The translations under genes and the position numbers were made by a program. Positions 1 to 64,000 of a stretch of DNA of 64,000 bases are shown one piece after another (the first letter of the stretch is position 1; each line of letters opens with the position of its first letter). The stretch is from positions 117,366,001-117,430,000 of the forward strand of contig OZ038378.1 in the NCBI GenBank assembly GCA_964036045.1. Direction: 5' to 3'. The notes under the pieces were generated by a model. It did not search any database. It saw only the letters and a list, made by a program, of their open reading frames with translations, and had not been told where the DNA came from. The DNA comes from Eutreptiella sp. 'Long Island Sound 2002'. Lineage: Eukaryota > Protista > Euglenida.

Positions 1-383
1 AGGAGCGGGCAGCCAGGGTTCCGCGACCCGGGTGTCCCGGGTGCGGTCGATGCGGGCGTATGGACCCAGCACCGGCCCCACAGGGCGTCCCCGGGGGGGG
101 TGTCTTCCACCGTTGTGAGGGGCGCCCGGCGTCAGGCGCTGTCCCTCCCCCGGCCGCCCGTCCTCTGGAGCGGGCAGTCAGGGTTCCGCGTCCCGTGTGT
201 CCCGGGTGCGGTCGGTGCGGGCGTGGGGACCCAGCACTGGCCCCGCAGCGCGCGCCCTTGCGGGCCGGCGTTGCTCCCCTTGGGGGTGGCGGAAAGGCGT
301 CCCCGGGGGGGGTGCCTTCCATCATTGTGAGGGGCGCCTGGTGTCAGGCGCTGTCCCTCCCCCAGCCGCCCGTCCTCTGGAGC
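1..383. repeat. GC-rich degenerate tandem repeat (about 165-212 bp units), truncated by the window start
   Basis: GGAGCGGGCAG(C/T)CAGGGTTCCGCG recurs at 2 and 167. The block GGCGTCCCCGGGGGGGGTG..TTCCA..TTGTGAGGGGCGCC..TCAGGCGCTGTCCCTCCCCC.GCCGCCCGTCCTCTGGAGC occurs twice. Confidence 0.85.
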
Positions 384-860
384 ATGTTGAGGAAATTGCA
401 ATGAAGCAATGATACATGATATGTTGTGGAGGGTGTGGAAAAGTAGGATTAAATGAATCCTTCGTCTTTCGTGCTTGGTCTGGCTCTTCCTTTGCTGGTG
501 CGAAGCACCATCAAAAGAAAATCCTTATTACGTTTTTAGCCGTTTTCGGGTCACCTTTCTATGTCGGAAGTGGAGCCAGGCGGTGACAAACAAGAGCAAA
601 AACACTCCTTTGCCTTGTGTTTAAGCTAGCAGCGCAAAGACAGGGAGGGTGCATTTGGCAAGATTAGCGACACAGGTTGCAAATGGCATAAAATTGACAT
701 ATTCATAACTCGGGCCTATTGTATCGGATTTTGACGAAATGAATGGCAATTTCGGTCAATTTGGGGGTATTCTTTTCATTTTTGAGCTTGTGAAGGCAGC
801 CGTATGCGCTGAAAACCGTCAAATCGAAAAGCGGTGCCAAAACAAAATGACGGCGGTTTT

Positions 861-3281
861 TCAACTATACAGCAAGACGAAGCTTTGAGAATCATTTATA
901 AAACTGGTCTTAGATCGTAATTTCGTGCACTGTAGCCCGATTTCACTTTGAAAAGTCAAAATGAAAGATCGCAAATGCCGGCGACTGCAAAATGCACGCG
1001 TGCACAGCAAATAAATAATATGGCAAATAGATTTCTTAGGATTTGGGGCCTCCGGCTTATATATAGTGTTGTTCGGCACCTCAACTTTGCTGGTGCACCT
1101 TTAAATCGCATCCCTAGGTTATATGGAATTAGTGGATGGTGTTAAAGAAGTTAAAACCTTGTAAAGGTCCCAACTTTGCAAAACAGCCATGATTGATCGA
1201 AACAAATATGCCAGTGCGAATCAGCTCTCTGAGGCAGTCATTTAGAGGGGCTGCATCGTAGACTTTTGAAGTATGTTTCGTTTCGGCGCGCGGACTGTAT
1301 ATAATGGCATAAGGACTGCTTTTAGAGGGGGGTGGGGCCCCATTCCCCGGCCCCCCAATTAAAAGCCCCCCATGGGGGGGGAGGTGAACAAGATGGGCTG
1401 TGCTTGTTGCCGCGCCTCTACTCGAGTTTGGTTTGATGTAAACAATGACCACCCTGGGTCTGTAGATTTTACCTGAGCAATCGAAAAACACAACAGCGTC
1501 AAAATCATTTCACAAATTTCATTTTAAGAGTTTTTGTCAACCGGGGGGTTCTTTGGTACAAAATGGGAAGGTATTTTGGTACATCGTCAGACGTCCTTTG
1601 GTGGGTACCTGTGGGAATCCAAAACCCCAACTCAAACGGCAGCAGAATCTTGTGGATTCATGATTGCCTATCCCCAACTTAAAACCCCATGTAACTTTGT
1701 GCATCCATGAATCCGTATCCACGCCTGAAAAAGCCGCTGAAAATTCATGGATTTGGACTCGGTCTTGGGGTGCACTACGCGCACATGTATAGCCGTAGCC
1801 TCCAACTCCAAGGTGTCATAAAAAATGAACTGTTTTTGGAAACATGTACATGACTAGCTCTAACCGCCTGGATCGCAAATGTATGACCAATGAAAATTTT
1901 ACGGCGCTAAGACCGTAAACATTGATGCATCTCAGTCAAAATTTGTATTTGTTCCACACCGCGTTGTATTTGAAAAACACTGTTCCTGCAATGGTTTAAA
2001 CTACTGACCAAAAATCTAGACGATATTTAGATATGGTACAATGAGGCATTGGCAACCCTAGGGGAATGTGTAAATCAGACCCACAAAAGACAGATTGCTA
2101 TAAATTGCATTGTCCGTACAATTTACAACACATCTCCGTAATTCGACAACTGCAACGAGGGGAATGTTCATCAAATGAGACCCGAACACTGTGCCAATGC
2201 ACCCATTTTTTGTAATGGTCGGTGTAGAGGGTAACCCTCATTGTCACATCCCCCTACAAAAATGTTTACAGTTCCAGTGCCGAAAAAAAAGTCGTCTGCT
2301 TGGTGATTGGAAACCAATACTACGACCAAAAAGATTTTTCTCTAGCTGAACGAAAAGTGCAGAGATGGACTAAGGTGGGGGGGCGGGGTCTGCATACTCC
2401 ATTGTTGCTTCCCAGATGTGCTAAATGCGATCCCCATCATAACGTATGGCAGCTGCACACACCAGTGAACACCCCCAATACAACGGGAGATCAGTCTGTA
2501 GTGGGTAGACGTTTACAGGGCCAACGCCGTACATGTTTAAGGCGCTAGCAGCATAAAATGAGAGGGGTTGAATTCTGACAATTATCGGGACAGTGGGGTT
2601 TTTGTGACAGTGCCCTTCACCGAAACCAGCCAGAAAATGTCCGGGTGCATGTAGGGACGGAGAGCGGCGAGATATGGGCACACAATGGGACAACTGCCGC
2701 AGTGCCAAATCTGATCAAAATGCTAAAGTACAATCTGGTCAAAATACGGGGGTGATGTCAAAAAGCTTCCACACCAGCCTAATGGGATCCAACATGGAAA
2801 CTGTCAGGTTGTCTTTTCCGAGGTGGTTTGAAACGGGCTGTAAGAGCCAGAAATTCTTCCAAGTGGGGAGCCCCCCAGTCTGACTGCCGTGCACCACCTT
2901 ACTGAACCTCTTGTTTCCGAAAAGTATCTTGACAATGGGGTTGTTGTGGCACTGCCTGTCATCAGCAATGACAAGTGTGACCACCATGTCCCTGGGTGCA
3001 GCTTGGCCCATGTGTGCAGCAATTGTGTGTGGGCGGTCTCGCTGAACAGGTTTTTGAAGAAAAAACGGGGGGTATATGCACCACCTGGTTATTCGTGGTG
3101 CAATATGGGTGCAAACCTTTGGATGAAGAGGTCGGTGGTTGGTTATCACTTGTTTGGAGCGGCACCGCCCTCGTTTAGAGGGTTTATGACACCGGGTTGT
3201 TGCTCCACAATGCCCAAATGCCATTGCGCCAGTTTTGACAGCGCAACACAATGTCGACAGTTCTCCCCCACCTTGCCCCAT
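861..3281 (-). pseudogene. Long decayed reading frame of unknown family
   Basis: Consecutive minus-strand ORF fragments (2739-3281, 2421-2708, 1537-1722, 1129-1491, 861-1079) have protein-like composition, e.g. TGGLPTWKNFWLLQP, YGVGPVNVYP..YWG..RYDG, KVYDAAPLND..HGCFAKLGPL. They are broken by stops and frameshifts. I recognised no family motif. Confidence 0.4.
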
Positions 3282-4249
3282 AGACAGCAGTGTTCAGCTC
3301 CTGTGGACTTTGACTTTCTTCCACTTGAACTGCACTTGGTCAGTGGCGTGCATACAGGTCAGAGGTCAGCATGATGGAAGTGCATGTGGCTGCTGGCCCA
3401 CCTCCTTGGCAAATTCTAGGTCCTTTGGCCGAGAAGCCCAGTGGGCTAGAGTGTAGTCAGTGGCTACCACATGTGATATGGAGTTGGGGGCGCGTGGTTT
3501 AGGGTTTAGGGGGCGGGGCATCCAGAGCACCGTGTGCTGCATGATAAAATGGATGCACCAGATCTCTGTACAGTTGCTGGGCTCTCCGGGAAGAGACCTG
3601 TGCTATGTATTGGGGTAGAGCTGCCAAGTCCGGCAAAATCGCGCAGCCTGTCTGTGCTACCGCCAACATCAGCGATATCCGGGACGTGGTACGGAACATT
3701 GTGTGCACTGTACGCACCACGCCAGGGAGGGTGCTGCTCTGGTCCCTGTTATTGGTGTGTTGATCGATGGGGCAGGAGAAGAGGAGCACTACCCCACTAT
3801 TTCACCCTATTTCACACATACCTCAGTATCGCCCTAACCTATGACCATAGCAGTAGGCAGGCCTACCACAAAGGCATAGGTGGAGCCGGAACCAACCAGC
3901 AACAGTAATAATTATGGGTGCAATTAGATGTTTCTTCGCCCTTTCCTCCTCCTCATCATCACACGTTTGTCCCAGGTCTTTGCTCAGTGGGTAAAGTGGC
4001 CTTGGGCGAGCCCTCCCTTAAGCTACAATCTCACTAGGACCCAGCCACGGCCTTTGGGCAACTGCCAAGATTGCACCAAAATTTCAGGGATATTCATTGG
4101 GAACCAGCTCTGCCCTACCCCCCCCCACCCCCAGCGAGCAAACAATTGCTTTGTGCTTTGCTAAGACCAAGGGGGGTGCTCCTTAGCTTTCTGAGTTCAT
4201 GTCCAATTCCTGATTAGATCTGGGGACACTTTGACTGCACAGAGAGACT

Positions 4250-5692
4250 TCACTTCTTTCTGCCCAAAACCCACGTGACCACTGGCTGAACGCCAGTCGA
4301 CTGATGCAATGCGGCCCCCATCTGTGCGGCCGTTGGGGGGCTGTCGTTGGCAATGAGCCACTTCACATACTCTGATGAGTGCCAGCTGCGGAACTCCACC
4401 ACCTCCAGCCCCGCACGCTGGAACAGCAGGCCAAAGCCCAAGGGGGTAAAGTGGAGGAGGTGCCGCTTCTCCCAGATATTTGAGGGCTTCAGAATACACG
4501 CCCCTGCACCAAAAAGGTATCCGCCGGGCGCCAGCTTGGCCACCAGCCGCTGCACAGCCTGCAAAGGATTCTGCTGTGTCTCTAAGTATCCCTCACCGAA
4601 CACCACATCAGGCGACCCCCCCTGTTCTGCGCCGGAGGCGGCATTGGTTGCCGCTTGCAGGCACTGCTGCGCCCCCTCAGCACCCGGCAGAAACAGGGCC
4701 TTGTCCCCAGTGATGGCCAGTCTGTGACGCACCACACAGTTGCAGAAAGCATTGGCCGCGACGGCCACCGTTGCGTCCAAACTCGCGAGGCCCCGGGGCG
4801 CACGCAAGTCGTCATGCGGCGGATGGTGCAGCTTGTGGTTGTAGAGGTCCGCCGGGACGTTGGGGTCAATGAAGCCCCGGGTCACGGAAGCCGGGTCCAC
4901 GGTCCAGCCCTGGGCCTCCTCCTCCAGAGGCCGCCGCGCGAGGATCCAGTTCTGCAGGGGGTTGTGGGGGTAGTTTCCGGTCCCCCCCGGCATGTGTCCG
5001 TAGCTGGGCCATGTGCCGCCGTAAAGAGCCTGCGCGTACTCCTTATTGCCCCAGAAGGACATGTTGAGCACCTCGAGCCCAGCCTGGGCCAACAGGACAG
5101 TGGCCCCCAAAGGTGTGTAATGGTAGAAGTGGGTCCGGCGGTAGTGTGGCCGGTTCTGTGCCGGGAAGCTGAGGAACAGGAAGCCGCCCGGCGCAAGCGT
5201 GGTCCGAAACTGCCGCACAGCGATGAGGGGGTCCCACAGATGCTCGATGGTCTGGCCCAGCGAGATCAGAGTGAATGGTCCACCGGGGAGTGGGACATGA
5301 GCGTCCCCCGGGGCGTACGGCCTGCTGAACGGGGTCGTGGTGACCCGCTTCGGGGACAGCAACGCATGGTGCACCTCTGCGCTACACTGCCAAAGGTGCT
5401 CGGGGTGGGTGAAGTTGTACCTGTAGGCCCAGCGCAGAAAGTCCGCATACGGAGCCTCCATCGGGGGGTACGAGCGGTACACCTTTTTCAAATGCTCCGG
5501 GAATACCTCACCTTCGGCCTCAAGGGTGCGACCGCGTAACTGCATCAGGCGCCAGTGGACAAATTTTTGAAACAGGGCCTCCACATCTCTGCTTGCAATC
5601 GTCGGAAACTCATCCGTGGGCACAAACACAAACGCCCCCTCAAAGGGGACAAAGGCATGCAAAACCAGCAGACAAAGCACAGCAAAGGCCAT
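4250..5692 (-). CDS. Membrane-anchored protein with two tandem class I SAM-dependent methyltransferase-like (Methyltransf_11/23-type) domains
   Basis: Uninterrupted ORF of about 480 aa from ATG 5692; the track start at 5746 is a TTG. It has a hydrophobic N-terminus (MAFAVLCLLVLHAFV) and two homologous repeats: TIEHLWDPLIAVRQFRTTLAPGGFLFLSFP..HFYHYTPLG..LLAQAGLEVLNMSFWG and YLETQQNPLQAVQRLVAKLAPGGYLF..HLLHFTPLGFGLLFQRAGLEVVEFRSW. A TGCAG acceptor-like site just upstream of the ATG could be a trans-splice or cis-splice acceptor. Confidence 0.8.
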   Translation of the reverse strand: MAFAVLCLLVLHAFVPFEGAFVFVPTDEFPTIASRDVEALFQKFVHWRLMQLRGRTLEAEGEVFPEHLKKVYRSYPPMEAPYADFLRWAYRYNFTHPEHLWQCSAEVHHALLSPKRVTTTPFSRPYAPGDAHVPLPGGPFTLISLGQTIEHLWDPLIAVRQFRTTLAPGGFLFLSFPAQNRPHYRRTHFYHYTPLGATVLLAQAGLEVLNMSFWGNKEYAQALYGGTWPSYGHMPGGTGNYPHNPLQNWILARRPLEEEAQGWTVDPASVTRGFIDPNVPADLYNHKLHHPPHDDLRAPRGLASLDATVAVAANAFCNCVVRHRLAITGDKALFLPGAEGAQQCLQAATNAASGAEQGGSPDVVFGEGYLETQQNPLQAVQRLVAKLAPGGYLFGAGACILKPSNIWEKRHLLHFTPLGFGLLFQRAGLEVVEFRSWHSSEYVKWLIANDSPPTAAQMGAALHQSTGVQPVVTWVLGRKK

Positions 5693-6538
5693 GACACTAT
5701 CTGCAGCCAATGGGGTTGCCAGAAGGACACACCCAAGTACCCCCAACCCACAACGGGGGCCACATTCACATTCAAATAACTGCGAGGTTCACAACAGCGC
5801 AGCAAACCTTTTGTCTGCCGTCCGAATGCCCTGCTGCTGGGCTGAACAAACAATGTAGGCTGTTCCTCAACTTACTCCCCCCGCTCAGAGGTAGAGCACA
5901 CCCAAAATCAGCGAGAGGGTCAGGACTCAGTTCCCATATTCAAAAGGGTTGTGGTGAGCTGTCCCGCACCTGAGATGTGCTGAAGAGAACTACGATCCTC
6001 AATGCATGAGGTGTCCACGGGACGGTCAACACCTCCTCCCCGCGGACGAGATAAATCGAGTAGAACGCATGCTACCAGTGGAGGAGTCCACTGCTGACTT
6101 GCTCCACCCTTTCTTAGTGCTGGAGACCCCAACTCATCCAACCCTTATCCAACCACCTCGGTGCTTCCGCTGCCTGCAACTCCGCTGCCTACAACCCTCC
6201 AAAGCATTGACATCCATATTCCAGTCAGCAGAGCACTGACTCGCCTTGTATCCCAAAAGCACATCCCCATACAGATCATTTCTCCCCTCTTCCGACTCCG
6301 AGGTCGCATCTCCCCCTAAGTTTGACCCCGGGTCCTTGAGTTCTGTCAATCCCAATTCCCCCCACAACCTCATGAATGCCACTCGTGCATCCTCATTCCC
6401 TGAAGACACCCCCCCACAGACAAGTCACCTGACCATGCCCCCAGGTGTGCTGTTCCGAATCAGTCAGGTCATAGGTCATGGAGTCCCAAGTATGCCTCCT
6501 GCTCCGCATCTCCTCTAGCACTCGGTAAGTGAGCAGTT

Positions 6539-7039
6539 GTTCCGTCGGTCGGGGCGGGCGAAAGGGAGCTCAGGAGTGCACAGGCAGGCAACAACGCTGT
6601 ACAGGTTTGGAAATGCTGCTGGAGTGATTGTAGCAGTCTACTTCTTCGAGCAATACTCACATTTGATCTGCGGTCGTTGTACGCTCCCGATGAGAACATA
6701 CTCCTGCACCGGATTGCTGTTGGAATTGCATGCCCAGCCAGAGGCCGGCTTCAAAGAGCGGGTGGGAGGGCGTCTGTAGACATCTGTACAACTGACTGAG
6801 CGCTCACAAAAGAAAAGGACCGCAGAGATAGAGGCAACAGTCCATGTGTAAAATGTTGCATCTCTCTTTCCCCCACCCCGCCGTGTGCACGGAACCTTCG
6901 TTCCTTGGGAACATCAGTTCCGTCGGTTGGGGCGGGCGAAGGGGAGCCCAGGAGTGCACAGGCAGGCAACAACGCTGCACACGTTTGGAAATGCTGCTGG
7001 AGTGATTGTAGCAGTCTGCTTCTTCAAGCAATACTCACA
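6539..7039. repeat. 123-bp direct repeat pair (6539-6661 and 6917-7039) separated by a 255-bp spacer
   Basis: GTTCCGTCGGT.GGGGCGGGCGAA.GGGAGC.CAGGAGTGCACAGGCAGGCAACAACGCTG...TTTGGAAATGCTGCTGGAGTGATTGTAGCAGTCT.CTTCTTC.AGCAATACTCACA is present twice with few substitutions. Confidence 0.9.
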
Positions 7040-7364
7040 AGACCGCGAGCGAATGCGAGCCAGTATAGGGCTACGCGGGTAGACCTGGCCTCGCCGGAAA
7101 ACAACAGTCAGGACAGGGCAAAACGCCGTGCTCACAGCACAAGGAGTCCAACGAGCATCTGAAAGCTGCCTATGGCCCTGGGAGGAGGGAGAGAGTGCCG
7201 CCTGTACGGTGGCCTTGGCTGGCTGGCTTGCATACCATCCAGATAAGGCTGCAGCGGCGTGCAGCAGGCTAGGGACCGGCTGAAGTGGGGAATCTTGTGT
7301 GTTTGTGTGTGTGCGGGCCAGCGGGCCTGATGCTGTGCGTGTGCGGGCCAGCGGGCCCGACGCA

Positions 7365-7365
<1 letters not shown>

Positions 7366-7417
<52 letters not shown>
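7366..7417. repeat. (TG)26 microsatellite
   Basis: Perfect TG run, preceded by two GTGTGCGGGCCAGCGGGCC units. Confidence 0.98.
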
Positions 7418-7420
<3 letters not shown>

Positions 7421-7489
7421 CGGTCATGAGCGCACACATGCGAAGACGCAGGGGAGCAGTGCAGATGTGTGAAGCGCGTCAAAAGGCGC

Positions 7490-8488
7490 CTATGAGGTCC
7501 CCCAAGCGGAGCGCCGTCGCTCGGCCTCGGTTGTGGCGTCACTCCATGACTCCCCGCGAAAACATCTACTCAAGGGTTCCGCAGGGTTGTAAGCGGACGG
7601 CATCCGAAACGTGGACGCCTGCGGATTGCTCCAAGCCCGCAACCAGAAAATGCGGCGGAGGAGACGGTGCTGTACAATTGAATCCGGCGCAGCCCACATC
7701 TTTGAAGCCTGGATGCGGGAGGCGCCGTTGTCGATTCCCACAGCAATTGAGTGGAAGCGGTTCCCTACTGCCACTTTCATCGCGGCGTAGGCAGCATAGA
7801 GCTCCGCCTGCTGAAGGGAAGATACCCACTTAGGGCATCGGTACGAGCGATATATACCTAGGGCCCCCACGACCCCTGCCCAGAACCCGTCGCCATCCAG
7901 CGCCGCGTCGCTGAAAAAAGTAAACGTGCGCTTGCATGCGCCTGTAGCACAGTGAAGAGCGTGTTGGGGGAAGCCCAACATAAGCGCCGTGCCCGTAGAC
8001 CTCACCATCGCGCGGGTGAACCAATGTGATCCTGCGCACATGCTTCGGTACCACCCCGCGAGGAAAGGCGCCGCTCCCGCCAACGGCCTGAGCACCCACT
8101 GCAGCCTGCCCAGCAGGCTGGCCATTTGCCTTGGGCAGATCCGTCTGCAGCCCAGCGCGTGAAGCCAGAGCCGCGTGGCCGCCATCATCATCTCCGTCGT
8201 ATTTGAGATGGACCTGGTTACAGAGTGCAGTCTTTTGCCGATGAAAGTGATGTCGGTGGTGGGCTCCATTTCTGACTTGGGGCTGATGACGAATCCCGCT
8301 CCACGTAGAGCTTGCGCCGCCGCCTGAATGGCCTGTGGCGCCACCTTCCGCGAGCGCGATGTGATCAGTACATCGTCAAGGTAGACGTGCCCGGTGGCGG
8401 AGTACCCACGCAACGCGGACGAGATGATGCCTTGTACCAGGCGTTAACAGATGACCTGAGAATCTTTCCAGCCAAATGGTAGGCTCAT
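7490..8488 (-). mobile_element. 5'-truncated RT-RNase H fragment of a tyrosine-recombinase (DIRS/Ngaro/VIPER-like) retrotransposon
   Basis: SLPFGWKDS (8485-8459, one in-frame stop follows), then VYLDD, GFVISPKS, FIG, LLGRLQW. RNase H motifs FFSDA, QQAELYAA, GIDN and NPAEPLSR are of the DIRS type. No YR or gag is visible. Confidence 0.8.
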
Positions 8489-8545
8489 CTTGGGGGTATG
8501 AACCTAACATTACGGGTCGACGGCGACCTCAAAAAAGGGCAAAAA

Positions 8546-10351
8546 GTTTCACTGTTGGCCTCCGAGGCCAGCAGTGAAACTCACACAAAAATTCAACTAT
8601 CTGCAAACCGGCTGCCGGCCCCATATTTCATATTGTTTCACTGTCAACAGTGAAACTCCAAGCGACGTGGAAGTAATTAGTTGTAATGGACCGTATCCCC
8701 ACCCCCCCACCCCTTTCAGTGTGCGGTGCCCGTGGCCGCGGACAACACTCAACCACAAACTACTTCCACCTATGACAAACACTGGCATGTCAAGGCACAA
8801 CACAAAACACAGGTACGCGTGCAAACAGTGTAGCTGCACGTGCAAAACCAAAATCTTGATGAGACCCCTGAGACTGAAAAATAACACCAGCATGCAAGAG
8901 ACTTTCAGTGTCAACAGTGAAACAGAATTTTGTAATGTGATCTCAGATGAAAAATGGAAAAAGCACCCCCCTTATCCTCCCTTATATGACCCCACTGGCA
9001 AAAATCTTATGTAACCTAAACACTATGTGGCTGCTGCAATGCAGGCAGCCCAGTGATATAAATGGACATCCTTGCAGCCCAAGAAAGCGGCTGAAGGGCA
9101 CAACACCTAACGCAAAATGGACTGTTGTTGTGACGTGTTAAAAGAAGACACAATGCACCACAGTGCACTGCCAGAAAAAAATTGTGCAGTGCGTCATCAC
9201 ATAGCACTGCAGTGACAAAAAAAAATGATGTGTGTTTTCATGCGGTGTGCACACAGGCTTCATGGCGGCTGTGTGTTTCACTGTTGACACTAAAATTGCC
9301 CTGTGATGATCCAGTCTACCAGCAAATGTTGTTAGCAGAGCAGCACCAGTACAAACATCAACGCTTACCAGAAAAGCACAACTGACAGGTCCTCCCATCC
9401 AGCCTATTGCTTTGAACTGCGCGCCCTCCGGGAAGCTTGCTCAAGCTGAGCCACATTGGGGATGCTGCCGGCAAGGACTTTCCGCTTCAACCTGGGGGCT
9501 CCTCGTCTGCCGGATTCCGCGCTGTTCGCGTCTTCAATTTGCGCTGCAATTGCTTGCTACTGGCCCTTGTCAATGTGGTGCGAATCCACCGTGTTCCGTA
9601 GGTCCATCTGGGTGAGGGTGGTTTGCTCAGTCGGCCACTTGGCACCTGCCTTGGCAAGGGGTTCGGCCTTCCCCTTCTTGTTCCTTGTTGCCTTCGCGGG
9701 AGGTGGCTTTGCATCGACACTAACGGCATTGAAGGCAGGTTCCAGGACAGCTGGGGGCACATGAACCACAAAATCGACAGCACGGGATGAGGTACCATCC
9801 GGGCAGACAGTTTCACTGTCAACAGTGAAACCTCCTTGGAGAGTCTAGTTTTTTGGAATGCTGGTGCAAGGGGACAGGGTGTCAAGGAGCTTCTGATGCT
9901 GGCTTCCTTGCCTTTGTTCATCATCGGCCTTCACACCATTCTGTTTGATTCCTCCTGCCTGTTGTGTGTGTGTGTCCATCCATGTACCGCACATTCAAAA
10001 AGGGCTAGCATGATATGATTCATGGTAGGGTTGGGCCATAAAGAACAATGCACAATTAATTTCCGTCTTTATTGTGCATCCCTTGGTAGAAGAAACCACT
10101 ACAAGTAAATGAGGAGCAGGAAGCATTATGTTGCAGCACCATTGTACACAATGTTAGTTTTAAGAACTGCTAGTTGCCTTGTGTCTTGTGTTCAACAACA
10201 GATTCAGCAAATTGAAAACAGCCAAAATAAGGTGAACCCAGTATCTTGTGTGATAGTGAAATACTAAAACTAATGCTCTAGTGACAACCAAAGGCAAATG
10301 GTCCTTTGAACCGAATCGATTGTAGCAGACTTTCACTGTTGACAGTGAAAC
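8546..10351. repeat. Six dispersed copies of the palindrome GTTTCACTGT-NN-ACAGTGAAAC
   Basis: Copies at 8546-8580 (extended 35-bp hairpin), 8635-8656 (perfect), 8902-8923, 9275-9296, 9810-9831 (perfect) and 10330-10351. Confidence 0.9.
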
Positions 10352-10958
10352 CCCATTAGAAACGGTGCCTGGGACATGCAATTTCGTACTGGTTGGGGCT
10401 GCTTTTCTCCCACTTTTGGCAAGTCCTTGCTCCCCGCGGGCTGCTATATATATAAAATGGAGGCTCTTGCAAAATTGGTGTGCCCATGTCACATAATCCT
10501 TGTGTCATTTCTTGGTGGATCGTCTCCGTTGCAAAAGCGACCCGGTTGGCCAATGGTGGTTCCCGCAAGAGTACAAAACCACTTCCCCGCAACTCAAGCC
10601 GCTGTTCCTTGGTTAGTGTTGTCATAGCCCTTGCATTGGGGACCGTTTTTGCCACTATCATCGGCTTTGCCAGTCGTGTCCTCATTCCAGATTTCCCAAA
10701 ATTTGAAATCCTTGGTAAACTTCAGGAGACTTTGCGCACATTTTGGTCCCTCGCGCAGATCGAAACGAAATCAAAATCCATTTGTATTTGTAGGGAAATT
10801 TGGCTGCATTTCGCAAAAGACATGACCTCGGTTTTGGGTTCGCTACCCCCGTGAACAGGCGTTGGCCCAGCTGGCGTGATTTCTGTCAGTCTGAGCCCAC
10901 CTGACCAAAATCACGGAACCAAGAACTGGCCTTTATGGATTTTCAACGGAGGCCACCC

Positions 10959-11250
10959 ATGAAAATTGGAACCTACAGTTGCAAGATTCCTTATCATAAT
11001 TTGATTACAAAAGCAAAAGACCACAAAGCGGTGAGGTGAAAATCCAAAAGCTGACAACGACCTGATGCCAAGGCAAACTGAGATGGTAAATACGTGGATT
11101 GGCGTTGCCGGCACCTTACAAAGCCTTTTATTTGCCCTTGCCGTTCTTCTGACTAGCCATGGCATGGACTTCTTGTGCATTTCAGAGGGTCACTCTTATA
11201 GAGCATATCTTGAAGCCATTGCATCCGTAACCCTTAGGATCAAATGAGTA
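10959..11250 (+). pseudogene. Possible decayed apurinic-endonuclease (APE) N-terminus of a non-LTR retrotransposon
   Basis: MKIGTYSCK resembles the I.T.N motif, and LLTSHGMDFLCISEGH resembles DI.CLQETH. The frames are broken and no RT follows. Confidence 0.35.
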
Positions 11251-12111
11251 AGAAAAAGTCACTACCACATCTTTTGTAGGGGACTTGATCCAGGCCAAGG
11301 CCCCCCTTTTCTTTGGAAAGTAATGAAAACTAATATTTAATCATCTCTATCACTCTTTTGAAGCATAAAGTACATTTTTCAAAGTAACTAGGGTTATAAC
11401 CCTAGCCGGGAAGTTCACCCCCTACCACTCAAGTGAGCAGAGGTATCGTCCTTCATGGAGGTAATACCGAAATAAACCAGGCACTTCATGCCTTTTTTCT
11501 TAGAGGTTAAGCCTAGTGGTGTCCCACCTGAGGACCTAGATACTCAAATGTTTCACCCACTTATTGTGGTTCTACTTTTTAACTGATTTTGAACTCAGTT
11601 GCTTGGCCAAGCTGGCCAAGCCATAGCCTGTGTCTGGCCCAACCTACTTGCCTCACGTTCCTAACCAACTCCATTGTATCTCAAACAGCGCACATGAAGT
11701 GCTTGTGACTATCCTTGGGGCCAAACTTATGCCAGCTTTCACTATAAAATCATTTGGTTTGCTTATAAAAAATTGAAGCTATGTACTTAAGCCTACATTG
11801 CTCTTTGTGCAGCCCCTCTTTTGCTACACATGCTTTAAATTGGAGGGATACTTTCCTGACATTGAAATCGATCTGGTATTTGGGTTGCCTTGCTCCGCTT
11901 CTTTGTCATTTCACACTTGGAAAAAATCCATCAAGGTTTTCATCTACAAAAACAACAAGCAAGAAGGAACAAACACATCAAGGGCAAACCAGAAAGCTTT
12001 TCTGGTAGCACAAACAGCCTCCCACGTGCAGGCTAAAGCATCGAAAGGCAATCTGATTCCACTATGTTTGTAACACTCACTGCCAAAACATTGCCCATCA
12101 GGTCCAGACCG

Positions 12112-14283
12112 ATGGCTGAACCTGAAGTTGGGCCGTCCATGGCACAGGCCCTAAGTGGAAGACTAAGTACAACTGGAATCATTCCTCGAGGTCCGGGCCC
12201 TCGTGAAGAGCATGGAGCCAGAGGGGAGGAAGAAAATGAAGAATATGTAGACCCTGAACTCCGTCAAGAAGTCGAGGCCCCGGTCTTAACACTGGAGAAC
12301 CTTGAACGACTAGAGGGCATGGACCCATTGGCAGCTGCATTGGCTTCCGTGGTCGCCAGGTCTGATAAGTCCTCCCTTCCTTCTTCCGAAACCGGACCCG
12401 ATCCTACACATGCGAGATTGGCGATGGCAAAAGTGAAAGCTTAGAGAAAAGGAAAGGGGAAAGAGATGGGCAGAACTATCACAACGTGGGGAGAAGATTT
12501 TGAAATACTTTACGGCGAAGACCTTGCTTCGGTCCACAGTTCGCACCTATTCGCCGGCTGGGAATCGAGAGCCACCACACCCTCAATAAAGGGAACGATT
12601 GCACCTGTGTGCGTGGAGCGGGGTCTTTCTCCACGCGTCGTGGCTCATGAATGTGTGTGCGTGGAACGAGGTCTTCCAGAACGCGATGTAGCCCCTAAAT
12701 TGGGTCTTGATGAGACCGTTGAGCTACTCACAAGGAGCTTGGGTGCCAGCGAAGAGGACCCAGACCTGAATGCCTTGTCTGCGGCACTAAAGACAAAACT
12801 CGGGCTGTCGGATCTTAAGAAGCCCCCCTCTACCATGTCCCGTGGAGTGGAACTACTCAGCACGGACGTGAAGAGCTGCCGATGCATCCGCAGCTCCCCC
12901 ATGGACACCTGTCCTAGCCCTTTCCACCCCCGTGTGAGGACTGTGCCCGTCTGCAATTTGGCGACACCTCTGAGGTTGAGATGAAGAGCTATGGCCTGGC
13001 CGCACTGGCACCATTGGCCATTACACACCCCTCACCACCTTTAGGTGGAACAAGTGACACAGGTGTACCTGGCAGCGGAACGAAGGACATCGCCACGGCG
13101 AACCTTCAGATCGAACTCAGGGTCGAACACGATCCCAAAAACCTGCCCGAGTGAATTGCGGAGTTTTCTGAATTTTCAATCCTCACTGGTGAGCAGCACG
13201 CTGACATAAAGACAAAATACACACTTATCAAGAAGTCGTGCAAAAAAAAGTTTCTTCGGTGGCAGGTGAAGACCGCTATCAGGAAGAGCTCCAACTGGGG
13301 CAACTTCCTGAAAAGACTAGAGCAGATTTATCCAGTCTACGAGACGGACTTGAGGGTCGGTACCGAAATCCAGGAGTTTCCTTCACTCCCCGAATTTCCA
13401 TCAGCTACCCCTATCTCAGAGTTTGTGGCACGGCTGGAGGAGCGCAAGGGGCATATGAACCCCACCTCATATGGTCCCATTGAGCCGGACCTTTGGCTAG
13501 TAGGGAAGATTCCTCTCAAGACTTGGGAGAATTGCAGGGAGACGTCCGAGAGGAAAGCTCGGACGCACTCCTATCATGATCTGATACATCTCTTGCTCGA
13601 ACTGGCCATAGAGAGGGAGAATGACTCTCACATGGACAAGCATCTGCGCAAGCATCTGCGAAGGGAGACCCCTGCCGAGGAAAATCCCGGAGGGAGGTCG
13701 TCTCAACCCCACTCTAACCCTGGTAAGAGCCGCGGTGGTCAGTTGAAACGTATGCAAGAGACCCCCCCCTCCAATGGCAAAGGGGTCCCTAATCTTTTCT
13801 ACTTTCGTCGTGCGGACGACAAAAATGGACCTTGCCATGCGTCCGACTGTGATGGGCTAAGTGCTTGCATGCTCCAACTGCAACGCAGGCAGAAAACCAA
13901 GGATGGTCAAGAGGTGAAACACCAGGACTCCTTCCGTTGCACCATCATGTGCGGGTACTGCGGCAAGCGTCGGCATTAAGAAGATGAATGCCACATTAAA
14001 CACCCCGAGTCCGAAAAGCACAAAAAGGCGGAAGAAGAAAAGCGGCGGAAAGCCGGTAAGGGTAACTCCGATGGGGAAGGCCGTAACCCGGGGAGATCCC
14101 CTGGTAAGGGTAACTCTGGCAGAGGACGGAGGTCTTAAGCCCCTCCCTGTGGTGGGAGAGGCCCGCCTAACCCTGCCCCCAAGGGTGAGCAGCAGGGTGA
14201 GAAGAGAACTGCGACCCCCCCCCCCCTTCCCAAAGCACTGGCGGCGCCGAGAAGGGCAACAAGGCCAAGAAGCGGAAGCTCAA
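12112..14283 (+). pseudogene. gag: gag of gypsy element A (5' part), with a CCHC zinc knuckle
   Basis: ORF fragments 12064-12444, 12466-12984 and 13266-13979 lead to CGYCGKRRH*EDEC (CX2CX4HX4C). The frame ends ...KKRKL at the transposon insertion and resumes NWQPKCLQAAGVEVKFREEGSG* at 25068-25136. Confidence 0.8.
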
Positions 14284-14300
14284 CCCTTGGTACACGCTAG

Positions 14301-17300
14301 AATGCCCAATCTCTCTCTAGCCTAGAACCGGCTAGAGCGGCTAGAACGAAAAAAAGAGTGGAACACCCCCCCCCGGGGGGGGGGGGGGATGAGGTGTGTA
14401 ACCTGGACCCCCCTATCCATACTCGGGGGCCCATACTTTCATTTTCACAATTTCACTGTTTTCACGTGATTTTGGAGTCCAAAAAATTGTCGTTCTAGCG
14501 GCGTTCTAGCGACGTTCTAGCGAGCGATCTAGAACGTCGCTAGAACGCCGCTAGAACGGCCAGGACTGCCGGGTCCCATGGCAGGTCCAGGAGGCCCCTC
14601 GCAGCCCTCGACCCCATCAACCCCCTCAGCCAGTCGCTCGCCCCCCCCCCCCCCCCCTCGGCGCCGCCTCCACCACCTTGGTCTCCTCCTCCTCCTCCTT
14701 CACGCTCGCCTCCTCCATCTCGCCCTGTACGTCCACCTCCATCACCTCGTCCACCTCCTCGTCCTTCACCCTCGCCACCACCGCCGCCAACTCGCTGTCG
14801 CTCTGCCTCACAGCCCGATCGAACCCCTCGATCGCCGCCTGCTTCTCGACCACCTTCGCCTTCGCCTTGCGAAGGTCTGCCTCCCCCCACAGGATCCTCT
14901 CCTCCTCCGCTCCCTCCTCCACGAGGCTGCGCAATTTTGCCTCCCAGGCTGAGACTTTCGTCTCCGCCCTTGTCTTGGCCGTCCTGGAGGCGGCGCGGGA
15001 ATCCAAGAACCCTTTGAGCTCTCCCCGCGCGACCTCCACCTCCGCCGGTTCCTCCAACGCCGCCGCCCCCTTCCGGGCTACCCATGGGGGAGGGGGTGGC
15101 GACTGTGGATGTGGGGCTTGGGGTTGGGGCTTGGGCTTGGGCTTGGGCTTGGCGAGGGGGGCCTTGGGGTGCGGGGCCTGCTCGGCCTTCGGCTCCGCCT
15201 CCTCGGCCGAAGCTGCACGCCTGTACGCCTCCAGGATCTACGCAATCAGCGCCTGGGTCGCTGCGTTCTGTAGCATAGGAGCGTTCTAGCGGCGTTCTAG
15301 GCAACTGTTCTAGCGGCGTTTGAGCGACAGTCTAGCGGCCGATCGTGCTGCCTAGATCAAGGCTAGAACGATTCCCTAGATCACCGCTAGAACGCACAGC
15401 ACGAAATATACCTGCCTCACCAGCTCGTCCAACTGCTCTCGACTTGCCATCTTGGATTGAAATATTCTGGTTCAGGGAAGCCTGCATGTGACCCTGGCCC
15501 CTCCTTACCTCCATGGCATCCCTGCCCGAGCATGGCACTTGCGACCGCGCCCCCCCCTGCACAACCCACGACACGTCAAAGTACGCAAACAACCATGTCA
15601 TGCACTGCGCTTGCACATTGACCTCCCTGTGGATGGCCGACAATTGACGACCCGACACCTCGTCCACCCCCTCCACCCGACACCCCCCCCCCCGGCCCCC
15701 GGTTGCTGTGCTCGTTGTGACCATGTTTCAGACGGCGGTTAATGCTTTCCGAAATGTCAACGGAGAACATAGCCAGGCCGAACGGCTTAATGCCCAATCT
15801 CTTTCTAGCCGAGAACCGGCTAGAGCGGCTAGAACGAAAAAAAGAGGGGAATACCCCCCCCCCGGGGGGGGGGGGGGATGAGGTGTCTAACCTGGACCCC
15901 CCTATCCATACTCGGGGGCCCATACTTTTTTTTTTCACAATTTCACTGTTTTCACGTGATTTTGGAGCCAAAAATTTTTCGTTCTAGCGGCGTTCTAGCG
16001 ACGTTCTAGCGAGCGTTCTAGAACGTCGCTAGAACGCCGCTAGAACGGCCAGGACTGCCGGGTCCCATGGCAGGTCCAGGAGGCCCCCCGCAGCCCTCGA
16101 CCCCATCAACCCCCTTAGCCAGTCGCTCGCCCCCCCCCCCCTCTACGCCGCCTCCACCACCTTGGTCTCCTCCTCCTCCTCCTTCACGCTCGCCTCCTCC
16201 ATCTCGCCGTGTACGTCCACCTCCATCACCTCGTCCACCTCCTCGTCCTTCACCCTCGCCACCACCGCCGCCAACTCGCTGTCGCTCTGCCTCACAGCCC
16301 GATCGAACCCCTCGATCGCCGCCTGCTTCTCGACCACCTTCGCCTTCGCCTTGCGAAGGTCTGCCTCCCCCCACAGGATCCTCTCCTCCTCCGCTCCCTC
16401 CTCCACGAGGCTGCGCAATTTTGCCTCCCAGGCTGAGACTTTCGTCTCCGCCCTTGTCTTGGCCGTCCTGGAGGCGGCGCGGGAATCCAAGAACCCTTTG
16501 AGCTCTCCCCGCGCGACCTCCACCTCCGCCGGTTCCTCCAACGCCGCCGCCCCCTTCCGGGCTACCAATGGGGGAGGGGGTGGCGACTGTGGATGTGGGG
16601 CTTGGGGTTGGGGCTTGGGCTTGGGCTTGGGCTTGGCGAGGGGGGCTTTGGGGTGCGGGGCCTGCTCGGCCTTCGGCTCCGCCTCCTCGGCCGAAGCTGC
16701 ACGCCTGTCCGCCTCCAGGATCTACGCAATCAGCGCCTGGGTCGCTGCGTTCTGTAGCATAGGAGCGTTCTAGCGGCGTTCTAGGCAACTGTTCTAGCGG
16801 CGTTTGAGCGACAGTCTAGCGGCCGATCGTGCTGCCTAGATCAAGGCTAGAACGATTCCCTAGATCACCGCTAGAACGCACAGCACGAAATATACCTGCC
16901 TCACCAGCTCGTCCAACTGCTCTCGACTTGCCATCTTGGATTGAAATATTCTGGTTCAGGGAAGCCTGCATGTGACCCTGGCCCCTCCTTACCTCCATGG
17001 CATCCCTGCCCGAGCATGGCACTTGCGACCGCGCCCTCCCCTGCACAACCCACGACACGTCAAAGTACGCAAACAACCATGTCATGCACTGCGCTTGCAC
17101 ATTGACCTCCCTGTGGATGGCCGACAATTGACGACCCGACACCTCGTCCACCCCCTCCACCCGACACCCCCCCCCCCCGCCCCCGGTTGCTGTGCTCGTT
17201 GTGACCATGTTTCAGACGGCGGTTAATGCTTTCCGAAATGTCAACGGAGAACATAGCCAGGCCAAACGGCTTAATGCCCAATCTCTTTCTAGCCGAGAAC

Positions 17301-20300
17301 CGGCTAGAGCGGCTAGAACGAAAAAAAGAGGGGAATACCCCCCCCGGGGGGGCGGGAGGGATGAGGTGTCTAACTTGGACCCCCCTATCCATACTCGGGG
17401 GCCCATACTTTTTTTTCACAATTTCACTGTTTTCACGTGATTTTGGAGTCCAAAATTTTTTCGTTCTAGCGGCGTTCTAGCGACGTTCTAGCGAGCGTTC
17501 TAGAACGTAGCTAGAACGCCGCTAGAACGGCCAGGACTGCCGGGTCCCATGGCAGGTCCAGGAGGCCCCCCGCAGCCCTCGACCCCATCAACCCCCTCAG
17601 CCAGTCGCTCGCCCCCCCCCCCCTCGGCGCCGCCTCCACCACCTTGGTCTCCTCCTCCTCCTCCTTCACGCTCGCCTCCTCCATCTCGCCGTGTACGTCC
17701 ACCTCCATCACCTCGTCCACCTCCTCGTCCTTCACCCTCGCCACCACCACCGCCAACTCGCTGTCGCTCTGCCTCACAGCCCGATCGAACCCCTCGATCG
17801 CCGCCTGCTTCTCGACCACCTTCGCCTTCGCCTTGCGAAGGTCTGCCTCCCCCCACAGGATCCTCTCCTCCTCCGCTCCCTCCTCCACGAGGCTGCGCAA
17901 TTTTGCCTCCCAGGCTGAGACTTTCGTCTCCGCCCTTGTCTTGGCCGTCCTGGAGGCGGCGCGGGAATCCAAGAACCCTTTGAGCTCTCCCCGCGCGACC
18001 TCCACCTCCGCCGGTTCCTCCAACGCCGCCGCCCCCTTCCGGGCTACCCATGGGGGAGGGGGTGGCGACTGTGGATGTGGGGCTTGGGGTTGGGGCTTGG
18101 GCTTGGGCTTGGGCTTGGCGAGGGGGGCCTTGGGGTGCGGGGCCTGCTCGGCCTTCGGCTCCGCCTCCTCGGCCGAAGCTGCACGCCTGTCCGCCTCCAG
18201 GATCTACGCAATCAGCGCCTGGGTCGCTGCGTTCTGTAGCATAGGAGCGTTCTAGCGGCGTTCTAGGCAACTGTTCTAGCGGCGTTTGAGCGACAGTCTA
18301 GCGGCCGATCGTGCTGCCTAGATCAAGGCTAGAACGATTCCCTAGATCACCGCTAGAACGCACAGCACGAAATATACCTGCCTCACCAGCTCGTCCAACT
18401 GCTCTCGACTTGCCATCTTGGATTGAAATATTCTGGTTCAGGGAAGCCTGCATGTGACCCTGGCCCCTCCTTACCTCCATGGCATCCCTGCCCGAGCATG
18501 GCACTTGCGACCGCGCCCCCCCCTGCACAACCCACGACACGTCAAAGTACGCAAACAACCATGTCATGCACTGCGCTTGCACATTGACCTCCCTGTGGAT
18601 GGCCGACAATTGACGACCCGACACCTCGTCCACCCCCTCCACCCGACACCCCCCCCCCCCCCCCGCCCCCGGTTGCTGTGCTCGTTGTGACCATGTTTCA
18701 GACGGCGGTTAATGCTTTCCGAAATGTCAACGGAGAACATAGCCAGGCCAAATGGCTTAATGCCCAATCTCTTTCTAGCCGAGAACCGGCTAGAGCGGCT
18801 AGAACGAAAAAAAGAGGGGAATACCCCCCCCCCGGGGGGGGGGGGGGGATGAGGTGTCTAACTTGGGACCCCCTATCCATACTCGGGGGCCCATACTTTT
18901 TTTTTTCACAATTTCACTGTTTTCACGTGATTTTGGAGCCAAAAATTTTTCGTTCTAGCGGCGTTCTAGCGACGTTCTAGCGAGCGTTCTAGAACGTAGC
19001 TAGAACGCCGCTAGAACGGCCAGGACTGCCGGGTCCCATGGCAGGTCCAGGAGGCCCCCCGCAGCCCTCGACCCCATCAACCCCCTCAGCCAGTCGCTCG
19101 CCCCCCCCCCCCCTCGGCGTCGCCTCCACCACCTTGGTCTCCTCCTCCTCCTCCTTCACGCTCGCCTCCTCCATCTCGCCGTGTACGTCCACCTCCATCA
19201 CCTCGTCCACCTCCTCGTCCTTACCCTCGCCACCACCGCCGCCAACTCGCTGTCGCTCTGCCTCACAGCCCGATCGAACCCCTCGATCGCCGCCTGCTTC
19301 TCGACCACCTTCGCCTTCGCCTTGCGAAGGTCTGCCTCCCCCCACAGGATCCTCTCCTCCTCCGCTCCCTCCTCCACGAGGCTGCGCAATTTTGCCTCCC
19401 AGGCTGAGACTTTCGTCTCCGCCCTTGTCTTGGCCGTCCTGGAGGCGGCGCGGGAATCCAAGAACCCTTTGAGCTCTCCCCGCGCGACCTCCACCTCCGC
19501 CGGTTCCTCCAACGCCGCCGCCCCCTTCCGGGCTACCCATGGGGGAGGGGGTGGCGACTGTGGATGTGGGGCTTGGGGTTGGGGCTTGGGCTTGGGCTTG
19601 GGCTTGGCGAGGGGGGCCTTGGGGTGCGGGGCCTGCTCGGCCTTCGGCTCCGCCTCCTCGGCCGAAGCTGCACGCCTGTCCGCCTCCAGGATCTACGCAA
19701 TCAGCGCCTGGGTCGCTGCGTTCTGTAGCATAGGAGCGTTCTAGCGGCGTTCTAGGCAACTGTTCTAGCGGCGTTTGAGCGACAGTCTAGCGGCCGATCG
19801 TGCTGCCTAGATCAAGGCTAGAACGATTCCCTAGATCACCGCTAGAACGCACAGCACGAAATATACCTGCCTCACCAGCTCGTCCAACTGCTCTCGACTT
19901 GCCATCTTGGGTTGAAATATTCTGGTTCAGGGAAGCCTGCATGTGACCCTGGCCCCTCCTTACCTCCATGGCATCCCTGCCCGAGCATGGCACTTGCGAC
20001 CGCGCCCCCCCCTGCACAACCCACGACACGTCAAAGTACGCAAACAACCATGTCATGCACTGCGCTTGCACATTGACCTCCCTGTGGATGGCCGACAATT
20101 GACGACCCGACACCTCGTCCACCCCCTCCACCCGACACCCCCCCCCCCCGGCCCCCGGTTGCTGTGCTCGTTGTGACCATGTTTCGGACGGCGGTTAATG
20201 CTTTCCGAAATGTCAACGGAGAACATAGCCAGGCCAAACGGCTTAATGCCCAATCTCTTTCTAGCCGAGAACCGGCTAGAGCGGCTAGAACGAAAAAAAG

Positions 20301-23219
20301 AGGGGAATACCCCCCCCGGGGGGGGGGGGGGATGAGGTGTCTAACTTGGACCCCCCTATCCATACTCGGGGGCCCATACTTTTTTTTTCACATTTCACTG
20401 TTTTCACGTGATTTTGGAGCCAAAAATTTTTCGTTCTAGCGGCGTTCTAGCGACGTTCTAGCGAGCGTTCTAGAACGTAGCTAGAACGCCGCTAGAACGG
20501 CCAGGACTGCCGGGTCCCATGGCAGGTCCAGGAGGCCCCCCGCAGCCCTCGACCCCATCAACCCCCTCAGCCAGTCGCTCGCCCCCCCCCCCCCCCCCTC
20601 GGCGCCGCCTCCACCACCTTGGTCTCCTCCTCCTCCTCCTTCACGCTCGCCTCCTCCATCTCGCCGTGTACGTCCACCTCCATCACCTCGTCCACCTCCT
20701 CGTCCTTCACCCTCGCCACCACCGCCGCCAACTCGCTGTCGCTCTGCCTCACAGCCCGATCGAACCCCTCGATCGCCGCCTGCTTCTCGACCACCTTCGC
20801 CTTCGCCTTGCGAAGGTCTGCCTCCCCCCACAGGATCCTCTCCTCCTCCGCTCCCTCCTCCACGAGGCTGCGCAATTTTGCCTCCCAGGCTGAGACTTTC
20901 GTCTCCGCCCTTGTCTTGGCCGTCCTGGAGGCGGCGCGGGAATCCAAGAACCCTTTGAGCTCTCCCCGCGCGACCTCCACCTCCGCCGGTTCCTTCAACG
21001 CCGCCGCCCCCTTCCGGGCTACCAATGGGGGAGGGGGTGGCGACTGTGGATGTGGGGCTTGGGGTTGGGGCTTGGGCTTGGGCTTGGGCTTGGCGAGGGG
21101 GGCTTTGGGGTGCGGGGCCTGCTCGGCCTTCGGCTCCGCCTCCTCGGCCGAAGCTGCACGCCTGTCCGCCTCCAGGATCTACGCAATCAGCGCCTGGGTC
21201 GCTGCGTTCTGTAGCATAGGAGCGTTCTAGCGGCGTTCTAGGCAACTGTTCTAGCGGCGTTTGAGCGACAGTCTAGCGGCCGATCGTGCTGCCTAGATCA
21301 AGGCTAGAACGATTCCCTAGATCACCGCTAGAACGCACAGCGCGAAATATACCTGCCTCACCAGCTCGTCCAACTGCTCTCGACTTGCCATCTTGGGTTG
21401 AAATATTCTGGTTCAGGGAAGCCTGCATGTGACCCTGGCCCCTCCTTACCTCCATGGCATCCCTGCCCGAGCATGGCACTTGCAACCGCGCCCCCCCCCT
21501 GCACAACCCACGACACGTCAAAGTACGCAAACAACCATGTCATGCCCTGCGCTTGCACATTGACCTCCCTGTGGATGGCCGACAATTGACGACCCGACAC
21601 CTCGTCCACCCCCTCCACCCGACACCCCCCCCCCCCCGCCCCCGGTTGCTGTGCTCGTTGTGACCATGTTTCAGACGGCGGTTAATGCTTTCCGAAATGT
21701 CAACGGAGAACATAGCCAGGCCAAACGGGTTAATGCCCAATCTCTTTCTAGCCGAGAACCGGCTAGAGCGGCTAGAACGAAAAAAAGAGGGGAATACCCC
21801 CCCCCCCGGGGGGGGGGGGGGGGAGGTGTCTAACCTGGACCGCCCTATCCATACTCGGGGGCCCATACTTTTTTTTCACAATTTCACTGTTTTCACGTGA
21901 TTTTGGAGTCCAAAATTTTTTCGTTCTAGCGGCGTTCTAGCGACGTTCTAGCGAGCGTTCTAGAACGTAGCTAGAACGCCGCTAGAACGGCCAGGACTGC
22001 CGGGTCCCATGGCAGGTCCAGGAGGCCCCCCGCAGCCCTCGACCCCATCAACCCCCTTAGCCAGTCGCTCGCCCCCCCCCCCCCTCGGCGCCGCCTCCAC
22101 CACCTTGGTCTCCTCCTTCTCCTCCTTCACGCTCGCCTCCTCCATCTCGCCGTGTACGTCCACCTCCATCACCTCGTCCACCTCCTCGTCCTTCACCCTC
22201 GCCACCACCGCCGCCAACTCGCTGTCGCTCTGCCTCACAGCCCGATCGAACCCCTCGATCGCCGCCTGCTTCTCGACCACCTTCGCCTTCGCCTTGCGAA
22301 GGTCTGCCTCCCCCCACAGGATCCTCTCCTCCTCCGCTCCCTCCTCCACGAGGCTGCGCAATTTTGCCTCCCAGGCTGAGACTTTCGTCTCCGCCCTTGT
22401 CTTGGCCGTCCTGGAGGCGGCGCGGGAATCCAAGAACCCTTTGAGCTCTCCCCGCGCGACCTCCACCTCCGCCGGTTCCTCCAACGCCGCCGCCCCCTTC
22501 CGGGCTACCAATGGGGGAGGGGGTGGCGACTGTGGATGTGGGGCTTGGGCTTGGGCTTGGGCTTGGGCTTGGGCTTGGCAAGGGGGCCTTTGGGGTGCGG
22601 GGCCTGCTCGGCCTTCGGCTCCGCCTCCTCGGCCGAAGCTGCACGCCTGTCCGCCTCGAGGATCTACGCAATCAGCGCCTGGGTCGCTGCGTTCTGTAGC
22701 ATAGGAGCGTTCTAGCGGCGTTCTAGGCAACTGTTCTAGCGGCGTTTGAGCGACAGTCTAGCGGCCGATCGTGCTGCCTAGATCAAGGCTAGAACGATTC
22801 CCTAGATCACCGCTAGAACGCACAGCACGAAATATACCTGCCTCACCAGCTCGTCCAACTGCTCTCGACTTGCCATCTTGGATTGAAATATTCTGGTTCA
22901 GGGAAGCCTGCATGTGACCCTGGCCCCTCCTTACCTCCATGGCATCCCTGCCCGAGCATGGCACTTGCGACCGCGGCCCCCCCTGCACAACCCACGACAC
23001 GTCAAAGTACGCAAACAACCATGTCATGCACTGCGCTTGCACATTGACCTCCCTGTGGATGGCGGACAATTGACGACCCAACACCTCGTCCACCCCCTCC
23101 ACCCGACACCCCCCCCCCCCCGCCCCCGGTTGCTGTGCTCGTTGTGACCATGTTTCAGACGGCGGTTAATGCTTTCCGAAATGTCAACGGAGAACATAGC
23201 CAGGCCAAACGGCTTAATG
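14301..23219. repeat. Six head-to-tail tandem copies of a 1484-1488 bp unit (transposon end plus 3' part of the transposase gene)
   Basis: Unit junctions at AATG 14301, 15789, 17273, 18759, 20245, 21732 and 23216. Copies are near-identical and differ by SNPs and homopolymer lengths. The same ORF set recurs six times in the track. Confidence 0.97.
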
Positions 23220-24841
23220 TTCTGCAACATGGTATCTACATCCTGCTCAAGGCTTAGTAGATACCATGATGCTGTTCCAGCAGTGCAGTGTCGCCGGAAA
23301 CCGCGCGCAACAGCAGCATAATTCAATGGGTTAGGGCCGTGATATGTACAATAGATGGCCTGCAGCAGGTCCCACATGTTCGCGATGGCCTTGTACTTGG
23401 CCGTGCTTGGCCTAATGCCGAGGCACTCAGCAATATCCGGCCATGCGTCAAAAAAGTTGGCCGTCTCCTCCCCATCCGGGGATGCCGACCCATAAACGCT
23501 CCAACCTGCACGCCTCTCCGACAGGAGAACTTGCAGGTTTCGACGGAGCGCAGGGGTGACCAACCTAGCCTCCCTATCGACAAACTCCCCCAACAAGCGG
23601 CCCATGGCCATTGTCAAGCGCAAAATGCACAAGACGACCGAGGCACGTGGCAATTTCAAAATGGGCTGCGTACTACAGCTGGCGGCTTGCAAGGACGGCG
23701 TCCCAAGGAGGAAGGCCGTGTAGTTGGCCTCATCACCCTCCATGGTCCGCGGGTTAGCACTACCCTCCCAAGTCTTCGTTGGCGCATTCCATATGCCCTC
23801 ATTGAACATGGAGCCCACTTGGGGGCATGTGGACAGCCCGATCACCCGTCGCGTCCACAGTTGATCCCCCCCGAGGATCACCTTTGCCTCCTCCTTGGAG
23901 GCCCCCCAATTGGACCAGCCCCGTGTCGATGATATCTTGAATCACGTGAACACGAGACATGGGGGGTGGTTAATTTCGTTCTAGTCTAGTCCACTCTAGC
24001 GTCTAGCGAGCGGTGTTTGAGGCCGACTAGATCAAAACTAGAACAAGTGAAAGGCACTAGGTGAGAGGAGTACCTCCCAATTGCTCTTCCATAATGTCCC
24101 AAGGGTCTCCATGGCCTTGTCATCGCAATTGGCCATGCTCAACACCCAAAGGCCTGCTGGGGAGCGGGCCAAGCGCTCGAAGTTGGCCAAGTAGATGGTG
24201 AGTTGGGTCCAATTGCCCCCGGCCACGGGGTAGGCATCTCCCCGGACGATGAACGTCAAAGGAAAGTTGCGGTTGATTGACCGCACCAAGCCCGGCCGGG
24301 AGAGGATGTATGTGACCCATGAGGCGAAGGGCCATGAGATCCCGGTGGCCTTGGGCAACACCGTGGCAACGGGGTCATCCAATTGCACCGGGGCGACCTA
24401 CTCCTTCCAACGGGCTTGGAAAGCCCGCTCGGTACAAATTGGACGGGAGTAGGGGCCACTAGGGACGGTGCGGTGATACTCCAACTTACGGAGCGTGTAG
24501 AGCTCCGAGAGGGTCCTCCACGAGGACTTGGGGGCCCTCGTGTTGAGCACTAGTTCACACATGGCGGTGGGGGGAAGTAGGGAGGCGGTGTATGCCTCAA
24601 CGGCGGCCTTGCATGCCTCACCCGTGGTTTGGGTAGAAGTGGCGGAGTTCACATGTTGGACGGCGTTGTTGAATTGCCGCCGTGCTAGGGGGCATGATAG
24701 CACCCACGTGGCCAAGTAACGGCCCACCCGCTCATCCTTTCGGTTTGAGGCCCCACTCAACTCCCGTAGTGCCTTAGACAAGAGGGAAGTATCCTTCGCG
24801 GGTGAGGAGGGAGCAAGGGGGGTAGTGGCGGGGCGTTTCAT
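21960..24841 (-). pseudogene. Intron-containing DDE transposase, RAG1/Transib/Chapaev-like, with a C-terminal coiled-coil/acidic tail
   Basis: Exon 1 is 24841-24074 (one TAG at 24398): ..LTFIVRGDAYP..QLTIYLANF... Exon 2 is about 23945-22838: ILGGDQLWTRRVIGL, VLCILRLTMAMGRLL, SWYLLSLEQDVDTML..PFGLAMFSVDISESINRRLK..H. This matches the GDG / GGD.KF..GL / H.LR / FS....ES.N pattern of Transib/RAG1-type enzymes. The GT-AG intron 22837-22694 joins in phase 1 to exon 3 (22693-21960). Intron 1 (24073-23946) has a GT donor, but my inferred acceptor reads AC. Confidence 0.7.
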
Positions 24842-25775
24842 TGCAAAGAAATGTGCAATATCTAAGCGGGAAAGAAGGAAGCATGGAACAATGCACTACG
24901 GGCAATAGCAAGCAAGCATGCACGCACGCACGCATGGAACGATGAAGAAATTGGGATATGTTGGTAGACATTATATCGTTCTAGTATTGATCTAATCTAG
25001 GCTAGAACGTTCTAGCTAGAGCGTTCTAGGCTGCAACGAGATTGGGTCTTCTAGCGTGTACCAAGGGAACTGGCAACCTAAGTGCCTGCAGGCTGCCGGC
25101 GTGGAGGTGAAGTTCCGTGAAGAGGGATCCGGCTAGCGGCCAAAACATTAACGCGAGGGACTGTAAATTCTGAGGGCGGCAACGAAAAAGGGAACATCTA
25201 GCTTGAGTGTGTTGGGGCAATGCACCTCATGCGGAACAAGGGGTGGGAAACCATGATAGATGAGTGTGTGGATAGGGTGGGGCCGGAAGGGGGACGTGTT
25301 GTAGGACAACTGTGGGTGGGCGTATGCCGCAAGTGTTGGACCAATTTTAGCGCCACGTGCGTGTTTGCATGGCAGACACAGTGGTCCACCGGGTATGACC
25401 TAAAGGGATTGAGGGAGTATAGTGTTGCAATGGGTAAAGCCCATGTACAGTTGTAATCGGGGAAACTTCTGCGGCCCCACTTGTTGATAGACCACATGTA
25501 TTTTTTTGCTCCCTAGTGGCGAATCCTCTCCAAAACTTGCACGTTTTGCAATGAAGGGGATCCAATGGCGACTGAAGCGTGTGTTGTGTAATAGTTGGGG
25601 CCTAAACCTCTTGCAGGGGGGGAGGGTATGGGTATGCAGGTGGTTGTGGGTAACCACACAGGGCATCTCTTGTGTTGTTTGTTTCTCAGTGTTTGTTCTA
25701 TTTACGTTCTTTCCATGGATTCCACGATGTTCCAAGAACATCACCTAGATCTGGGAGTTGTCAGCCCTTCGATAA

Positions 25776-26111
25776 TTGCCCGTTTCGCGCGCCCAGGGGG
25801 GCGGCTCCGAGGAAGAGGATTTGGTTTTCTGGATCACCGTTAAAAGAAGTGATCACGTTTACAAAGCGGTCTTGGACACGCGCGCCACGCTCTCAATCGT
25901 GGCCCGCAGATTGCTAAGGCAAGCCAAGATCCGGAAAACCAAAACCGTGGCCATAAGGGTTGGGAATGGTAGGACCATCCATTCCCTGGGGGGGGGGGTC
26001 GATGTGACCGTGTGTCTAGGCGATAAAAAAATGACCCACCACTGCAGAGTGCTAGACACCGACGCCTTTGACACTGTCATTGGCACAGATTTTCTGCACC
26101 GTAACCCCTAG
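25776..26111 (+). pseudogene. Retropepsin aspartic protease of gypsy element A
   Basis: KAVLDTRATLSIV (LDTGA motif), IRVGNG, and DTVIGTDFL (ILG.DFL motif). Confidence 0.9.
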
Positions 26112-26222
26112 GTGAAATTGTTGTCTCTGCAACCTCCCTATGCCCTACACTGCGATTTCGGCGGTGGCATTTCCTCTGTCCCTCTGGAGCTGCCACGATG
26201 AGAAAAAGCCGTTTTACACTAC

Positions 26223-26660
26223 GTGAACCACTTTTATCGAGCTCAAAACTATCAGTTGGTGCGACCCGTCTTGGAAAATGCACTGGCCCCCCTGCAGGTA
26301 GACCTGAATAAAGTTGAAGTGGAATTGTTCGCGAGTAAAGAGCAGCACATGATTCAGGTCCACTGTTCGCGGTATCTCAATAACGCCTATCGCTTCTACC
26401 TGAGATCGATGGGGTTGTGCTATGCAAACCCTCCATTCTCCCAACTCGCTAAGGTGTTGACCAAAATCGCCCTTGAAGGAGCGAGAGTTGTGCTGTGCAG
26501 CCCGGAAAGGGGTTCTACAGGGGAATAAGCCTATTGGAGGTGTTTACTGCACCGTATGACAGTGGGAAGAAATGAACACTCCAACGGTTGCATCTACGTT
26601 CCTGAAGACTCTCAAGAGACTATGCCTGCCCCTAAATGGGGCAGTCTCTTGTCCATCGTT
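26223..26660 (+). pseudogene. Dam-like DNA N6-adenine methyltransferase domain within the pol of gypsy element A
   Basis: QNYQL..VEVELFASKEQH..NNAYRFY..LCYANPPFSQLAKVLTKIALEGARVVLCSP....YW. NPPF lies at 26427-26438. Same reading frame as the protease, separated only by point-mutation stops. Confidence 0.85.
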
Positions 26661-27449
26661 GATGGCTCTCTCAACCCCGTACCGGTGTGTGACCAGGAAG
26701 TGCTCAAGGAGTTGATGGCCGAAAACCGAGGCCTTACGCTCCTGGATCCCAAGAGGAGATCCGAGTACTCTTCGGTCACCACTACGAGTGGTGAGTGCTA
26801 CCATGAGCAGAGACTCACGTAGTCCCTACTCGTGTGGCTGATGCTGATGACAACCTAAGTGAGATCTTCAGCTCAATACCGCCCGTGCATCCGGAGGTGT
26901 TGACTTTGTAGCATAGCGCGTTCCTAGCGCAACTGCTTATGGAAGAGGTGGATCTTGGTGAGTCCACCTCTGATGGGTCTCATGACCACGCTGTGTTCTC
27001 AATGCGGGCCTTAGATGGCCCTATAGGTTAGGTACCTGACGCTAAACACTCACCCAACAACATACCCGTCTCTAAGCACGATGTGCGAACCCTTCAACAG
27101 GTCCTGTGGGCTAAGGCTGAGGGTATCAAGCGACGGACCCGCCTGGACCTCCTCAAGGGGACGTGGAAAACCTCGATATGGTCCGAGGAGGATGATGAGG
27201 TGATGACTCTCCCGTATCCTGAAACATCCCTGGTATACTGCCTTCACTATGCCCAGCAGGGTTGCCACGACTAGGAGGATGCATTGCCCCCCGAAACTAT
27301 GGGTCGCATCAAGAAACAGGAAAAAGAAAAGAGCAGCCTCCCCGCTGAGGAGTATTTTTCTGAGAAACTTCAGGGCATGAACCTTGACTCTAGTCTCACT
27401 AAGGTCATCAAGGAATATCAGGAGGTTTTTCGGGGCGTTGCCCCCACCC

Positions 27450-28399
27450 CTGTCTTGCAAAAAATTGGTCCACATCGACCTCAAACTCAAACCTGAGTTT
27501 GAAGGGTCGGTGGCAAGACGGTGTCCATACCCCGCCCCACAAAACCCAATCGAAGAGATCGAACGTCAAATCTAGGAATGTATAGGTGCTGGCCTCGTCG
27601 ACAAGTATAAACACAGGGACTATCTGGCCATTGTAGCCCTTGCTTCCTTGTGGCTAAACCTGGCTCCACTGTTATGCGCTTGGTCGTTGACTATGGTGAA
27701 GTCAACAAGAAGACCAAAAACCACTCAAGGAGTATCCCCAACATGGAGAATACCCCGGAAAGAAGTGCAAGGCGTCGATTCAAGACCAAGATGGATAAGC
27801 GCAGTGGTTTCTGGCAAGTAGACCTAACCCAAGCAGCCCAGGAACTGCTCGCCTTTGTCACCCCTAAGGGCCGTGTCTTCCGCTGGAAGGTCATGCCCTT
27901 CGGTGTCGCGAATGCCCGTGCACTCTTTCAGGAGCTGATGAATAAAGTCCTATATATCCTGAGACGCAGACCCCTTGTGCAGGAACTGGTTTCCCGCGGG
28001 GCTGAGATGGAGGCACACATCGACGACGTGAGCCTGTGTACTAATACCCAGGAGGATCCTATCCTCCTCCTACAAGAACTTTTCACTGTCTGTCAGGAAA
28101 ACTATCTCCGCATCAAACTCGAGAAATGTGAGTTCATGCATGGGGAGATGAAATATCTAGGTTGCGACGCAAGGTATGTCTGGTGGAAACCAACTGCATC
28201 GAAGATGCAACCCCTGCAACACATGCAGATACATGATGAACCCAAGAAGGGTCTGCACAATGTACGGAGTTTCATTGGCGCTTGCATTTTTAATCGGCGC
28301 CATATTCCTAATTTTACCTATTCATCAGCCCCCTTGACTGTCCTTATAAAGAAGACCAACCCTCGGCGGTGGACCGACAAGGAGGAGGCCTATTTCTAG
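27450..28399 (+). pseudogene. Reverse transcriptase of gypsy element A
   Basis: SPCFLVAKPG, MRLVVDYGEVNKKT, SIPNME, KMDKRSGFWQV, FRWKVMPFGVANA, HIDDV, KLEKCEF, YLG and RSFIG. Confidence 0.95.
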
Positions 28400-29676
28400 G
28401 AGTTGAAGAAGAAGATATCCTCTACCAACTGCCTGGGGGTACCCCGCCCTAAGGGCGAGATCAAACTCATCACACACGCCTGTGATGTAGGGCCATGAGG
28501 CAACGGAAACTGGGCTCGCATACGCCCCCGTGTCACAGGCGCATGGTCATAATCACATTGTTCAGTGTTATGCTTGCTGCTCTGCAGCGTACACCAGTTC
28601 TGGACCACACCAGGTGGTTGCTGACTGTGCATTGGCTCTGGTCCTCTGGACACTGAGGTCAGCTCGCACTCACCACCCACCCACAGTGCCGGTTAGTCTC
28701 TAACCCTTGCCCTGCAGGTCGTGCTCCTGTCATGCACTTGCTCCCTGGCACGTGAGGACGTGTCGTACTCCAGCCTCGGGGGCGCAAAGGCGCCTTTGGT
28801 GGCGCAAAGGCGTCTCAAATATTCATCAAGTGCTCCAGCTGTCAGGCAACTCAACAGTTCATTGCTGTACTGTGTGTGGCGCATTTTTGTTCAGCTCCAC
28901 ACCATGCATGCGCATGCTGCCCACATATTCATGCCCACTTGCTTCCGTCTTCCTCACATGGGCCGCACTCTCGCAGCCTCAGTCATGCTTGGGCCTTTCA
29001 ACACGTAACGACGTGTCGAGCCTGTGGCTCAGGGGCGCAATGGCGCCCTGTTATTTAACCATGTGACTGTTTTGTGTTGTTTTGGCGTCCCATACACCCT
29101 GGTCAGCTCAAACCCACCACCCTCCCTTTGCGCCGGTGATGTAGGGGGGGGGGGGGTACCCTACACCAGTGGCGGAAGCTTGACCTTGTTAAGTTGTCTC
29201 ACTGCCGATATCATACTTCACGTTTGAACCGCGACGGCACGTTGAAGCATGACTACCTTGCCAATGAATGGCGCCTGGTGCCCCTTGGGCACTGGAACTG
29301 GAAGTGGAATCAAGCACGTTCCAACTACAGTCCCTACGACTAGGAACTGCTGGCTGGGATGCTCGTGCTCTCTTCGCAGTCCCGCCTCCTTGGCACTAAC
29401 CCTATTGTGTGGCTCTGTGACCAGGAGCCTGTGAAAACATTTTTGGAGGGTCCACGTCCTGAAAAAGCGCAACCAAAACGATGGTGGACCTATCTTAGTC
29501 AGTTATCTGTCCACCATATACAGGGTATAAAAACCGAAATGGCTGATTATATGTCGCGTAAGAACTTTGATGCCCTCTTCGGGGAGATCTCCGAGTCGTC
29601 GGCCAAAGAGGCTTTTCAACACATGGATGTCCAGCTAGACCTGTCCATGCGTGCTGCAAGTGTCCTGGAGGGTTGA
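28400..29676 (+). pseudogene. RNase H of gypsy element A, split by a 642-bp insertion
   Basis: ITHACDVG|GGGTLHQW..PLGHWNWKWNQARSNYSPYD*ELLAG..WLCDQ..HHIQGIKTEMADYMSR. Confidence 0.9.
28493..29134. mobile_element. 642-bp insertion flanked by an 11-bp direct repeat (GTGATGTAGGG)
   Basis: The duplication lies at 28482-28492 and 29135-29145. Removing the insert restores the RNase H motif ACDVGGGGTL. No TIR or poly(A) is seen. Confidence 0.8.
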
Positions 29677-29799
29677 AGTATGAGAGACTACCGAGAGGAG
29701 TACCAATGTGTACTTCAAACCCTCAGTGATGGCCTACAGGCACGCCTAATAGACGGCGACCGTTGGTATAAAGATAACCAGTACCTCTACTATGAGGAC

Positions 29800-30814
29800 C
29801 CGCATAGTCGTGCCTCAGGCACGACTGGACGGTTGCCTGCAGTGGGCCAATCTCAGTTCAAGGCACATAGACTGTAACCGCTCTATTGATTTCTTCACGG
29901 AGTGTTTCTACTCCCGACTAACCTTGTCTGAACTACGGTCGCGAATGCAGTCCATAGTGGACTCGTGTAGGTGTCATGCCATCAAATAGAGCGACCCTCG
30001 TGACCGGGGATTGGTCTCGAATCTGCCTATTCCCTACTGTGCTAACTCTCTGTTGTATGTGGATTTCATCCACGGTTTGCCTAGGTTTGGTGGTTACGAC
30101 AACTGTCTTGTTGTCACCTGTGGTCCGAGTCGTTTCAGCCGGGCGTTCCCCTGCAGCAAAAAGATCACACGGGAACAGGCTGTGAAAATTTTGGTGGAAC
30201 AAAGATTGGAACCCTACAGAGCCCCTAAAGAGGTGCACTCTGATGAAGATGTACGCATCAAGAGTGATACCGGGTGATACAAGCCAGTGTTGGGCGCTCT
30301 GAACGTCCAGGTAACCACAGGTGTGCCCTGCACTCACACTTCCAACCCAGAAACTTAGAGTCCAGATGAAACATAAACGTACTAAAGATTGGGTACGCTT
30401 GTTACCCCGGGCTGTCCTAACCATTAATTCTCAACGGAGTTCCTCAACTGGCTATACCACCCACGAAATATTCCATGGGGGACGTCCTGCATGGTGTTTC
30501 AAAACCCCTTTCCTGATGACTACAAGAGCCCCATAGGGGATTGGCTAGAACACAAGCAAGACGTAGCCAACATAGCCAGAGGTAACCTGAAGCACGTTCG
30601 TGAACGTGAGTTGACCAGGCGTAACCGCACGAGTCGTCCTGCCAGTTTCAACGTAGGAGACTTGGTGCTTGTACACCACTCGCGATTGCCCTCATGGCCT
30701 TGCAACTGTTTGCAGGACCCAGGGTCCTATCGTATTACAAAAATAAATGGATCCAAGATCCATTTGAGGTGCAGCTCCCACCCAAGTGGAGAATTGCTGT
30801 GTGCCCCGAAATAG
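29800..30814 (+). pseudogene. Integrase of gypsy element A
   Basis: Zinc-binding H..C region (RHI..CRC), LYVDFIHGLPRFGGYDNCLVVTC, EVHSDED, LPRAVLTINS, and the GPY/F-like FNVGDLVLV..GSYRI. Confidence 0.85.
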
Positions 30815-30937
30815 TTGAGACATTACCAGTCTCAAGACGACCTATCCTGAGATGAGTGGCGCCTCACTGACAAAGCGGTTGACGGTATCCATCTGGAGAA
30901 CGCTGCCAACCTTGAGGAGGCAGACGAACTCGAAGAG

Positions 30938-31177
30938 ATGACTGCCGATGAGATGGTAGTTGATGGCTACTACGTGGTTGGAGGTATTGCACGCCACGAG
31001 TATAAACAGGGTTGTAAATTCCTTGACTTGTGGGATGGCTATGGGCTGTCTGAGGCGACCTGGGAGCCCATGTCAGCCTTTATACAACCTGATTGGACTA
31101 TCAATCCCATCTTTTGTTCCTACCTCGTTGAGAACAACGAGGGTCGGCTACTAACCCGCGCTGAGACCCTGTCATAG
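30938..31177 (+). pseudogene. C-terminal chromodomain of gypsy element A
   Basis: YYVVGGIARHEYKQGCKFLDLWDGYGLSEATWEPMSAF fits the chromodomain pattern Y.V..I....K.L..W.GY..SE.TWEP. Confidence 0.85.
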
Positions 31178-32999
31178 TGTAAGAAGAATAACTAATCTCC
31201 TTGTGCCTATCTATTTGTTGCTCCTAACCGAACTGAGGTGGTTGCAAGCTTCAGAAGGCAGTGGCACTACCTGGACATTCCCTCTTCCCATAGGGAGTCT
31301 CTTTCGCCCCATGCCTGCAGGCGTATTGGCTCCTGGAGGTGCACTTGCCCCCCACGAAGGGAGGCAACACTGGGGGTCGTCGGAATACCACCAGGCCGCT
31401 TTTCAGGTTTGTAGCCCAATGGTCGTGAGTTCTACTACCCCATCCTCCCACCGTGCCATCATCTTGCACTGTGTAGTACCAAGAACGCGCCCACGCGTTG
31501 GAGTAGGTACCCTTGGGGTCAGTTCAGTTCTGGATTTCCACCTCCTTACGACCACCTCAACTGCGGGTCACCTGAACACGCCGGCCTACGTGAACGGGTT
31601 CCCTCGCTTCGGAACTCACAATTGAGGGCCCTTACTCGCAAACCCCTCTGTCTTAGGTGGGCACTCTTGTGCTGACAACTAGGCCTAATCAACGTGTGCC
31701 TTGACAGGTTCAGGACTCATGTAGAGCTCGAGTTTCAGTGAGTGTACTAACGCCCACCCTCTTTCAGGTTTGGTTTTTCACCCATGTCCACATGCGCTGC
31801 TTTAAGAGCCCTGCCCCTGCCTTGGTGGTGCCCTGCACTCCCATGCCGATGGTTACCAGCATGTGCCAGATGGCCGGTTATCAGGTTTGCAGCCACCCAG
31901 CGAGTGAGTGCCTTGTTGACCACGTGTGGCATGGGATGTGCCCTAGTGTGATAACCTTTGGGGAGCCAACGATAAGCGGTGGAATTTCAATTATTGATTC
32001 AGAGGACCCGTTGGCAACGTTTGTTGCCCTTGAGTGGCGAAACCCGTCCCCATATCATTCGTAGGCAGCTGCCAAGCAAGCTCCCTGGCATAAAAAAAAA
32101 AGGTGTTGGAGGAAGAGGCCAATGCAACCCTTAGTAGTGTTTTGGTCAATTTCAGTGGGGTGGACCCTTCGGCGGGTTGCAACTAGTTTGAATATGAAAT
32201 CCAGACGTTTTCAATCTGAGTATCCCTTCACCTCTCCAACCACTATTGCACTATTTGGGCGGGGGGGGGGGGGTAGTGGTTCACTATAAGCATGGGCGGT
32301 CGATGTCCAAAATTCCGGCCCTAACAAACACGCCTAACACCGATGGCTAAACCATGAAGGTGGAGCAATGTCAGCCCCGTTTGGACCCGGACCCTATCAG
32401 TAACCTGGGCCATACAGAGGTTGCTGAGAAAAAATCTCTCGAACGCCTAATGCAGGGAGATAAACAGATAGTTACCTACACTCGGGTCCTTCATCCCGGA
32501 TAACTGCGGTATATTCGGTTCATTCCAACTCCTCGGCGAAGCACGCTCCTACAGACTTGTCCGTTGCAAAGAAAACTACAAAGCAAGAATCCACAAACGG
32601 GTGAACAGCACCGGGGGGGGGGAAACAAGCCATACCCGGGGTATCGGCTAACCCCTCTTACACCCCCGATGCGCATAACTCATCCCCTTCGCACATATCT
32701 TCATTGGTTTCGTGCCGCACACCTTGGAAAAAACAGAGAGCAACAGACATGGACTAGTGCATTGATTGGGTTCCACCAATGGAACCAATTGAGACACCAT
32801 CAAAATTGTCGCGGCATCCCTAGCAATTCATCCTGGCGCACCTAAAGATTTCTCCTATGTGCAAGGTCTGCGATCTATAATTCACAGAAATAACAATTTT
32901 CTTGCACCGCTGAACCACAATGGTATCAAAATCATTAAGATCTGTTCTGATGAAGACAACCGCAACCGTGAAAACAGCTCTGCGGCAGTACCAATTACC

Positions 33000-35900
33000 A
33001 CTACCACCAACGCATCTGAAAAAGGTCCTCTCCATACCGGCCTAAGACCTTTTGAACTACTGGTATTTATTATCTCTCAATTCAAACCTTCGCCACAAAG
33101 CCGCACTCATAGACTGCAAACGTAAAAACCGCTGTCGCTACGGTGCAAGATGTTGGCTTTGTCATTAACAATCCACCGCTCAACACACCTTTTGCACGGT
33201 TTTTTTGCAATTCAGATTCCGCAGATTCAAAAACTGATGTATCTCGGCAGCCACAAGATTCTGGTAACCCTCTAGTGCCCTTGATAGCTGCAAAAGCCAG
33301 GCCAGAGTCCACATTATCCGAAATGAACATTTATCCTCGGTGAAAAGGCTCTTTCGCACCACATGAAGATCAATGGACAATAGCCTCCAAGAGAAGTCAT
33401 TGGACACCTTCAAGAATACGACATACCGGGTTAGATGATGAAATGCCGTCTTGTAAGGATTGCAAGAATACCTTTGCACTTAGCGATGAAATTGCTAACG
33501 GATCTCTAACCAGAGGTTTGAATCTGCCACTAGGTTGCCGTGACTCTCAACTGAAGAGAAAAACATCTCGAGATTCACGCAAACCCAGTTAAGCAATTCA
33601 ATCATAAAGTGTCGTTTGTCCCCAACGGCACGTGTCCAATTCCAAACAAAAACTACTCAAAGTTCAACCACCATGTTGTGCCGTACCTGTCAAAACGTTT
33701 TTCTAGTCCGGACAACAAAGTCAGGTGAACGTCAATCGCTCAAAGTAAAGGCCTGGGACTCCGCGCCATCAAGCAGTTCCTCTTCAAGCCACGATTTACT
33801 GTGAAACCGCTCAAAGATACTGGTCCGAACCACATGGAAAACATGAATATGATGATTCACTCGCTCGAAAACAGTTCTGGGACGTCAACTTTCCGGCATC
33901 TAACGGGTATAACGAATGTGGTAGATCCAAGTCTCGAGATGAAGCGGACTCCGTAGGTCATTCAACAAGCCACCAAAGTCTGGAAGAGTCTTCATCCGAA
34001 GAATCCACCACATCAAAAAGAAGATCTCAGCAGGCTAAGCACATCAAGCTTCGGACGTTTAAAAATTGGGTTGGTCTAAAAGATCAAAGGCTGCTTCTGA
34101 ACCTGAAGCACGCACTTCTCAATGAAGATTCACCGCCCCTCCTCAAGGCTTGGACTTGGGCCCAATGCGCTCAACATCAATACAAACATTTGTCACACTC
34201 TACTGACATGATCGATCTTGTCGTACGAAAGATAACACGCTCAAAACAGCACCGGATGCAGAAACACCACGGCCTTGGTTTTGCATGCTGTCTTGGGTTG
34301 GGGATATTTGTAAATTGGGTGTCATTTGCTTTTCAAGCTCGTGTTTTTGGCCCAAGTTGTTCGTCGGCTTTCTTCCCTGAATCTACCTCAATGGCCATCT
34401 GGTTTTTGTTTTTTAACAAACACAATAACTTCAGGACAGCTTGGATGTGTTTGATTTAAAGCAGGCCAATGAAACCAGCTGTGATCAGAGCTCGTGATCA
34501 TTTTCAAGTCGATGGTGCCACAGGGAGTGCTCGGCACACTATATTGAAATCTTTTGTCAGCACTTCAAGTCAAGACTTTGGTTCCATCAGGCAGCGCTTT
34601 GTGCCCTGGTGTGCTGTATACAAAGTTGCTGTCCGTCGGTTGAACTTCGGCTCACCAAGCACGCTTTTCCCTTGGTTAGGCCGCCTTTTTCATACTCTTG
34701 GGCGGGAAACTGCCATGCCTCGACAAAAAAATTGAACTAATTGAGTATGCAAACCCAAATCCGCATGTAATGACTGGGATTGGGCACTCTCCAAAAAAGA
34801 AGATGGTGTTGTCAACAGAGGTAAAGGCAAAGGGCCTAAAGGTGGTAAGAACAAAAGCAGGGCAGGCAACAAACGGGAGAAAAGCGCGTCGCAGGGACGT
34901 GGAAGCTATAACTAGGAGTGCTGAGAGGCGCTCCCTTTTGGAAAGAGAACCCCTGGAGCATCGTTGTAACACTCTTCGGGCTCTCGTGCCCGCGACAATC
35001 CCCCAAGGGCATATTGTATATAGTAACATTCGAACCGAACTATCAGTTCGGATTGTTCTGCTGAAAAGAGACTTGCGTGCCCTAGTGGATTTTGGGTTCC
35101 AAGAGCCCACATTGGCGAACCCAAATGCTTTAGGCGATCAAATTTTTGAAAACCTTATCTTCCTTGTTCAAAGGCGCCTCGTACAGGCAACTAATAGGAC
35201 AACTTTGCCGGGGGGGATGAACAAATTGATGCAAAAATCCATTTTACGGGAGTTACGGATGAGAATGTTTCGCTTCCTTAGGTTGCGCAATACAGTGTGT
35301 CCCGATATTTGGTGCCGGACCTGCCATGGGACATGGTGTATGGGTACCCGTAGCGTCGTGCGCATTGTCCGAGCGATTTTGCTGGTTTTATTTGTTTGTA
35401 TTCACACCACCCCGTGCAACCCCGTTTTTGGATTGCAGATTTTTGCAAAACTCCACGAACCGGCAAACTGGTGTCGGTCAAACCCATTCAAAGTAAAGTG
35501 TCACATCGAACGCCCTGGAAATAACCGTTCTAGTCATTGGGGCGTTGGTACCCACCCTCTAGATGCCTGCTATTGTGATGGAGCCTCCTAATGGGGAGCC
35601 ACCGAGCCCAACTATCGCCGAAAAGCAAGTTTTCTACGCTTTTATGGCTTTGTCAGTGGCCCTTGTACCAAATCGTGCCTGTGCTTTGGAGCTCGTAGAA
35701 TTTGTTCCTCAGACCATCTCTCGTGCTGTCCTACCAACACGGCGTGATTGGTCCATTTCGAAGCACTCTGACTACAAGGTCACTGCATAGTGCGCCAGGT
35801 GGGTCGCAAAGCAATTTGGCACAAACCGTGAAGTGGACATCTTCAACATGGTCCAGGGATTGGCCCAAGCCACTCTCGTCGTGTGACATGGTGATGATTT

Positions 35901-37360
35901 CTTCTTAACACCCGCAAACCGCTCCAGATTGTATTGGATGTGTCCACCCCATCATCGGTTGTCCGATTGTGTCGGGAAAGTTTGGCTTGAGGAACTACGA
36001 GCTATGGTTGTAGGGCCGCAACGGACAAATAGGGAGTGGTGGCAACCTCTTATTGGGTTTCTCTTGCAACCGTACCATCTCCTTGGGCCCGAAACCAAAG
36101 CCTGCCTGGATCAGGATTCCTAGCTCACGCTCCTTCCTCAACGTAAATGGTCCATGGTGGTTGTACATGTGGACAGAGGGCTTGCCGAGGAAAGTTTGGT
36201 GGCCAGTAAATGTCGTGTGGCCTCCGCCGTTCCTAACATTGACACGGATGATGAGCTGGGTACAACCTTGGAGGAGGAGTTGGAGAAGGACAGGGTGCCT
36301 AACCACCCGGTTGCTGTGTGTTCCCTCACGTAGCAAACAACTCATAAAAAACTCCGGGCCCCCGCTACTCTTGACTCTAGTCCGGAAGATTTGGAGGCCC
36401 AAAAATGCGTGCTTCAGGCATTGCCAAAATTGAAACAGCGTTTTTGCCAGGAGGTACCGCTTCCGTGAAGCACTGCCAGAAAACTAATGGTGCCAAGCGT
36501 TTGTTGGCTGCTTCCGGTGTGGGTGGTGTGGTTGGCATCCAAAAGCCTATGACGTCTCCGGAGGTGGAACTCATGAGAAAACGTATCCTCGCTGTCTATC
36601 AGCGGGATGTGTTTAGTGGGGAGGTTCGCCTACGTCCGGGCCAGACACACCCTAAATTCCATGGCCCGGATGCTATTGGGTTCACCAAACTTGAGCTACA
36701 CCCGGGTGCTAAGTCGAAGTCCGTGAAACAAATAAGATTCGTTACCGCGGTTGAGTTAGAAATTGCGGAGGATTTCTTGGCTCATGGATGGATTGAGCCA
36801 TGTGTTGCCACCGGGTGGCCATCAAATGGTTTCCGGGTGCCCGAGAATGAAAAAGGGTAATGGCAACTCGTTGCTGCCTATCGCCAACTCAGTGAGGCTA
36901 CTATGCCCGACGCGCACCCCCCCCCCTCATTGAAATAAGATTTTCACTATTGTGGACTTGACGAAAGGTTTTCACCAAAATGCACTTGCCCCAGAGTCCC
37001 GGGTTAAGACCAGAGTGAATTTGGTGGGAAAGAGATACCAGCCGCGTGTTATGCCTATGGGTATCAAAAATGGCCATCTATTTTTCAACGGGTCATGGAC
37101 AACATTTTGAGGGGGTCGGATAGTGCCGAAGTATATTTTGATGAAAGAATTATTGGTTCTTCTGGTGATGCGGAGGAGGAACTTTTGGCAACTCACACAA
37201 CCGCGATGTGCGGGTCGTGTTGGATTTGCTACAGAGGGAGGAACTTGTGGCTTTGGTTAGTAAAACCGATTTCCTTGTCCGTTCGGTGGAGTTTTTTAGA
37301 TGTATCCACAGTACGTGAACCATGTGTCCCGACGTTTGAGGAGTTCCAGGATTTCTTTGG
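33000..37360 (+). mobile_element. Second, divergent and more decayed Ty3/gypsy remnant B (gag-like, PR-like, N6MTase-like, RT), 3'-truncated
   Basis: Degraded protease-like LEITVLV.GA at about 35515. RT motifs WPSNGFRVP..KG*WQLVAAYRQL..ATMPDAHP (36815-36925), VMPMGIKNG..FFQRVMDNIL and VYFDE (37045-37145). Both boundaries are approximate. Confidence 0.7.
35761..36180 (+). pseudogene. Divergent N6-adenine methyltransferase-like domain in the pol of gypsy remnant B
   Basis: SDYKV..REVDIFN..DDFF..LYWMCPPHHRLSDCVGKVWLEELRAMVVGP..EWWQPL..LPQRKWSMVVVHVD is colinear with the element A domain. Motif IV reads CPPH (35941-35952). Confidence 0.6.
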
Positions 37361-38612
37361 TGGTCGGGGGACGGGGGGGGGGGGGGGTCAAATGGAGATC
37401 TGAGCAGTGGCACAAATCCAGAGGCACATATAAACCCGCGGAAACTTGGAGTCGTGTCTGGCCCCTTGTAAGTCTCCCTTTTGGGGGACACAGGTGCAGG
37501 TAAAGTCGGGCAAGGCTCACCATAGCCCCTGTAGGGCCGTTGCGCTGGAGCAGGGAGACAGTGGAGACTATGGTGCATTGTCCAGGGCCCGTGGCAGAGG
37601 GCGCATCGTACCAGGAAAGCGACCAGCCCAAATGATCCAGTGCAAAGTATGTGCCAGGAATACCACGTACCGTCAGCAATACGGCGGATGTCCATTCATC
37701 AATCTGCACACTGTCGCCCCCACAGCCTTTTGGTGGTTCAACCCCCCCCCCCCAACACACACACCACCCATGCACACCCTACACCCTGTGTGTACCGGTG
37801 GAACCTTTTGGGTAAAATCCGAATCCTCAAGCCCCCCATTCTTCCACATGCATACCATATGTGAGGGTTTTCACGGGACCTCCAACTTGCGATGCATCAG
37901 CTCATCAGCTGGCCCAGGTCCCAAGAAGCAGAAGTTCAGAAGAGCACCAGACAAAGAGTGATGAAATGGAGTTGGTCAAATCTCCATTCACCATTGCTCA
38001 AGAGGTACCTGCTCTGTGTGTGTCATGAGACAGGCTGAAGTGGGCATGTGTCAACAGCCCCATCAAAGCAATCCTCCTCCTGCAGAAAAAAGGGCTTTTG
38101 GGCAGGGCTTTAGCGGATGTACACTTCACAAACAACATGACATTGACATAGACATTGGACAGCCCCCACCAAAGCTGCAGAAATCCAATTTTGGGGCATG
38201 TTTGAGGGAACACGCCACGGGCCATGGTACAGGGGCAGTACCGGGCCTTGGGAGTCCTACTTGCGTGGGGCTGGGGCTTGTTGCTGTGCACCACCACCTT
38301 CGATGTCATGCCCCGCCGTTGTAATGGAGGGCAGAGGGCAGGGCTAGTCCTGCCAGACGTTCAGACATGTGGACACTGGCGCAGGAAAGTACACCCTGCC
38401 ACACACGCGGCACCGCAGTACAGAGGGTTTGCTGGTCTTCATGGACATGGACACCACACAATACCGAGTCGCACCGTCCCAGAAGCGGGCTGCACCCACC
38501 AGCACTGAGGGCCCCATACATGGCACCTGTTGACAAAGATCATGACGGCACCGTCGCCGAACTGCATGTCATCAGGGCACGCGGATGCCGCAACGACACG
38601 ATTCTGCACACT

Positions 38613-41600
38613 CTAGTGCTCCGCTGTTCGTGCGGCTCTCATGGCTGGGGGCCTTTCTGCCTTCTCTGACCCCTCCGCAGCGTGGCCGTCTTGGTGCAAC
38701 AGCGCACTGCGCTGCAGGGTGTCGTCAATCACGCCATGAAAGCCCTCAGGCCGCCAAATGTGCACCCACGCCGCAGATAATACAAATAGCCCAATGGCGA
38801 GCCCGGGCCCAAGTACCAGGGTCTGCATGCTCAAATGGGCGCAGGCGATGAGGTTCGCCACGCAGAACAGCGCCGGAAAGAGCACCAAGAGAGACATCCC
38901 GACAGGGCCCACAGGGATTTGGTACGGTCGCTCGAGGCTCGGGTAACGGAACCGGAGGAGGGGAAGGGCTATGAGGACAAACAGGAGGCGGGCAGCATAG
39001 AAGAACGAGGAGACAGTGACCAGCTCGGAGAAGTCCAAGAAGACACTGAAGACTGCAGTGAGAACAGAGATAAAAACGATGGAGACGGTGGGAATGCCCC
39101 TGGCACTGATGTACCCCATGGCACGATTCAATGGTCTGGGAAAGAGCCCCATGATCGCCATGGAGGAGGTGGCACGCGCAGTAGCACAGAGGTACGAAAG
39201 CAGCAGTCCAAAGCCGCTGCAGACCCCCCCAATGGCCATGATGAACTCAAGCCACTCACCACCAATCTGAGGAGGGCAGCGGAGAATTCAGAGGGTTGAT
39301 GCAGAAATTGTGCGGTAGAGAAATGGGGGATGAGATTATTCAGGGGTTCAGTATCAATTCTCAGGCCAGGAGGGCTGTTGTACTACCTACCCCTACGCCT
39401 GGGGTGCACTACACACTGGATCACGGAATAAATACCACGCATAGCAATTTACACAAACATACATAGCAAATTACACAATGCACTTACTACGCACTCGCTA
39501 CATGTCTACCAATTGTACACATGTAACTGCTGTTACAAAACGTTTTCCGGAAGGGGTCCTTTGGTCCCATTCCTAGATAGTGTCTGTGTGCGTCTACACC
39601 ATGTGCACACATTCGTTACATGTGCACAGTGTGTACAATTGTATGCAGGTAAGCATATGTGTGTGTGGTGTCTGCAAACTTTTTTCCTCGATCTTTACTA
39701 CACACAGAAGCATAGTGACAAAACTACTGCTCTGCAGGCCAGAGTAGAAAAGGCCTAGGCCATGGGGCTTTGGCACAAGCAAAGGGTGCATGGGCTCCGG
39801 ATGGCCCTGGATGGTTCTTCAATGTGTGCCAATGACAGATTCTGTTGCAAAGAGGGAACAAGGGTCGGCTGGAAACGTGGTTGGCCGTTGCTGCATGCTC
39901 CAACATTGTTGGTGTGGGGAGGGTACCTTTTTCAGATGCACCCAAGCCTGTCCAAACAACGCAAACCCCTCCCAAAGACCAACTTCTCCGATGGGATGGA
40001 TATTGTGAATGGCCTTGTGAAACTGATGGAAAAATTGTTGTTCCTGCCCTTTTGCAGCCTTATATACAATGGGTTTTGCAAATGGCCCTAACTCAGACTA
40101 AATTGAAAAATTATATTTGGGGGGTCTTTGAGTGAGCACCAGGCCAGTAGGGACAACAGGCAGGCTTTGTGGGTCCGTTGCCCTCGCAATCACCACCAGC
40201 TGATTTTCATTGCGAGTAGTTGAAGTTTAATTTAGGGCATTGGTGGGCAGCCACCATGTGAATGCCTGAAAGGGTTCTCTGGACGGCAGATTGGCAGTCA
40301 CGCGAGCAGCCACCAAGACTTGGAACACCCTTTAAATGACGCCCCTGACACGCCCCAATTCATAAGGCAGATTTTTTTTATTGTAGCAACATGTTGCATA
40401 CCTAGAGCTGCTGGGAATTGGTGCTTCATGTGAGTGCATGGGGGCCCCCTCTGGAGCAAAGCATAGCTCGATCGTGGAAATAAGTGTAACTCGCTGTTTT
40501 ATTTTTTTTTTGGCGTAAGTCGCGTAACTTTTTTTTTTGGCGTAAGTCGCGGGTTTTTTTGGACGGAAATTTTTTTTTGGTGTAAGTCGCGTAAACTTTT
40601 TTTTTTTGGTGTAAGCAGCGTATGGGGAAAAAACCCCTTTTTTCAAAAAAAAATAAAAAAAGGGGGGGGGGGCGGAGAAACACAAGAACCACCCAACAAC
40701 TGCCATTGCTACCAGAGGAGGTGAAGCATGCAGCCCCCACGGACATTTCGGGTACCTTGGGCATGGGTAAAGCAATGGAGCCGTGAGCTTGAAGGGCGGC
40801 AGATGGCAGAAATAACGTGTAGCACACTCATCATGACTGCAAACAAAAAATGCAATTTGCCCTTCGGCCTTTGGCAAGCGGTATCAAAATGACTATATTG
40901 CTGCCGGCGCCACTGGCTACGAAGCCCAAGCCAGTGATACCACCTAAGTCCGGTCACCTCGGGCCAACTACATTCTTCGCATGCAACCATAAGGGCGTAG
41001 GGCCAACTACAAGAAGTCGCCGAACACACGCTTGTAGATCAAAGCAGTCTTTGTGTCCGATGCCTTCGGCTTTGCACCCGGATTCGTGTTCCGCGCACAA
41101 GCGCCACAAATATCCTTCACAAGTAACTCTTCCAGCTCTCGAATAAATTGTTGGTCATTCACCAACCGACCCTCTGCGCCCTTTGGGTACGCCTCGGGCA
41201 CCTCGACAAGCTTCCCACGGATGAACACGTATGCACGGGCATCATCACTTGTGGGGAGGTTAGAAGAGGAAGTGGACTGCAGGGTTTGTGGAGGGGCCTT
41301 CACATTGCCCTTCACTGACTTCCTATTTTGGGGCACGTCCTCATAGTTGGAGGCCGGGCAGGCAGGAGATTGTCCGACAATTGGCTCCGAGGAGGAAAGA
41401 GGATCCTCTTCATCAAAAAGGAGGGGGGAAGTAGATGGGGGCGGGGACTCACAGTTGGAGGCTGGGGCAGGAGGAGATTCTCCAGGCTCCCAGAAAATCA
41501 CCTCCCCCTCCCACCCATTCTCCGGGATGGTACCGGGGACTCGGAGGGGGCGATCTGCATTGATGATGCGTAGTGCTTCCTTGATGAATCCTTTCAGCAA

Positions 41601-44600
41601 AGGTGTAACATCAATGTCGTCCAGGCTTCCCCTATGGCCAGCCACCTCATCACAAAGATGCGGCGATTGATAGCTACATGACCAACCATCCTCTTGAAAA
41701 CCCAAAGCACGAGCATGTGCGGAAACACCCTTTGACTGGAGGCGTTTCAACATTGGTCTCGGGGGCCCAAAAGAGGGCGGAAATGCGACGCCACCCCTGC
41801 ATTTTCGGGGGTCCCCAACAAAGGGGAACAAAATCAGAAGTGGCTACCTCACCCCAGCCTTCTCGGGGGCCCAAAAGAGGGCGGAAATGCTACGCCACCC
41901 CTGCATTCTCGGGGATCCCCAGCGCCAAGCGCTGGGAGCAAAATCAGAAGTGGTCCCCAACAAAGGGGAACAAAATCTGAAGTGGCGGCCTCACCCCTTC
42001 CTTCCCGGGGGCCCAAAAGAGGGTGGAAATGCTACGCCACCCCTGCATTCTCGGGGATCCCCAACAAAGGGGAACAAAATCAGAAGTGGCTGCCTCACCC
42101 CTTATTTTTTTGGTTGTAGGTCGCGTATCAAATAAAGTGTAGGTCGCGTAACGAAAGAAGCATAGCGCGCCTTTTTTCTTGTTAAAGCGTAACTCGCGTA
42201 TTTGTTTTTTTTTGGTAGTAGGTCGCATACCAAAAAAAGCGTAGGTTGTGTAACAAACAAGCGTAACTCGCGGTTTTTTTAAAGCGTAAGTCACGTAACT
42301 CTTTTTTTAGGTGTAGGTCGCGTCACAAAAAAAGCGTAATATGCCTATCATTTTTTTCGAGTTTTTTTTTCCACACTCGACCAAAAAAATAAGCGACTTA
42401 CGCCAAATAAAAAAAATAAGCGACTTACGCTTGACACCCCCCTCTAGACCTCCGCAGGAATGCTTCTTTTCAGTGGAGGGGAATACTCTGCTTCTTGTGC
42501 CTTCACATGGTGCTGACAGTGATGACGTTCACAACACTTGTGGGTGGTGGCTGGGAAACTAGTTCTGGTGTAGGTGCATGTGGTAGCACCAGTACTTTGC
42601 CAATTTTGGAAGCATGGGCACGAGGTTTCCCAACATAAGAACCATCCAGATGCTCCCCATTTGATCCTTCAAAAGAGCACCCATTTGTTGACAACCAAAC
42701 GGCACGTAGGAGACAGCACAACCCAGCATTTTCCTGATTTTGTGCGCCTGTGAGCCACAAATGCTTACTTATTCACTCAAATGTTGCCTGTCGAATCAAT
42801 TTGACATGCTCCTCGTGGTTTCGTTGTTTTGCACGGCTATCTCAGCTCTATGGCATGTCAACAACTAGACACCACATATAAATGCTAGGTTGTGGTGCTA
42901 CCAAAATGTCTTCTTTGTGCCACAAGCAAGGCAACCCGTGGGGCGAACACTAGATGACTGCACAAAAAAAATGATACAATCATTGTACATTACAAGGATG
43001 CACAAGCCTTGCAACAAAGAGGGGTACGTCATCAAGTCATGTAGATCATGTAGATTGGTGTAGCAATATGGTGACAATTGTAGCTTGTGTACAAAAAAAA
43101 TCGCTAATGCAAGCAATCTCTTGATGTGAGCGCTATTGATTGTTTTTCATTGCATGTCCTGTTTAAAAAAAATCGTATTGCGAGTAAGAATGGTTTACTA
43201 TAAAGGCAAATACAGTTCTTTTTTAAGAAGGGTACTTCTCTTGCAATGTGTACACTTGCCGGTTCCGTACCGCACCCCTTATAGGTCTAAACGATGGGAC
43301 CCGCAATCTACAAAGCACAAAGTACTCCATGTGGCCACCAATTACACTTAACCTATTTCAGCGGCAAATTTGCATCACACATCCACGGTAGAAGACTTGG
43401 ATGCTTGAAGAGAACATGAAGCTCGGCCCATATAAGAGCAAGTTTTTGCCTTCACCTCTTTGACCCATAGAAGCGGTGGATGCCTCAAGAGAAAGTGGAG
43501 TTAAATATAGAGGGGGAATGGGGGGGGGGGGACAACGCATGGGGTTGTGCTACAAAACCATAACCCCTGCCATCTTGGGTGGCCAATGTGGGGAGAAAAT
43601 CGAAGTGGCTACTTAATCACTGCCTTCTCGGGTGCCCCCAACGAGGAAAGGTTGCATAATCCTTGCCATCTTGAGGGTCCCAATGTGGGGAGAAAATCGA
43701 AGTGGCTACAAAACTCCAAAAGCTAGGGCTATGTGCTCCGAAGTAAGGAGAAATGGCTGTGTAACCCGTGTAGTCTTGGGGGGGGGGGGGGCATGTGGGG
43801 AGAAAATTGAAGTGGCTAAGCGCTTGCCTTCTTGGGTTTCCCAACGCAGGGAGGGATTGTTGCATAAACCTGACCGTCTCAGAGCCCCAATGTGGGGGGG
43901 AAATCGAAGTGGCTACACAACCCATGCCTTCTCGGGGTCCCCAAAAATGGGGAGAAATGGCTGCATAACCCTTGCCTTGCCTTGGGGGACCCAACATGAG
44001 GAGAGAATGGTAGTGGCTACCTGACCGTGGCCGTCTAGTGGTCCCCAAAATGGGGAACATTCAATCGGACACAAAAAAACAAATTTTTGTTGTAGACACA
44101 AGTTTTGTTCTTCGTTGTAACCTCAAGAAATCTTTTTTGAATGTAAAGGTGAGCACCAATTTCTCTTTTTGGAGTAAAGACGAGTGTGTCTTTTTTTTGC
44201 GGTAATGGCGAGGACAACAAAATTTGTACGTTGTGTAGTTTCTTTTTTTGCACTCCACGCGAGTACCTAGTTTTGCATTACTCGCCAATACAACTTTAGT
44301 ACTGGCATTTATAGCAAAAGAAAATTCCTCGGCTTTACTAGTCTTTTCATTCTTTTGATTACGGCAACAAAATTACATGATTTACGATTTCCAACATACA
44401 CAGCAATATGATACATAGTGCGTCTCCAAAAATGCGGGCATTGCCTCTATGCCTCGGAGAATGGTAAAGTCCCTCTTGAAATCAATACGGTGTCTCGGCA
44501 TTTTCTCGCGCACACATTAGAAAGGTGACAGATGGTGAGTTGAGCGCTCGTGTTAACAGGAAAACACTCACTACACTCACTACAAATAGTCGCAGAATGC

Positions 44601-47600
44601 ACAGTTGAAGATCAAATCAGACTTGTTATCTGATGACTTAGGCTTCACACAGGGATTGGTGGTCTCTCCACAATCTTCAAAGAGAGTTTTTTTGACCTAC
44701 TTGGGGTCCCCAATGTGGAGATAAATCTTTGTGAAGAGACTGAAGATAGGGGGAAGGGGCAGATTGTATTGCGCCACCCAAAAAGACAGGAAAATAACTT
44801 GTTTGCCCAATGCATCCAATGTGTGGATCCCCATGGGCCAAGACTCAGCCACACTGCACTGGCTTCACTGCAACTGCTACAGCTTCTGCAGCCATTGCCC
44901 AACGTGGTGAGCTTGGGATGACCCAACTCAACTGGCATCACTTGCTTGAGCTTCGTAGTCGGTGGGGCAGGCGGCAATATAGTTATTTGATACCATTGGC
45001 CAAAGGCCTAAACATTAAAGACCGAAGCGACAGAAGACGCGCGCACACAAACAAGAGAACTAGAGGAGCACGCGCGCAAACGGGCCTATGCTAATCTAGC
45101 GGTACTGAAGCATCAACCTTGTCGATTAAAACAAGTATAAATTCGGAATTCACCAAAAATTAACCCGAAATTGCACACAAATATGGCGGTGTACACCTCT
45201 ACCCCGCCGTCAACCGGTTTGGGTTCTTGGTGGCTCGACACACGGCACAATCATGGCAATACCGATTCAGGACCTTATAGTAACTCGGTGGAAATATGAA
45301 TCTCCACGCCAAATTGTCCTCCAATTTGTCCCTCCCCGGGTGTATTTGCAATTCCATTCACTTCTATTCCACGTGAACAATAATTGCCATTCTATTGTTT
45401 GCGATGAAGTTGTTTTTTGCAAAAGTTGCACAATTCAGTTTTTGTGTGCGTCCACTTTGCACACTGGCATCATGCTCTTTGGCCGTACTTGATTTATTCT
45501 TAAATGTATTGGCTTCATTCTCAGACAAAGGCAATCATCCTTGCAGGTATTGAATGCTGACTTGGTGGCACTGCATCCACTGCCAAGAGCAATGCATGAA
45601 CTCCATGTGCACAACTACAATGAATCCATGGATGGTCTTTCTTGCCAACTATCGGTTTTCTTGTTGTCGTCCTTTTCCCTTTCCCCTTGCGACAAAGCAG
45701 CAGCACAACAAAGTGCAACTCACGCATTGTATCTTGAGGAGATATTCTCAAGAATTTTGTATTTGCATTTGTATTTCTCTCTGGGACATCCGTTTCCTGC
45801 CAACACGGAGCGTTTTCACATTTTTTTAAGACTTTTCTCAACTTTTGGTCTGATGCTCCAAAATGTCATCACCTTTGGGGGGGGGGGGGTATGTGTATGC
45901 TTTTCGAAATCTGTGCGCAAACGCCGTTTCAGAAATGTATGGGTTGGGGAGGGGGGGGCAGGTGGTCACAGTTTTGCACACAGAGCTGTAAACCGGAGGA
46001 CACACAGGGCACAGGCAATGCTCCAAGGATCACCCATGATTCCGAATCCGATTCGTTGTCATTGTTGCCCCTTTCCACAGGGGCCGGGACTCCATTGGGG
46101 CACACATCCCCCTGCTTGTGACTGGGAAAATACTTCTTCAACTTTTCCCAATCCTGTAGCCTGCGTGCTTTGACTGGCACCCACCCTGTGTTCAGGGGCA
46201 TGGCCCACAGGCCGTCAGTTAAGAGGTCCACATTTCGCTGTTTGGTGAGCTAGACCTTGCGCCATGGAATGGCCACACTGTACCCTGATTTCACCCAGAC
46301 AAAACCGGGATGGGCCTCAAGATTTTCAGGGTCAGGTGTCTTGCCAAAATCCAACCACTTTATTTTCTCATCTCTCATCAGAACAGGCTTCCGCTGATGG
46401 TCCAGGTGGCTGCCTGAAGACCTATATGCACCTGCCAGCCACTTGGACACGTCCCAAAAATCACTGCGCTTCAAAATGGACGAAAATCTCAAACATGTCG
46501 TCAGTACAGCATGCAGACCTGGGTGTTCCAAATAGCCCTTTTTGAGGGCTTTCCGAATATACCCCACATACCCCTACCTCCGTGACACTCAGCGGGCTAA
46601 AACGAAGCAACAATGGCACCGACCCCCGAAAACGCTCCGTGTTGGCAGGATCCCCAACGTCCCTGAGACTTTTGTTAATGACGTGCATTTTTCCACTCCG
46701 CATTAGGCACAGCTCCCTGCCGTGCTCCCAATCCCCCAACAGAATAAGATAGGGATGTCTTGAGGTTGTGCGAATTTCCGCAAACCCTGTCGTGTGCGAG
46801 GCAAAGGCGTCCTCAGTTTGGCCACCTCACCATCCTACTTTCTGTCGCCCCTATTGCTACACCGTCTGCCCGACTCCTGAGCCACAGAATTGCTAACATC
46901 AGGTATGCCGGGACCTCAACGAAGCACTGGCCCAGCAGAACCGACTGTTGGTTACCGGCCAAGCGGCATCAGATGCAGCTGGGTGATCACCTGTCAGGTT
47001 CGCAGAAACTGCCATTGCAATCTTGCAACCGAAACCACCTCATGGGGGGCAGGGGATATCTAATGCCAAAAGGGCAGCCCAGCTCTCCATGGCCCACCGT
47101 GGCTACCGTCAGGAATGCGTCCAGAAGAAGCTTTCTGGTTCGCAACTTCACGTCATAATATCCAAATTGCAAGTCCCCTCTTCCGGCAGTAACTCATTGG
47201 TGCTTGTTTCTCTTCCCGTGCAGCCACTGGAACGATCAGCTGGCATCTGAAGACCCACAAAGCCATGGCCCATTCAAGTGATCCATCTCCAAGATTGGTC
47301 ATACTCTCGTCCTATACCAACTGTGCAGATGCATGTCTCACATGGCACACCTCGCCTGCAATGGTGCCCCAATAGCCATCCTGCCAATCGTCATAATTCT
47401 GGTTAACTGAAGTGCCAACCAAAATGGGCAGTAGATACGTCAAAGTGGTTAACAAGAGGCATCCAATGACCGCCCGTGGGAAATCACTGTAATCCTTCAC
47501 CTCCTCCACAACGTGCCCAGCAGCATCAAACCCACTGTGCATAAAATACACTGGCTGCAGTGGATTGCAGGCAGTCGCAAGACCGAAAACTGGGTCACAC

Positions 47601-50600
47601 ATCGACCCAGAGGTGCACAGAACTCATGCACAGGACTGTGGCTATCATAACACATTGGGAAGTACACAGTCGCCAGGCATAACGTTAAAGGCTCATTCTG
47701 ATGCCCTTTTTGCAATGCACTTTGTGCTACAATCAGCAATTGTAGAACAAAATACATCAGCGATTCTGTTGCCTTCGGCAAGGATGGGGACTCAAAAGGT
47801 CAAAAATCGAATTTTCCGAAACTGGTTTGATATTGAGACCACCCACAATGATGAAACATCCCATGTAAAGCATGTCTTAGACCTTTTTCTGTGTGTTTTC
47901 ACCCCATTTGGCCATGGGTGCCCAGAGGTGGGTGGGGGGGGTTCCCTTCAATCAACTGGTGCATGACCTGCTCAAAAACATTTTACCCTCTACGCAGAAA
48001 TTTCCAAACCTGCCGAAGTGCACAGTACGAAGTGCAAGAGAATTTCTTTCCACCCCTGAGGAATGGCCCTGAGGGATGATGCAGAGAATGTGCTTCAATT
48101 TGAACTTTTGGCCCAAAATCACAGATCACAACTTGCAGCCCTAATTGCATATTTGTGGCTTTCTCCGGGCAACTTTTCATTCCGACATATATTTTCAGGT
48201 TGCACATCCAGCTAGTCACAGGTCCAATGCTGAAAACTGCATTAGCAGGTTATGCACCAGTCGCTTGGAGGATCCCACCCACATCCCAGCACACCATGGC
48301 CAAATGGGCTGAAAATGGTGCAATGAGAGGTGGCGTTCATGAGGGCGTGGAGCACCGCCCCTGCAATGCTGGGCAGTAGTGGGACTACAATGTTGGCACA
48401 CTAGAATGAGTGTGCCCAACTAAATGAACAGGAGTGAAGAATGCAATGCTCCCATTTACTACGTTATTTGGTGTATACATGGGTAGTTTGGGCTGTGCTT
48501 ATTTTCGGTATTCTAGATGGGATGCAGCGGGCGTCACCCCTGGAGTCTCACACTCAAGCCCTCTCTCCTGCACCATTTGACGCAGGCAACCTTTTTTTGG
48601 ATGCTGACGGCTGTCTTTCATTGCCATGTACCCCGCCCGAGTATGTGTGATGTGGTACAGCATATGTGGTACTTGATGTGGTATGTGGTGTCCGGTAAGT
48701 GGTGTGGCACGTGGTGTTGTGTGTGGTGCGTGGCATGTAATGCAGTTTGTGCTTGGTATGTAATGCGCTAGCTGATGCATATGATGTGGTATGTGGTGCA
48801 ACATGTATTTTCCGCGAAGACATTGTAAGTTCTATGGCACCCCTAGGGGGGCGCATCGATTGTTCAAACCCCCTCATCCATCATCTTCGGAGACAAGGTT
48901 GCATGCAGTAGACGTGAGAGCGAGTCATTTTGAGTAGTCTGATTCACATGGCCCTCTGATTCATGAGGGTAGGCAGTTGTGTTGACTACCATATTGGTAA
49001 TCATGCTGGTTGTTATGACCAGGGTCTGGATGCTTTACATGGGATATTTCATCATTTGATTTTTGAGCTGAAAACTGCATAAGCAAGTTGTGCACCAGTC
49101 TCTTGAAGGGAGAAGGGAACGTTGGAACTGGAGCATGAGGCCAGGGCTGAACGCAAGGCTCCATGTCAGGGCCAAACGGGTAAAAGTCACCAAGAGGCCC
49201 TGCAGCACAAGAACTGGGAGTAAGGGTGATGTGCCCTCAGAGCGTAATGCACCTTTTGATAGAGGCCCATGCTAAGCGCGAATGTTGTTGACCATTTTGG
49301 TGTTAAACCGAAAAGGGCCCCCTTTCAGCATACATCTTGAGATGCGTGCAATTTTAAAATCTCAACAAGCATTCAAACATGCACCTTAAAACAAGAGACA
49401 CCCAAATTCCATACACCATCTCCTCACAACGACAAGTCCAACCCATTCCCCCCTCTACTAGCCATGACCCTTGATGAACATTTGGGAATGACTGGTGAAT
49501 GTGACTGTAGTGCGAAATTGGCACAAATTTCGTGCTCATCTTGCAATACATTCACACCAATGTCACCCACCTTCTGGTGCAGACCAACACAAAGCAAAAA
49601 TGAAAAATGTCATTCAGAGTGGCATGCTCAACTCCACCCACAAGCTGGTTTTTGTGGATCCAGTGCTTGGTTCAGCAAACTTGACCAGCTCACCCTACCC
49701 TCCTCTATACATGTCTTCAGGCCAGAGGTATGTTTCTCTTCCACCCATCAAATGTGTGTAATTCTCAAATGACGCATGTGTGGGTACAGTGGGAAAAGGC
49801 CCTGGTGGGCACTTATGCATTTTTGTCCCATTATAGCTGAATGATATCTGGTGCTTTATCCTTGTTCATGGAGTCATCCTCAAGGCAAGTTGTAACCCAA
49901 CAGAAAAAAACGGGACCCCAGATACTGTGGCTCACCAAGTAGCCCTCCCAGCTCAAAACCAAAAAGTACAATATTGCCCAGGAGAGGGGTCAATATTTCA
50001 GCAAACACCCCCTCTGGGCCCTTGACCCCGAACCTGGTTGCCTACACTGATGTACCTCAAAATCAATTGCGTTTGACGTGTACATTCCAACTCCAAATGT
50101 TTCGTGGACCAAAGAATTTACAACAGAAAAAAAGGACCTGCCGGGATCAGGGCTGGCAAATCACGACAGCTCAGGTTTCAGCACATTCCTGGTCAGCCCC
50201 ACGGAGCTGGGCCAGGAAAAGGTTTGATAGGCTCAAAATGGACAATCCCAAACAAATCATGATTTGCATCTGCCCAATATCTCATGCATCTGCCTGAGCC
50301 CCGTTGCAGAGGTTTCAGTATCCCTTCTGTATAGTGGGCCCACTCCAGGTCCAGTCTCGCTCGCCAGGCTGAGAGTTTGTTGGCAATTGCGAAAAAAAAC
50401 CCTCCTGTTGGACACTAACACCAGTTAGGCACATCGTTGCGGATTTAAGCTGGAAGCAAGCAGGCAGATTTGGCCTAGCCAGGCCAAATGGGGCCTCCTT
50501 GCATCGCATCAACCACAATCTCAATCGCCACGCCACCATCAGCACAACCTCAGCTGCACATAGTAGGCACAATGGGGGAATCAAGGGTTTGCTCACCCGT

Positions 50601-52842
50601 GCACAAGTGGCCTTGAAATAGCCTTTTATTACCCCATAATTTCAAGCAGGGGAGTCTGTATGGGGCTTGTGGATAAATATATCAACTCATCTGATCACCC
50701 ACCCGCTTGTCCTGGGCCCTGTCAGGGGTTGTCATGGGGCGCCACTAAATTGCAATTTTCAGCCAATAAATGTGGATGGTGCGCCAACAATGGAAGGTAC
50801 AGCAGGTAGCTTGCAGGCACACCAGAGGTTCCATGTCAGCATGGAAATTGCCTTCCCCCACTGCACAGGCCCTGCCCCTTTACCAAAGTCAAACCAGTGC
50901 AACGGCTGTACCAACGGTACACCAAGCCCAAACAGCAACACAAACGGGATGAGGCACAGGAGCATGAACAACACGCTGGCGTCACCCACAGAGCCAGCGC
51001 CCACGATGTTCAAGACACCAGCCACGAATACAGCAACAGCCTTTGCACTGGAGGCCATCCACCACGGCTGCGGGCCCACCACCTGCAGCACAACAGATGT
51101 GAAAGCCGCAGAGGAACCAGAAAAGGGGATGTGCACACGCGCGTGTGTGGGTGATGCGTGCAGCAATGACAGGGACAAAAAGCTGCAACAATCAGCGGCA
51201 CCTTGCCACAAATGCCACTTGACGGGCTATGGACACACCATTGCACTCAAATTCATCTTTTGCTTGTTTCACCTGTTCAACGCATGAGCAAAAGCCCCGA
51301 GACGCCGTTGGCACCACAAACAGAACACACTAATCCGCATCAGGGAGGTTCTGATTCGCCTAACATGCCATGGGATGGTGCTACTGTGAAGGGTGCCCAC
51401 TCCTCTAGTATCCAAGCGTACTGGTGTTACCTCCAGACATGGAAGACATATTCTAACAACTGTTCAACGCCAAACAATAACTGTTGGGAGATATGCATGC
51501 TACTGCATCTCCGAGGGGGGGGGGGGGGTTCTGTACTGTGGTAGCTTTCTGTGTGGGTTCATTGCAGTCAATTCTCTGGTGCACCTCATTTGATCACCAA
51601 CGTACAGCCTGCATTCTGCAGCAGAATATCCGTTTGAAGGTAGAACCTGTGCTTTCAAAACGGCCTAGCCAAAACCCAGTTGAAAGAGGATGATGTTCCC
51701 TTGCTTGGTCCCCTTTCTGATCCTGAATTCCTTGGGACTTAAAGGAGGGTTGTTCCATCAGGTCTTTAAGAGGGGGGCAGGTGGTTGTGGGACACAGGAG
51801 ATGCATTGTGGTTGGGTAGGCAGCTTGCGGCGAAGTTTCCATTCCCCATTAGCTCAGATGGATGTGATGAGGATATATGGCCCGACTCTTGGGCCATGTG
51901 AAGTACAGAAGGAATCAAAAGGGTGTGGGATACCCATATGATCCATGGAATGCCTTGTCTGTGCATATTTTCTGCAACATGCATTGGCTCCAATGAACGG
52001 GAGCGGCAATTGAACTTCTGGCCATCTCAAGGGTGTGTGGGCCGAAGAGGCATAAGCATACATGAGCCAAATCATCTGGTGTCCATTACATTGCGTTGTT
52101 GTGGAGGTACCTGAGCCTCCAAAGACCGATCTGAGATGGGAGGGGCGGTTGCTCTTATTCTTCATCCGGCAGGATAAGAACAAGGTTTTCTGCTGTGCTG
52201 GGGTTGCAGTTGGCAGGCAGAGGCTCCAAAGTGAAGCCCCGGTCCAAGAGGTCCATGTCATTCACTTTTCACCAGTCGTTGTTGTCATGACAAAGGGGGT
52301 TGTTGGGCTGAAGTCCCAATCATTCGCCAGCATCAAATGCAAACACTGTATGCCGAGCGAGGGGTGTGCATGGCTGGTGCTCATGTGCTGAGGGAATGGG
52401 GGGAGGGGGACTGTAGGAGAACCTGCATCAGATAATCCACACAAAGACAGGGGTAGATAGCGTTGTCAACCATGCTCATGAAGATAGTGCACGCGGCCAT
52501 TGTGCACGTGACGGTAGGCGGGTATGCACAGTTGATCCAGATTAGCACACCGCCATTGGACGGCATTGCAGTCGCCAGCTCTGCCACGCCCAGTGCCGTT
52601 GGGATCCCCCAGAGGCAGGGCAGCACCAGCAATCCTATGATGCACAGCAATGGACCACCCCCAGCCTCCACCATTGGCTCCGTTGCATATGCCCCACAAG
52701 AGGTCACCATATAGAGAATGCCCAGCAGACGCCAAAAGCCAAGGGTTCGTCTGGGCCGGTAGGCATCATCCAGAGCGAGAGCTGCTGGGCAGACGAATTT
52801 GCAGGAGCCGGACATTGCTGGCGCATGCTCTCCATAAGTCAT
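38613..52842 (-). CDS. APC-superfamily amino acid/polyamine permease (LAT/PUT, trypanosomatid AAT-like); 4 exons, 505 aa
   Basis: Exons 52842-52423, 51082-50823, 47534-47351 and 39266-38613. GT-AG introns of 1340, 3288 and 8084 bp join in phases 0, 2 and 0 without stops. Motifs: LGILYMVTSCGAYATE, ELATAMPSNGG, DNAIYP, WNLCGFDAAGHVVEEV, LRFRYPSLERPY. The start ATG is uncertain and an upstream exon is possible. Confidence 0.9.
40330..42450 (-). mobile_element. Probable degenerate DNA transposon inside permease intron 3
   Basis: Arrays of GTA(A/G)GTCGCG motifs at 40480-40620 and 42105-42330, with inverted copies at 42390-42430. It contains a coding-like exon (about 41670-41010) and a Cys/His-rich fragment (FVCSHDEC..CPRYPKC). 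Confidence 0.4.
41761..42101. repeat. About 3 copies of a roughly 105-bp unit (GGGGGCCCAAAAGAGGGCGGAAATGC..CCCCAACAAAGGGGAACAAAATCAGAAGTGGC)
   Basis: Units start at about 41761, 41865 and 42008. Confidence 0.85.
43570..44060. repeat. Degenerate minisatellite with a GGGGAGAAAATCGAAGTGGCTAC core
   Basis: The core recurs about every 100 bp (about 43590, 43688, 43798, 43898) and shares AAATC.GAAGTGGCT with the 41.8-kb repeat. Confidence 0.75.
48640..48800. repeat. Degenerate TG-rich low-complexity tract (ATGTGGT-like)
   Basis: Repeated ATGTGGT/GTGTGG motifs within permease intron 2. Confidence 0.7.
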
Positions 52843-53815
52843 GGGGCTGCGAGAGTGTTGGGAAGCACAGTCACCATGAATGAACAACACTGCATCAGGG
52901 CATGGCAGTATTTCCAAACTGTGCGCCTCAATCCTGTCGCAGTGCAGACTGCCAACTAGTTGGCACCACTATACATAAGATGCGCATACCAGGGGGGCAT
53001 GAAAAGAAACATGGGGGAAGCAGGATCAGAGATGTCCTATGTATGTACAGAATCCCTGAAGCTGCACACAAGCCCAACCTGCATGATACAGTCTGCACCT
53101 GAAGATAAATCTGTAGGACGACCATGGCATGGCACAGCCCATGTATGGTATGCAAGACGATCAACCAATGCATCCTGCTCAGTACAATCAATGCATGACA
53201 CAATCAAGCCATGTACCCGGATGACACAATCCACCCAGGTGTCCGGTTTGAGCCATTCAACCCACGGATCCTTCATGAAAAAATCAACACAAAACTAACC
53301 GAAGAGCCCTGTTCCCTGCAATGTATCTAGTACAATCAACCTACGTATCCTGCATGACACAGCCCCCGCGTGCATCCCATGTGGCCAGCCCATGCATCGT
53401 GTATGACATTGTATGACAGTGCATCATGTATGACGCAACAGACCCATGTACACTGTGGGGCACTGTCCCCCCATGCAGTCGTCCGGGAGGTGGTCCATGT
53501 GCAGTCGCAAAATTTCTTTCCCCCCAGAATATTTTTGCTACGTGGGTTACATTACAAAAGAAGGGCACACGGGTTACACAAAAAAAATGGGGGTACGCAG
53601 CTTGCATTGCTTTCCGTACACGCGTTACATTTTCTGCAGTTGATTGTGTCATGCAGGCATCCGGTGGTTTTCATCAAACAAGGTACCACACCCACCAATG
53701 TGGTCCGAAAATGCATGATGTCCATAGTAGCTACGTTGCCTCAAGGGCTAAATACATCTTGTGTGCTCTTGTGTGTACACTGTTTTCTGCCTGCATTCAC
53801 CTGATGCATTGGCAT

Positions 53816-54229
53816 TCACTGCACCTCAAATTCTGTGAAATCCTGTGACTGTTGCGGCGATGGAGTGTCCAAATTAATAAACATCCTGTCTGTGGGTCGT
53901 GTTTGTTCTGGTGTACAAATGACCACACTGGAGTCCGACCTACTGAGTACCGACTCTGGAGTCCAAGGCACGAAATCATCTGGCTGTGGTGGCGGAGTGC
54001 TCTCCCTGGCCCCCACAATGTGTAGGTCTTGTTCCGGCTCCTCTCTGTCCCCGTCCCTTAGCACAGCAAGTAATAGTTTGTTGGCAGTCCACAGTGGACT
54101 CCGTAGCCTACCCTGGCTGCCCAATGTATCAACCTGTTCATTCTCAGGCAGCCCAGCATGTGAGGGCACATGGTACATGCAGGATGCGGGGTAGGGGCCC
54201 TGCAACCGCCTTCCAGATGGAAGCCTCAT
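53816..54229 (-). CDS. Possible coding exon of unknown function upstream of the permease
   Basis: Open 137 codons with an acidic, Pro-rich protein-like tail (DGDREEPEQD..TPSPQQSQDFTEFE). I could not establish splicing to the permease. Confidence 0.25.
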   Translation of the reverse strand: MRLPSGRRLQGPYPASCMYHVPSHAGLPENEQVDTLGSQGRLRSPLWTANKLLLAVLRDGDREEPEQDLHIVGARESTPPPQPDDFVPWTPESVLSRSDSSVVICTPEQTRPTDRMFINLDTPSPQQSQDFTEFEVQ

Positions 54230-54514
54230 CTTGTGTACTAAGCTGTGAAATTGCCTTTATCGTAATGCGTACTGGGGGTGCTTCTGCCCCGGATGAGAAA
54301 ATGCATAAATTAAGTTTACGAAAAGGGCCACCAGAATAATTAGGCACTTTTTACTGCCACCTTTGATTTTAAAAAATGTCGATTTTTGTGGCCGTGCGCT
54401 CTCTGCCCGCTGTGCACGGGGGGCCACCGCATTGCCGATCTCGCCTTGTGGGAATAGGTAGAGCCCGCAAAAAAAATTGGTTTAAAAGCATGAGGTTATA
54501 CAGGTTTCAAAGCG

Positions 54515-54913
54515 TTATGCCTCCATGGCCGAGCCTAGCGCAGTCCGTGTGGCGGCCTCCTTAAGATAATTCACGTCCTTCTCACTGAGGCCGCTTGCAC
54601 TTGCACTGTATGTTGGCTCACCCTTGGGACCCTTGCGAAGCTGGGTCATTTCCTTTTGCATCTCCGTCAATTGATTCTCCAAGTCGAGCCTCCGCCGTTT
54701 GTGCGTACGTTCGATTCCCTGCCACTCGTCTCGCACCCGTTTGTCTCGCACCCGTTTGGCTCGATCCTCGGCGTTGTTCAACTCCTGCTCCGACTGTTGA
54801 ACACGGCCTTTCTCTTCGTCCACCTGCGAATGCAGCAAGGCATTCGCGGCCCTGAGGCGCACTAGCTCCACCTTGTCTGGTGTACTCAGCCCCTCTTCCC
54901 GGGGTGTATCCAC
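54515..54913 (-). CDS. Coiled-coil ORF fragment, probably transposon-associated
   Basis: E/K/R/Q-rich heptad-like sequence (LRAANALLHSQVDEEKGRVQQSEQELNNAE..LENQLTEMQKEMTQLRK). It lies near GACCGTGAC motif clusters at 55402-55435 and 55721-55750. Confidence 0.4.
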   Translation of the reverse strand: MDTPREEGLSTPDKVELVRLRAANALLHSQVDEEKGRVQQSEQELNNAEDRAKRVRDKRVRDEWQGIERTHKRRRLDLENQLTEMQKEMTQLRKGPKGEPTYSASASGLSEKDVNYLKEAATRTALGSAMEA

Positions 54914-56108
54914 AGCAACCTGTTCCCCTACCCCCGCGGGTGGCCAAGTGAACCTATCCTGCTTGCAGGTTCACCTTGAGGAGAAATCTAAGTGGCAAGT
55001 TGATGTCCTCCTGCAGCTTTTTCAATCGTTCCCGCACTGAACACACATCCGGGGGAATGGCGGGCAGAGCCACCCGAATACCCGCTGCCTCCTCATGGGC
55101 CACACCAACAACCTTTAGTGTTCCTCCACAACCTCCTTCACCAGCTTGGACGGGATGCTGGAGGCTTTGGAGGGCTTGGGAGGCTGCGGGCCCCCAAGGG
55201 CTCTAAGAGTGGCGTTTTGCTTGGCCTTCTTGCCAGGAATATCACACCAATAACATGAGTGAAAGAGATGCCCCTAACAGTGAGAAGGCAATTACATGGA
55301 ATTTGCGTGAGTAAAAGGCCTAATGTATGCGACACCCTAACTGCGGCTCGTGCGTAAATTAACCCCTTGTGTGTGTGTAAATGATCCGGGGTGGGTAATT
55401 CACCGTGACGGACCATGATGGACCGTGACCGACCAGCCGAAGAAGATCGTGGTTTCCCTTAGGGCCATGGGGAATGTAACAGGGCACATGAGCAAGAAAC
55501 TGCAATTCTGATTCTTGTGCTGACGGCTTGTTACTTATTGCATGTGCAGCAACAAAATAGAAGCATTGCTACGAGCATTGTGAAACCAAAAATGTGGTCA
55601 AAACTACCTTCATGTCAAAGAGCACAAGAAAATATGTCCCTAGAGGGGTCACAACCTATAGTACACTTACATAGAACCCCCGAAAGGGGGTTTTTGCCAA
55701 ATAGTCCTTCGGCGGTCGCCATTGTGACGGACCGTGACGGACCGTGACTTGACCCACCCCCATCCCTTTGGTCTCAGTCCTAAACGAAGGCAAACACACA
55801 CAAAAACCCCCTTTTATGCATGCAAAAAGCCAAAACGTAGGTACATAGGTGGGTAAGAGGGTGTGGGAGAGATAAAAGTTGCAAGATGCATGCATTTTCA
55901 CCCAGTTTATAGCCTATTTGCATGCAAATGTGTGCCTTAGTCATTCTATGTGATGACAAGGTGAGCAAACACGCACCAGGCTAATTATTGAATTTTCACC
56001 TTTTTTAATTGGTTTTTACTCGCTTTTTACTTGAGAAACACTTTGGGCCTTTGCTTCGTGGTTACATCCTTCATGGCGGCACTATTCGAACCGCCTTCTG
56101 AACGCCGC

Positions 56109-57299
56109 TTATGCGCGTCTCTTGCTTGATGGCCTTTGTGTCTGATGACAGCTGAAGCGTAGCTCATACGCTGCAGCGTGTTGTTTCAAACCTTCCACCG
56201 ATAGAAATGCACGCACCTCGCCCCATTCCATTTGAAAGCGCTGTTGCAACTGTGCCAGGCGGTATGCGGTGCACACCAAGAGCCGATGGTGTGGGCTCGG
56301 GGGCTTCAGGGGGATGAACAGCACAACTCCAACTTGCAATCCAAGCTACGCATCATGGTACAACACCCAACTTCTTTGTTCTACAAAAGCACCTTTTTTG
56401 GGCTTCCGCTCCCCATACGTGGTGGTTCGTTATCTCCATAAGCTACCCGAAAACGTAGAACGAGCAAACACTCCGGAACGAGGATACCACGCCGAACGAG
56501 GGGAACGCCTCCAAAAGCACAACTGAAGGTGCCTCCTCCTCGTCTTCCTTGTCCGCCTCCTGGTCCTCCTCCCTATCCTCCTCCCCATGTGTCTCATGAC
56601 TGAGGGGAGGCTCGCTGTCCTCAACCCCATCGGTGCCAGCCGGGGTGATGCCGTGCGCGGCCGCAAGGATTGCACATGTAGTGGGGTGTCGCGGCATCTG
56701 CTACACACGCATTGCGCACGCCCTTTGTCGTAGAACGCACAGAAGCGCTGCTCGGCGCCGCCTACGGTGACTCGCGTGTTGCTGCAACGCGCATCGCTCG
56801 GGTAGCGGCGGCAGTGGAGGGACGATTGCCACTCCCACATGCCGTCCGTGCCACGACACCGCTCAAGGGCGCGGCAAGTGGCAAACGCGTTGGCCACAGG
56901 GTACCTCAGGAGAAAGCATCGCACGGCTTGCGACCACGACATCTACCTTCCCAAGAGGCGCATCTGCAACACCATCTAGTGGGCGGAGTCCACACCACCT
57001 ACCACCTACCGGGACACAACAATGAGAGGGTGGATCTCCGGGCCCGTGTGGTGGATGGGTCCCCGCATAATGTACTAAACATTCACCAAGATGGGCACCA
57101 ATTTTGGGGGCTTGCCTCCTACGTTGGGTTGCTTGTACACCTGAAGGGCGTACTTGTGCCCGTCAATAGTGGCCACCGCCGCTTGGCCGGCTTGGGTGTT
57201 TGCCCCTGACTTGTTGCCTGCCGACGGTGTTCTTGTGCACCATGGTGATGAAGGGGCCGCCTTCGCGCGCGAGCCGCTGCGCGGCGGCTTGGGACCCAA
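56109..57299 (-). pseudogene. Decayed gene with a Cys-rich segment and an acidic tract
   Basis: Fragments YALQVYKQP, LHCRRYPSDARC..RFCAFYDKG.AQCVCSRCR and EEDREEDQEADKEDEEE are broken by stops and frameshifts. Confidence 0.4.
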
Positions 57300-57376
57300 T
57301 GACGGAGTCTCCTACGAGGACAGTGTGGGACGGAGGCTGTGTTGCTCACACACACACGCACAAGCTACCAGGCATT

Positions 57377-57685
57377 CCCTAGGTACACGCTACAAGACCC
57401 AATTTTGTTCTAGCCTAGATGGCGCTGGAAGGCTAGAACGGAAAAAGGGGGGGGTTACCCTCCCCCGTGGGAGTAGGTGGTGGGTACTTTGAGGGTTGCA
57501 ACCTGGACCCCCCTATCCGTACTCGGGGGCCCATGGTTTGTTTTTCACACTTTCATTGTTTTCACCTGAATTTGGAGTGAAAAAGTTTCGTTCTAGCGGC
57601 ATTCTAGCGACGTTCTAGCGAGCGCCGCTAGAATTCGCTAGAACGTCGCTAGAACGCTTCGGTAGAAGGACGCTAGAACGATATA
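57377..57685. mobile_element. Solitary end of a transposon related to the 14284-25067 element
   Basis: CCCTAGGTACACGCTACAAGACCCAATTTTGTTCTAGCCTAG is homologous to the TIR. It is followed by the same ACCTGGACCCCCCTATCC.TACTCGGGGGCCCAT block and a GTTCTAGCG/CTAGAACG motif cluster. No partner TIR was found. Confidence 0.85.
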
Positions 57686-58112
57686 TGTTAATGCTCCGCC
57701 ACTCCTCAAAGAGAAGCTGCCCCGGCTACCATGGCAGGCCGTGGCCAATCACACAGGCCGTGGCCAATCACAGGATCGCGATGCTCCACCCGACTCACGG
57801 AGCGCCTGGTTCCCCGCCACACACCACGGTTAGCCCAGTTAGCCTCCCCCCCCCACCCCCCCGCAACCGCATAGGTCACTTGGAAGGTCACTTGGCGGGC
57901 CGGCGCCAGGTCACTTGGTGGTGGGTTAGCCCGATTAGCCTCGTTAGCCCGATTTGCCCCCCTGCCCCCTAGTCCCCCTTTCGCGAGTCACGACACGCAG
58001 GCTACCCCTCGTGCGTGGTGGGGGGTTGCCGGGGCGCATCCTTGCTCACGGCACCCCCCTTCTCACCCCCCGTGTCCCCTTGCTTCTCACCGCCCTTGTC
58101 ACCCCCCTCCTC

Positions 58113-58895
58113 GCCCCTCCACCCTGTGTTGTGGTGCACGGTGGAGGGGAACCTATGCCTCTGCCCTGTGTTGTGCTGATGCACTCCGGGGTGGGGAACT
58201 TGTACCTCCGCCCTGTGCTAATGAGCTTGGGGGAGGGGGTCTAGTTCCTCCGCCCTATGCCGTGGTACACACGGGAGGGGAACCCAGTCCCTCCGCCCTA
58301 TGCCGTGGTGCACAGGGGCGGGGAACCTGTCCCTCTGCCCTGCACTGTGGTGCACAGGGGTGGGGAACGTATCCCTCCATCCTGTGTTGTGGTGCATACT
58401 GGAGGGGAGCCTGTGCCTCCGCCCTGTGGTGATGTGCACAGGGGTGGAACCCGTCCCTGCGCCCTGAACTGATGTGCCCAGGGGTGGGGGCCCTTTCCCT
58501 CTGCCCTGTGCTATAGCGCACAGGGGTGGGGATGCCAGACCCTCCGCCCTGTGCCGTGGTGCATAGGAGTGGGGAACCTGTCTCTCCGCCCTGTGTTATG
58601 GTGCACAGGGGAGGGGAACGTGTCCCTCCGCCCTGTACCATGGTGCACGCGGGAGGAGAAACTGTCCCTCCGCCCTTTGCCATGGTCCACAAGGGAGGGG
58701 AATGCAGTCCCTCCGTCCTGTGCTATGGTGCATAGGGGAGGGGACCGTGTCCCTCCGCCCTGTGCTATGGCACAAAGGGGAGGGGACTCCAATCCCTCCG
58801 CCATGTACCGTGGTACACAGGGGAGGGGAACCTGTCCCTTTGTCCTGTGCTATGGCGCGCGGGGGTGGGGAACGTGTCCCTCCACCCTGTGCTGT
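58113..58895. repeat. About 19 copies of a roughly 41-bp self-complementary minisatellite
   Basis: Consensus CCCTCCGCCCTGTGCYRTGGTGCACAGGGGAGGGGAACCTGT. Units are contiguous with no unique spacers. Confidence 0.9.
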
Positions 58896-58922
58896 GATTT
58901 GATTTGATTTGATTTGATTTGA
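58896..58922. repeat. (GATTT)5 microsatellite
   Basis: Perfect repeat between the minisatellite and the Penelope-like element. Confidence 0.95.
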
Positions 58923-59228
58923 GGGCCGATCTTGAGGCTCAGAGGCCTCCTGGGGGGCGCTCGATGGCTGCCCCGACGACTCCGCATATCGGCCGGCCAT
59001 ACATGCCACGCGCTCCCGGCCGCTCCCGCCGGCCGGAGGGGGCAAGCCTGTCGCTGTGCTGTGGGTTGGGGGGGGGGGGGCACAGGGGGGAGAGGGGGGA
59101 GGGGGGGGTACCGGTAGCCTCTACTGACGGCCGCCCGTTCCTTGCACACCTGGGTTAGGGCGCGTGAAAAGCAACCTGCACCCTGCGGCGCTACCGTCAC
59201 GCTCGCACGAGCGCGCGGGCCGCGAGCC

Positions 59229-62200
59229 ATGCCCGCGCGGTGGCGTCGTCCCCCGCTCGGGGGTGCTGGTGCTACGGGGGCTGCTGGGGCAACCCTGGGG
59301 CGGGCAGCACCGCATACCACACAACATACACCCGCTGGATCTATGTGCTGTGGTCACGAGACCACTCACAAGTGTATGTGGGCCAAACCACGGCTCAGGA
59401 TAATTTGAGGTGCGATTTTGATAGGGGGCAAAGAGCACCTTGTGAACGCTCAAATCTACTACACAAAAACAAACGCAGCCGTGTATCCCCATATGAGTGG
59501 ATCATGAAGCTGAGAATCGGTGATATGGTCATGACTCCCCTGGAAAAAGTGGCTTCATGGGCTGCAGACTCCAGGGAAATTTTCTGCATGCATCGTTTCG
59601 GTGTCTCACACCTCTTGAACCGCTCTATCCCGGATCGGCAACAAACCAAATGGTAGTGGCTACGCAACACAAAGTCTTTCGCAAAAACACACGCAAAGTC
59701 ACCCAGCGCGACAGCACGCACCCAACGCATGCGCACAAAACTTCCTCCAATCCCGCTGTACCAATCTAGACTTCAGGGAAACGGTACAGCTAGTTCTGGA
59801 CTCCAAAAAGCTCTGTGATTGAGGGGTTGCCTCACATGTACTCTCCAAGGCGAGGGAAAAATTAAGAAGGGACCACCATGTGTTTCTCTTCAGCGAGACG
59901 ACCATCCGTGTACCAATGGCCAACCCACTTCAAGAAACATGCCCTCGCTGTGTCTGAGGCGTCTATCCAAAGAGAATCTGCCATCCCCGCCTCCATGAAG
60001 CATTATATGTCCTTCACCTTCAGGCCGGTGTCCAAAAGCCTCCCAAAAGCGGGCCAATTGTGCAATACCTACAGGCCGCACATATCTACCGCTGACATGC
60101 GAAAGGCTGTCGCAAAGCCACCTTCATGCTCTTGCTCCCACATGCGTGAAATGTACGGCGTCCGCCTTGTGCATGGGCACTGTTTCACCCGCTCCTTTGA
60201 CTGGAAGGGTTCACAACTCCCAACCACGAGTGACCCCTGCATCGTGCATCAGAATTTGAAAAATGGACTGCTCCCGTTGCGGTGAAACATATATCAAGAG
60301 GCCTGCCGCAACATGTCAAGGGCCTTGGATGATATTGAAGAGCTATCCCATGCTGAAAAAAGATGCGTGGTGTCACCAGTCCTCAACACCCTTCGGGTCG
60401 AAGCCTGAAACTGACAGAGGCCACCCCACAGACACATACAGTGGCCGCAGTGCAATCACAGCTAAAAACTCCTACCTAGGGAATGGGTGTGCGGGGTATT
60501 CGACAAGGGTATTGTTGCCCTATGGGGCGCCTGCAAGAATTTCTTCTACCCACGTGTTTTCAATGCGATGTTAAACAGCCCCAAACATTTCACACCACTC
60601 GTTGAATGTGACACCAAGGTGCAATCCAGTGTGCAGCTGTCTACATTCCTGGTCTGCAGAGGCCGACGCTACTTCCTGGGTTGTAAACAGCCTCCTCTTG
60701 CCCCACTAGATCTTGCCCTGTCCAATGGAGCGACAGCCGGTTTGGCCCAAGCCTAGGCAACACGAATGCAATGCTCTCTGCGCCCCATATATGAGGAATG
60801 CAAGGCTCTGTTTACCGGGTGTGTGACTCGCACAGAAAAAGCCGTCCGCTTGTGCTCCACAACAAAAAAGCCGAGGGACTCTGCTTCGCGGTCACTTACG
60901 AAGGTGCTCCGGGGCGCCTACTGGGAGCAAAATGTTTCTTTGTCGTGCCACGACGACGACCCCGCAAGGCGGCCACACGTACGACCGCTACCGTGCCCTG
61001 ACTATATGTATCTCATCAAGTGGAAGTCTAATGAAACGATTGTAGCACCAATGATGAAGGGGAGAGAAGTGTTGACCCCTACGTTAGATCCCCTTTCACC
61101 AGTAACGTCGCTTTGTGGCCGAGCTCTTACCCGTTTTTGGAAAGAGGTTGTGGCTGTCCTCGCACCAAAACATAGTATCTCCATGTCCTCGGTCCTCCAT
61201 TGTGTGCGCAATTGGACCCAACAGCACAACGCGAGTGCCGAGTGGGTATGGGTAGAATACGATATCCGGGATATGTTTCCGGAAATACCACGCCATGAAC
61301 TCTTCAGCGCGCTCCAGCAATTGAAAACTCATGTTCAAAAACATGGCACCACTAGGAGTCGGCTGAATTTTTTCCTTGGCAAAGACGCCAACCGCAAGCT
61401 GGACAATCTCTCATGGGGCCGACGGTCACAATTCACACGCCTCACTTTCACCGACGTTCTGCACGTGGTGTTATTTGATTTGCAGCTCAACGATTTTCTT
61501 GTGCCCGACATGAGTCCTATCTTAGAATACTAGCATTCCTATTGGTGGACCCATGTCCGCCCAACTCGCCTCACGGACCCTCATCTATAGGGAGCTTGTG
61601 CAGCCCCTACGATGGGGCCTTCAACACTCAATGTGGATACGGTACCATGACAATGTTCTATTTTTAATGAAAAAACTCCCGGGACCTAATCTTGGTGTCT
61701 CGTATGAGGAGTACAGGCAAGAGCTAAAAATACTCACGAGCATGCAAATCACTGTAGAGCAAGTGGGCAACACGATCCGTTTCGTGGAATGCCAATTGTC
61801 ACACCCATTGTCTCAGCACTCGACAGCCCTACCAGAATTCCTGATGCTTCAAGAGAAACCATCGTCCCCGCCATACATACGTAAACTCAAAGATGGGAGG
61901 TGCGAGCGGTGACCGGGGGCGCGAGTTGGAGGAGGGTACAAAGACCCCTCCACTCCACATTGAAGGCCTTCCGGGTACAAATGGGCCCCGGAAACGGCCG
62001 TCCGGTCTTCAAGGAGTATTGTAGACCTTTCTGGGTGAACAACTCGGAGGGGGCACAAAAGCCGGACTTAGGGGCCTTCAAGGCCACAACAAGTTCTACG
62101 GTGCCAAGCGGAACGAGCAACGACTCCGCATATTCCCGTATCGCGGTGTCCTTCGCGGCACGCACCACTTTGTGGCCACTCTCCACGGTGGTTTGCTGCC

Positions 62201-62260
62201 TTGCAATGTCCGGAGTACAACGACCATTGGGCCAATAGGCGGCCCCCTCAGGCATCCAAT
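59229..62260 (+). mobile_element. Decayed Penelope-like retroelement with an N-terminal GIY-YIG endonuclease (Chlamys-type domain order)
   Basis: WIYVLWSRDHSQVYVGQT (59336-59389) with downstream RE..(LN) residues, then SCSC..HGH. RT motifs: YDIRDMFPEIP (about 61258), IPIGGPMSAQLA (61535, frameshifted), IRYHDN (about 61640) and RFVECQL. Several stops and frameshifts. Confidence 0.8.
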
Positions 62261-63572
62261 AGGTTGGCCACCCCGCTCAAGCGAACCTACATCGCCGAGA
62301 GCGCAATCACAGGTGGCCCATAGCGTGGTGCTGTGATGGCGCTCATGTTGGTGGCCCCAAACGGGCAACAACAAAGTGAAGGACTATACGAACAAAGCTA
62401 TGTACGGGGCACCATTCCCATACGGTCCTCAAACAAACCTCCCCTACAGCAAATTGAGCACACCTAGCCGGAGCTTAGTGCGGGTGTCGCAGACCTGAGG
62501 CACCAATGATGTTATATTGAAATTATCTTTCAAGGCATGAAGATTTGCATTTGAGGTGGCGGGCGACGGGAAATTTGGTGGTTGAGATGTGCACAAATAT
62601 AGCAGGATAGGCACCACAAAAGATACAGTCAGAGCACTGATAATCCGCAACCCATGGGTCATGTGTATACAAATCAAGGAGGCAGTGAAATGTCCTGCAG
62701 GCAGCAATGCATTAGACACTTACGATCATGGTTACTCCACACTGTCGGCTGGTTAGGACACCTCTCGCCGACTAGTGTGCCTAGTTGGATAATCCTGAAT
62801 ATTTCATGAGAGATGGCACTGTGTTTCTTCAGTATAGTGTGTGGTGTGGGCTATGTGATACAGTGTCCACGATTCAGGACCATTCATTCGAATGTTGTCC
62901 GAACACTACAGTCCAGGCGGCAGTTGCTGTGTATTTTGCGGACGGAAAATCCCAGACCCGGGTGAGGTTCAGAGCAAGTGTGGCACTAAACACGTTGTAG
63001 TGATGACACCTTTTCACCAAATTGGCGACCGGTGATGCAACCGTGGTGGGTCAATTTAGGCCTGCCTTCCTTTGCACACTCATGTCCCATCGCCTCCTTG
63101 GTCGATTACGTGCAATGGCGCCACGCGTTGTGCGAATGCATTGGCTGGTCACACACCCTCATATTCATTGTGCGGGACAATGTGTTCCCTTGTGCAAGGG
63201 AAAGGTAGAGCAACTTGGGCATCGCGTTGGCCTACCATGGTGCCCGCGCGCGCCAACTAGCCTATTGTTGGTTCATCGGGATGGATGGCTGTATGTGGCG
63301 ACAAGGATATGGCCCAACTGAGTGCCATATGGCGGGACAACCTCCGAAGGAGTTACAAAATTTGGTTTGCTACTTCGCTTTGCTACCCGGTCGTTCAAAT
63401 TTGAATGTTCAAACCACAAAAAGCGTTCAAAAAAGGTCAAAGCCGCCCAAAATCTGGTTTTTGAAGTTTCAAAACTGTGTTTGAACTTACAAAATGAAAC
63501 GTTTTATTTTTGCCTTCAAACTTTTACAATACATATAAGGCGCACTACAGGGGGGGGGGGGGTAAACCGCCT

Positions 63573-64000
63573 GTGCCGTGCCGTGCCGTGCCGTGCCACC
63601 CGTCGTGAGGAAGGGGGGTGTAAATGTTTGGTGCCGCGCTGTGCCGCAGTGTACATAGCAAATCAAGGCCAATCATGGAACTCAATAAGGACTCAGTTGG
63701 CATGTTGTGCAGTTGCTTCTTTTTGTGTGCCTGCGTCATCTGCACTTGCCTTTTGGTTTGTGGTGATTGACTATGAATGCAAGCTATGCTAAGTTTAAAT
63801 GCATTGGTTCTTTCAAATTTCCACACCATGTCATGGTTGAAATGTGCTACGTTTGCATGCATGTCACACTACATCACATTACTCTTTAGTTTGAACAATT
63901 CATTTGTTGTGCGATCTTGCAAGTCCGTAGTGACATTCCTTATTAATTTCTTGTGCTACGTCGTGCTGTGTTGTGTTGTGTTGTGTTGTGTTGTGTTGTG
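63573..64000. repeat. (GTGCC)5 at 63573-63597 and (TTGTG)6 at 63971-64000 microsatellites
   Basis: Read directly from the sequence. Confidence 0.9.

Follow-up and report, generated by a model that had tools for sequence, protein, structure and literature searches.

Methyltransferase domains in retrotransposons

DIRS elements carry a methyltransferase-like domain after RNase H and are further characterised by a tyrosine recombinase and inverted or split repeats. The methyltransferase domains of these DIRS1-type tyrosine-recombinase retrotransposons (Goodwin & Poulter; Poulter & Goodwin 2005, both as relayed in PMC4738411) have been judged likely inactive and placed in the PCIF1 clade (Iyer, Zhang and Aravind, PMC4738411). 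A second kind of retroelement with a captured nucleic-acid methyltransferase is found in dinoflagellates and charophytes, where the enzymes are C5-cytosine DNMTs (de Mendoza et al. 2018, PMC5890265).

The closest described elements are the 'DAM-LTRs' of a preprint of May 2026 (bioRxiv 10.64898/2026.05.21.726589), defined in its main text as Ty3/gypsy elements whose DAM domain derives from DIRS elements. They are reported there from Chlorophyta, Ochrophyta, Ichthyosporea, Pyropia and Euglena gracilis, with chromodomain-bearing ones in E. gracilis. The same text proposes 6mA on the replication intermediates of DAM-LTRs, links 6mA to permissive chromatin and reports more methylated copies among the DAM-LTRs of E. 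gracilis than among its other LTR elements; dam-deficient E. coli did not gain 6mA from the eukaryotic DAMs. For some mixed Euglena DIRS/LTR clades, nesting of insertions or artefacts of assembly are considered possible, and the Methods give 1e-5 as the threshold of the DAM screen. The order protease, DAM domain, reverse transcriptase (RT) is not stated in the main text of the preprint, its figures aside.

The element described here lies in a stretch of 64 kb of Eutreptiella DNA (hereafter the window). Its family resembles the DAM-LTRs, as defined in that main text, in its Ty3/gypsy-type Pol, in the DIRS-type DAM domain within the same ORF, in the retention of the N-P-P-aromatic motif and in the chromodomain, which some DAM-LTRs also have. 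It differs in its match to the Pfam Dam family PF05869 (E 6e-4 with the whole Pol to 3.5e-5 with the isolated domain), which is weaker than the 1e-5 of the published screen as given in the Methods, and for this reason the family is possibly outside the published set. Since no DNMT domain was found here, it is not one of the elements that the preprint's text calls 'EpiLTRs'. The initial annotation knew of no description of the architecture, and this has been overtaken by the definition of DAM-LTRs; the headline architecture is not new because it has been published in the preprint. By its Pol architecture, the window family belongs to the DAM-LTR kind and may be an unlisted member below the cut-off of the published screen.

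With DIRS1-type elements the family shares the methyltransferase-like domain and its motifs (D-x-F-A ... NPPF ... K ... P-x-W), whereas its domain stands before RT rather than after RNase H, its integrase is of DDE type, with H2C2 finger and chromodomain, and its LTRs are ordinary direct repeats. It is similar to the DNMT-carrying retrotransposons in being a retroelement with a captured nucleic-acid methyltransferase, but the domain is of N6-adenine type.

The window copy and its intact relatives

The window copy (11246-31982) is an old, dead, 3'-truncated member of a high-copy Ty3/gypsy-type chromodomain LTR retrotransposon family. It bears about 23 stops and several frameshifts, has taken up three insertions and lacks a 3' LTR; a second LTR copy was found nowhere in the window. 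All its LTR and coding remains are on the + strand. The 5' LTR (11246-11983, end approximate) aligns by blastn with that of an intact copy (L022:1306-2027) at 74% identity, and its terminus, GAGTAAGAAAAAGTCACT, is common to this and other copies with differing flanks. A gag broken by four stops and a frameshift follows at 12058-14274 (tblastn with residues 2-751 of the gag of intact copy L021, 46-71% identity). Inside the gag end, a foreign insertion of about 10.8 kb (14275-25067), across which homology to intact copies skips from 14274 to 25068, includes a 1.49-kb tandem array with direct repeats at 20005-23275 spaced 1484-1490 bp apart. The final 61 bp of the gag region (25068-25128; blastn 80-82% to L021:4293-4353 and L022:4317-4377) are separated from pol by 666 bp (25129-25794) that are missing from intact copies and lie exactly at the gag/pol junction, the flanking homology blocks being 666 bp apart; in L021 the gag stop adjoins the pol frame.

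The protease and the Dam-like domain of the window copy occupy a single frame (window positions divisible by 3), which runs through the protease part (25776-26108), a short broken stretch, a 108-aa piece (26202-26525) with the motifs ELFAS (26322-26336) and NPPF (26427-26438), and a further piece (26529-26819) that carries on the domain and the linker, with in-frame stops at 26109, 26199, 26526 and 26820. The retropepsin (25821-26108) matches PF13975 at E 1.9e-7, as well as PF13650 and PF00077, and its active-site DTG has become DTR, compared to LDTGAT in intact copies. The core of the Dam-like, methyltransferase-fold domain (about 150 aa, Pol residues 136-284) lies at 26226-26672, interrupted by the stop at 26526-26528; the initial annotation had recognised its presence correctly and had begun it at 25776, a position that belongs to the protease. 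A linker of about 300 aa with a frameshift near 26807 (26673-27610; tblastn to Pol residues 285-600) leads to RT and matches no recognised Pfam family in either the window copy or the intact Pol. RT itself (27611-28396) matches PF00078 at E 4.5e-24. The RNase H region is split by a 643-bp insertion (28493-29135), seen as a gap between homology blocks 25795-28492 and 29136-31200, and the remaining RNase H, the integrase zinc finger and the DDE core (29990-30274; PF00665 E 1.5e-4) are found in a broken state at 29136-30811. A C-terminal chromodomain (30851-31174; Pfam Chromo E 0.033) ends the coding part, and the copy stops within the start of the non-coding post-pol region (31806-31982; blastn 85% to L022 and L050).

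Intact copies are about 11.25 kb long and consist of an LTR of about 745 bp, a gag of about 790 aa that matches no Pfam family, one Pol ORF of 1,587-1,595 aa with the Dam-like domain in frame, about 2.5 kb without ORFs (none longer than 133 aa) and the second LTR. Pol is ordered as protease, Dam-like domain of about 150 aa, linker, RT, RNase H, integrase and chromodomain, with Pfam matches to PR (5-92), Dam (156-216), RT (613-783), RNase H (851-1010, PF17919 and PF17917), H2C2 (1115-1155, weak), rve (1190-1288) and Chromo (1519-1548). The reading in the initial annotation of a Ty3/gypsy element with a Dam-like domain between protease and RT, followed by RNase H, integrase and chromodomain, agrees with the window copy and the intact Pol alike, and intact copies with the three parts in one continuous frame, which it had proposed to look for, exist.

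The paired LTRs are 99.2% identical in the C9 copy (over 724 bp of the 5' LTR) and 96.2% identical in the C2 copy, and a purine-rich tract precedes the 3' LTR. The first bases of the 5' ends differ between copies (GAGTAAG, TGGTAAG, CATTAAG), and no clear target-site duplication was seen among the few junctions read. Direct LTRs, the PR-RT-RH-IN order and a DDE integrase, with no recombinase in Pol, make this a Ty3/gypsy-type element. A chromovirus feature, the C-terminal chromodomain on the integrase, is present according to profile and sequence matches: the Pfam Chromo match of the intact Pol is below cut-off (E 0.05), and phmmer against PDB sequences matches this region to the chromodomain of CDYL2 (E 1.9e-4) and to those of ZMET2, LHP1 and HP1. 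An 'LTR-less gypsy' reading was also considered, as the first three reference copies had no terminal repeats and seemingly sharp 3' ends; it was ruled out when these ends proved to be other inserted transposons and the 3' LTR was located about 2.5 kb past pol.

Relationships, conservation and abundance of the Dam-like domain

PF05869, the Dam profile that the initial annotation had suggested searching, is the only Pfam family that matches the 108-aa piece of the window copy, at E 0.019 and 15 bits against a gathering cut-off of 28.1 bits. Intact homologues reach 19.9-24 bits, also below cut-off, and the intact domain matches TIGR01712 (phage_N6A_met) at E 0.006 and 16 bits, far below the cut-off of 97 bits. 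The alignments to both profiles are limited to positions ~21-105 of 165-169. PF05869 is matched by 82 of the 87 aligned domain sequences, and seven of the 87 also match PF12237 (PCIF1_WW). Searching the library with a profile of the domain yields 9,132 proteins, and identity to the DAM domains of the library and of sister families is 19-46% (75% for one close relative). NPPF and the near-invariant positions are all retained in the domain, apart from a conservative exchange of D for E in the D-x-F-A motif, which here reads E-L-F-A, a variant shared by six of 150 library representatives; N-P-P-F/Y/W is kept in only 98 of the 150. PDB sequence searches with the single sequence and with the 87-sequence profile found no methyltransferase. 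By profile matches and motifs, the domain is homologous to the DIRS and small-phage Dam family (PF05869, TIGR01712).

The AF2 model of the domain (pLDDT 88.2, pTM 0.82) predicts a class-I N6-adenine methyltransferase fold, with phage Dam enzymes as the nearest neighbours and PCIF1 after them. In BFVD the best matches are phage DNA N-6-adenine methyltransferases, which dominate the top 12 at E 1.3e-7 to 4e-6 with a target-normalised TM-score of up to 0.81 (Serratia phage Tsm2), and PCIF1-like giant-virus proteins appear at E 1e-5 to 1e-3. Among solved structures in the PDB the best neighbour is PCIF1/CAPAM, an RNA enzyme (Foldseek E 3.7e-4, VIA Z 9.5), and then two RNA N6-adenine enzymes, KsgA/DIMT1 and RlmJ, before M.TaqI (Z 7.0), T4 Dam (6.8) and EcoDam (6.6). 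The small phage enzymes are the closest predicted structures, share motif IV and belong to the only Pfam and NCBIfam families matching, whereas the domain forms part of the polyprotein of a eukaryotic retroelement instead of a free phage enzyme and scores below both curated cut-offs. With the cap-specific mRNA adenosine N6-methyltransferase PCIF1/CAPAM (PDB 6irv-6is0) it shares the NPPF motif; in contrast to that protein it has neither a WW domain (Pfam) nor a helical cap-binding domain, and the alignment is confined to the methyltransferase core, roughly 140 of 480 residues at 15-19% identity.

A search of the 2.28-Gb assembly gave 16,598 first-look candidates for the family, whose copies number in the thousands. 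All 150 candidates scored had E < 1e-47, many of them inside long open frames, and the distance from the methyltransferase domain to RT is 1,497-1,515 bp in every copy common to both top-40 lists. Comparisons, both dN/dS and alignments, were made on natural copies only. The dN/dS of the Dam-like domain is 0.115 (78 pairs) and is exceeded by those of the protease (0.20) and the linker (0.24); between the window copy and an intact copy dN is 0.10 and dS 0.81. The domain is thus under purifying selection, stronger than on its measured Pol neighbours, and is an integral part of Pol held across the family.

Four identical intact ORFs on contig 7 might be taken for recent bursts; they are segmental duplicates, since their flanks are identical, and a better sign of youth is the LTR pair with 99.2% identity. 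A search for homologous proteins with the domain region returned only five near-identical ENA proteins, and related ORFs are present in an independent ENA assembly. One estuary metatranscriptome contained four contigs of 94-154 nt with 90-99% identity, the other datasets with matches appear to be DNA, and mapped reads showed no clear evidence of transcription. The Euglena spliced-leader 24-mer occurs 3,309 times in this genome, compared to none for the reversed control.

Six other long ORFs of the same genome, from about four gypsy-like lineages, align with this family and match PF05869 at 29-40 bits, above cut-off and always upstream of RT, and at least five divergent families have the domain in this place. 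NPPF is replaced by CPPY in a sister gypsy family and by NAPF in L040-type families. The CPPY motif was taken from pattern matches in the genome: a 23-base pattern around it has 716 sites, nearly all of which, among the matches listed, read CPPY, and many matched sites are inside open frames of 1,658 aa, with hundreds of young copies. Pfam found nothing in the degraded fragments of the CPPY family within the window. Both the NPPF and the CPPY families have clearly been active recently.

Candidate roles of the domain

We give a roughly even chance to the proposal that this element, being of the DAM-LTR kind, carries the domain in its particle and N6-methylates adenine on its own replication intermediate. 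The Dam-like domain would travel within the Gag-Pol particle and, using SAM, would transfer methyl groups to N6 of adenine, either on the element's cDNA or on its RNA:DNA hybrid. Newly made insertions would as a result be marked with 6mA, a modification that the main text of the 2026 preprint connects with permissive chromatin and reports from E. gracilis, and the chromodomain may help to pick the integration site. By homology and predicted fold, the domain is a putative and unproven 6mA writer. Points counted against the proposal are the sub-cut-off profile scores, the negative E. coli assays in the text of the preprint, the CPPY and NAPF sisters and PCIF1 as the best solved match. The judgement of inactivity for DIRS1-type domains (PMC4738411), the canonical motif in only 98 of 150 representatives and the lack of a clear sign of transcription were counted in the same way.

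It is somewhat unlikely, in our estimate, that the domain is not a DNA 6mA writer at all and either acts in a PCIF1-like way on RNA or an RNA:DNA hybrid of the element or has a non-catalytic role. As a PCIF1/CAPAM-type RNA adenine-N6 methyltransferase, it would modify the genomic RNA of the element, with DNA not a substrate, at the cap-adjacent adenosine or at internal sites, and the mark might stabilise the RNA or let it pass as host RNA. The ranking of PCIF1/CAPAM, KsgA/DIMT1 and RlmJ ahead of M.TaqI, T4 Dam and EcoDam in the PDB would fit such an enzyme, as would the PF12237 matches, the PCIF1-like giant-virus proteins, the PCIF1-clade placement of the DIRS1 domain (PMC4738411) and the negative E. 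coli DNA assay in the preprint's text, which is compatible with an RNA substrate. However, the PDB holds no PF05869 structure, and once predicted structures are included the E-values of the small phage DNA Dams are better than those of PCIF1-like proteins by some two orders of magnitude; sequence profiles also rank Dam and phage_N6A_met first, the WW and helical cap-binding modules are lacking, and higher 6mA on DAM-LTR DNA in E. gracilis is reported in the main text of the preprint. We consider an RNA-specific enzyme quite unlikely.

A non-catalytic job, whether as nucleic-acid or SAM-binding module, as spacer for the folding or processing of Pol or as PCIF1 mimic, is in our view doubtful. 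It would account for the CPPY family with its many intact ORFs, for NAPF in the L040-type families and for the absence of canonical motif IV from one third of library representatives, and it is in keeping with the negative enzyme assays in the preprint's text and the inactivity argued in PMC4738411. Library proteins include decayed copies, however, and motif loss is to be expected among them; CPPY may be a later change in a single lineage with little bearing on the NPPF family, and the window family keeps NPPF in a domain with the lowest dN/dS of the three Pol segments measured. That the segment might instead be a nested DIRS or other foreign insertion missing from most copies, as the initial annotation had allowed, or else an assembly chimera or a chance motif, is extremely improbable. 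The preprint's text allows for nesting or artefacts in some mixed Euglena clades, and the window copy itself holds three unrelated insertions, yet the domain is in frame within a continuous ORF in dispersed copies on many chromosomes, stands at a fixed distance from RT, recurs at the same place in divergent families, has related ORFs in an independent ENA assembly and is under selection, and on these grounds this reading was tested and rejected.

The analysis makes a modest but usable addition, namely a divergent and very abundant DAM-LTR family under the published E-value threshold, together with direct evidence that purifying selection acts on the domain and a confident model in which phage Dams and then PCIF1 are nearest. 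Should the domain prove not to write 6mA on DNA, it would be necessary to revise the function that has been proposed for DAM-LTRs and for the methyltransferase domain of DIRS elements, a long-standing puzzle, and the swaps of the catalytic Asn (CPPY, NAPF) would reveal what selection preserves. The NPPF, NAPF and CPPY sister families amount to a natural experiment within one genome.

The window copy and its family

Translation of window 25599-27650 in the protease frame bears out the initial annotation of a Dam-like segment after a retropepsin and in frame with it. On the forward strand, a retropepsin piece (25776-26108; PF13975 aspartyl protease, E 1.9e-7) is followed, after a short broken stretch between 26108 and 26202, by a 108-aa piece carrying VELFAS and YANPPFSQLAKVLTKIALEGARVVL (26202-26525) and its 97-aa continuation (26529-26819). 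The feature is thus real, but the start first assigned to it is that of the protease, and the core of the domain lies at 26226-26672. Downstream, Pfam recovered the RT (27611-28396, E 4.5e-24), integrase core (29990-30274) and chromodomain-like end (30851-31174), all on the forward strand and in the order originally described.

Alignment to intact copies of this high-copy chromodomain family, here called the NPPF family, placed the forward-strand 5' LTR at 11246-~11983 and gag at 12058-14274, with a 10.8-kb foreign insertion (14275-25067) in the end of gag, whose final 61 bp follow at 25068-25128. A 666-bp insertion lies at the gag/pol junction, pol forms two blocks (25795-28492 and 29136-31200) parted by a 643-bp insertion, and a short block follows pol (31806-31982); no 3' LTR was found anywhere in the 64-kb window. 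The copy is old and dead. Its pol has about 23 stops and several frameshifts, its DNA is ~80-85% identical to the intact copies compared, and the protease active site (25830-25850 region) reads LDTRAT, against LDTGAT in intact copies, as one among many inactivating changes. The 10.8-kb insertion contains minus-strand ORFs and a GC-rich tandem array (repeats at 20005-23275, period 1,484-1,490 bp, copies 85-99% identical).

When the genome (2.28 Gb, 2,317 contigs) was searched with the 108-aa piece, 16,598 first-look candidates emerged; all 150 that were scored had E < 1e-47, many within long open frames. The same genome holds 3,309 occurrences of the Euglena gracilis spliced-leader 24-mer, versus 0 for the reversed control, which, together with the genome size, points to E. 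gracilis or a very close relative. The continuous PR-MT-RT frame expected of intact copies is present, e.g. in the reference copy L021 (gag 792 aa, Pol 1,587 aa), whose Pfam matches along Pol are, by residue, PR (5-92), Dam (156-216, E 6e-4), RT (613-783), RNase H (851-1010), rve (1190-1288) and Chromo (1519-1548). The chromodomain is confirmed by matches to those of CDYL2, ZMET2, LHP1 and HP1.

The family is a genuine LTR retrotransposon of ~11.25 kb. An LTR-less element was considered and rejected, the apparent 3' ends being other transposons inserted in the first copies chosen; in other copies, a 745-bp LTR is met again ~2.5 kb downstream of pol. The LTRs of a pair are 99.2% identical in one case and 96.2% in another, and the 3' LTR is preceded by a purine-rich tract. 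From the stop of pol to the 3' LTR, full copies have ~2.5 kb (L051 reverse strand 156-2690; L050:272-1744), an unusual length for a gypsy element, and no ORF exceeding 133 aa was found there in the copy examined. At G000:C7:85.81-86.29 Mb (L004-L007, L021), four copies have identical 1,595-aa frames and identical flanks on both sides, and are therefore segmental duplicates of one insertion, in which another transposon sits at L021:9230. At G000:C17:32401518-32405176, three LTR-region matches with exact 1,579-bp spacing adjoin a full copy and may represent local tandem amplification of the element's 5' end.

The domain as part of Pol

The domain is an integral part of Pol. It is in frame within continuous ORFs on many chromosomes, and in every copy common to both top-40 lists the distance from domain DNA to RT segment is 1,497-1,515 bp. 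Pairwise Nei-Gojobori comparison of natural copies only gave a domain dN/dS of 0.115 (78 pairs, mean dS 0.27), indicating purifying selection, with 0.20 for the protease and 0.24 for the linker; the window copy against L021 gave dN 0.10 and dS 0.81. Six other fetched long ORFs, from about four further gypsy-like lineages in the same genome, carry PF05869 above the Pfam cut-off (29-40 bits), in all six upstream of RT, with RNase H and integrase next where the frame continues. On frame, RT spacing, dN/dS and these sister lineages, a nested insertion, a chimera and a chance motif were all rejected.

Sequence and fold of the domain

PF05869 Dam, the sole Pfam family on the 108-aa window piece, matches it below the 28.1-bit cut-off (E 0.019, 15 bits); formal family membership fails, on score alone. 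The domain can be aligned with those of sister families and with 83 domains from the library, where a profile search matched 9,132. Among the 87 aligned sequences, 82 match PF05869 (best E 4e-12) and seven additionally match PF12237 PCIF1_WW; the only NCBIfam match is TIGR01712, phage N-6-adenine-methyltransferase, at E 0.006 for the NPPF family and 2e-10 for one sister family, with no match reaching its cut-off. The near-invariant columns (Y, F, A, W, N-P, K, P-W, W) are all kept in the NPPF family, with one departure, D-to-E within the D-x-F-A motif.

An AlphaFold2 model from the 87-sequence alignment (pLDDT 88.2, pTM 0.82) best matched, among predicted viral structures, small DNA N6-adenine methyltransferases of phages, at E 1.3e-7 to 4e-6 and with target-normalised TM-scores of up to 0.81; giant-virus PCIF1-like proteins came next (E 1e-5 to 1e-3). 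The solved structures searched include none of PF05869 type; PCIF1/CAPAM comes first there (Foldseek E 3.7e-4, VIA Z 9.5), then KsgA/DIMT1 (Z ~8), M.TaqI (7.0), T4 Dam (6.8) and EcoDam (6.6). Together, alignment, profile matches and fold neighbours identify the domain as a Dam/DIRS-type N6-adenine methyltransferase fold.

Related elements and possible activity

The initial annotation tentatively took this architecture to be undescribed, which is not supported. In a bioRxiv preprint dated 22 May 2026 (10.64898/2026.05.21.726589), DAM domains are reported in Ty3/gypsy LTR elements, there named "DAM-LTRs", and the identification is stated to be the first of its kind. Its authors count four or more independent lineages and, besides these, a mixed Euglena group; a chromodomain is present in some and an added DNMT in some. 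The preprint also states that the N-P-P pocket is conserved, that E. gracilis has more methylated copies of DAM-LTRs than of other LTR elements and that eukaryotic DAMs expressed in E. coli gave no 6mA gain, and proposes that 6mA is placed on RNA-DNA intermediates. The threshold it gives is hmmsearch E 1e-5; the NPPF family, at E 6e-4 to 3.5e-5 against PF05869, is weaker and may have escaped that screen, while the sister families would pass. In a library protein of 1,114 aa (P0046) of copia order (rve - Dam - RVT_2), this same domain follows the integrase and precedes the RT, in agreement with the preprint's 'Chloro-Ochrophyta' description. Our literature search found no other paper combining Euglena, retrotransposon, methyltransferase and chromodomain.

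Whether the domain methylates is judged from evidence on both sides. Catalysis is favoured by selection, an intact NPPF and the Dam-like fold. That it is needed universally is argued against by families with other motif IV residues and by the library, where only 98 of the 150 top-ranking representatives retain N-P-P-F/Y/W. One such family, a second, divergent gypsy family with a Dam-like domain likewise upstream of RT, is present in the window as a forward-strand fragment (35563-37109) reading YWMCPPH; a 23-base pattern around its motif has 716 sites genome-wide, with CPPY at nearly all among the matches listed, and many of these sites coincide with open 1,658-aa frames; a recently active family thus lacks the catalytic Asn. 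Others have NAPF (L040, L041, L042 and L044, on G000 contigs 8, 12, 2 and 23), and it is these that give the strongest PF05869 scores among gypsy-like families (32-40 bits), with Pol frames up to 1,774 aa. That the domain is kept for a non-catalytic role is accordingly a minority reading, somewhat unlikely given the intact NPPF. An RNA-directed, PCIF1-like activity is a little less probable still; PCIF1/CAPAM leads the solved structures, but phage DNA methyltransferases lead the predicted viral ones. Iyer, Zhang and Aravind (PMC4738411) assigned the methyltransferase domain of DIRS1 to the PCIF1 clade and thought the domain inactive. Read mapping was uninformative on expression: four short contigs came from one estuary metatranscriptome, and deep coverage only from runs of unknown kind, DNA-like in look.

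The initial observation is thus confirmed, and its interpretation as a gypsy lineage with its own 6mA writer is partly supported. The NPPF family is a further member of the already published DAM-LTR kind, and we hold with roughly even confidence that its domain would be an adenine-N6 writer that the element encodes, with cDNA or hybrid as substrate.

What the first reader, a model, noticed from the sequence alone, without database searches (positions are those of the whole stretch)
35500..37350. A second, divergent gypsy family has the same MTase-like domain at the same position, with motif IV changed to CPPH
Seen: between a degraded protease-like motif and RT lies SDYKV..VDIFN..DDFF..YWMCPPH.RL..CV.KVWLEELRAMVVGP..WW..LP.RKWS...VD. 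It is colinear, motif by motif, with the element A domain, while the surrounding DNA shows no evident similarity to element A. Inference: the PR-MT-RT architecture is ancestral to a diversified clade rather than a one-off capture. AAT to TGT needs two changes, so CPPH may be a real family variant (altered chemistry, or a catalytically dead DNA-binding form) rather than decay.
Basis: partly seen in the sequence, partly recalled or inferred. Interest (0 to 1): 0.8.

Follow-up and report, generated by a model that had tools for sequence, protein, structure and literature searches.

The report
Jumping gene with altered methylase domain
This is a dead, cut-off copy of a young, very abundant Euglena jumping gene whose methylase-like domain has a cysteine in place of the usual key asparagine; selection keeps that domain, so it probably no longer works as a normal DNA-adenine methylase.

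Summary
The motif string is real. Window 35689-36225 (+) holds a decayed, frame-intact copy (3 stops) of a Dam/DIRS-type methyltransferase-like domain. It lies between a retropepsin-fold protease and RT in a truncated Ty3/gypsy chromovirus copy (32009-37295) of Euglena gracilis.

Homology to element A's domain holds at profile level (hhalign 99.6%, E 7e-25). The AlphaFold model (pLDDT 90) matches N6-adenine methyltransferases best (PCIF1 Z 9.9; KsgA/Erm; T4/E. coli Dam).

The variant claim is half right.
- Cys is the family state: the genome has 741 YWMCPPY sites, 0 YWMNPPY and 15 YWMCPPH.
- The window's His is copy-level decay.

Young copies are about 99% alike, with LTR pairs 99.7-100% identical and open frames of 1658 aa. 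Their MT domain is as constrained as RT (pN/pS 0.09 against 0.11). The Cys type forms one deep clade (CPPY and CGPY families) in both the domain and RT trees. Motif I is remodelled too, and Pfam Dam does not detect the clade.

The PR-MT-RT architecture was published in a May 2026 preprint, Euglena included. This scan also found it on other DNA of this genome. New here is a selected, non-canonical catalytic motif. Joint ancestry of A and B is not shown: their RTs are only 28-30% identical.

The parts
32009..32483 (+). Remnant of the 3' part of ORF1 of the family-B element, in two blastn pieces (32009-32180 and 32327-32483). ORF1 is 1413 aa in intact copies and has no Pfam match.
   Evidence: blastn to the intact copy G000:C2:69121770 onward, 67-69% identity. 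ORF1 has no Pfam family.
34918..37295 (+). 5' part of ORF2 (pol) of the family-B copy: protease, MT-like domain and RT. Homology stops at 37295, just after the RT core, so RNase H, integrase, chromodomain and the 3' LTR are missing.
   Evidence: blastn at 72.8% identity over 2448 columns to intact-copy positions 7197-9631. Frameshifting indels and stops are listed.
34990..35440 (+). Retropepsin-fold protease region. The active-site position reads LVDFGFQ (35082-35102), and intact copies also read D-F-G there.
   Evidence: An AlphaFold model of the intact counterpart (L003:957-1484; pLDDT 78, core above 90) matches Ddi1 and retroviral proteases, Foldseek E 4e-5. Pfam finds nothing. Window coordinates are approximate, mapped from the alignment.
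35689..36225 (+). Dam/DIRS-type methyltransferase-like domain, 179 codons. It is decayed (stops at 35788, 35884, 36121) but has no frameshift.
   Evidence: tblastn with the intact B domain: 61% identity, E 1.6e-68, no gaps.
35833..35847 (+). Motif I-like strand end, VDIFN. It reads VDAFNR in intact B copies and VDAFAS in canonical relatives.
   Evidence: Alignment A1 and the column comparison.
35932..35952 (+). Motif IV, YWMCPPH. The Cys codon is TGT at 35941-35943. The His codon is CAT at 35950-35952 and reads TAT (Tyr) in the family.
   Evidence: Genome counts: CPPY 741, NPPY 0, CPPH 15.
36786..37295 (+). Reverse transcriptase core, decayed. YxDD reads YFDE at 37134-37157.
   Evidence: Translation. 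The intact counterpart matches Pfam RVT_1 at E 5.9e-36.
26202..26819 (+). Element A's Dam-like domain, used for comparison. NPPF is at 26427-26438, and there is a stop at 26526.
   Evidence: Weak Pfam Dam match, E 0.019. It is the first row of A3 in the hhalign comparison.

Best explanation
The segment is a dead, 3'-truncated copy of a Ty3/gypsy chromovirus-type LTR retrotransposon of Euglena gracilis. An intact element is about 12.9 kb, has LTRs of about 350 bp and carries two ORFs. ORF1 is 1413 aa and of unknown function. ORF2 is 1658 aa and runs protease, MT-like domain, RT, RNase H, integrase, chromodomain.

The MT-like domain descends from the Dam (PF05869)/DIRS 'MT' module that several Euglena retrotransposon lineages carry. 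In this lineage the motif IV asparagine of NPP(F/Y) became cysteine, giving CPPY. In canonical enzymes that asparagine positions the adenine N6. The small residues of the motif I-like strand end changed as well (A-S to N-R), and several other positions that canonical members conserve in the N-terminal half also changed. The fold-defining residues of the C-terminal half were kept.

Shown here:
- homology to the Dam-like family;
- an N6-adenine methyltransferase fold;
- fixation of Cys in about 740 copies;
- recent activity of the family;
- purifying selection on the domain as strong as on RT.

Inferred: with both the catalytic and the cofactor motifs remodelled, the domain most likely no longer methylates adenine N6 in the canonical way. 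It would be retained as a non-catalytic part of Pol, either as a nucleic-acid or cofactor binding module or as a structural module needed for polyprotein function. The analogy is the inactive METTL14 subunit. The window's CPPH is simply this family motif after a Tyr-to-His decay mutation in a dead copy.

The confidence given (0.55) is for the inferred non-catalytic reading. The shown points (identity of the element, homology, Cys as the family state, selection) I hold at about 0.95.
For: Family and copy state:
- The window copy is about 73% identical to more than 1000 candidate copies.
- 29 held copies are about 99% alike and all read YWMCPPY.
- 21 of 29 are open for at least 1300 aa, and 27 of 29 have the MT domain open.
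- LTR pairs are 99.7% and 100% identical.
- Dozens of open frames of 1658 aa occur genome-wide.
- Genome counts are YWMCPPY 741, YWMNPPY 0 and YWMCPPH 15.

Homology:
- phmmer of the intact domain reaches NPPF proteins at E 2e-14.
- 38 of 48 aligned members hit Pfam Dam (best E 8.5e-13), and 7 hit PCIF1's methyltransferase region.
- hhalign against the element-A-like clade gives 99.6%, E 7.4e-25.

Fold:
- The AlphaFold2 model has pLDDT 90 and pTM 0.86.
- Best matches are PCIF1 (Foldseek E 4e-4; Z 9.3-9.9), then Erm/KsgA (Z 8-8.9), T4 Dam 7.9, E. coli Dam 7.8 and M.TaqI 7.6.

Selection:
- Among young copies pN/pS is 0.09 for MT, 0.11 for RT and 0.3-0.4 for the linkers.
- The MT domain has 17 synonymous against 10 nonsynonymous or stop variants, P 7e-6 against neutrality.
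- Window copy against a young copy gives dN/dS 0.40 for MT.
- B against the CGPY family keeps 32% MT identity at 54% RT identity. The median for canonical pairs is 28%.

Loss of canonical chemistry:
- The changed columns are A53N, S54R, N57G/A, R60Q, F61A, W65V and N85C. D50, F52, W83, P86, P87, K97, P110, W112, W117, W154 and D162 are kept.
- PCIF1 N553A, the same asparagine in the closest structural match, is catalytically dead (PMC9178792).
- Sister Euglena families with fully degenerate motifs (HGSL, HCPR, CGPY) are also high-copy, with open frames up to 1588-1688 aa. The module can therefore be kept without the motif.
- Even canonical eukaryotic DAM domains gave no 6mA when expressed in E. 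coli (preprint).
Against: - No biochemical test exists; inactivity is inferred from motifs only.
- Pro-Pro-Tyr and the preceding Trp are kept and selected, which a purely structural role does not obviously require.
- Cys is isosteric with Ser, and S-P-P-(Y/F) is a working motif IV in N4-cytosine and some amino-methyltransferases (textbook knowledge, not tested here). A path N to S to C by single-base steps is possible, and SPPY/SPPF members exist in the family.
- I had no model coordinates, so I could not check whether Arg54 or Cys85 really line the cofactor pocket.
- The excess of synonymous variants could be inflated by CpG-biased mutation in this heavily CpG-methylated genome, although the linkers of the same copies show less excess.
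Confidence: 0.55

Rival explanations
1. CPPY is a working active site. Cys would act like the Ser of SPPY-type amino-methyltransferases, so the domain would still transfer methyl groups. The target might be changed, for example another exocyclic amine, a cDNA/RNA hybrid or the element's own capped RNA.
For: - Selection on the domain is as strong as on RT.
- W-x-C-P-P-Y is kept in 741 copies and across a deep clade.
- D50, F52 and K97 are kept.
- The closest fold is PCIF1, an RNA-cap and ssDNA adenine methylase.
- SPPY/SPPF variants exist in the family.
Against: - The motif I-like positions changed to bulky or charged residues across the whole clade.
- The sister CGPY family breaks the Pro-Pro pair and is still intact.
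- Related Euglena families keep the domain with no motif IV at all.
- The Asn-to-Ala mutant of PCIF1 is dead.
- To my knowledge no characterised amino-methyltransferase has Cys at this position (from memory, not searched exhaustively).
Confidence: 0.3
2. CPPH/CPPY is plain decay of a formerly canonical domain. The family would carry a dying module that no longer matters.
For: - The window copy itself is dead (3 stops in the domain, frameshifts elsewhere).
- Pfam Dam no longer recognises the domain.
- The closest RT relatives P0157 and P0158 have lost the motif I half, and P0156 shows no domain.
Against: - 27 of 29 young copies have the domain open.
- pN/pS is 0.09, as low as RT, and the synonymous excess has P 7e-6.
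- The confident AlphaFold model has pLDDT 90.
- Nearly invariant fold residues are kept.
- Divergence from the CGPY family is no faster than among canonical domains.
Confidence: 0.05
3. A and B acquired the domain separately, by module exchange between retroelement lineages, rather than inheriting PR-MT-RT from a common gypsy ancestor. This concerns ancestry only and is compatible with any of the functional readings above.
For: - A's RT is only 28-30% identical to B and to all 120 B relatives, which share 42-54% with B.
- A's domain falls in another major branch of the domain tree. That branch also holds elements with the domain after RNase H and a DIRS-like one.
- The preprint infers at least four DIRS-to-LTR transfers and mixed Euglena clades.
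Against: - The insertion point, between protease and RT, is the same in both.
- The domain lies upstream of RT in most lineages of B's RT supergroup, including early branches.
- The set was B-centred, so A's own RT relatives were not sampled.
Confidence: 0.5

Closest known systems
[quoted passage not shown]
   Same: A Ty3/gypsy-type LTR element, with a chromodomain, that carries a prokaryote-derived Dam-like domain, in the same host species. The domain family is the same (profile links).
   Different: - The preprint reports that the catalytic Asn-Pro-Pro triplet is preserved in almost all DAMs and does not mention Cys. Family B has Cys fixed.
- Family B gets no Pfam Dam hit even at E 10. A screen at E 1e-5 would probably miss it. 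That last point is my inference.
MT domain of DIRS1-like tyrosine-recombinase retrotransposons (PMC3266345; function stated there as unknown)
   Same: A homologous domain with the DxFA...NPPF...P.W....WW motif series. DIRS-like members such as P0087 are hit by the B domain.
   Different: In DIRS the order is RT-RNase H-MT and the element uses a tyrosine recombinase. Here the domain sits between protease and RT in an integrase/chromodomain LTR element, and the Asn is replaced.
Pfam PF05869, phage/bacterial DNA N-6-adenine-methyltransferase (Dam)
   Same: Canonical relatives of the B domain match it (38 of 48, best E 8.5e-13). The motif order is the same.
   Different: B itself is below detection. 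The catalytic Asn and the motif I small residues are replaced.
PCIF1/CAPAM, cap-specific adenosine N6-methyltransferase (PDB 6irx, 6irz)
   Same: It is the best structural match (Z 9.3-9.9, 124-138 residues). It has an NPPF motif, and 7 family members hit Pfam PCIF1_WW.
   Different: Sequence identity is 12-14%. PCIF1 has extra helical and WW domains. Its Asn553 is essential, whereas B has Cys there.
METTL14, the inactive partner of METTL3 (EPPL instead of DPPW; from general knowledge, not tested here)
   Same: It is a precedent for an N6-adenine methyltransferase fold that lost its catalytic motif and is kept by selection as a nucleic-acid-binding scaffold.
   Different: It belongs to a different family (MT-A70) and is a cellular gene, not part of a retrotransposon polyprotein. 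The analogy is functional only.

Membership tests
Ty3/gypsy (Metaviridae-like) chromovirus-type LTR retrotransposon | LTRs flank an internal region | tested here: met
   Intact copies have direct repeats of 345-351 bp about 12.5 kb apart, 99.7-100% identical. The window copy itself has lost both ends.
Ty3/gypsy (Metaviridae-like) chromovirus-type LTR retrotransposon | pol order is PR-RT-RNase H-integrase, with a C-terminal chromodomain | tested here: met
   Pfam finds RVT_1, RT_RNaseH, Integrase_H2C2, rve and Chromo in that order. The PR fold was shown by the model. The extra MT-like domain lies between PR and RT.
Dam-like domain family (PF05869 / eukaryotic DAM-TE domain) | Significant sequence or profile similarity to the family | tested here: met
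   phmmer reaches NPPF members at E 2e-14. hhalign gives 99.6%, E 7.4e-25. The direct Pfam hit fails, so the link is transitive.
Dam-like domain family (PF05869 / eukaryotic DAM-TE domain) | Class I (Rossmann-like) SAM-methyltransferase fold of the N6-adenine type | tested here: met
   The model has pLDDT 90. The top matches are PCIF1, Erm/KsgA, T4 Dam, E. coli Dam and M.TaqI, at Z 7.6-9.9.
Catalytically competent N6-adenine methyltransferase | Motif IV reads (D/N)PP(Y/F/W) | tested here: not met
   The family reads CPPY (741 sites, no NPPY). The window copy reads CPPH. The first position is Asn in 39 of 40 canonical relatives.
Catalytically competent N6-adenine methyltransferase | Motif I-like cofactor loop with small residues after D-x-F | tested here: not met
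   A53/S54 (82% and 60% in canonical members) are N/R in B and N, L, K / R, C, A, M across the Cys clade. Assigning these positions to the SAM loop is an inference from Dam-type motif I, not from coordinates.
Catalytically competent N6-adenine methyltransferase | SAM binding and methyl transfer shown | not testable with these tools
   This needs biochemistry. The preprint found no activity even for canonical eukaryotic DAMs in E. coli.
DIRS1-like retrotransposon | Tyrosine recombinase, and the order RT-RNase H-MT | tested here: not met
   The element has a DDE integrase (rve) and a chromodomain, and the MT domain lies upstream of RT.

The most novel reading that the evidence does not exclude
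The Cys-type domain is a new functional class of retrotransposon-encoded 'pseudo-' or neo-methyltransferase. It would have arisen at least twice from Dam-like modules and been kept by selection in very successful Euglena elements. It would either act with changed chemistry or target (a Ser-like or thiol-assisted active site), or act as a reader or binder of nucleic acid or cofactor that helps the element cope with the host's 6mA/5mC chromatin.
Probability: 0.2. Interest if true: 0.75.

Novelty: new variant of a known kind. Interest (0 to 1): 0.5.

Why it matters
The only study of these elements argues that retrotransposon DAM domains keep an intact catalytic pocket and serve to write 6mA. This finding qualifies that view.

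A young family of about 740 copies has the key asparagine replaced, yet its domain is as constrained as RT. Sister families in the same genome (CGPY, HGSL, HCPR) keep the domain with even less of the motif. So at least part of the module's value to the element does not depend on canonical adenine methylation. Pfam-based screens also undercount such elements.

The finding offers natural matched pairs in one host, NPPF against CPPY against motif-less, for testing what the long-unexplained DIRS/DAM 'MT' domain actually does.

Tried and rejected
- Pfam scans of the window pieces and of the intact B domain gave no Dam hit.
- A PDB sequence search with the family profile gave nothing at E 1 or better.
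- Direct pairwise comparison of A and B is weak: BLASTP E 8e-5 over 32 residues and tblastn E 0.5. Profile methods were therefore needed.
I did not try another route. A was therefore represented by its window copy, as pieces or with X at stops.
- The listing of cluster members gave no organism names for the metagenomic relatives, so the host range of the Cys clade outside E. gracilis is unknown. One ENA assembly (ERZ25074135) was shown to be this genome.
- The sequencing runs were held only as contigs. Contigs from RNA libraries cover the domain, including the Cys codon, but DNA carry-over cannot be excluded. Transcription is therefore not shown.
All counts use real copies, pairwise comparisons or pattern counts.
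- I rejected the idea that CPPH is the family state and the idea that the domain is decaying in the family.
Full report
**What is there.** The window comes from Euglena gracilis. Earlier notes say so, and an ENA assembly matches this genome at 100%. It has three stops (35788, 35884, 36121) and no frameshift. A protease-like motif, LVDFGFQ (35082-35102), lies upstream. A decayed RT lies downstream, with YFDE at 37134-37157.

blastn against an intact relative shows what the window holds. It has only a relic of the ORF1 end (32009-32483) and the first 2.4 kb of ORF2 (34918-37295), at about 73% identity. Everything past the RT core is missing. The next feature is a host amino-acid-permease exon on the other strand.

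**The family.** The segment finds more than 1000 candidate copies in the genome. The 29 copies I could hold are about 99% alike. 21 of them are open for at least 1300 aa across the held 4.8 kb.

Two copies taken with their flanks define an element of about 12.9 kb. Its LTRs are 345-351 bp and are 99.7% and 100% identical within the element. The family has therefore been active very recently.
- ORF1 is 1413 aa and has no Pfam match.
- ORF2 is 1658 aa and carries RVT_1, RT_RNaseH, Integrase_H2C2, rve and Chromo.
- Its N-terminal 176 residues, invisible to Pfam, fold into a retropepsin (AlphaFold pLDDT 78, core above 90). Foldseek matches Ddi1 and retroviral proteases at E 4e-5.

The order PR, MT-like domain, RT, RNase H, integrase, chromodomain is therefore established for family B.

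**Is the domain the same as element A's, and is it a methyltransferase relative?** Direct A-to-B similarity is marginal, and Pfam Dam does not see B even at E 10. Four other lines settle the question.
- phmmer of the intact B domain against 1.84 billion representatives gives 209 hits. Proteins reading VDAFAS...LLW(I/M)NPPF...AILVVP.W....WW appear from E 2e-14.
- In a 48-member alignment (A1), 38 members hit PF05869 Dam (best E 8.5e-13) and 7 hit the PCIF1 methyltransferase region.
- A profile of the Cys clade against a profile headed by the window's element-A piece gives hhalign 99.6%, E 7.4e-25, over 145 columns.
- The AlphaFold2 model of the B domain is confident (pLDDT 90, pTM 0.86). Its best solved matches are all N6-adenine methyltransferases: PCIF1/CAPAM (Foldseek E 4e-4; VIA-align Z 9.3-9.9), Erm and KsgA/Dim1 (Z 8-8.9), T4 Dam 7.9, E. 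coli Dam 7.8 and M.TaqI 7.6.

The homology is real.

**CPPH or CPPY?** All 29 held copies read YWMCPPY with identical DNA. Genome-wide pattern counts are:
- YWMCPPY, 741 sites (control 1);
- YWMNPPY, 0 sites;
- YWMCPPH, 15 sites.

The window's spelling (TGT CCA CCC CAT) is unique. It differs from the family's TGC CCT CCC TAT by synonymous changes plus the Tyr-to-His change. The second refutation test, that the copies restore NPP(Y/F), also fails. Cys is the family state. His is not.

**Is the Cys-type domain decaying or maintained?** It is maintained.
- Among the young copies pairwise pN/pS is 0.09 in the MT domain, 0.11 in RT and 0.3-0.4 in the linkers.
- Distinct single-base variants in the MT domain are 17 synonymous against 10 nonsynonymous or stop. 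Neutrality predicts 77% nonsynonymous, so P is 7e-6.
- The old window copy against a young copy still gives dN/dS 0.40 in MT (0.24 in RT), despite the relic's neutral decay.
- In the domain tree the Cys type is one well-supported deep clade (SH-aLRT 95 and 98). It holds B, a 55%-identical low-copy family (P0004), P0018 and a CGPY family (P0036/P0160).
- The RT tree independently groups B with the CGPY family (support 99). Domain and RT have therefore travelled together since the change.
- The CGPY family has at least 14 near-identical copies, with open frames up to 1588 aa.
- At 54% RT identity B and CGPY keep 32% MT identity. That is no less than canonical NPPF pairs keep (median 28%).
- A second, separate Cys group (CPPF/CPPP) lies elsewhere in both trees. 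The replacement therefore happened at least twice.

**What changed besides Asn?** I compared 40 canonical members with the 8 Cys-clade members, column by column. The clade keeps D50, F52, W83, P86, P87, K97, P110, W112, W117, W154 and D162. It changes A53 to N, S54 to R, N57 to G/A, R60 to Q, F61 to A, W65 to V and N85 to C, and in the B sub-lineage W76 and L82 as well.

The changes cluster in the N-terminal half. By analogy with the Dam-type D-x-F-x-G-x-G motif, that half forms the cofactor loop. This assignment is my inference; I had no model coordinates.

In PCIF1, the closest structure, Asn553-to-Ala is a dead enzyme (PMC9178792). In the same genome two further high-copy families carry the domain with no motif IV at all. 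They read HGSL and HCPR, each has at least 150 copies, and their open frames reach 1673-1688 aa. The closest RT relatives of B include forms that have lost the motif I half.

Together this points to a module whose retained value is not canonical adenine-N6 methylation. A Ser-like working site cannot be excluded.

**Architecture and ancestry.** Of 125 relatives of B's RT-RNase H scanned, 109 had enough N-terminus to judge. 65 of these have the domain upstream of RT, 8 have it downstream and 36 show none. The upstream state occurs in most major branches of the RT tree. Within this supergroup the PR-MT-RT order is widespread and plausibly old.

Element A is another matter. Its RT is only 28-30% identical to all of these. 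Its domain lies in a different major branch, beside elements with the domain after RNase H and a DIRS-like one. Shared ancestry of A and B is therefore not shown. Module exchange, as the preprint proposes, is at least as likely.

**What is already known.** bioRxiv 10.64898/2026.05.21.726589 (May 2026) describes DAM-LTR elements, E. gracilis included. It reports that the Asn-Pro-Pro triplet is preserved in almost all DAMs, and that no 6mA activity appeared in E. coli. It screened with hmmsearch at E 1e-5 and does not mention Cys.

This scan has met the architecture before on other DNA of this genome (s1-191370, s1-199724). It has also met one altered motif, NPRF (s1-202938).

**Limits.**
- The organisms of most metagenomic relatives are unknown.
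- Transcription is not shown. RNA-library contigs cover the domain, but DNA carry-over is possible.

**Verdict.** The element is a new variant (Cys-type, apparently non-canonical, selected) of a recently described kind.

Noticed in passing
L003:957-1484 (intact family-B copy); window 35082-35102: The retropepsin of family B reads D-F-G at the active-site position instead of D-T/S-G, in intact young copies as well as in the window relic. Pfam does not recognise the domain, although the fold is clearly that of a retroviral protease.
   Followed up: partly
L031:2953-7191 (G000:C2:69121952-69126190): ORF1 of family B is an open frame of 1413 aa with no Pfam family and a Gly/Lys-rich tail. That is far longer than a usual gypsy gag.
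   Followed up: partly
G000, families represented by P0239 (HGSL), P0228/P0208 (HCPR) and P0160 (CGPY): Three other E. gracilis gypsy families keep the Dam-like domain upstream of RT with a degenerate or absent motif IV. HGSL and HCPR each have at least 150 copies, and CGPY has at least 14. Their open frames reach 1588-1688 aa.
   Followed up: partly
window 32484-34917: About 2.4 kb lies between the ORF1 remnant and ORF2 of the window copy, where intact elements have about 450 bp. It is probably a later insertion or an unalignable stretch. I did not identify it.
   Followed up: no
window 38616-39239 (-): An open frame matches Pfam AA_permease_2 (E 1.8e-8). It is probably an exon of a host amino-acid permease gene, just beyond the truncated end of the element.
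   Followed up: partly
L033:4306-9931 (G000:C2:69133305-69138930): One intact B copy has a tandem duplication in its 3' non-coding part, upstream of the 3' LTR (3.1-kb blocks overlapping with a 2534-bp period, 99.5% identical). Two other copies lack it.
   Followed up: no
P0251 (NCBI 'hypothetical protein M569_03701 [Genlisea aurea]'): A protein filed under a carnivorous plant carries the same Dam-like domain (NPPF) upstream of a B-like RT. Either the architecture occurs in a land-plant assembly, or that assembly contains protist contamination.
   Followed up: no
P0162, P0175, P0176, P0189, P0195, P0206, P0226, P0253, P0256, P0258, P0269: Many RT relatives of family B also carry a cytosine DNA methyltransferase (PF00145). 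Some carry Dam and a chromodomain as well. These match the 'EpiLTR' elements of the preprint.
   Followed up: no
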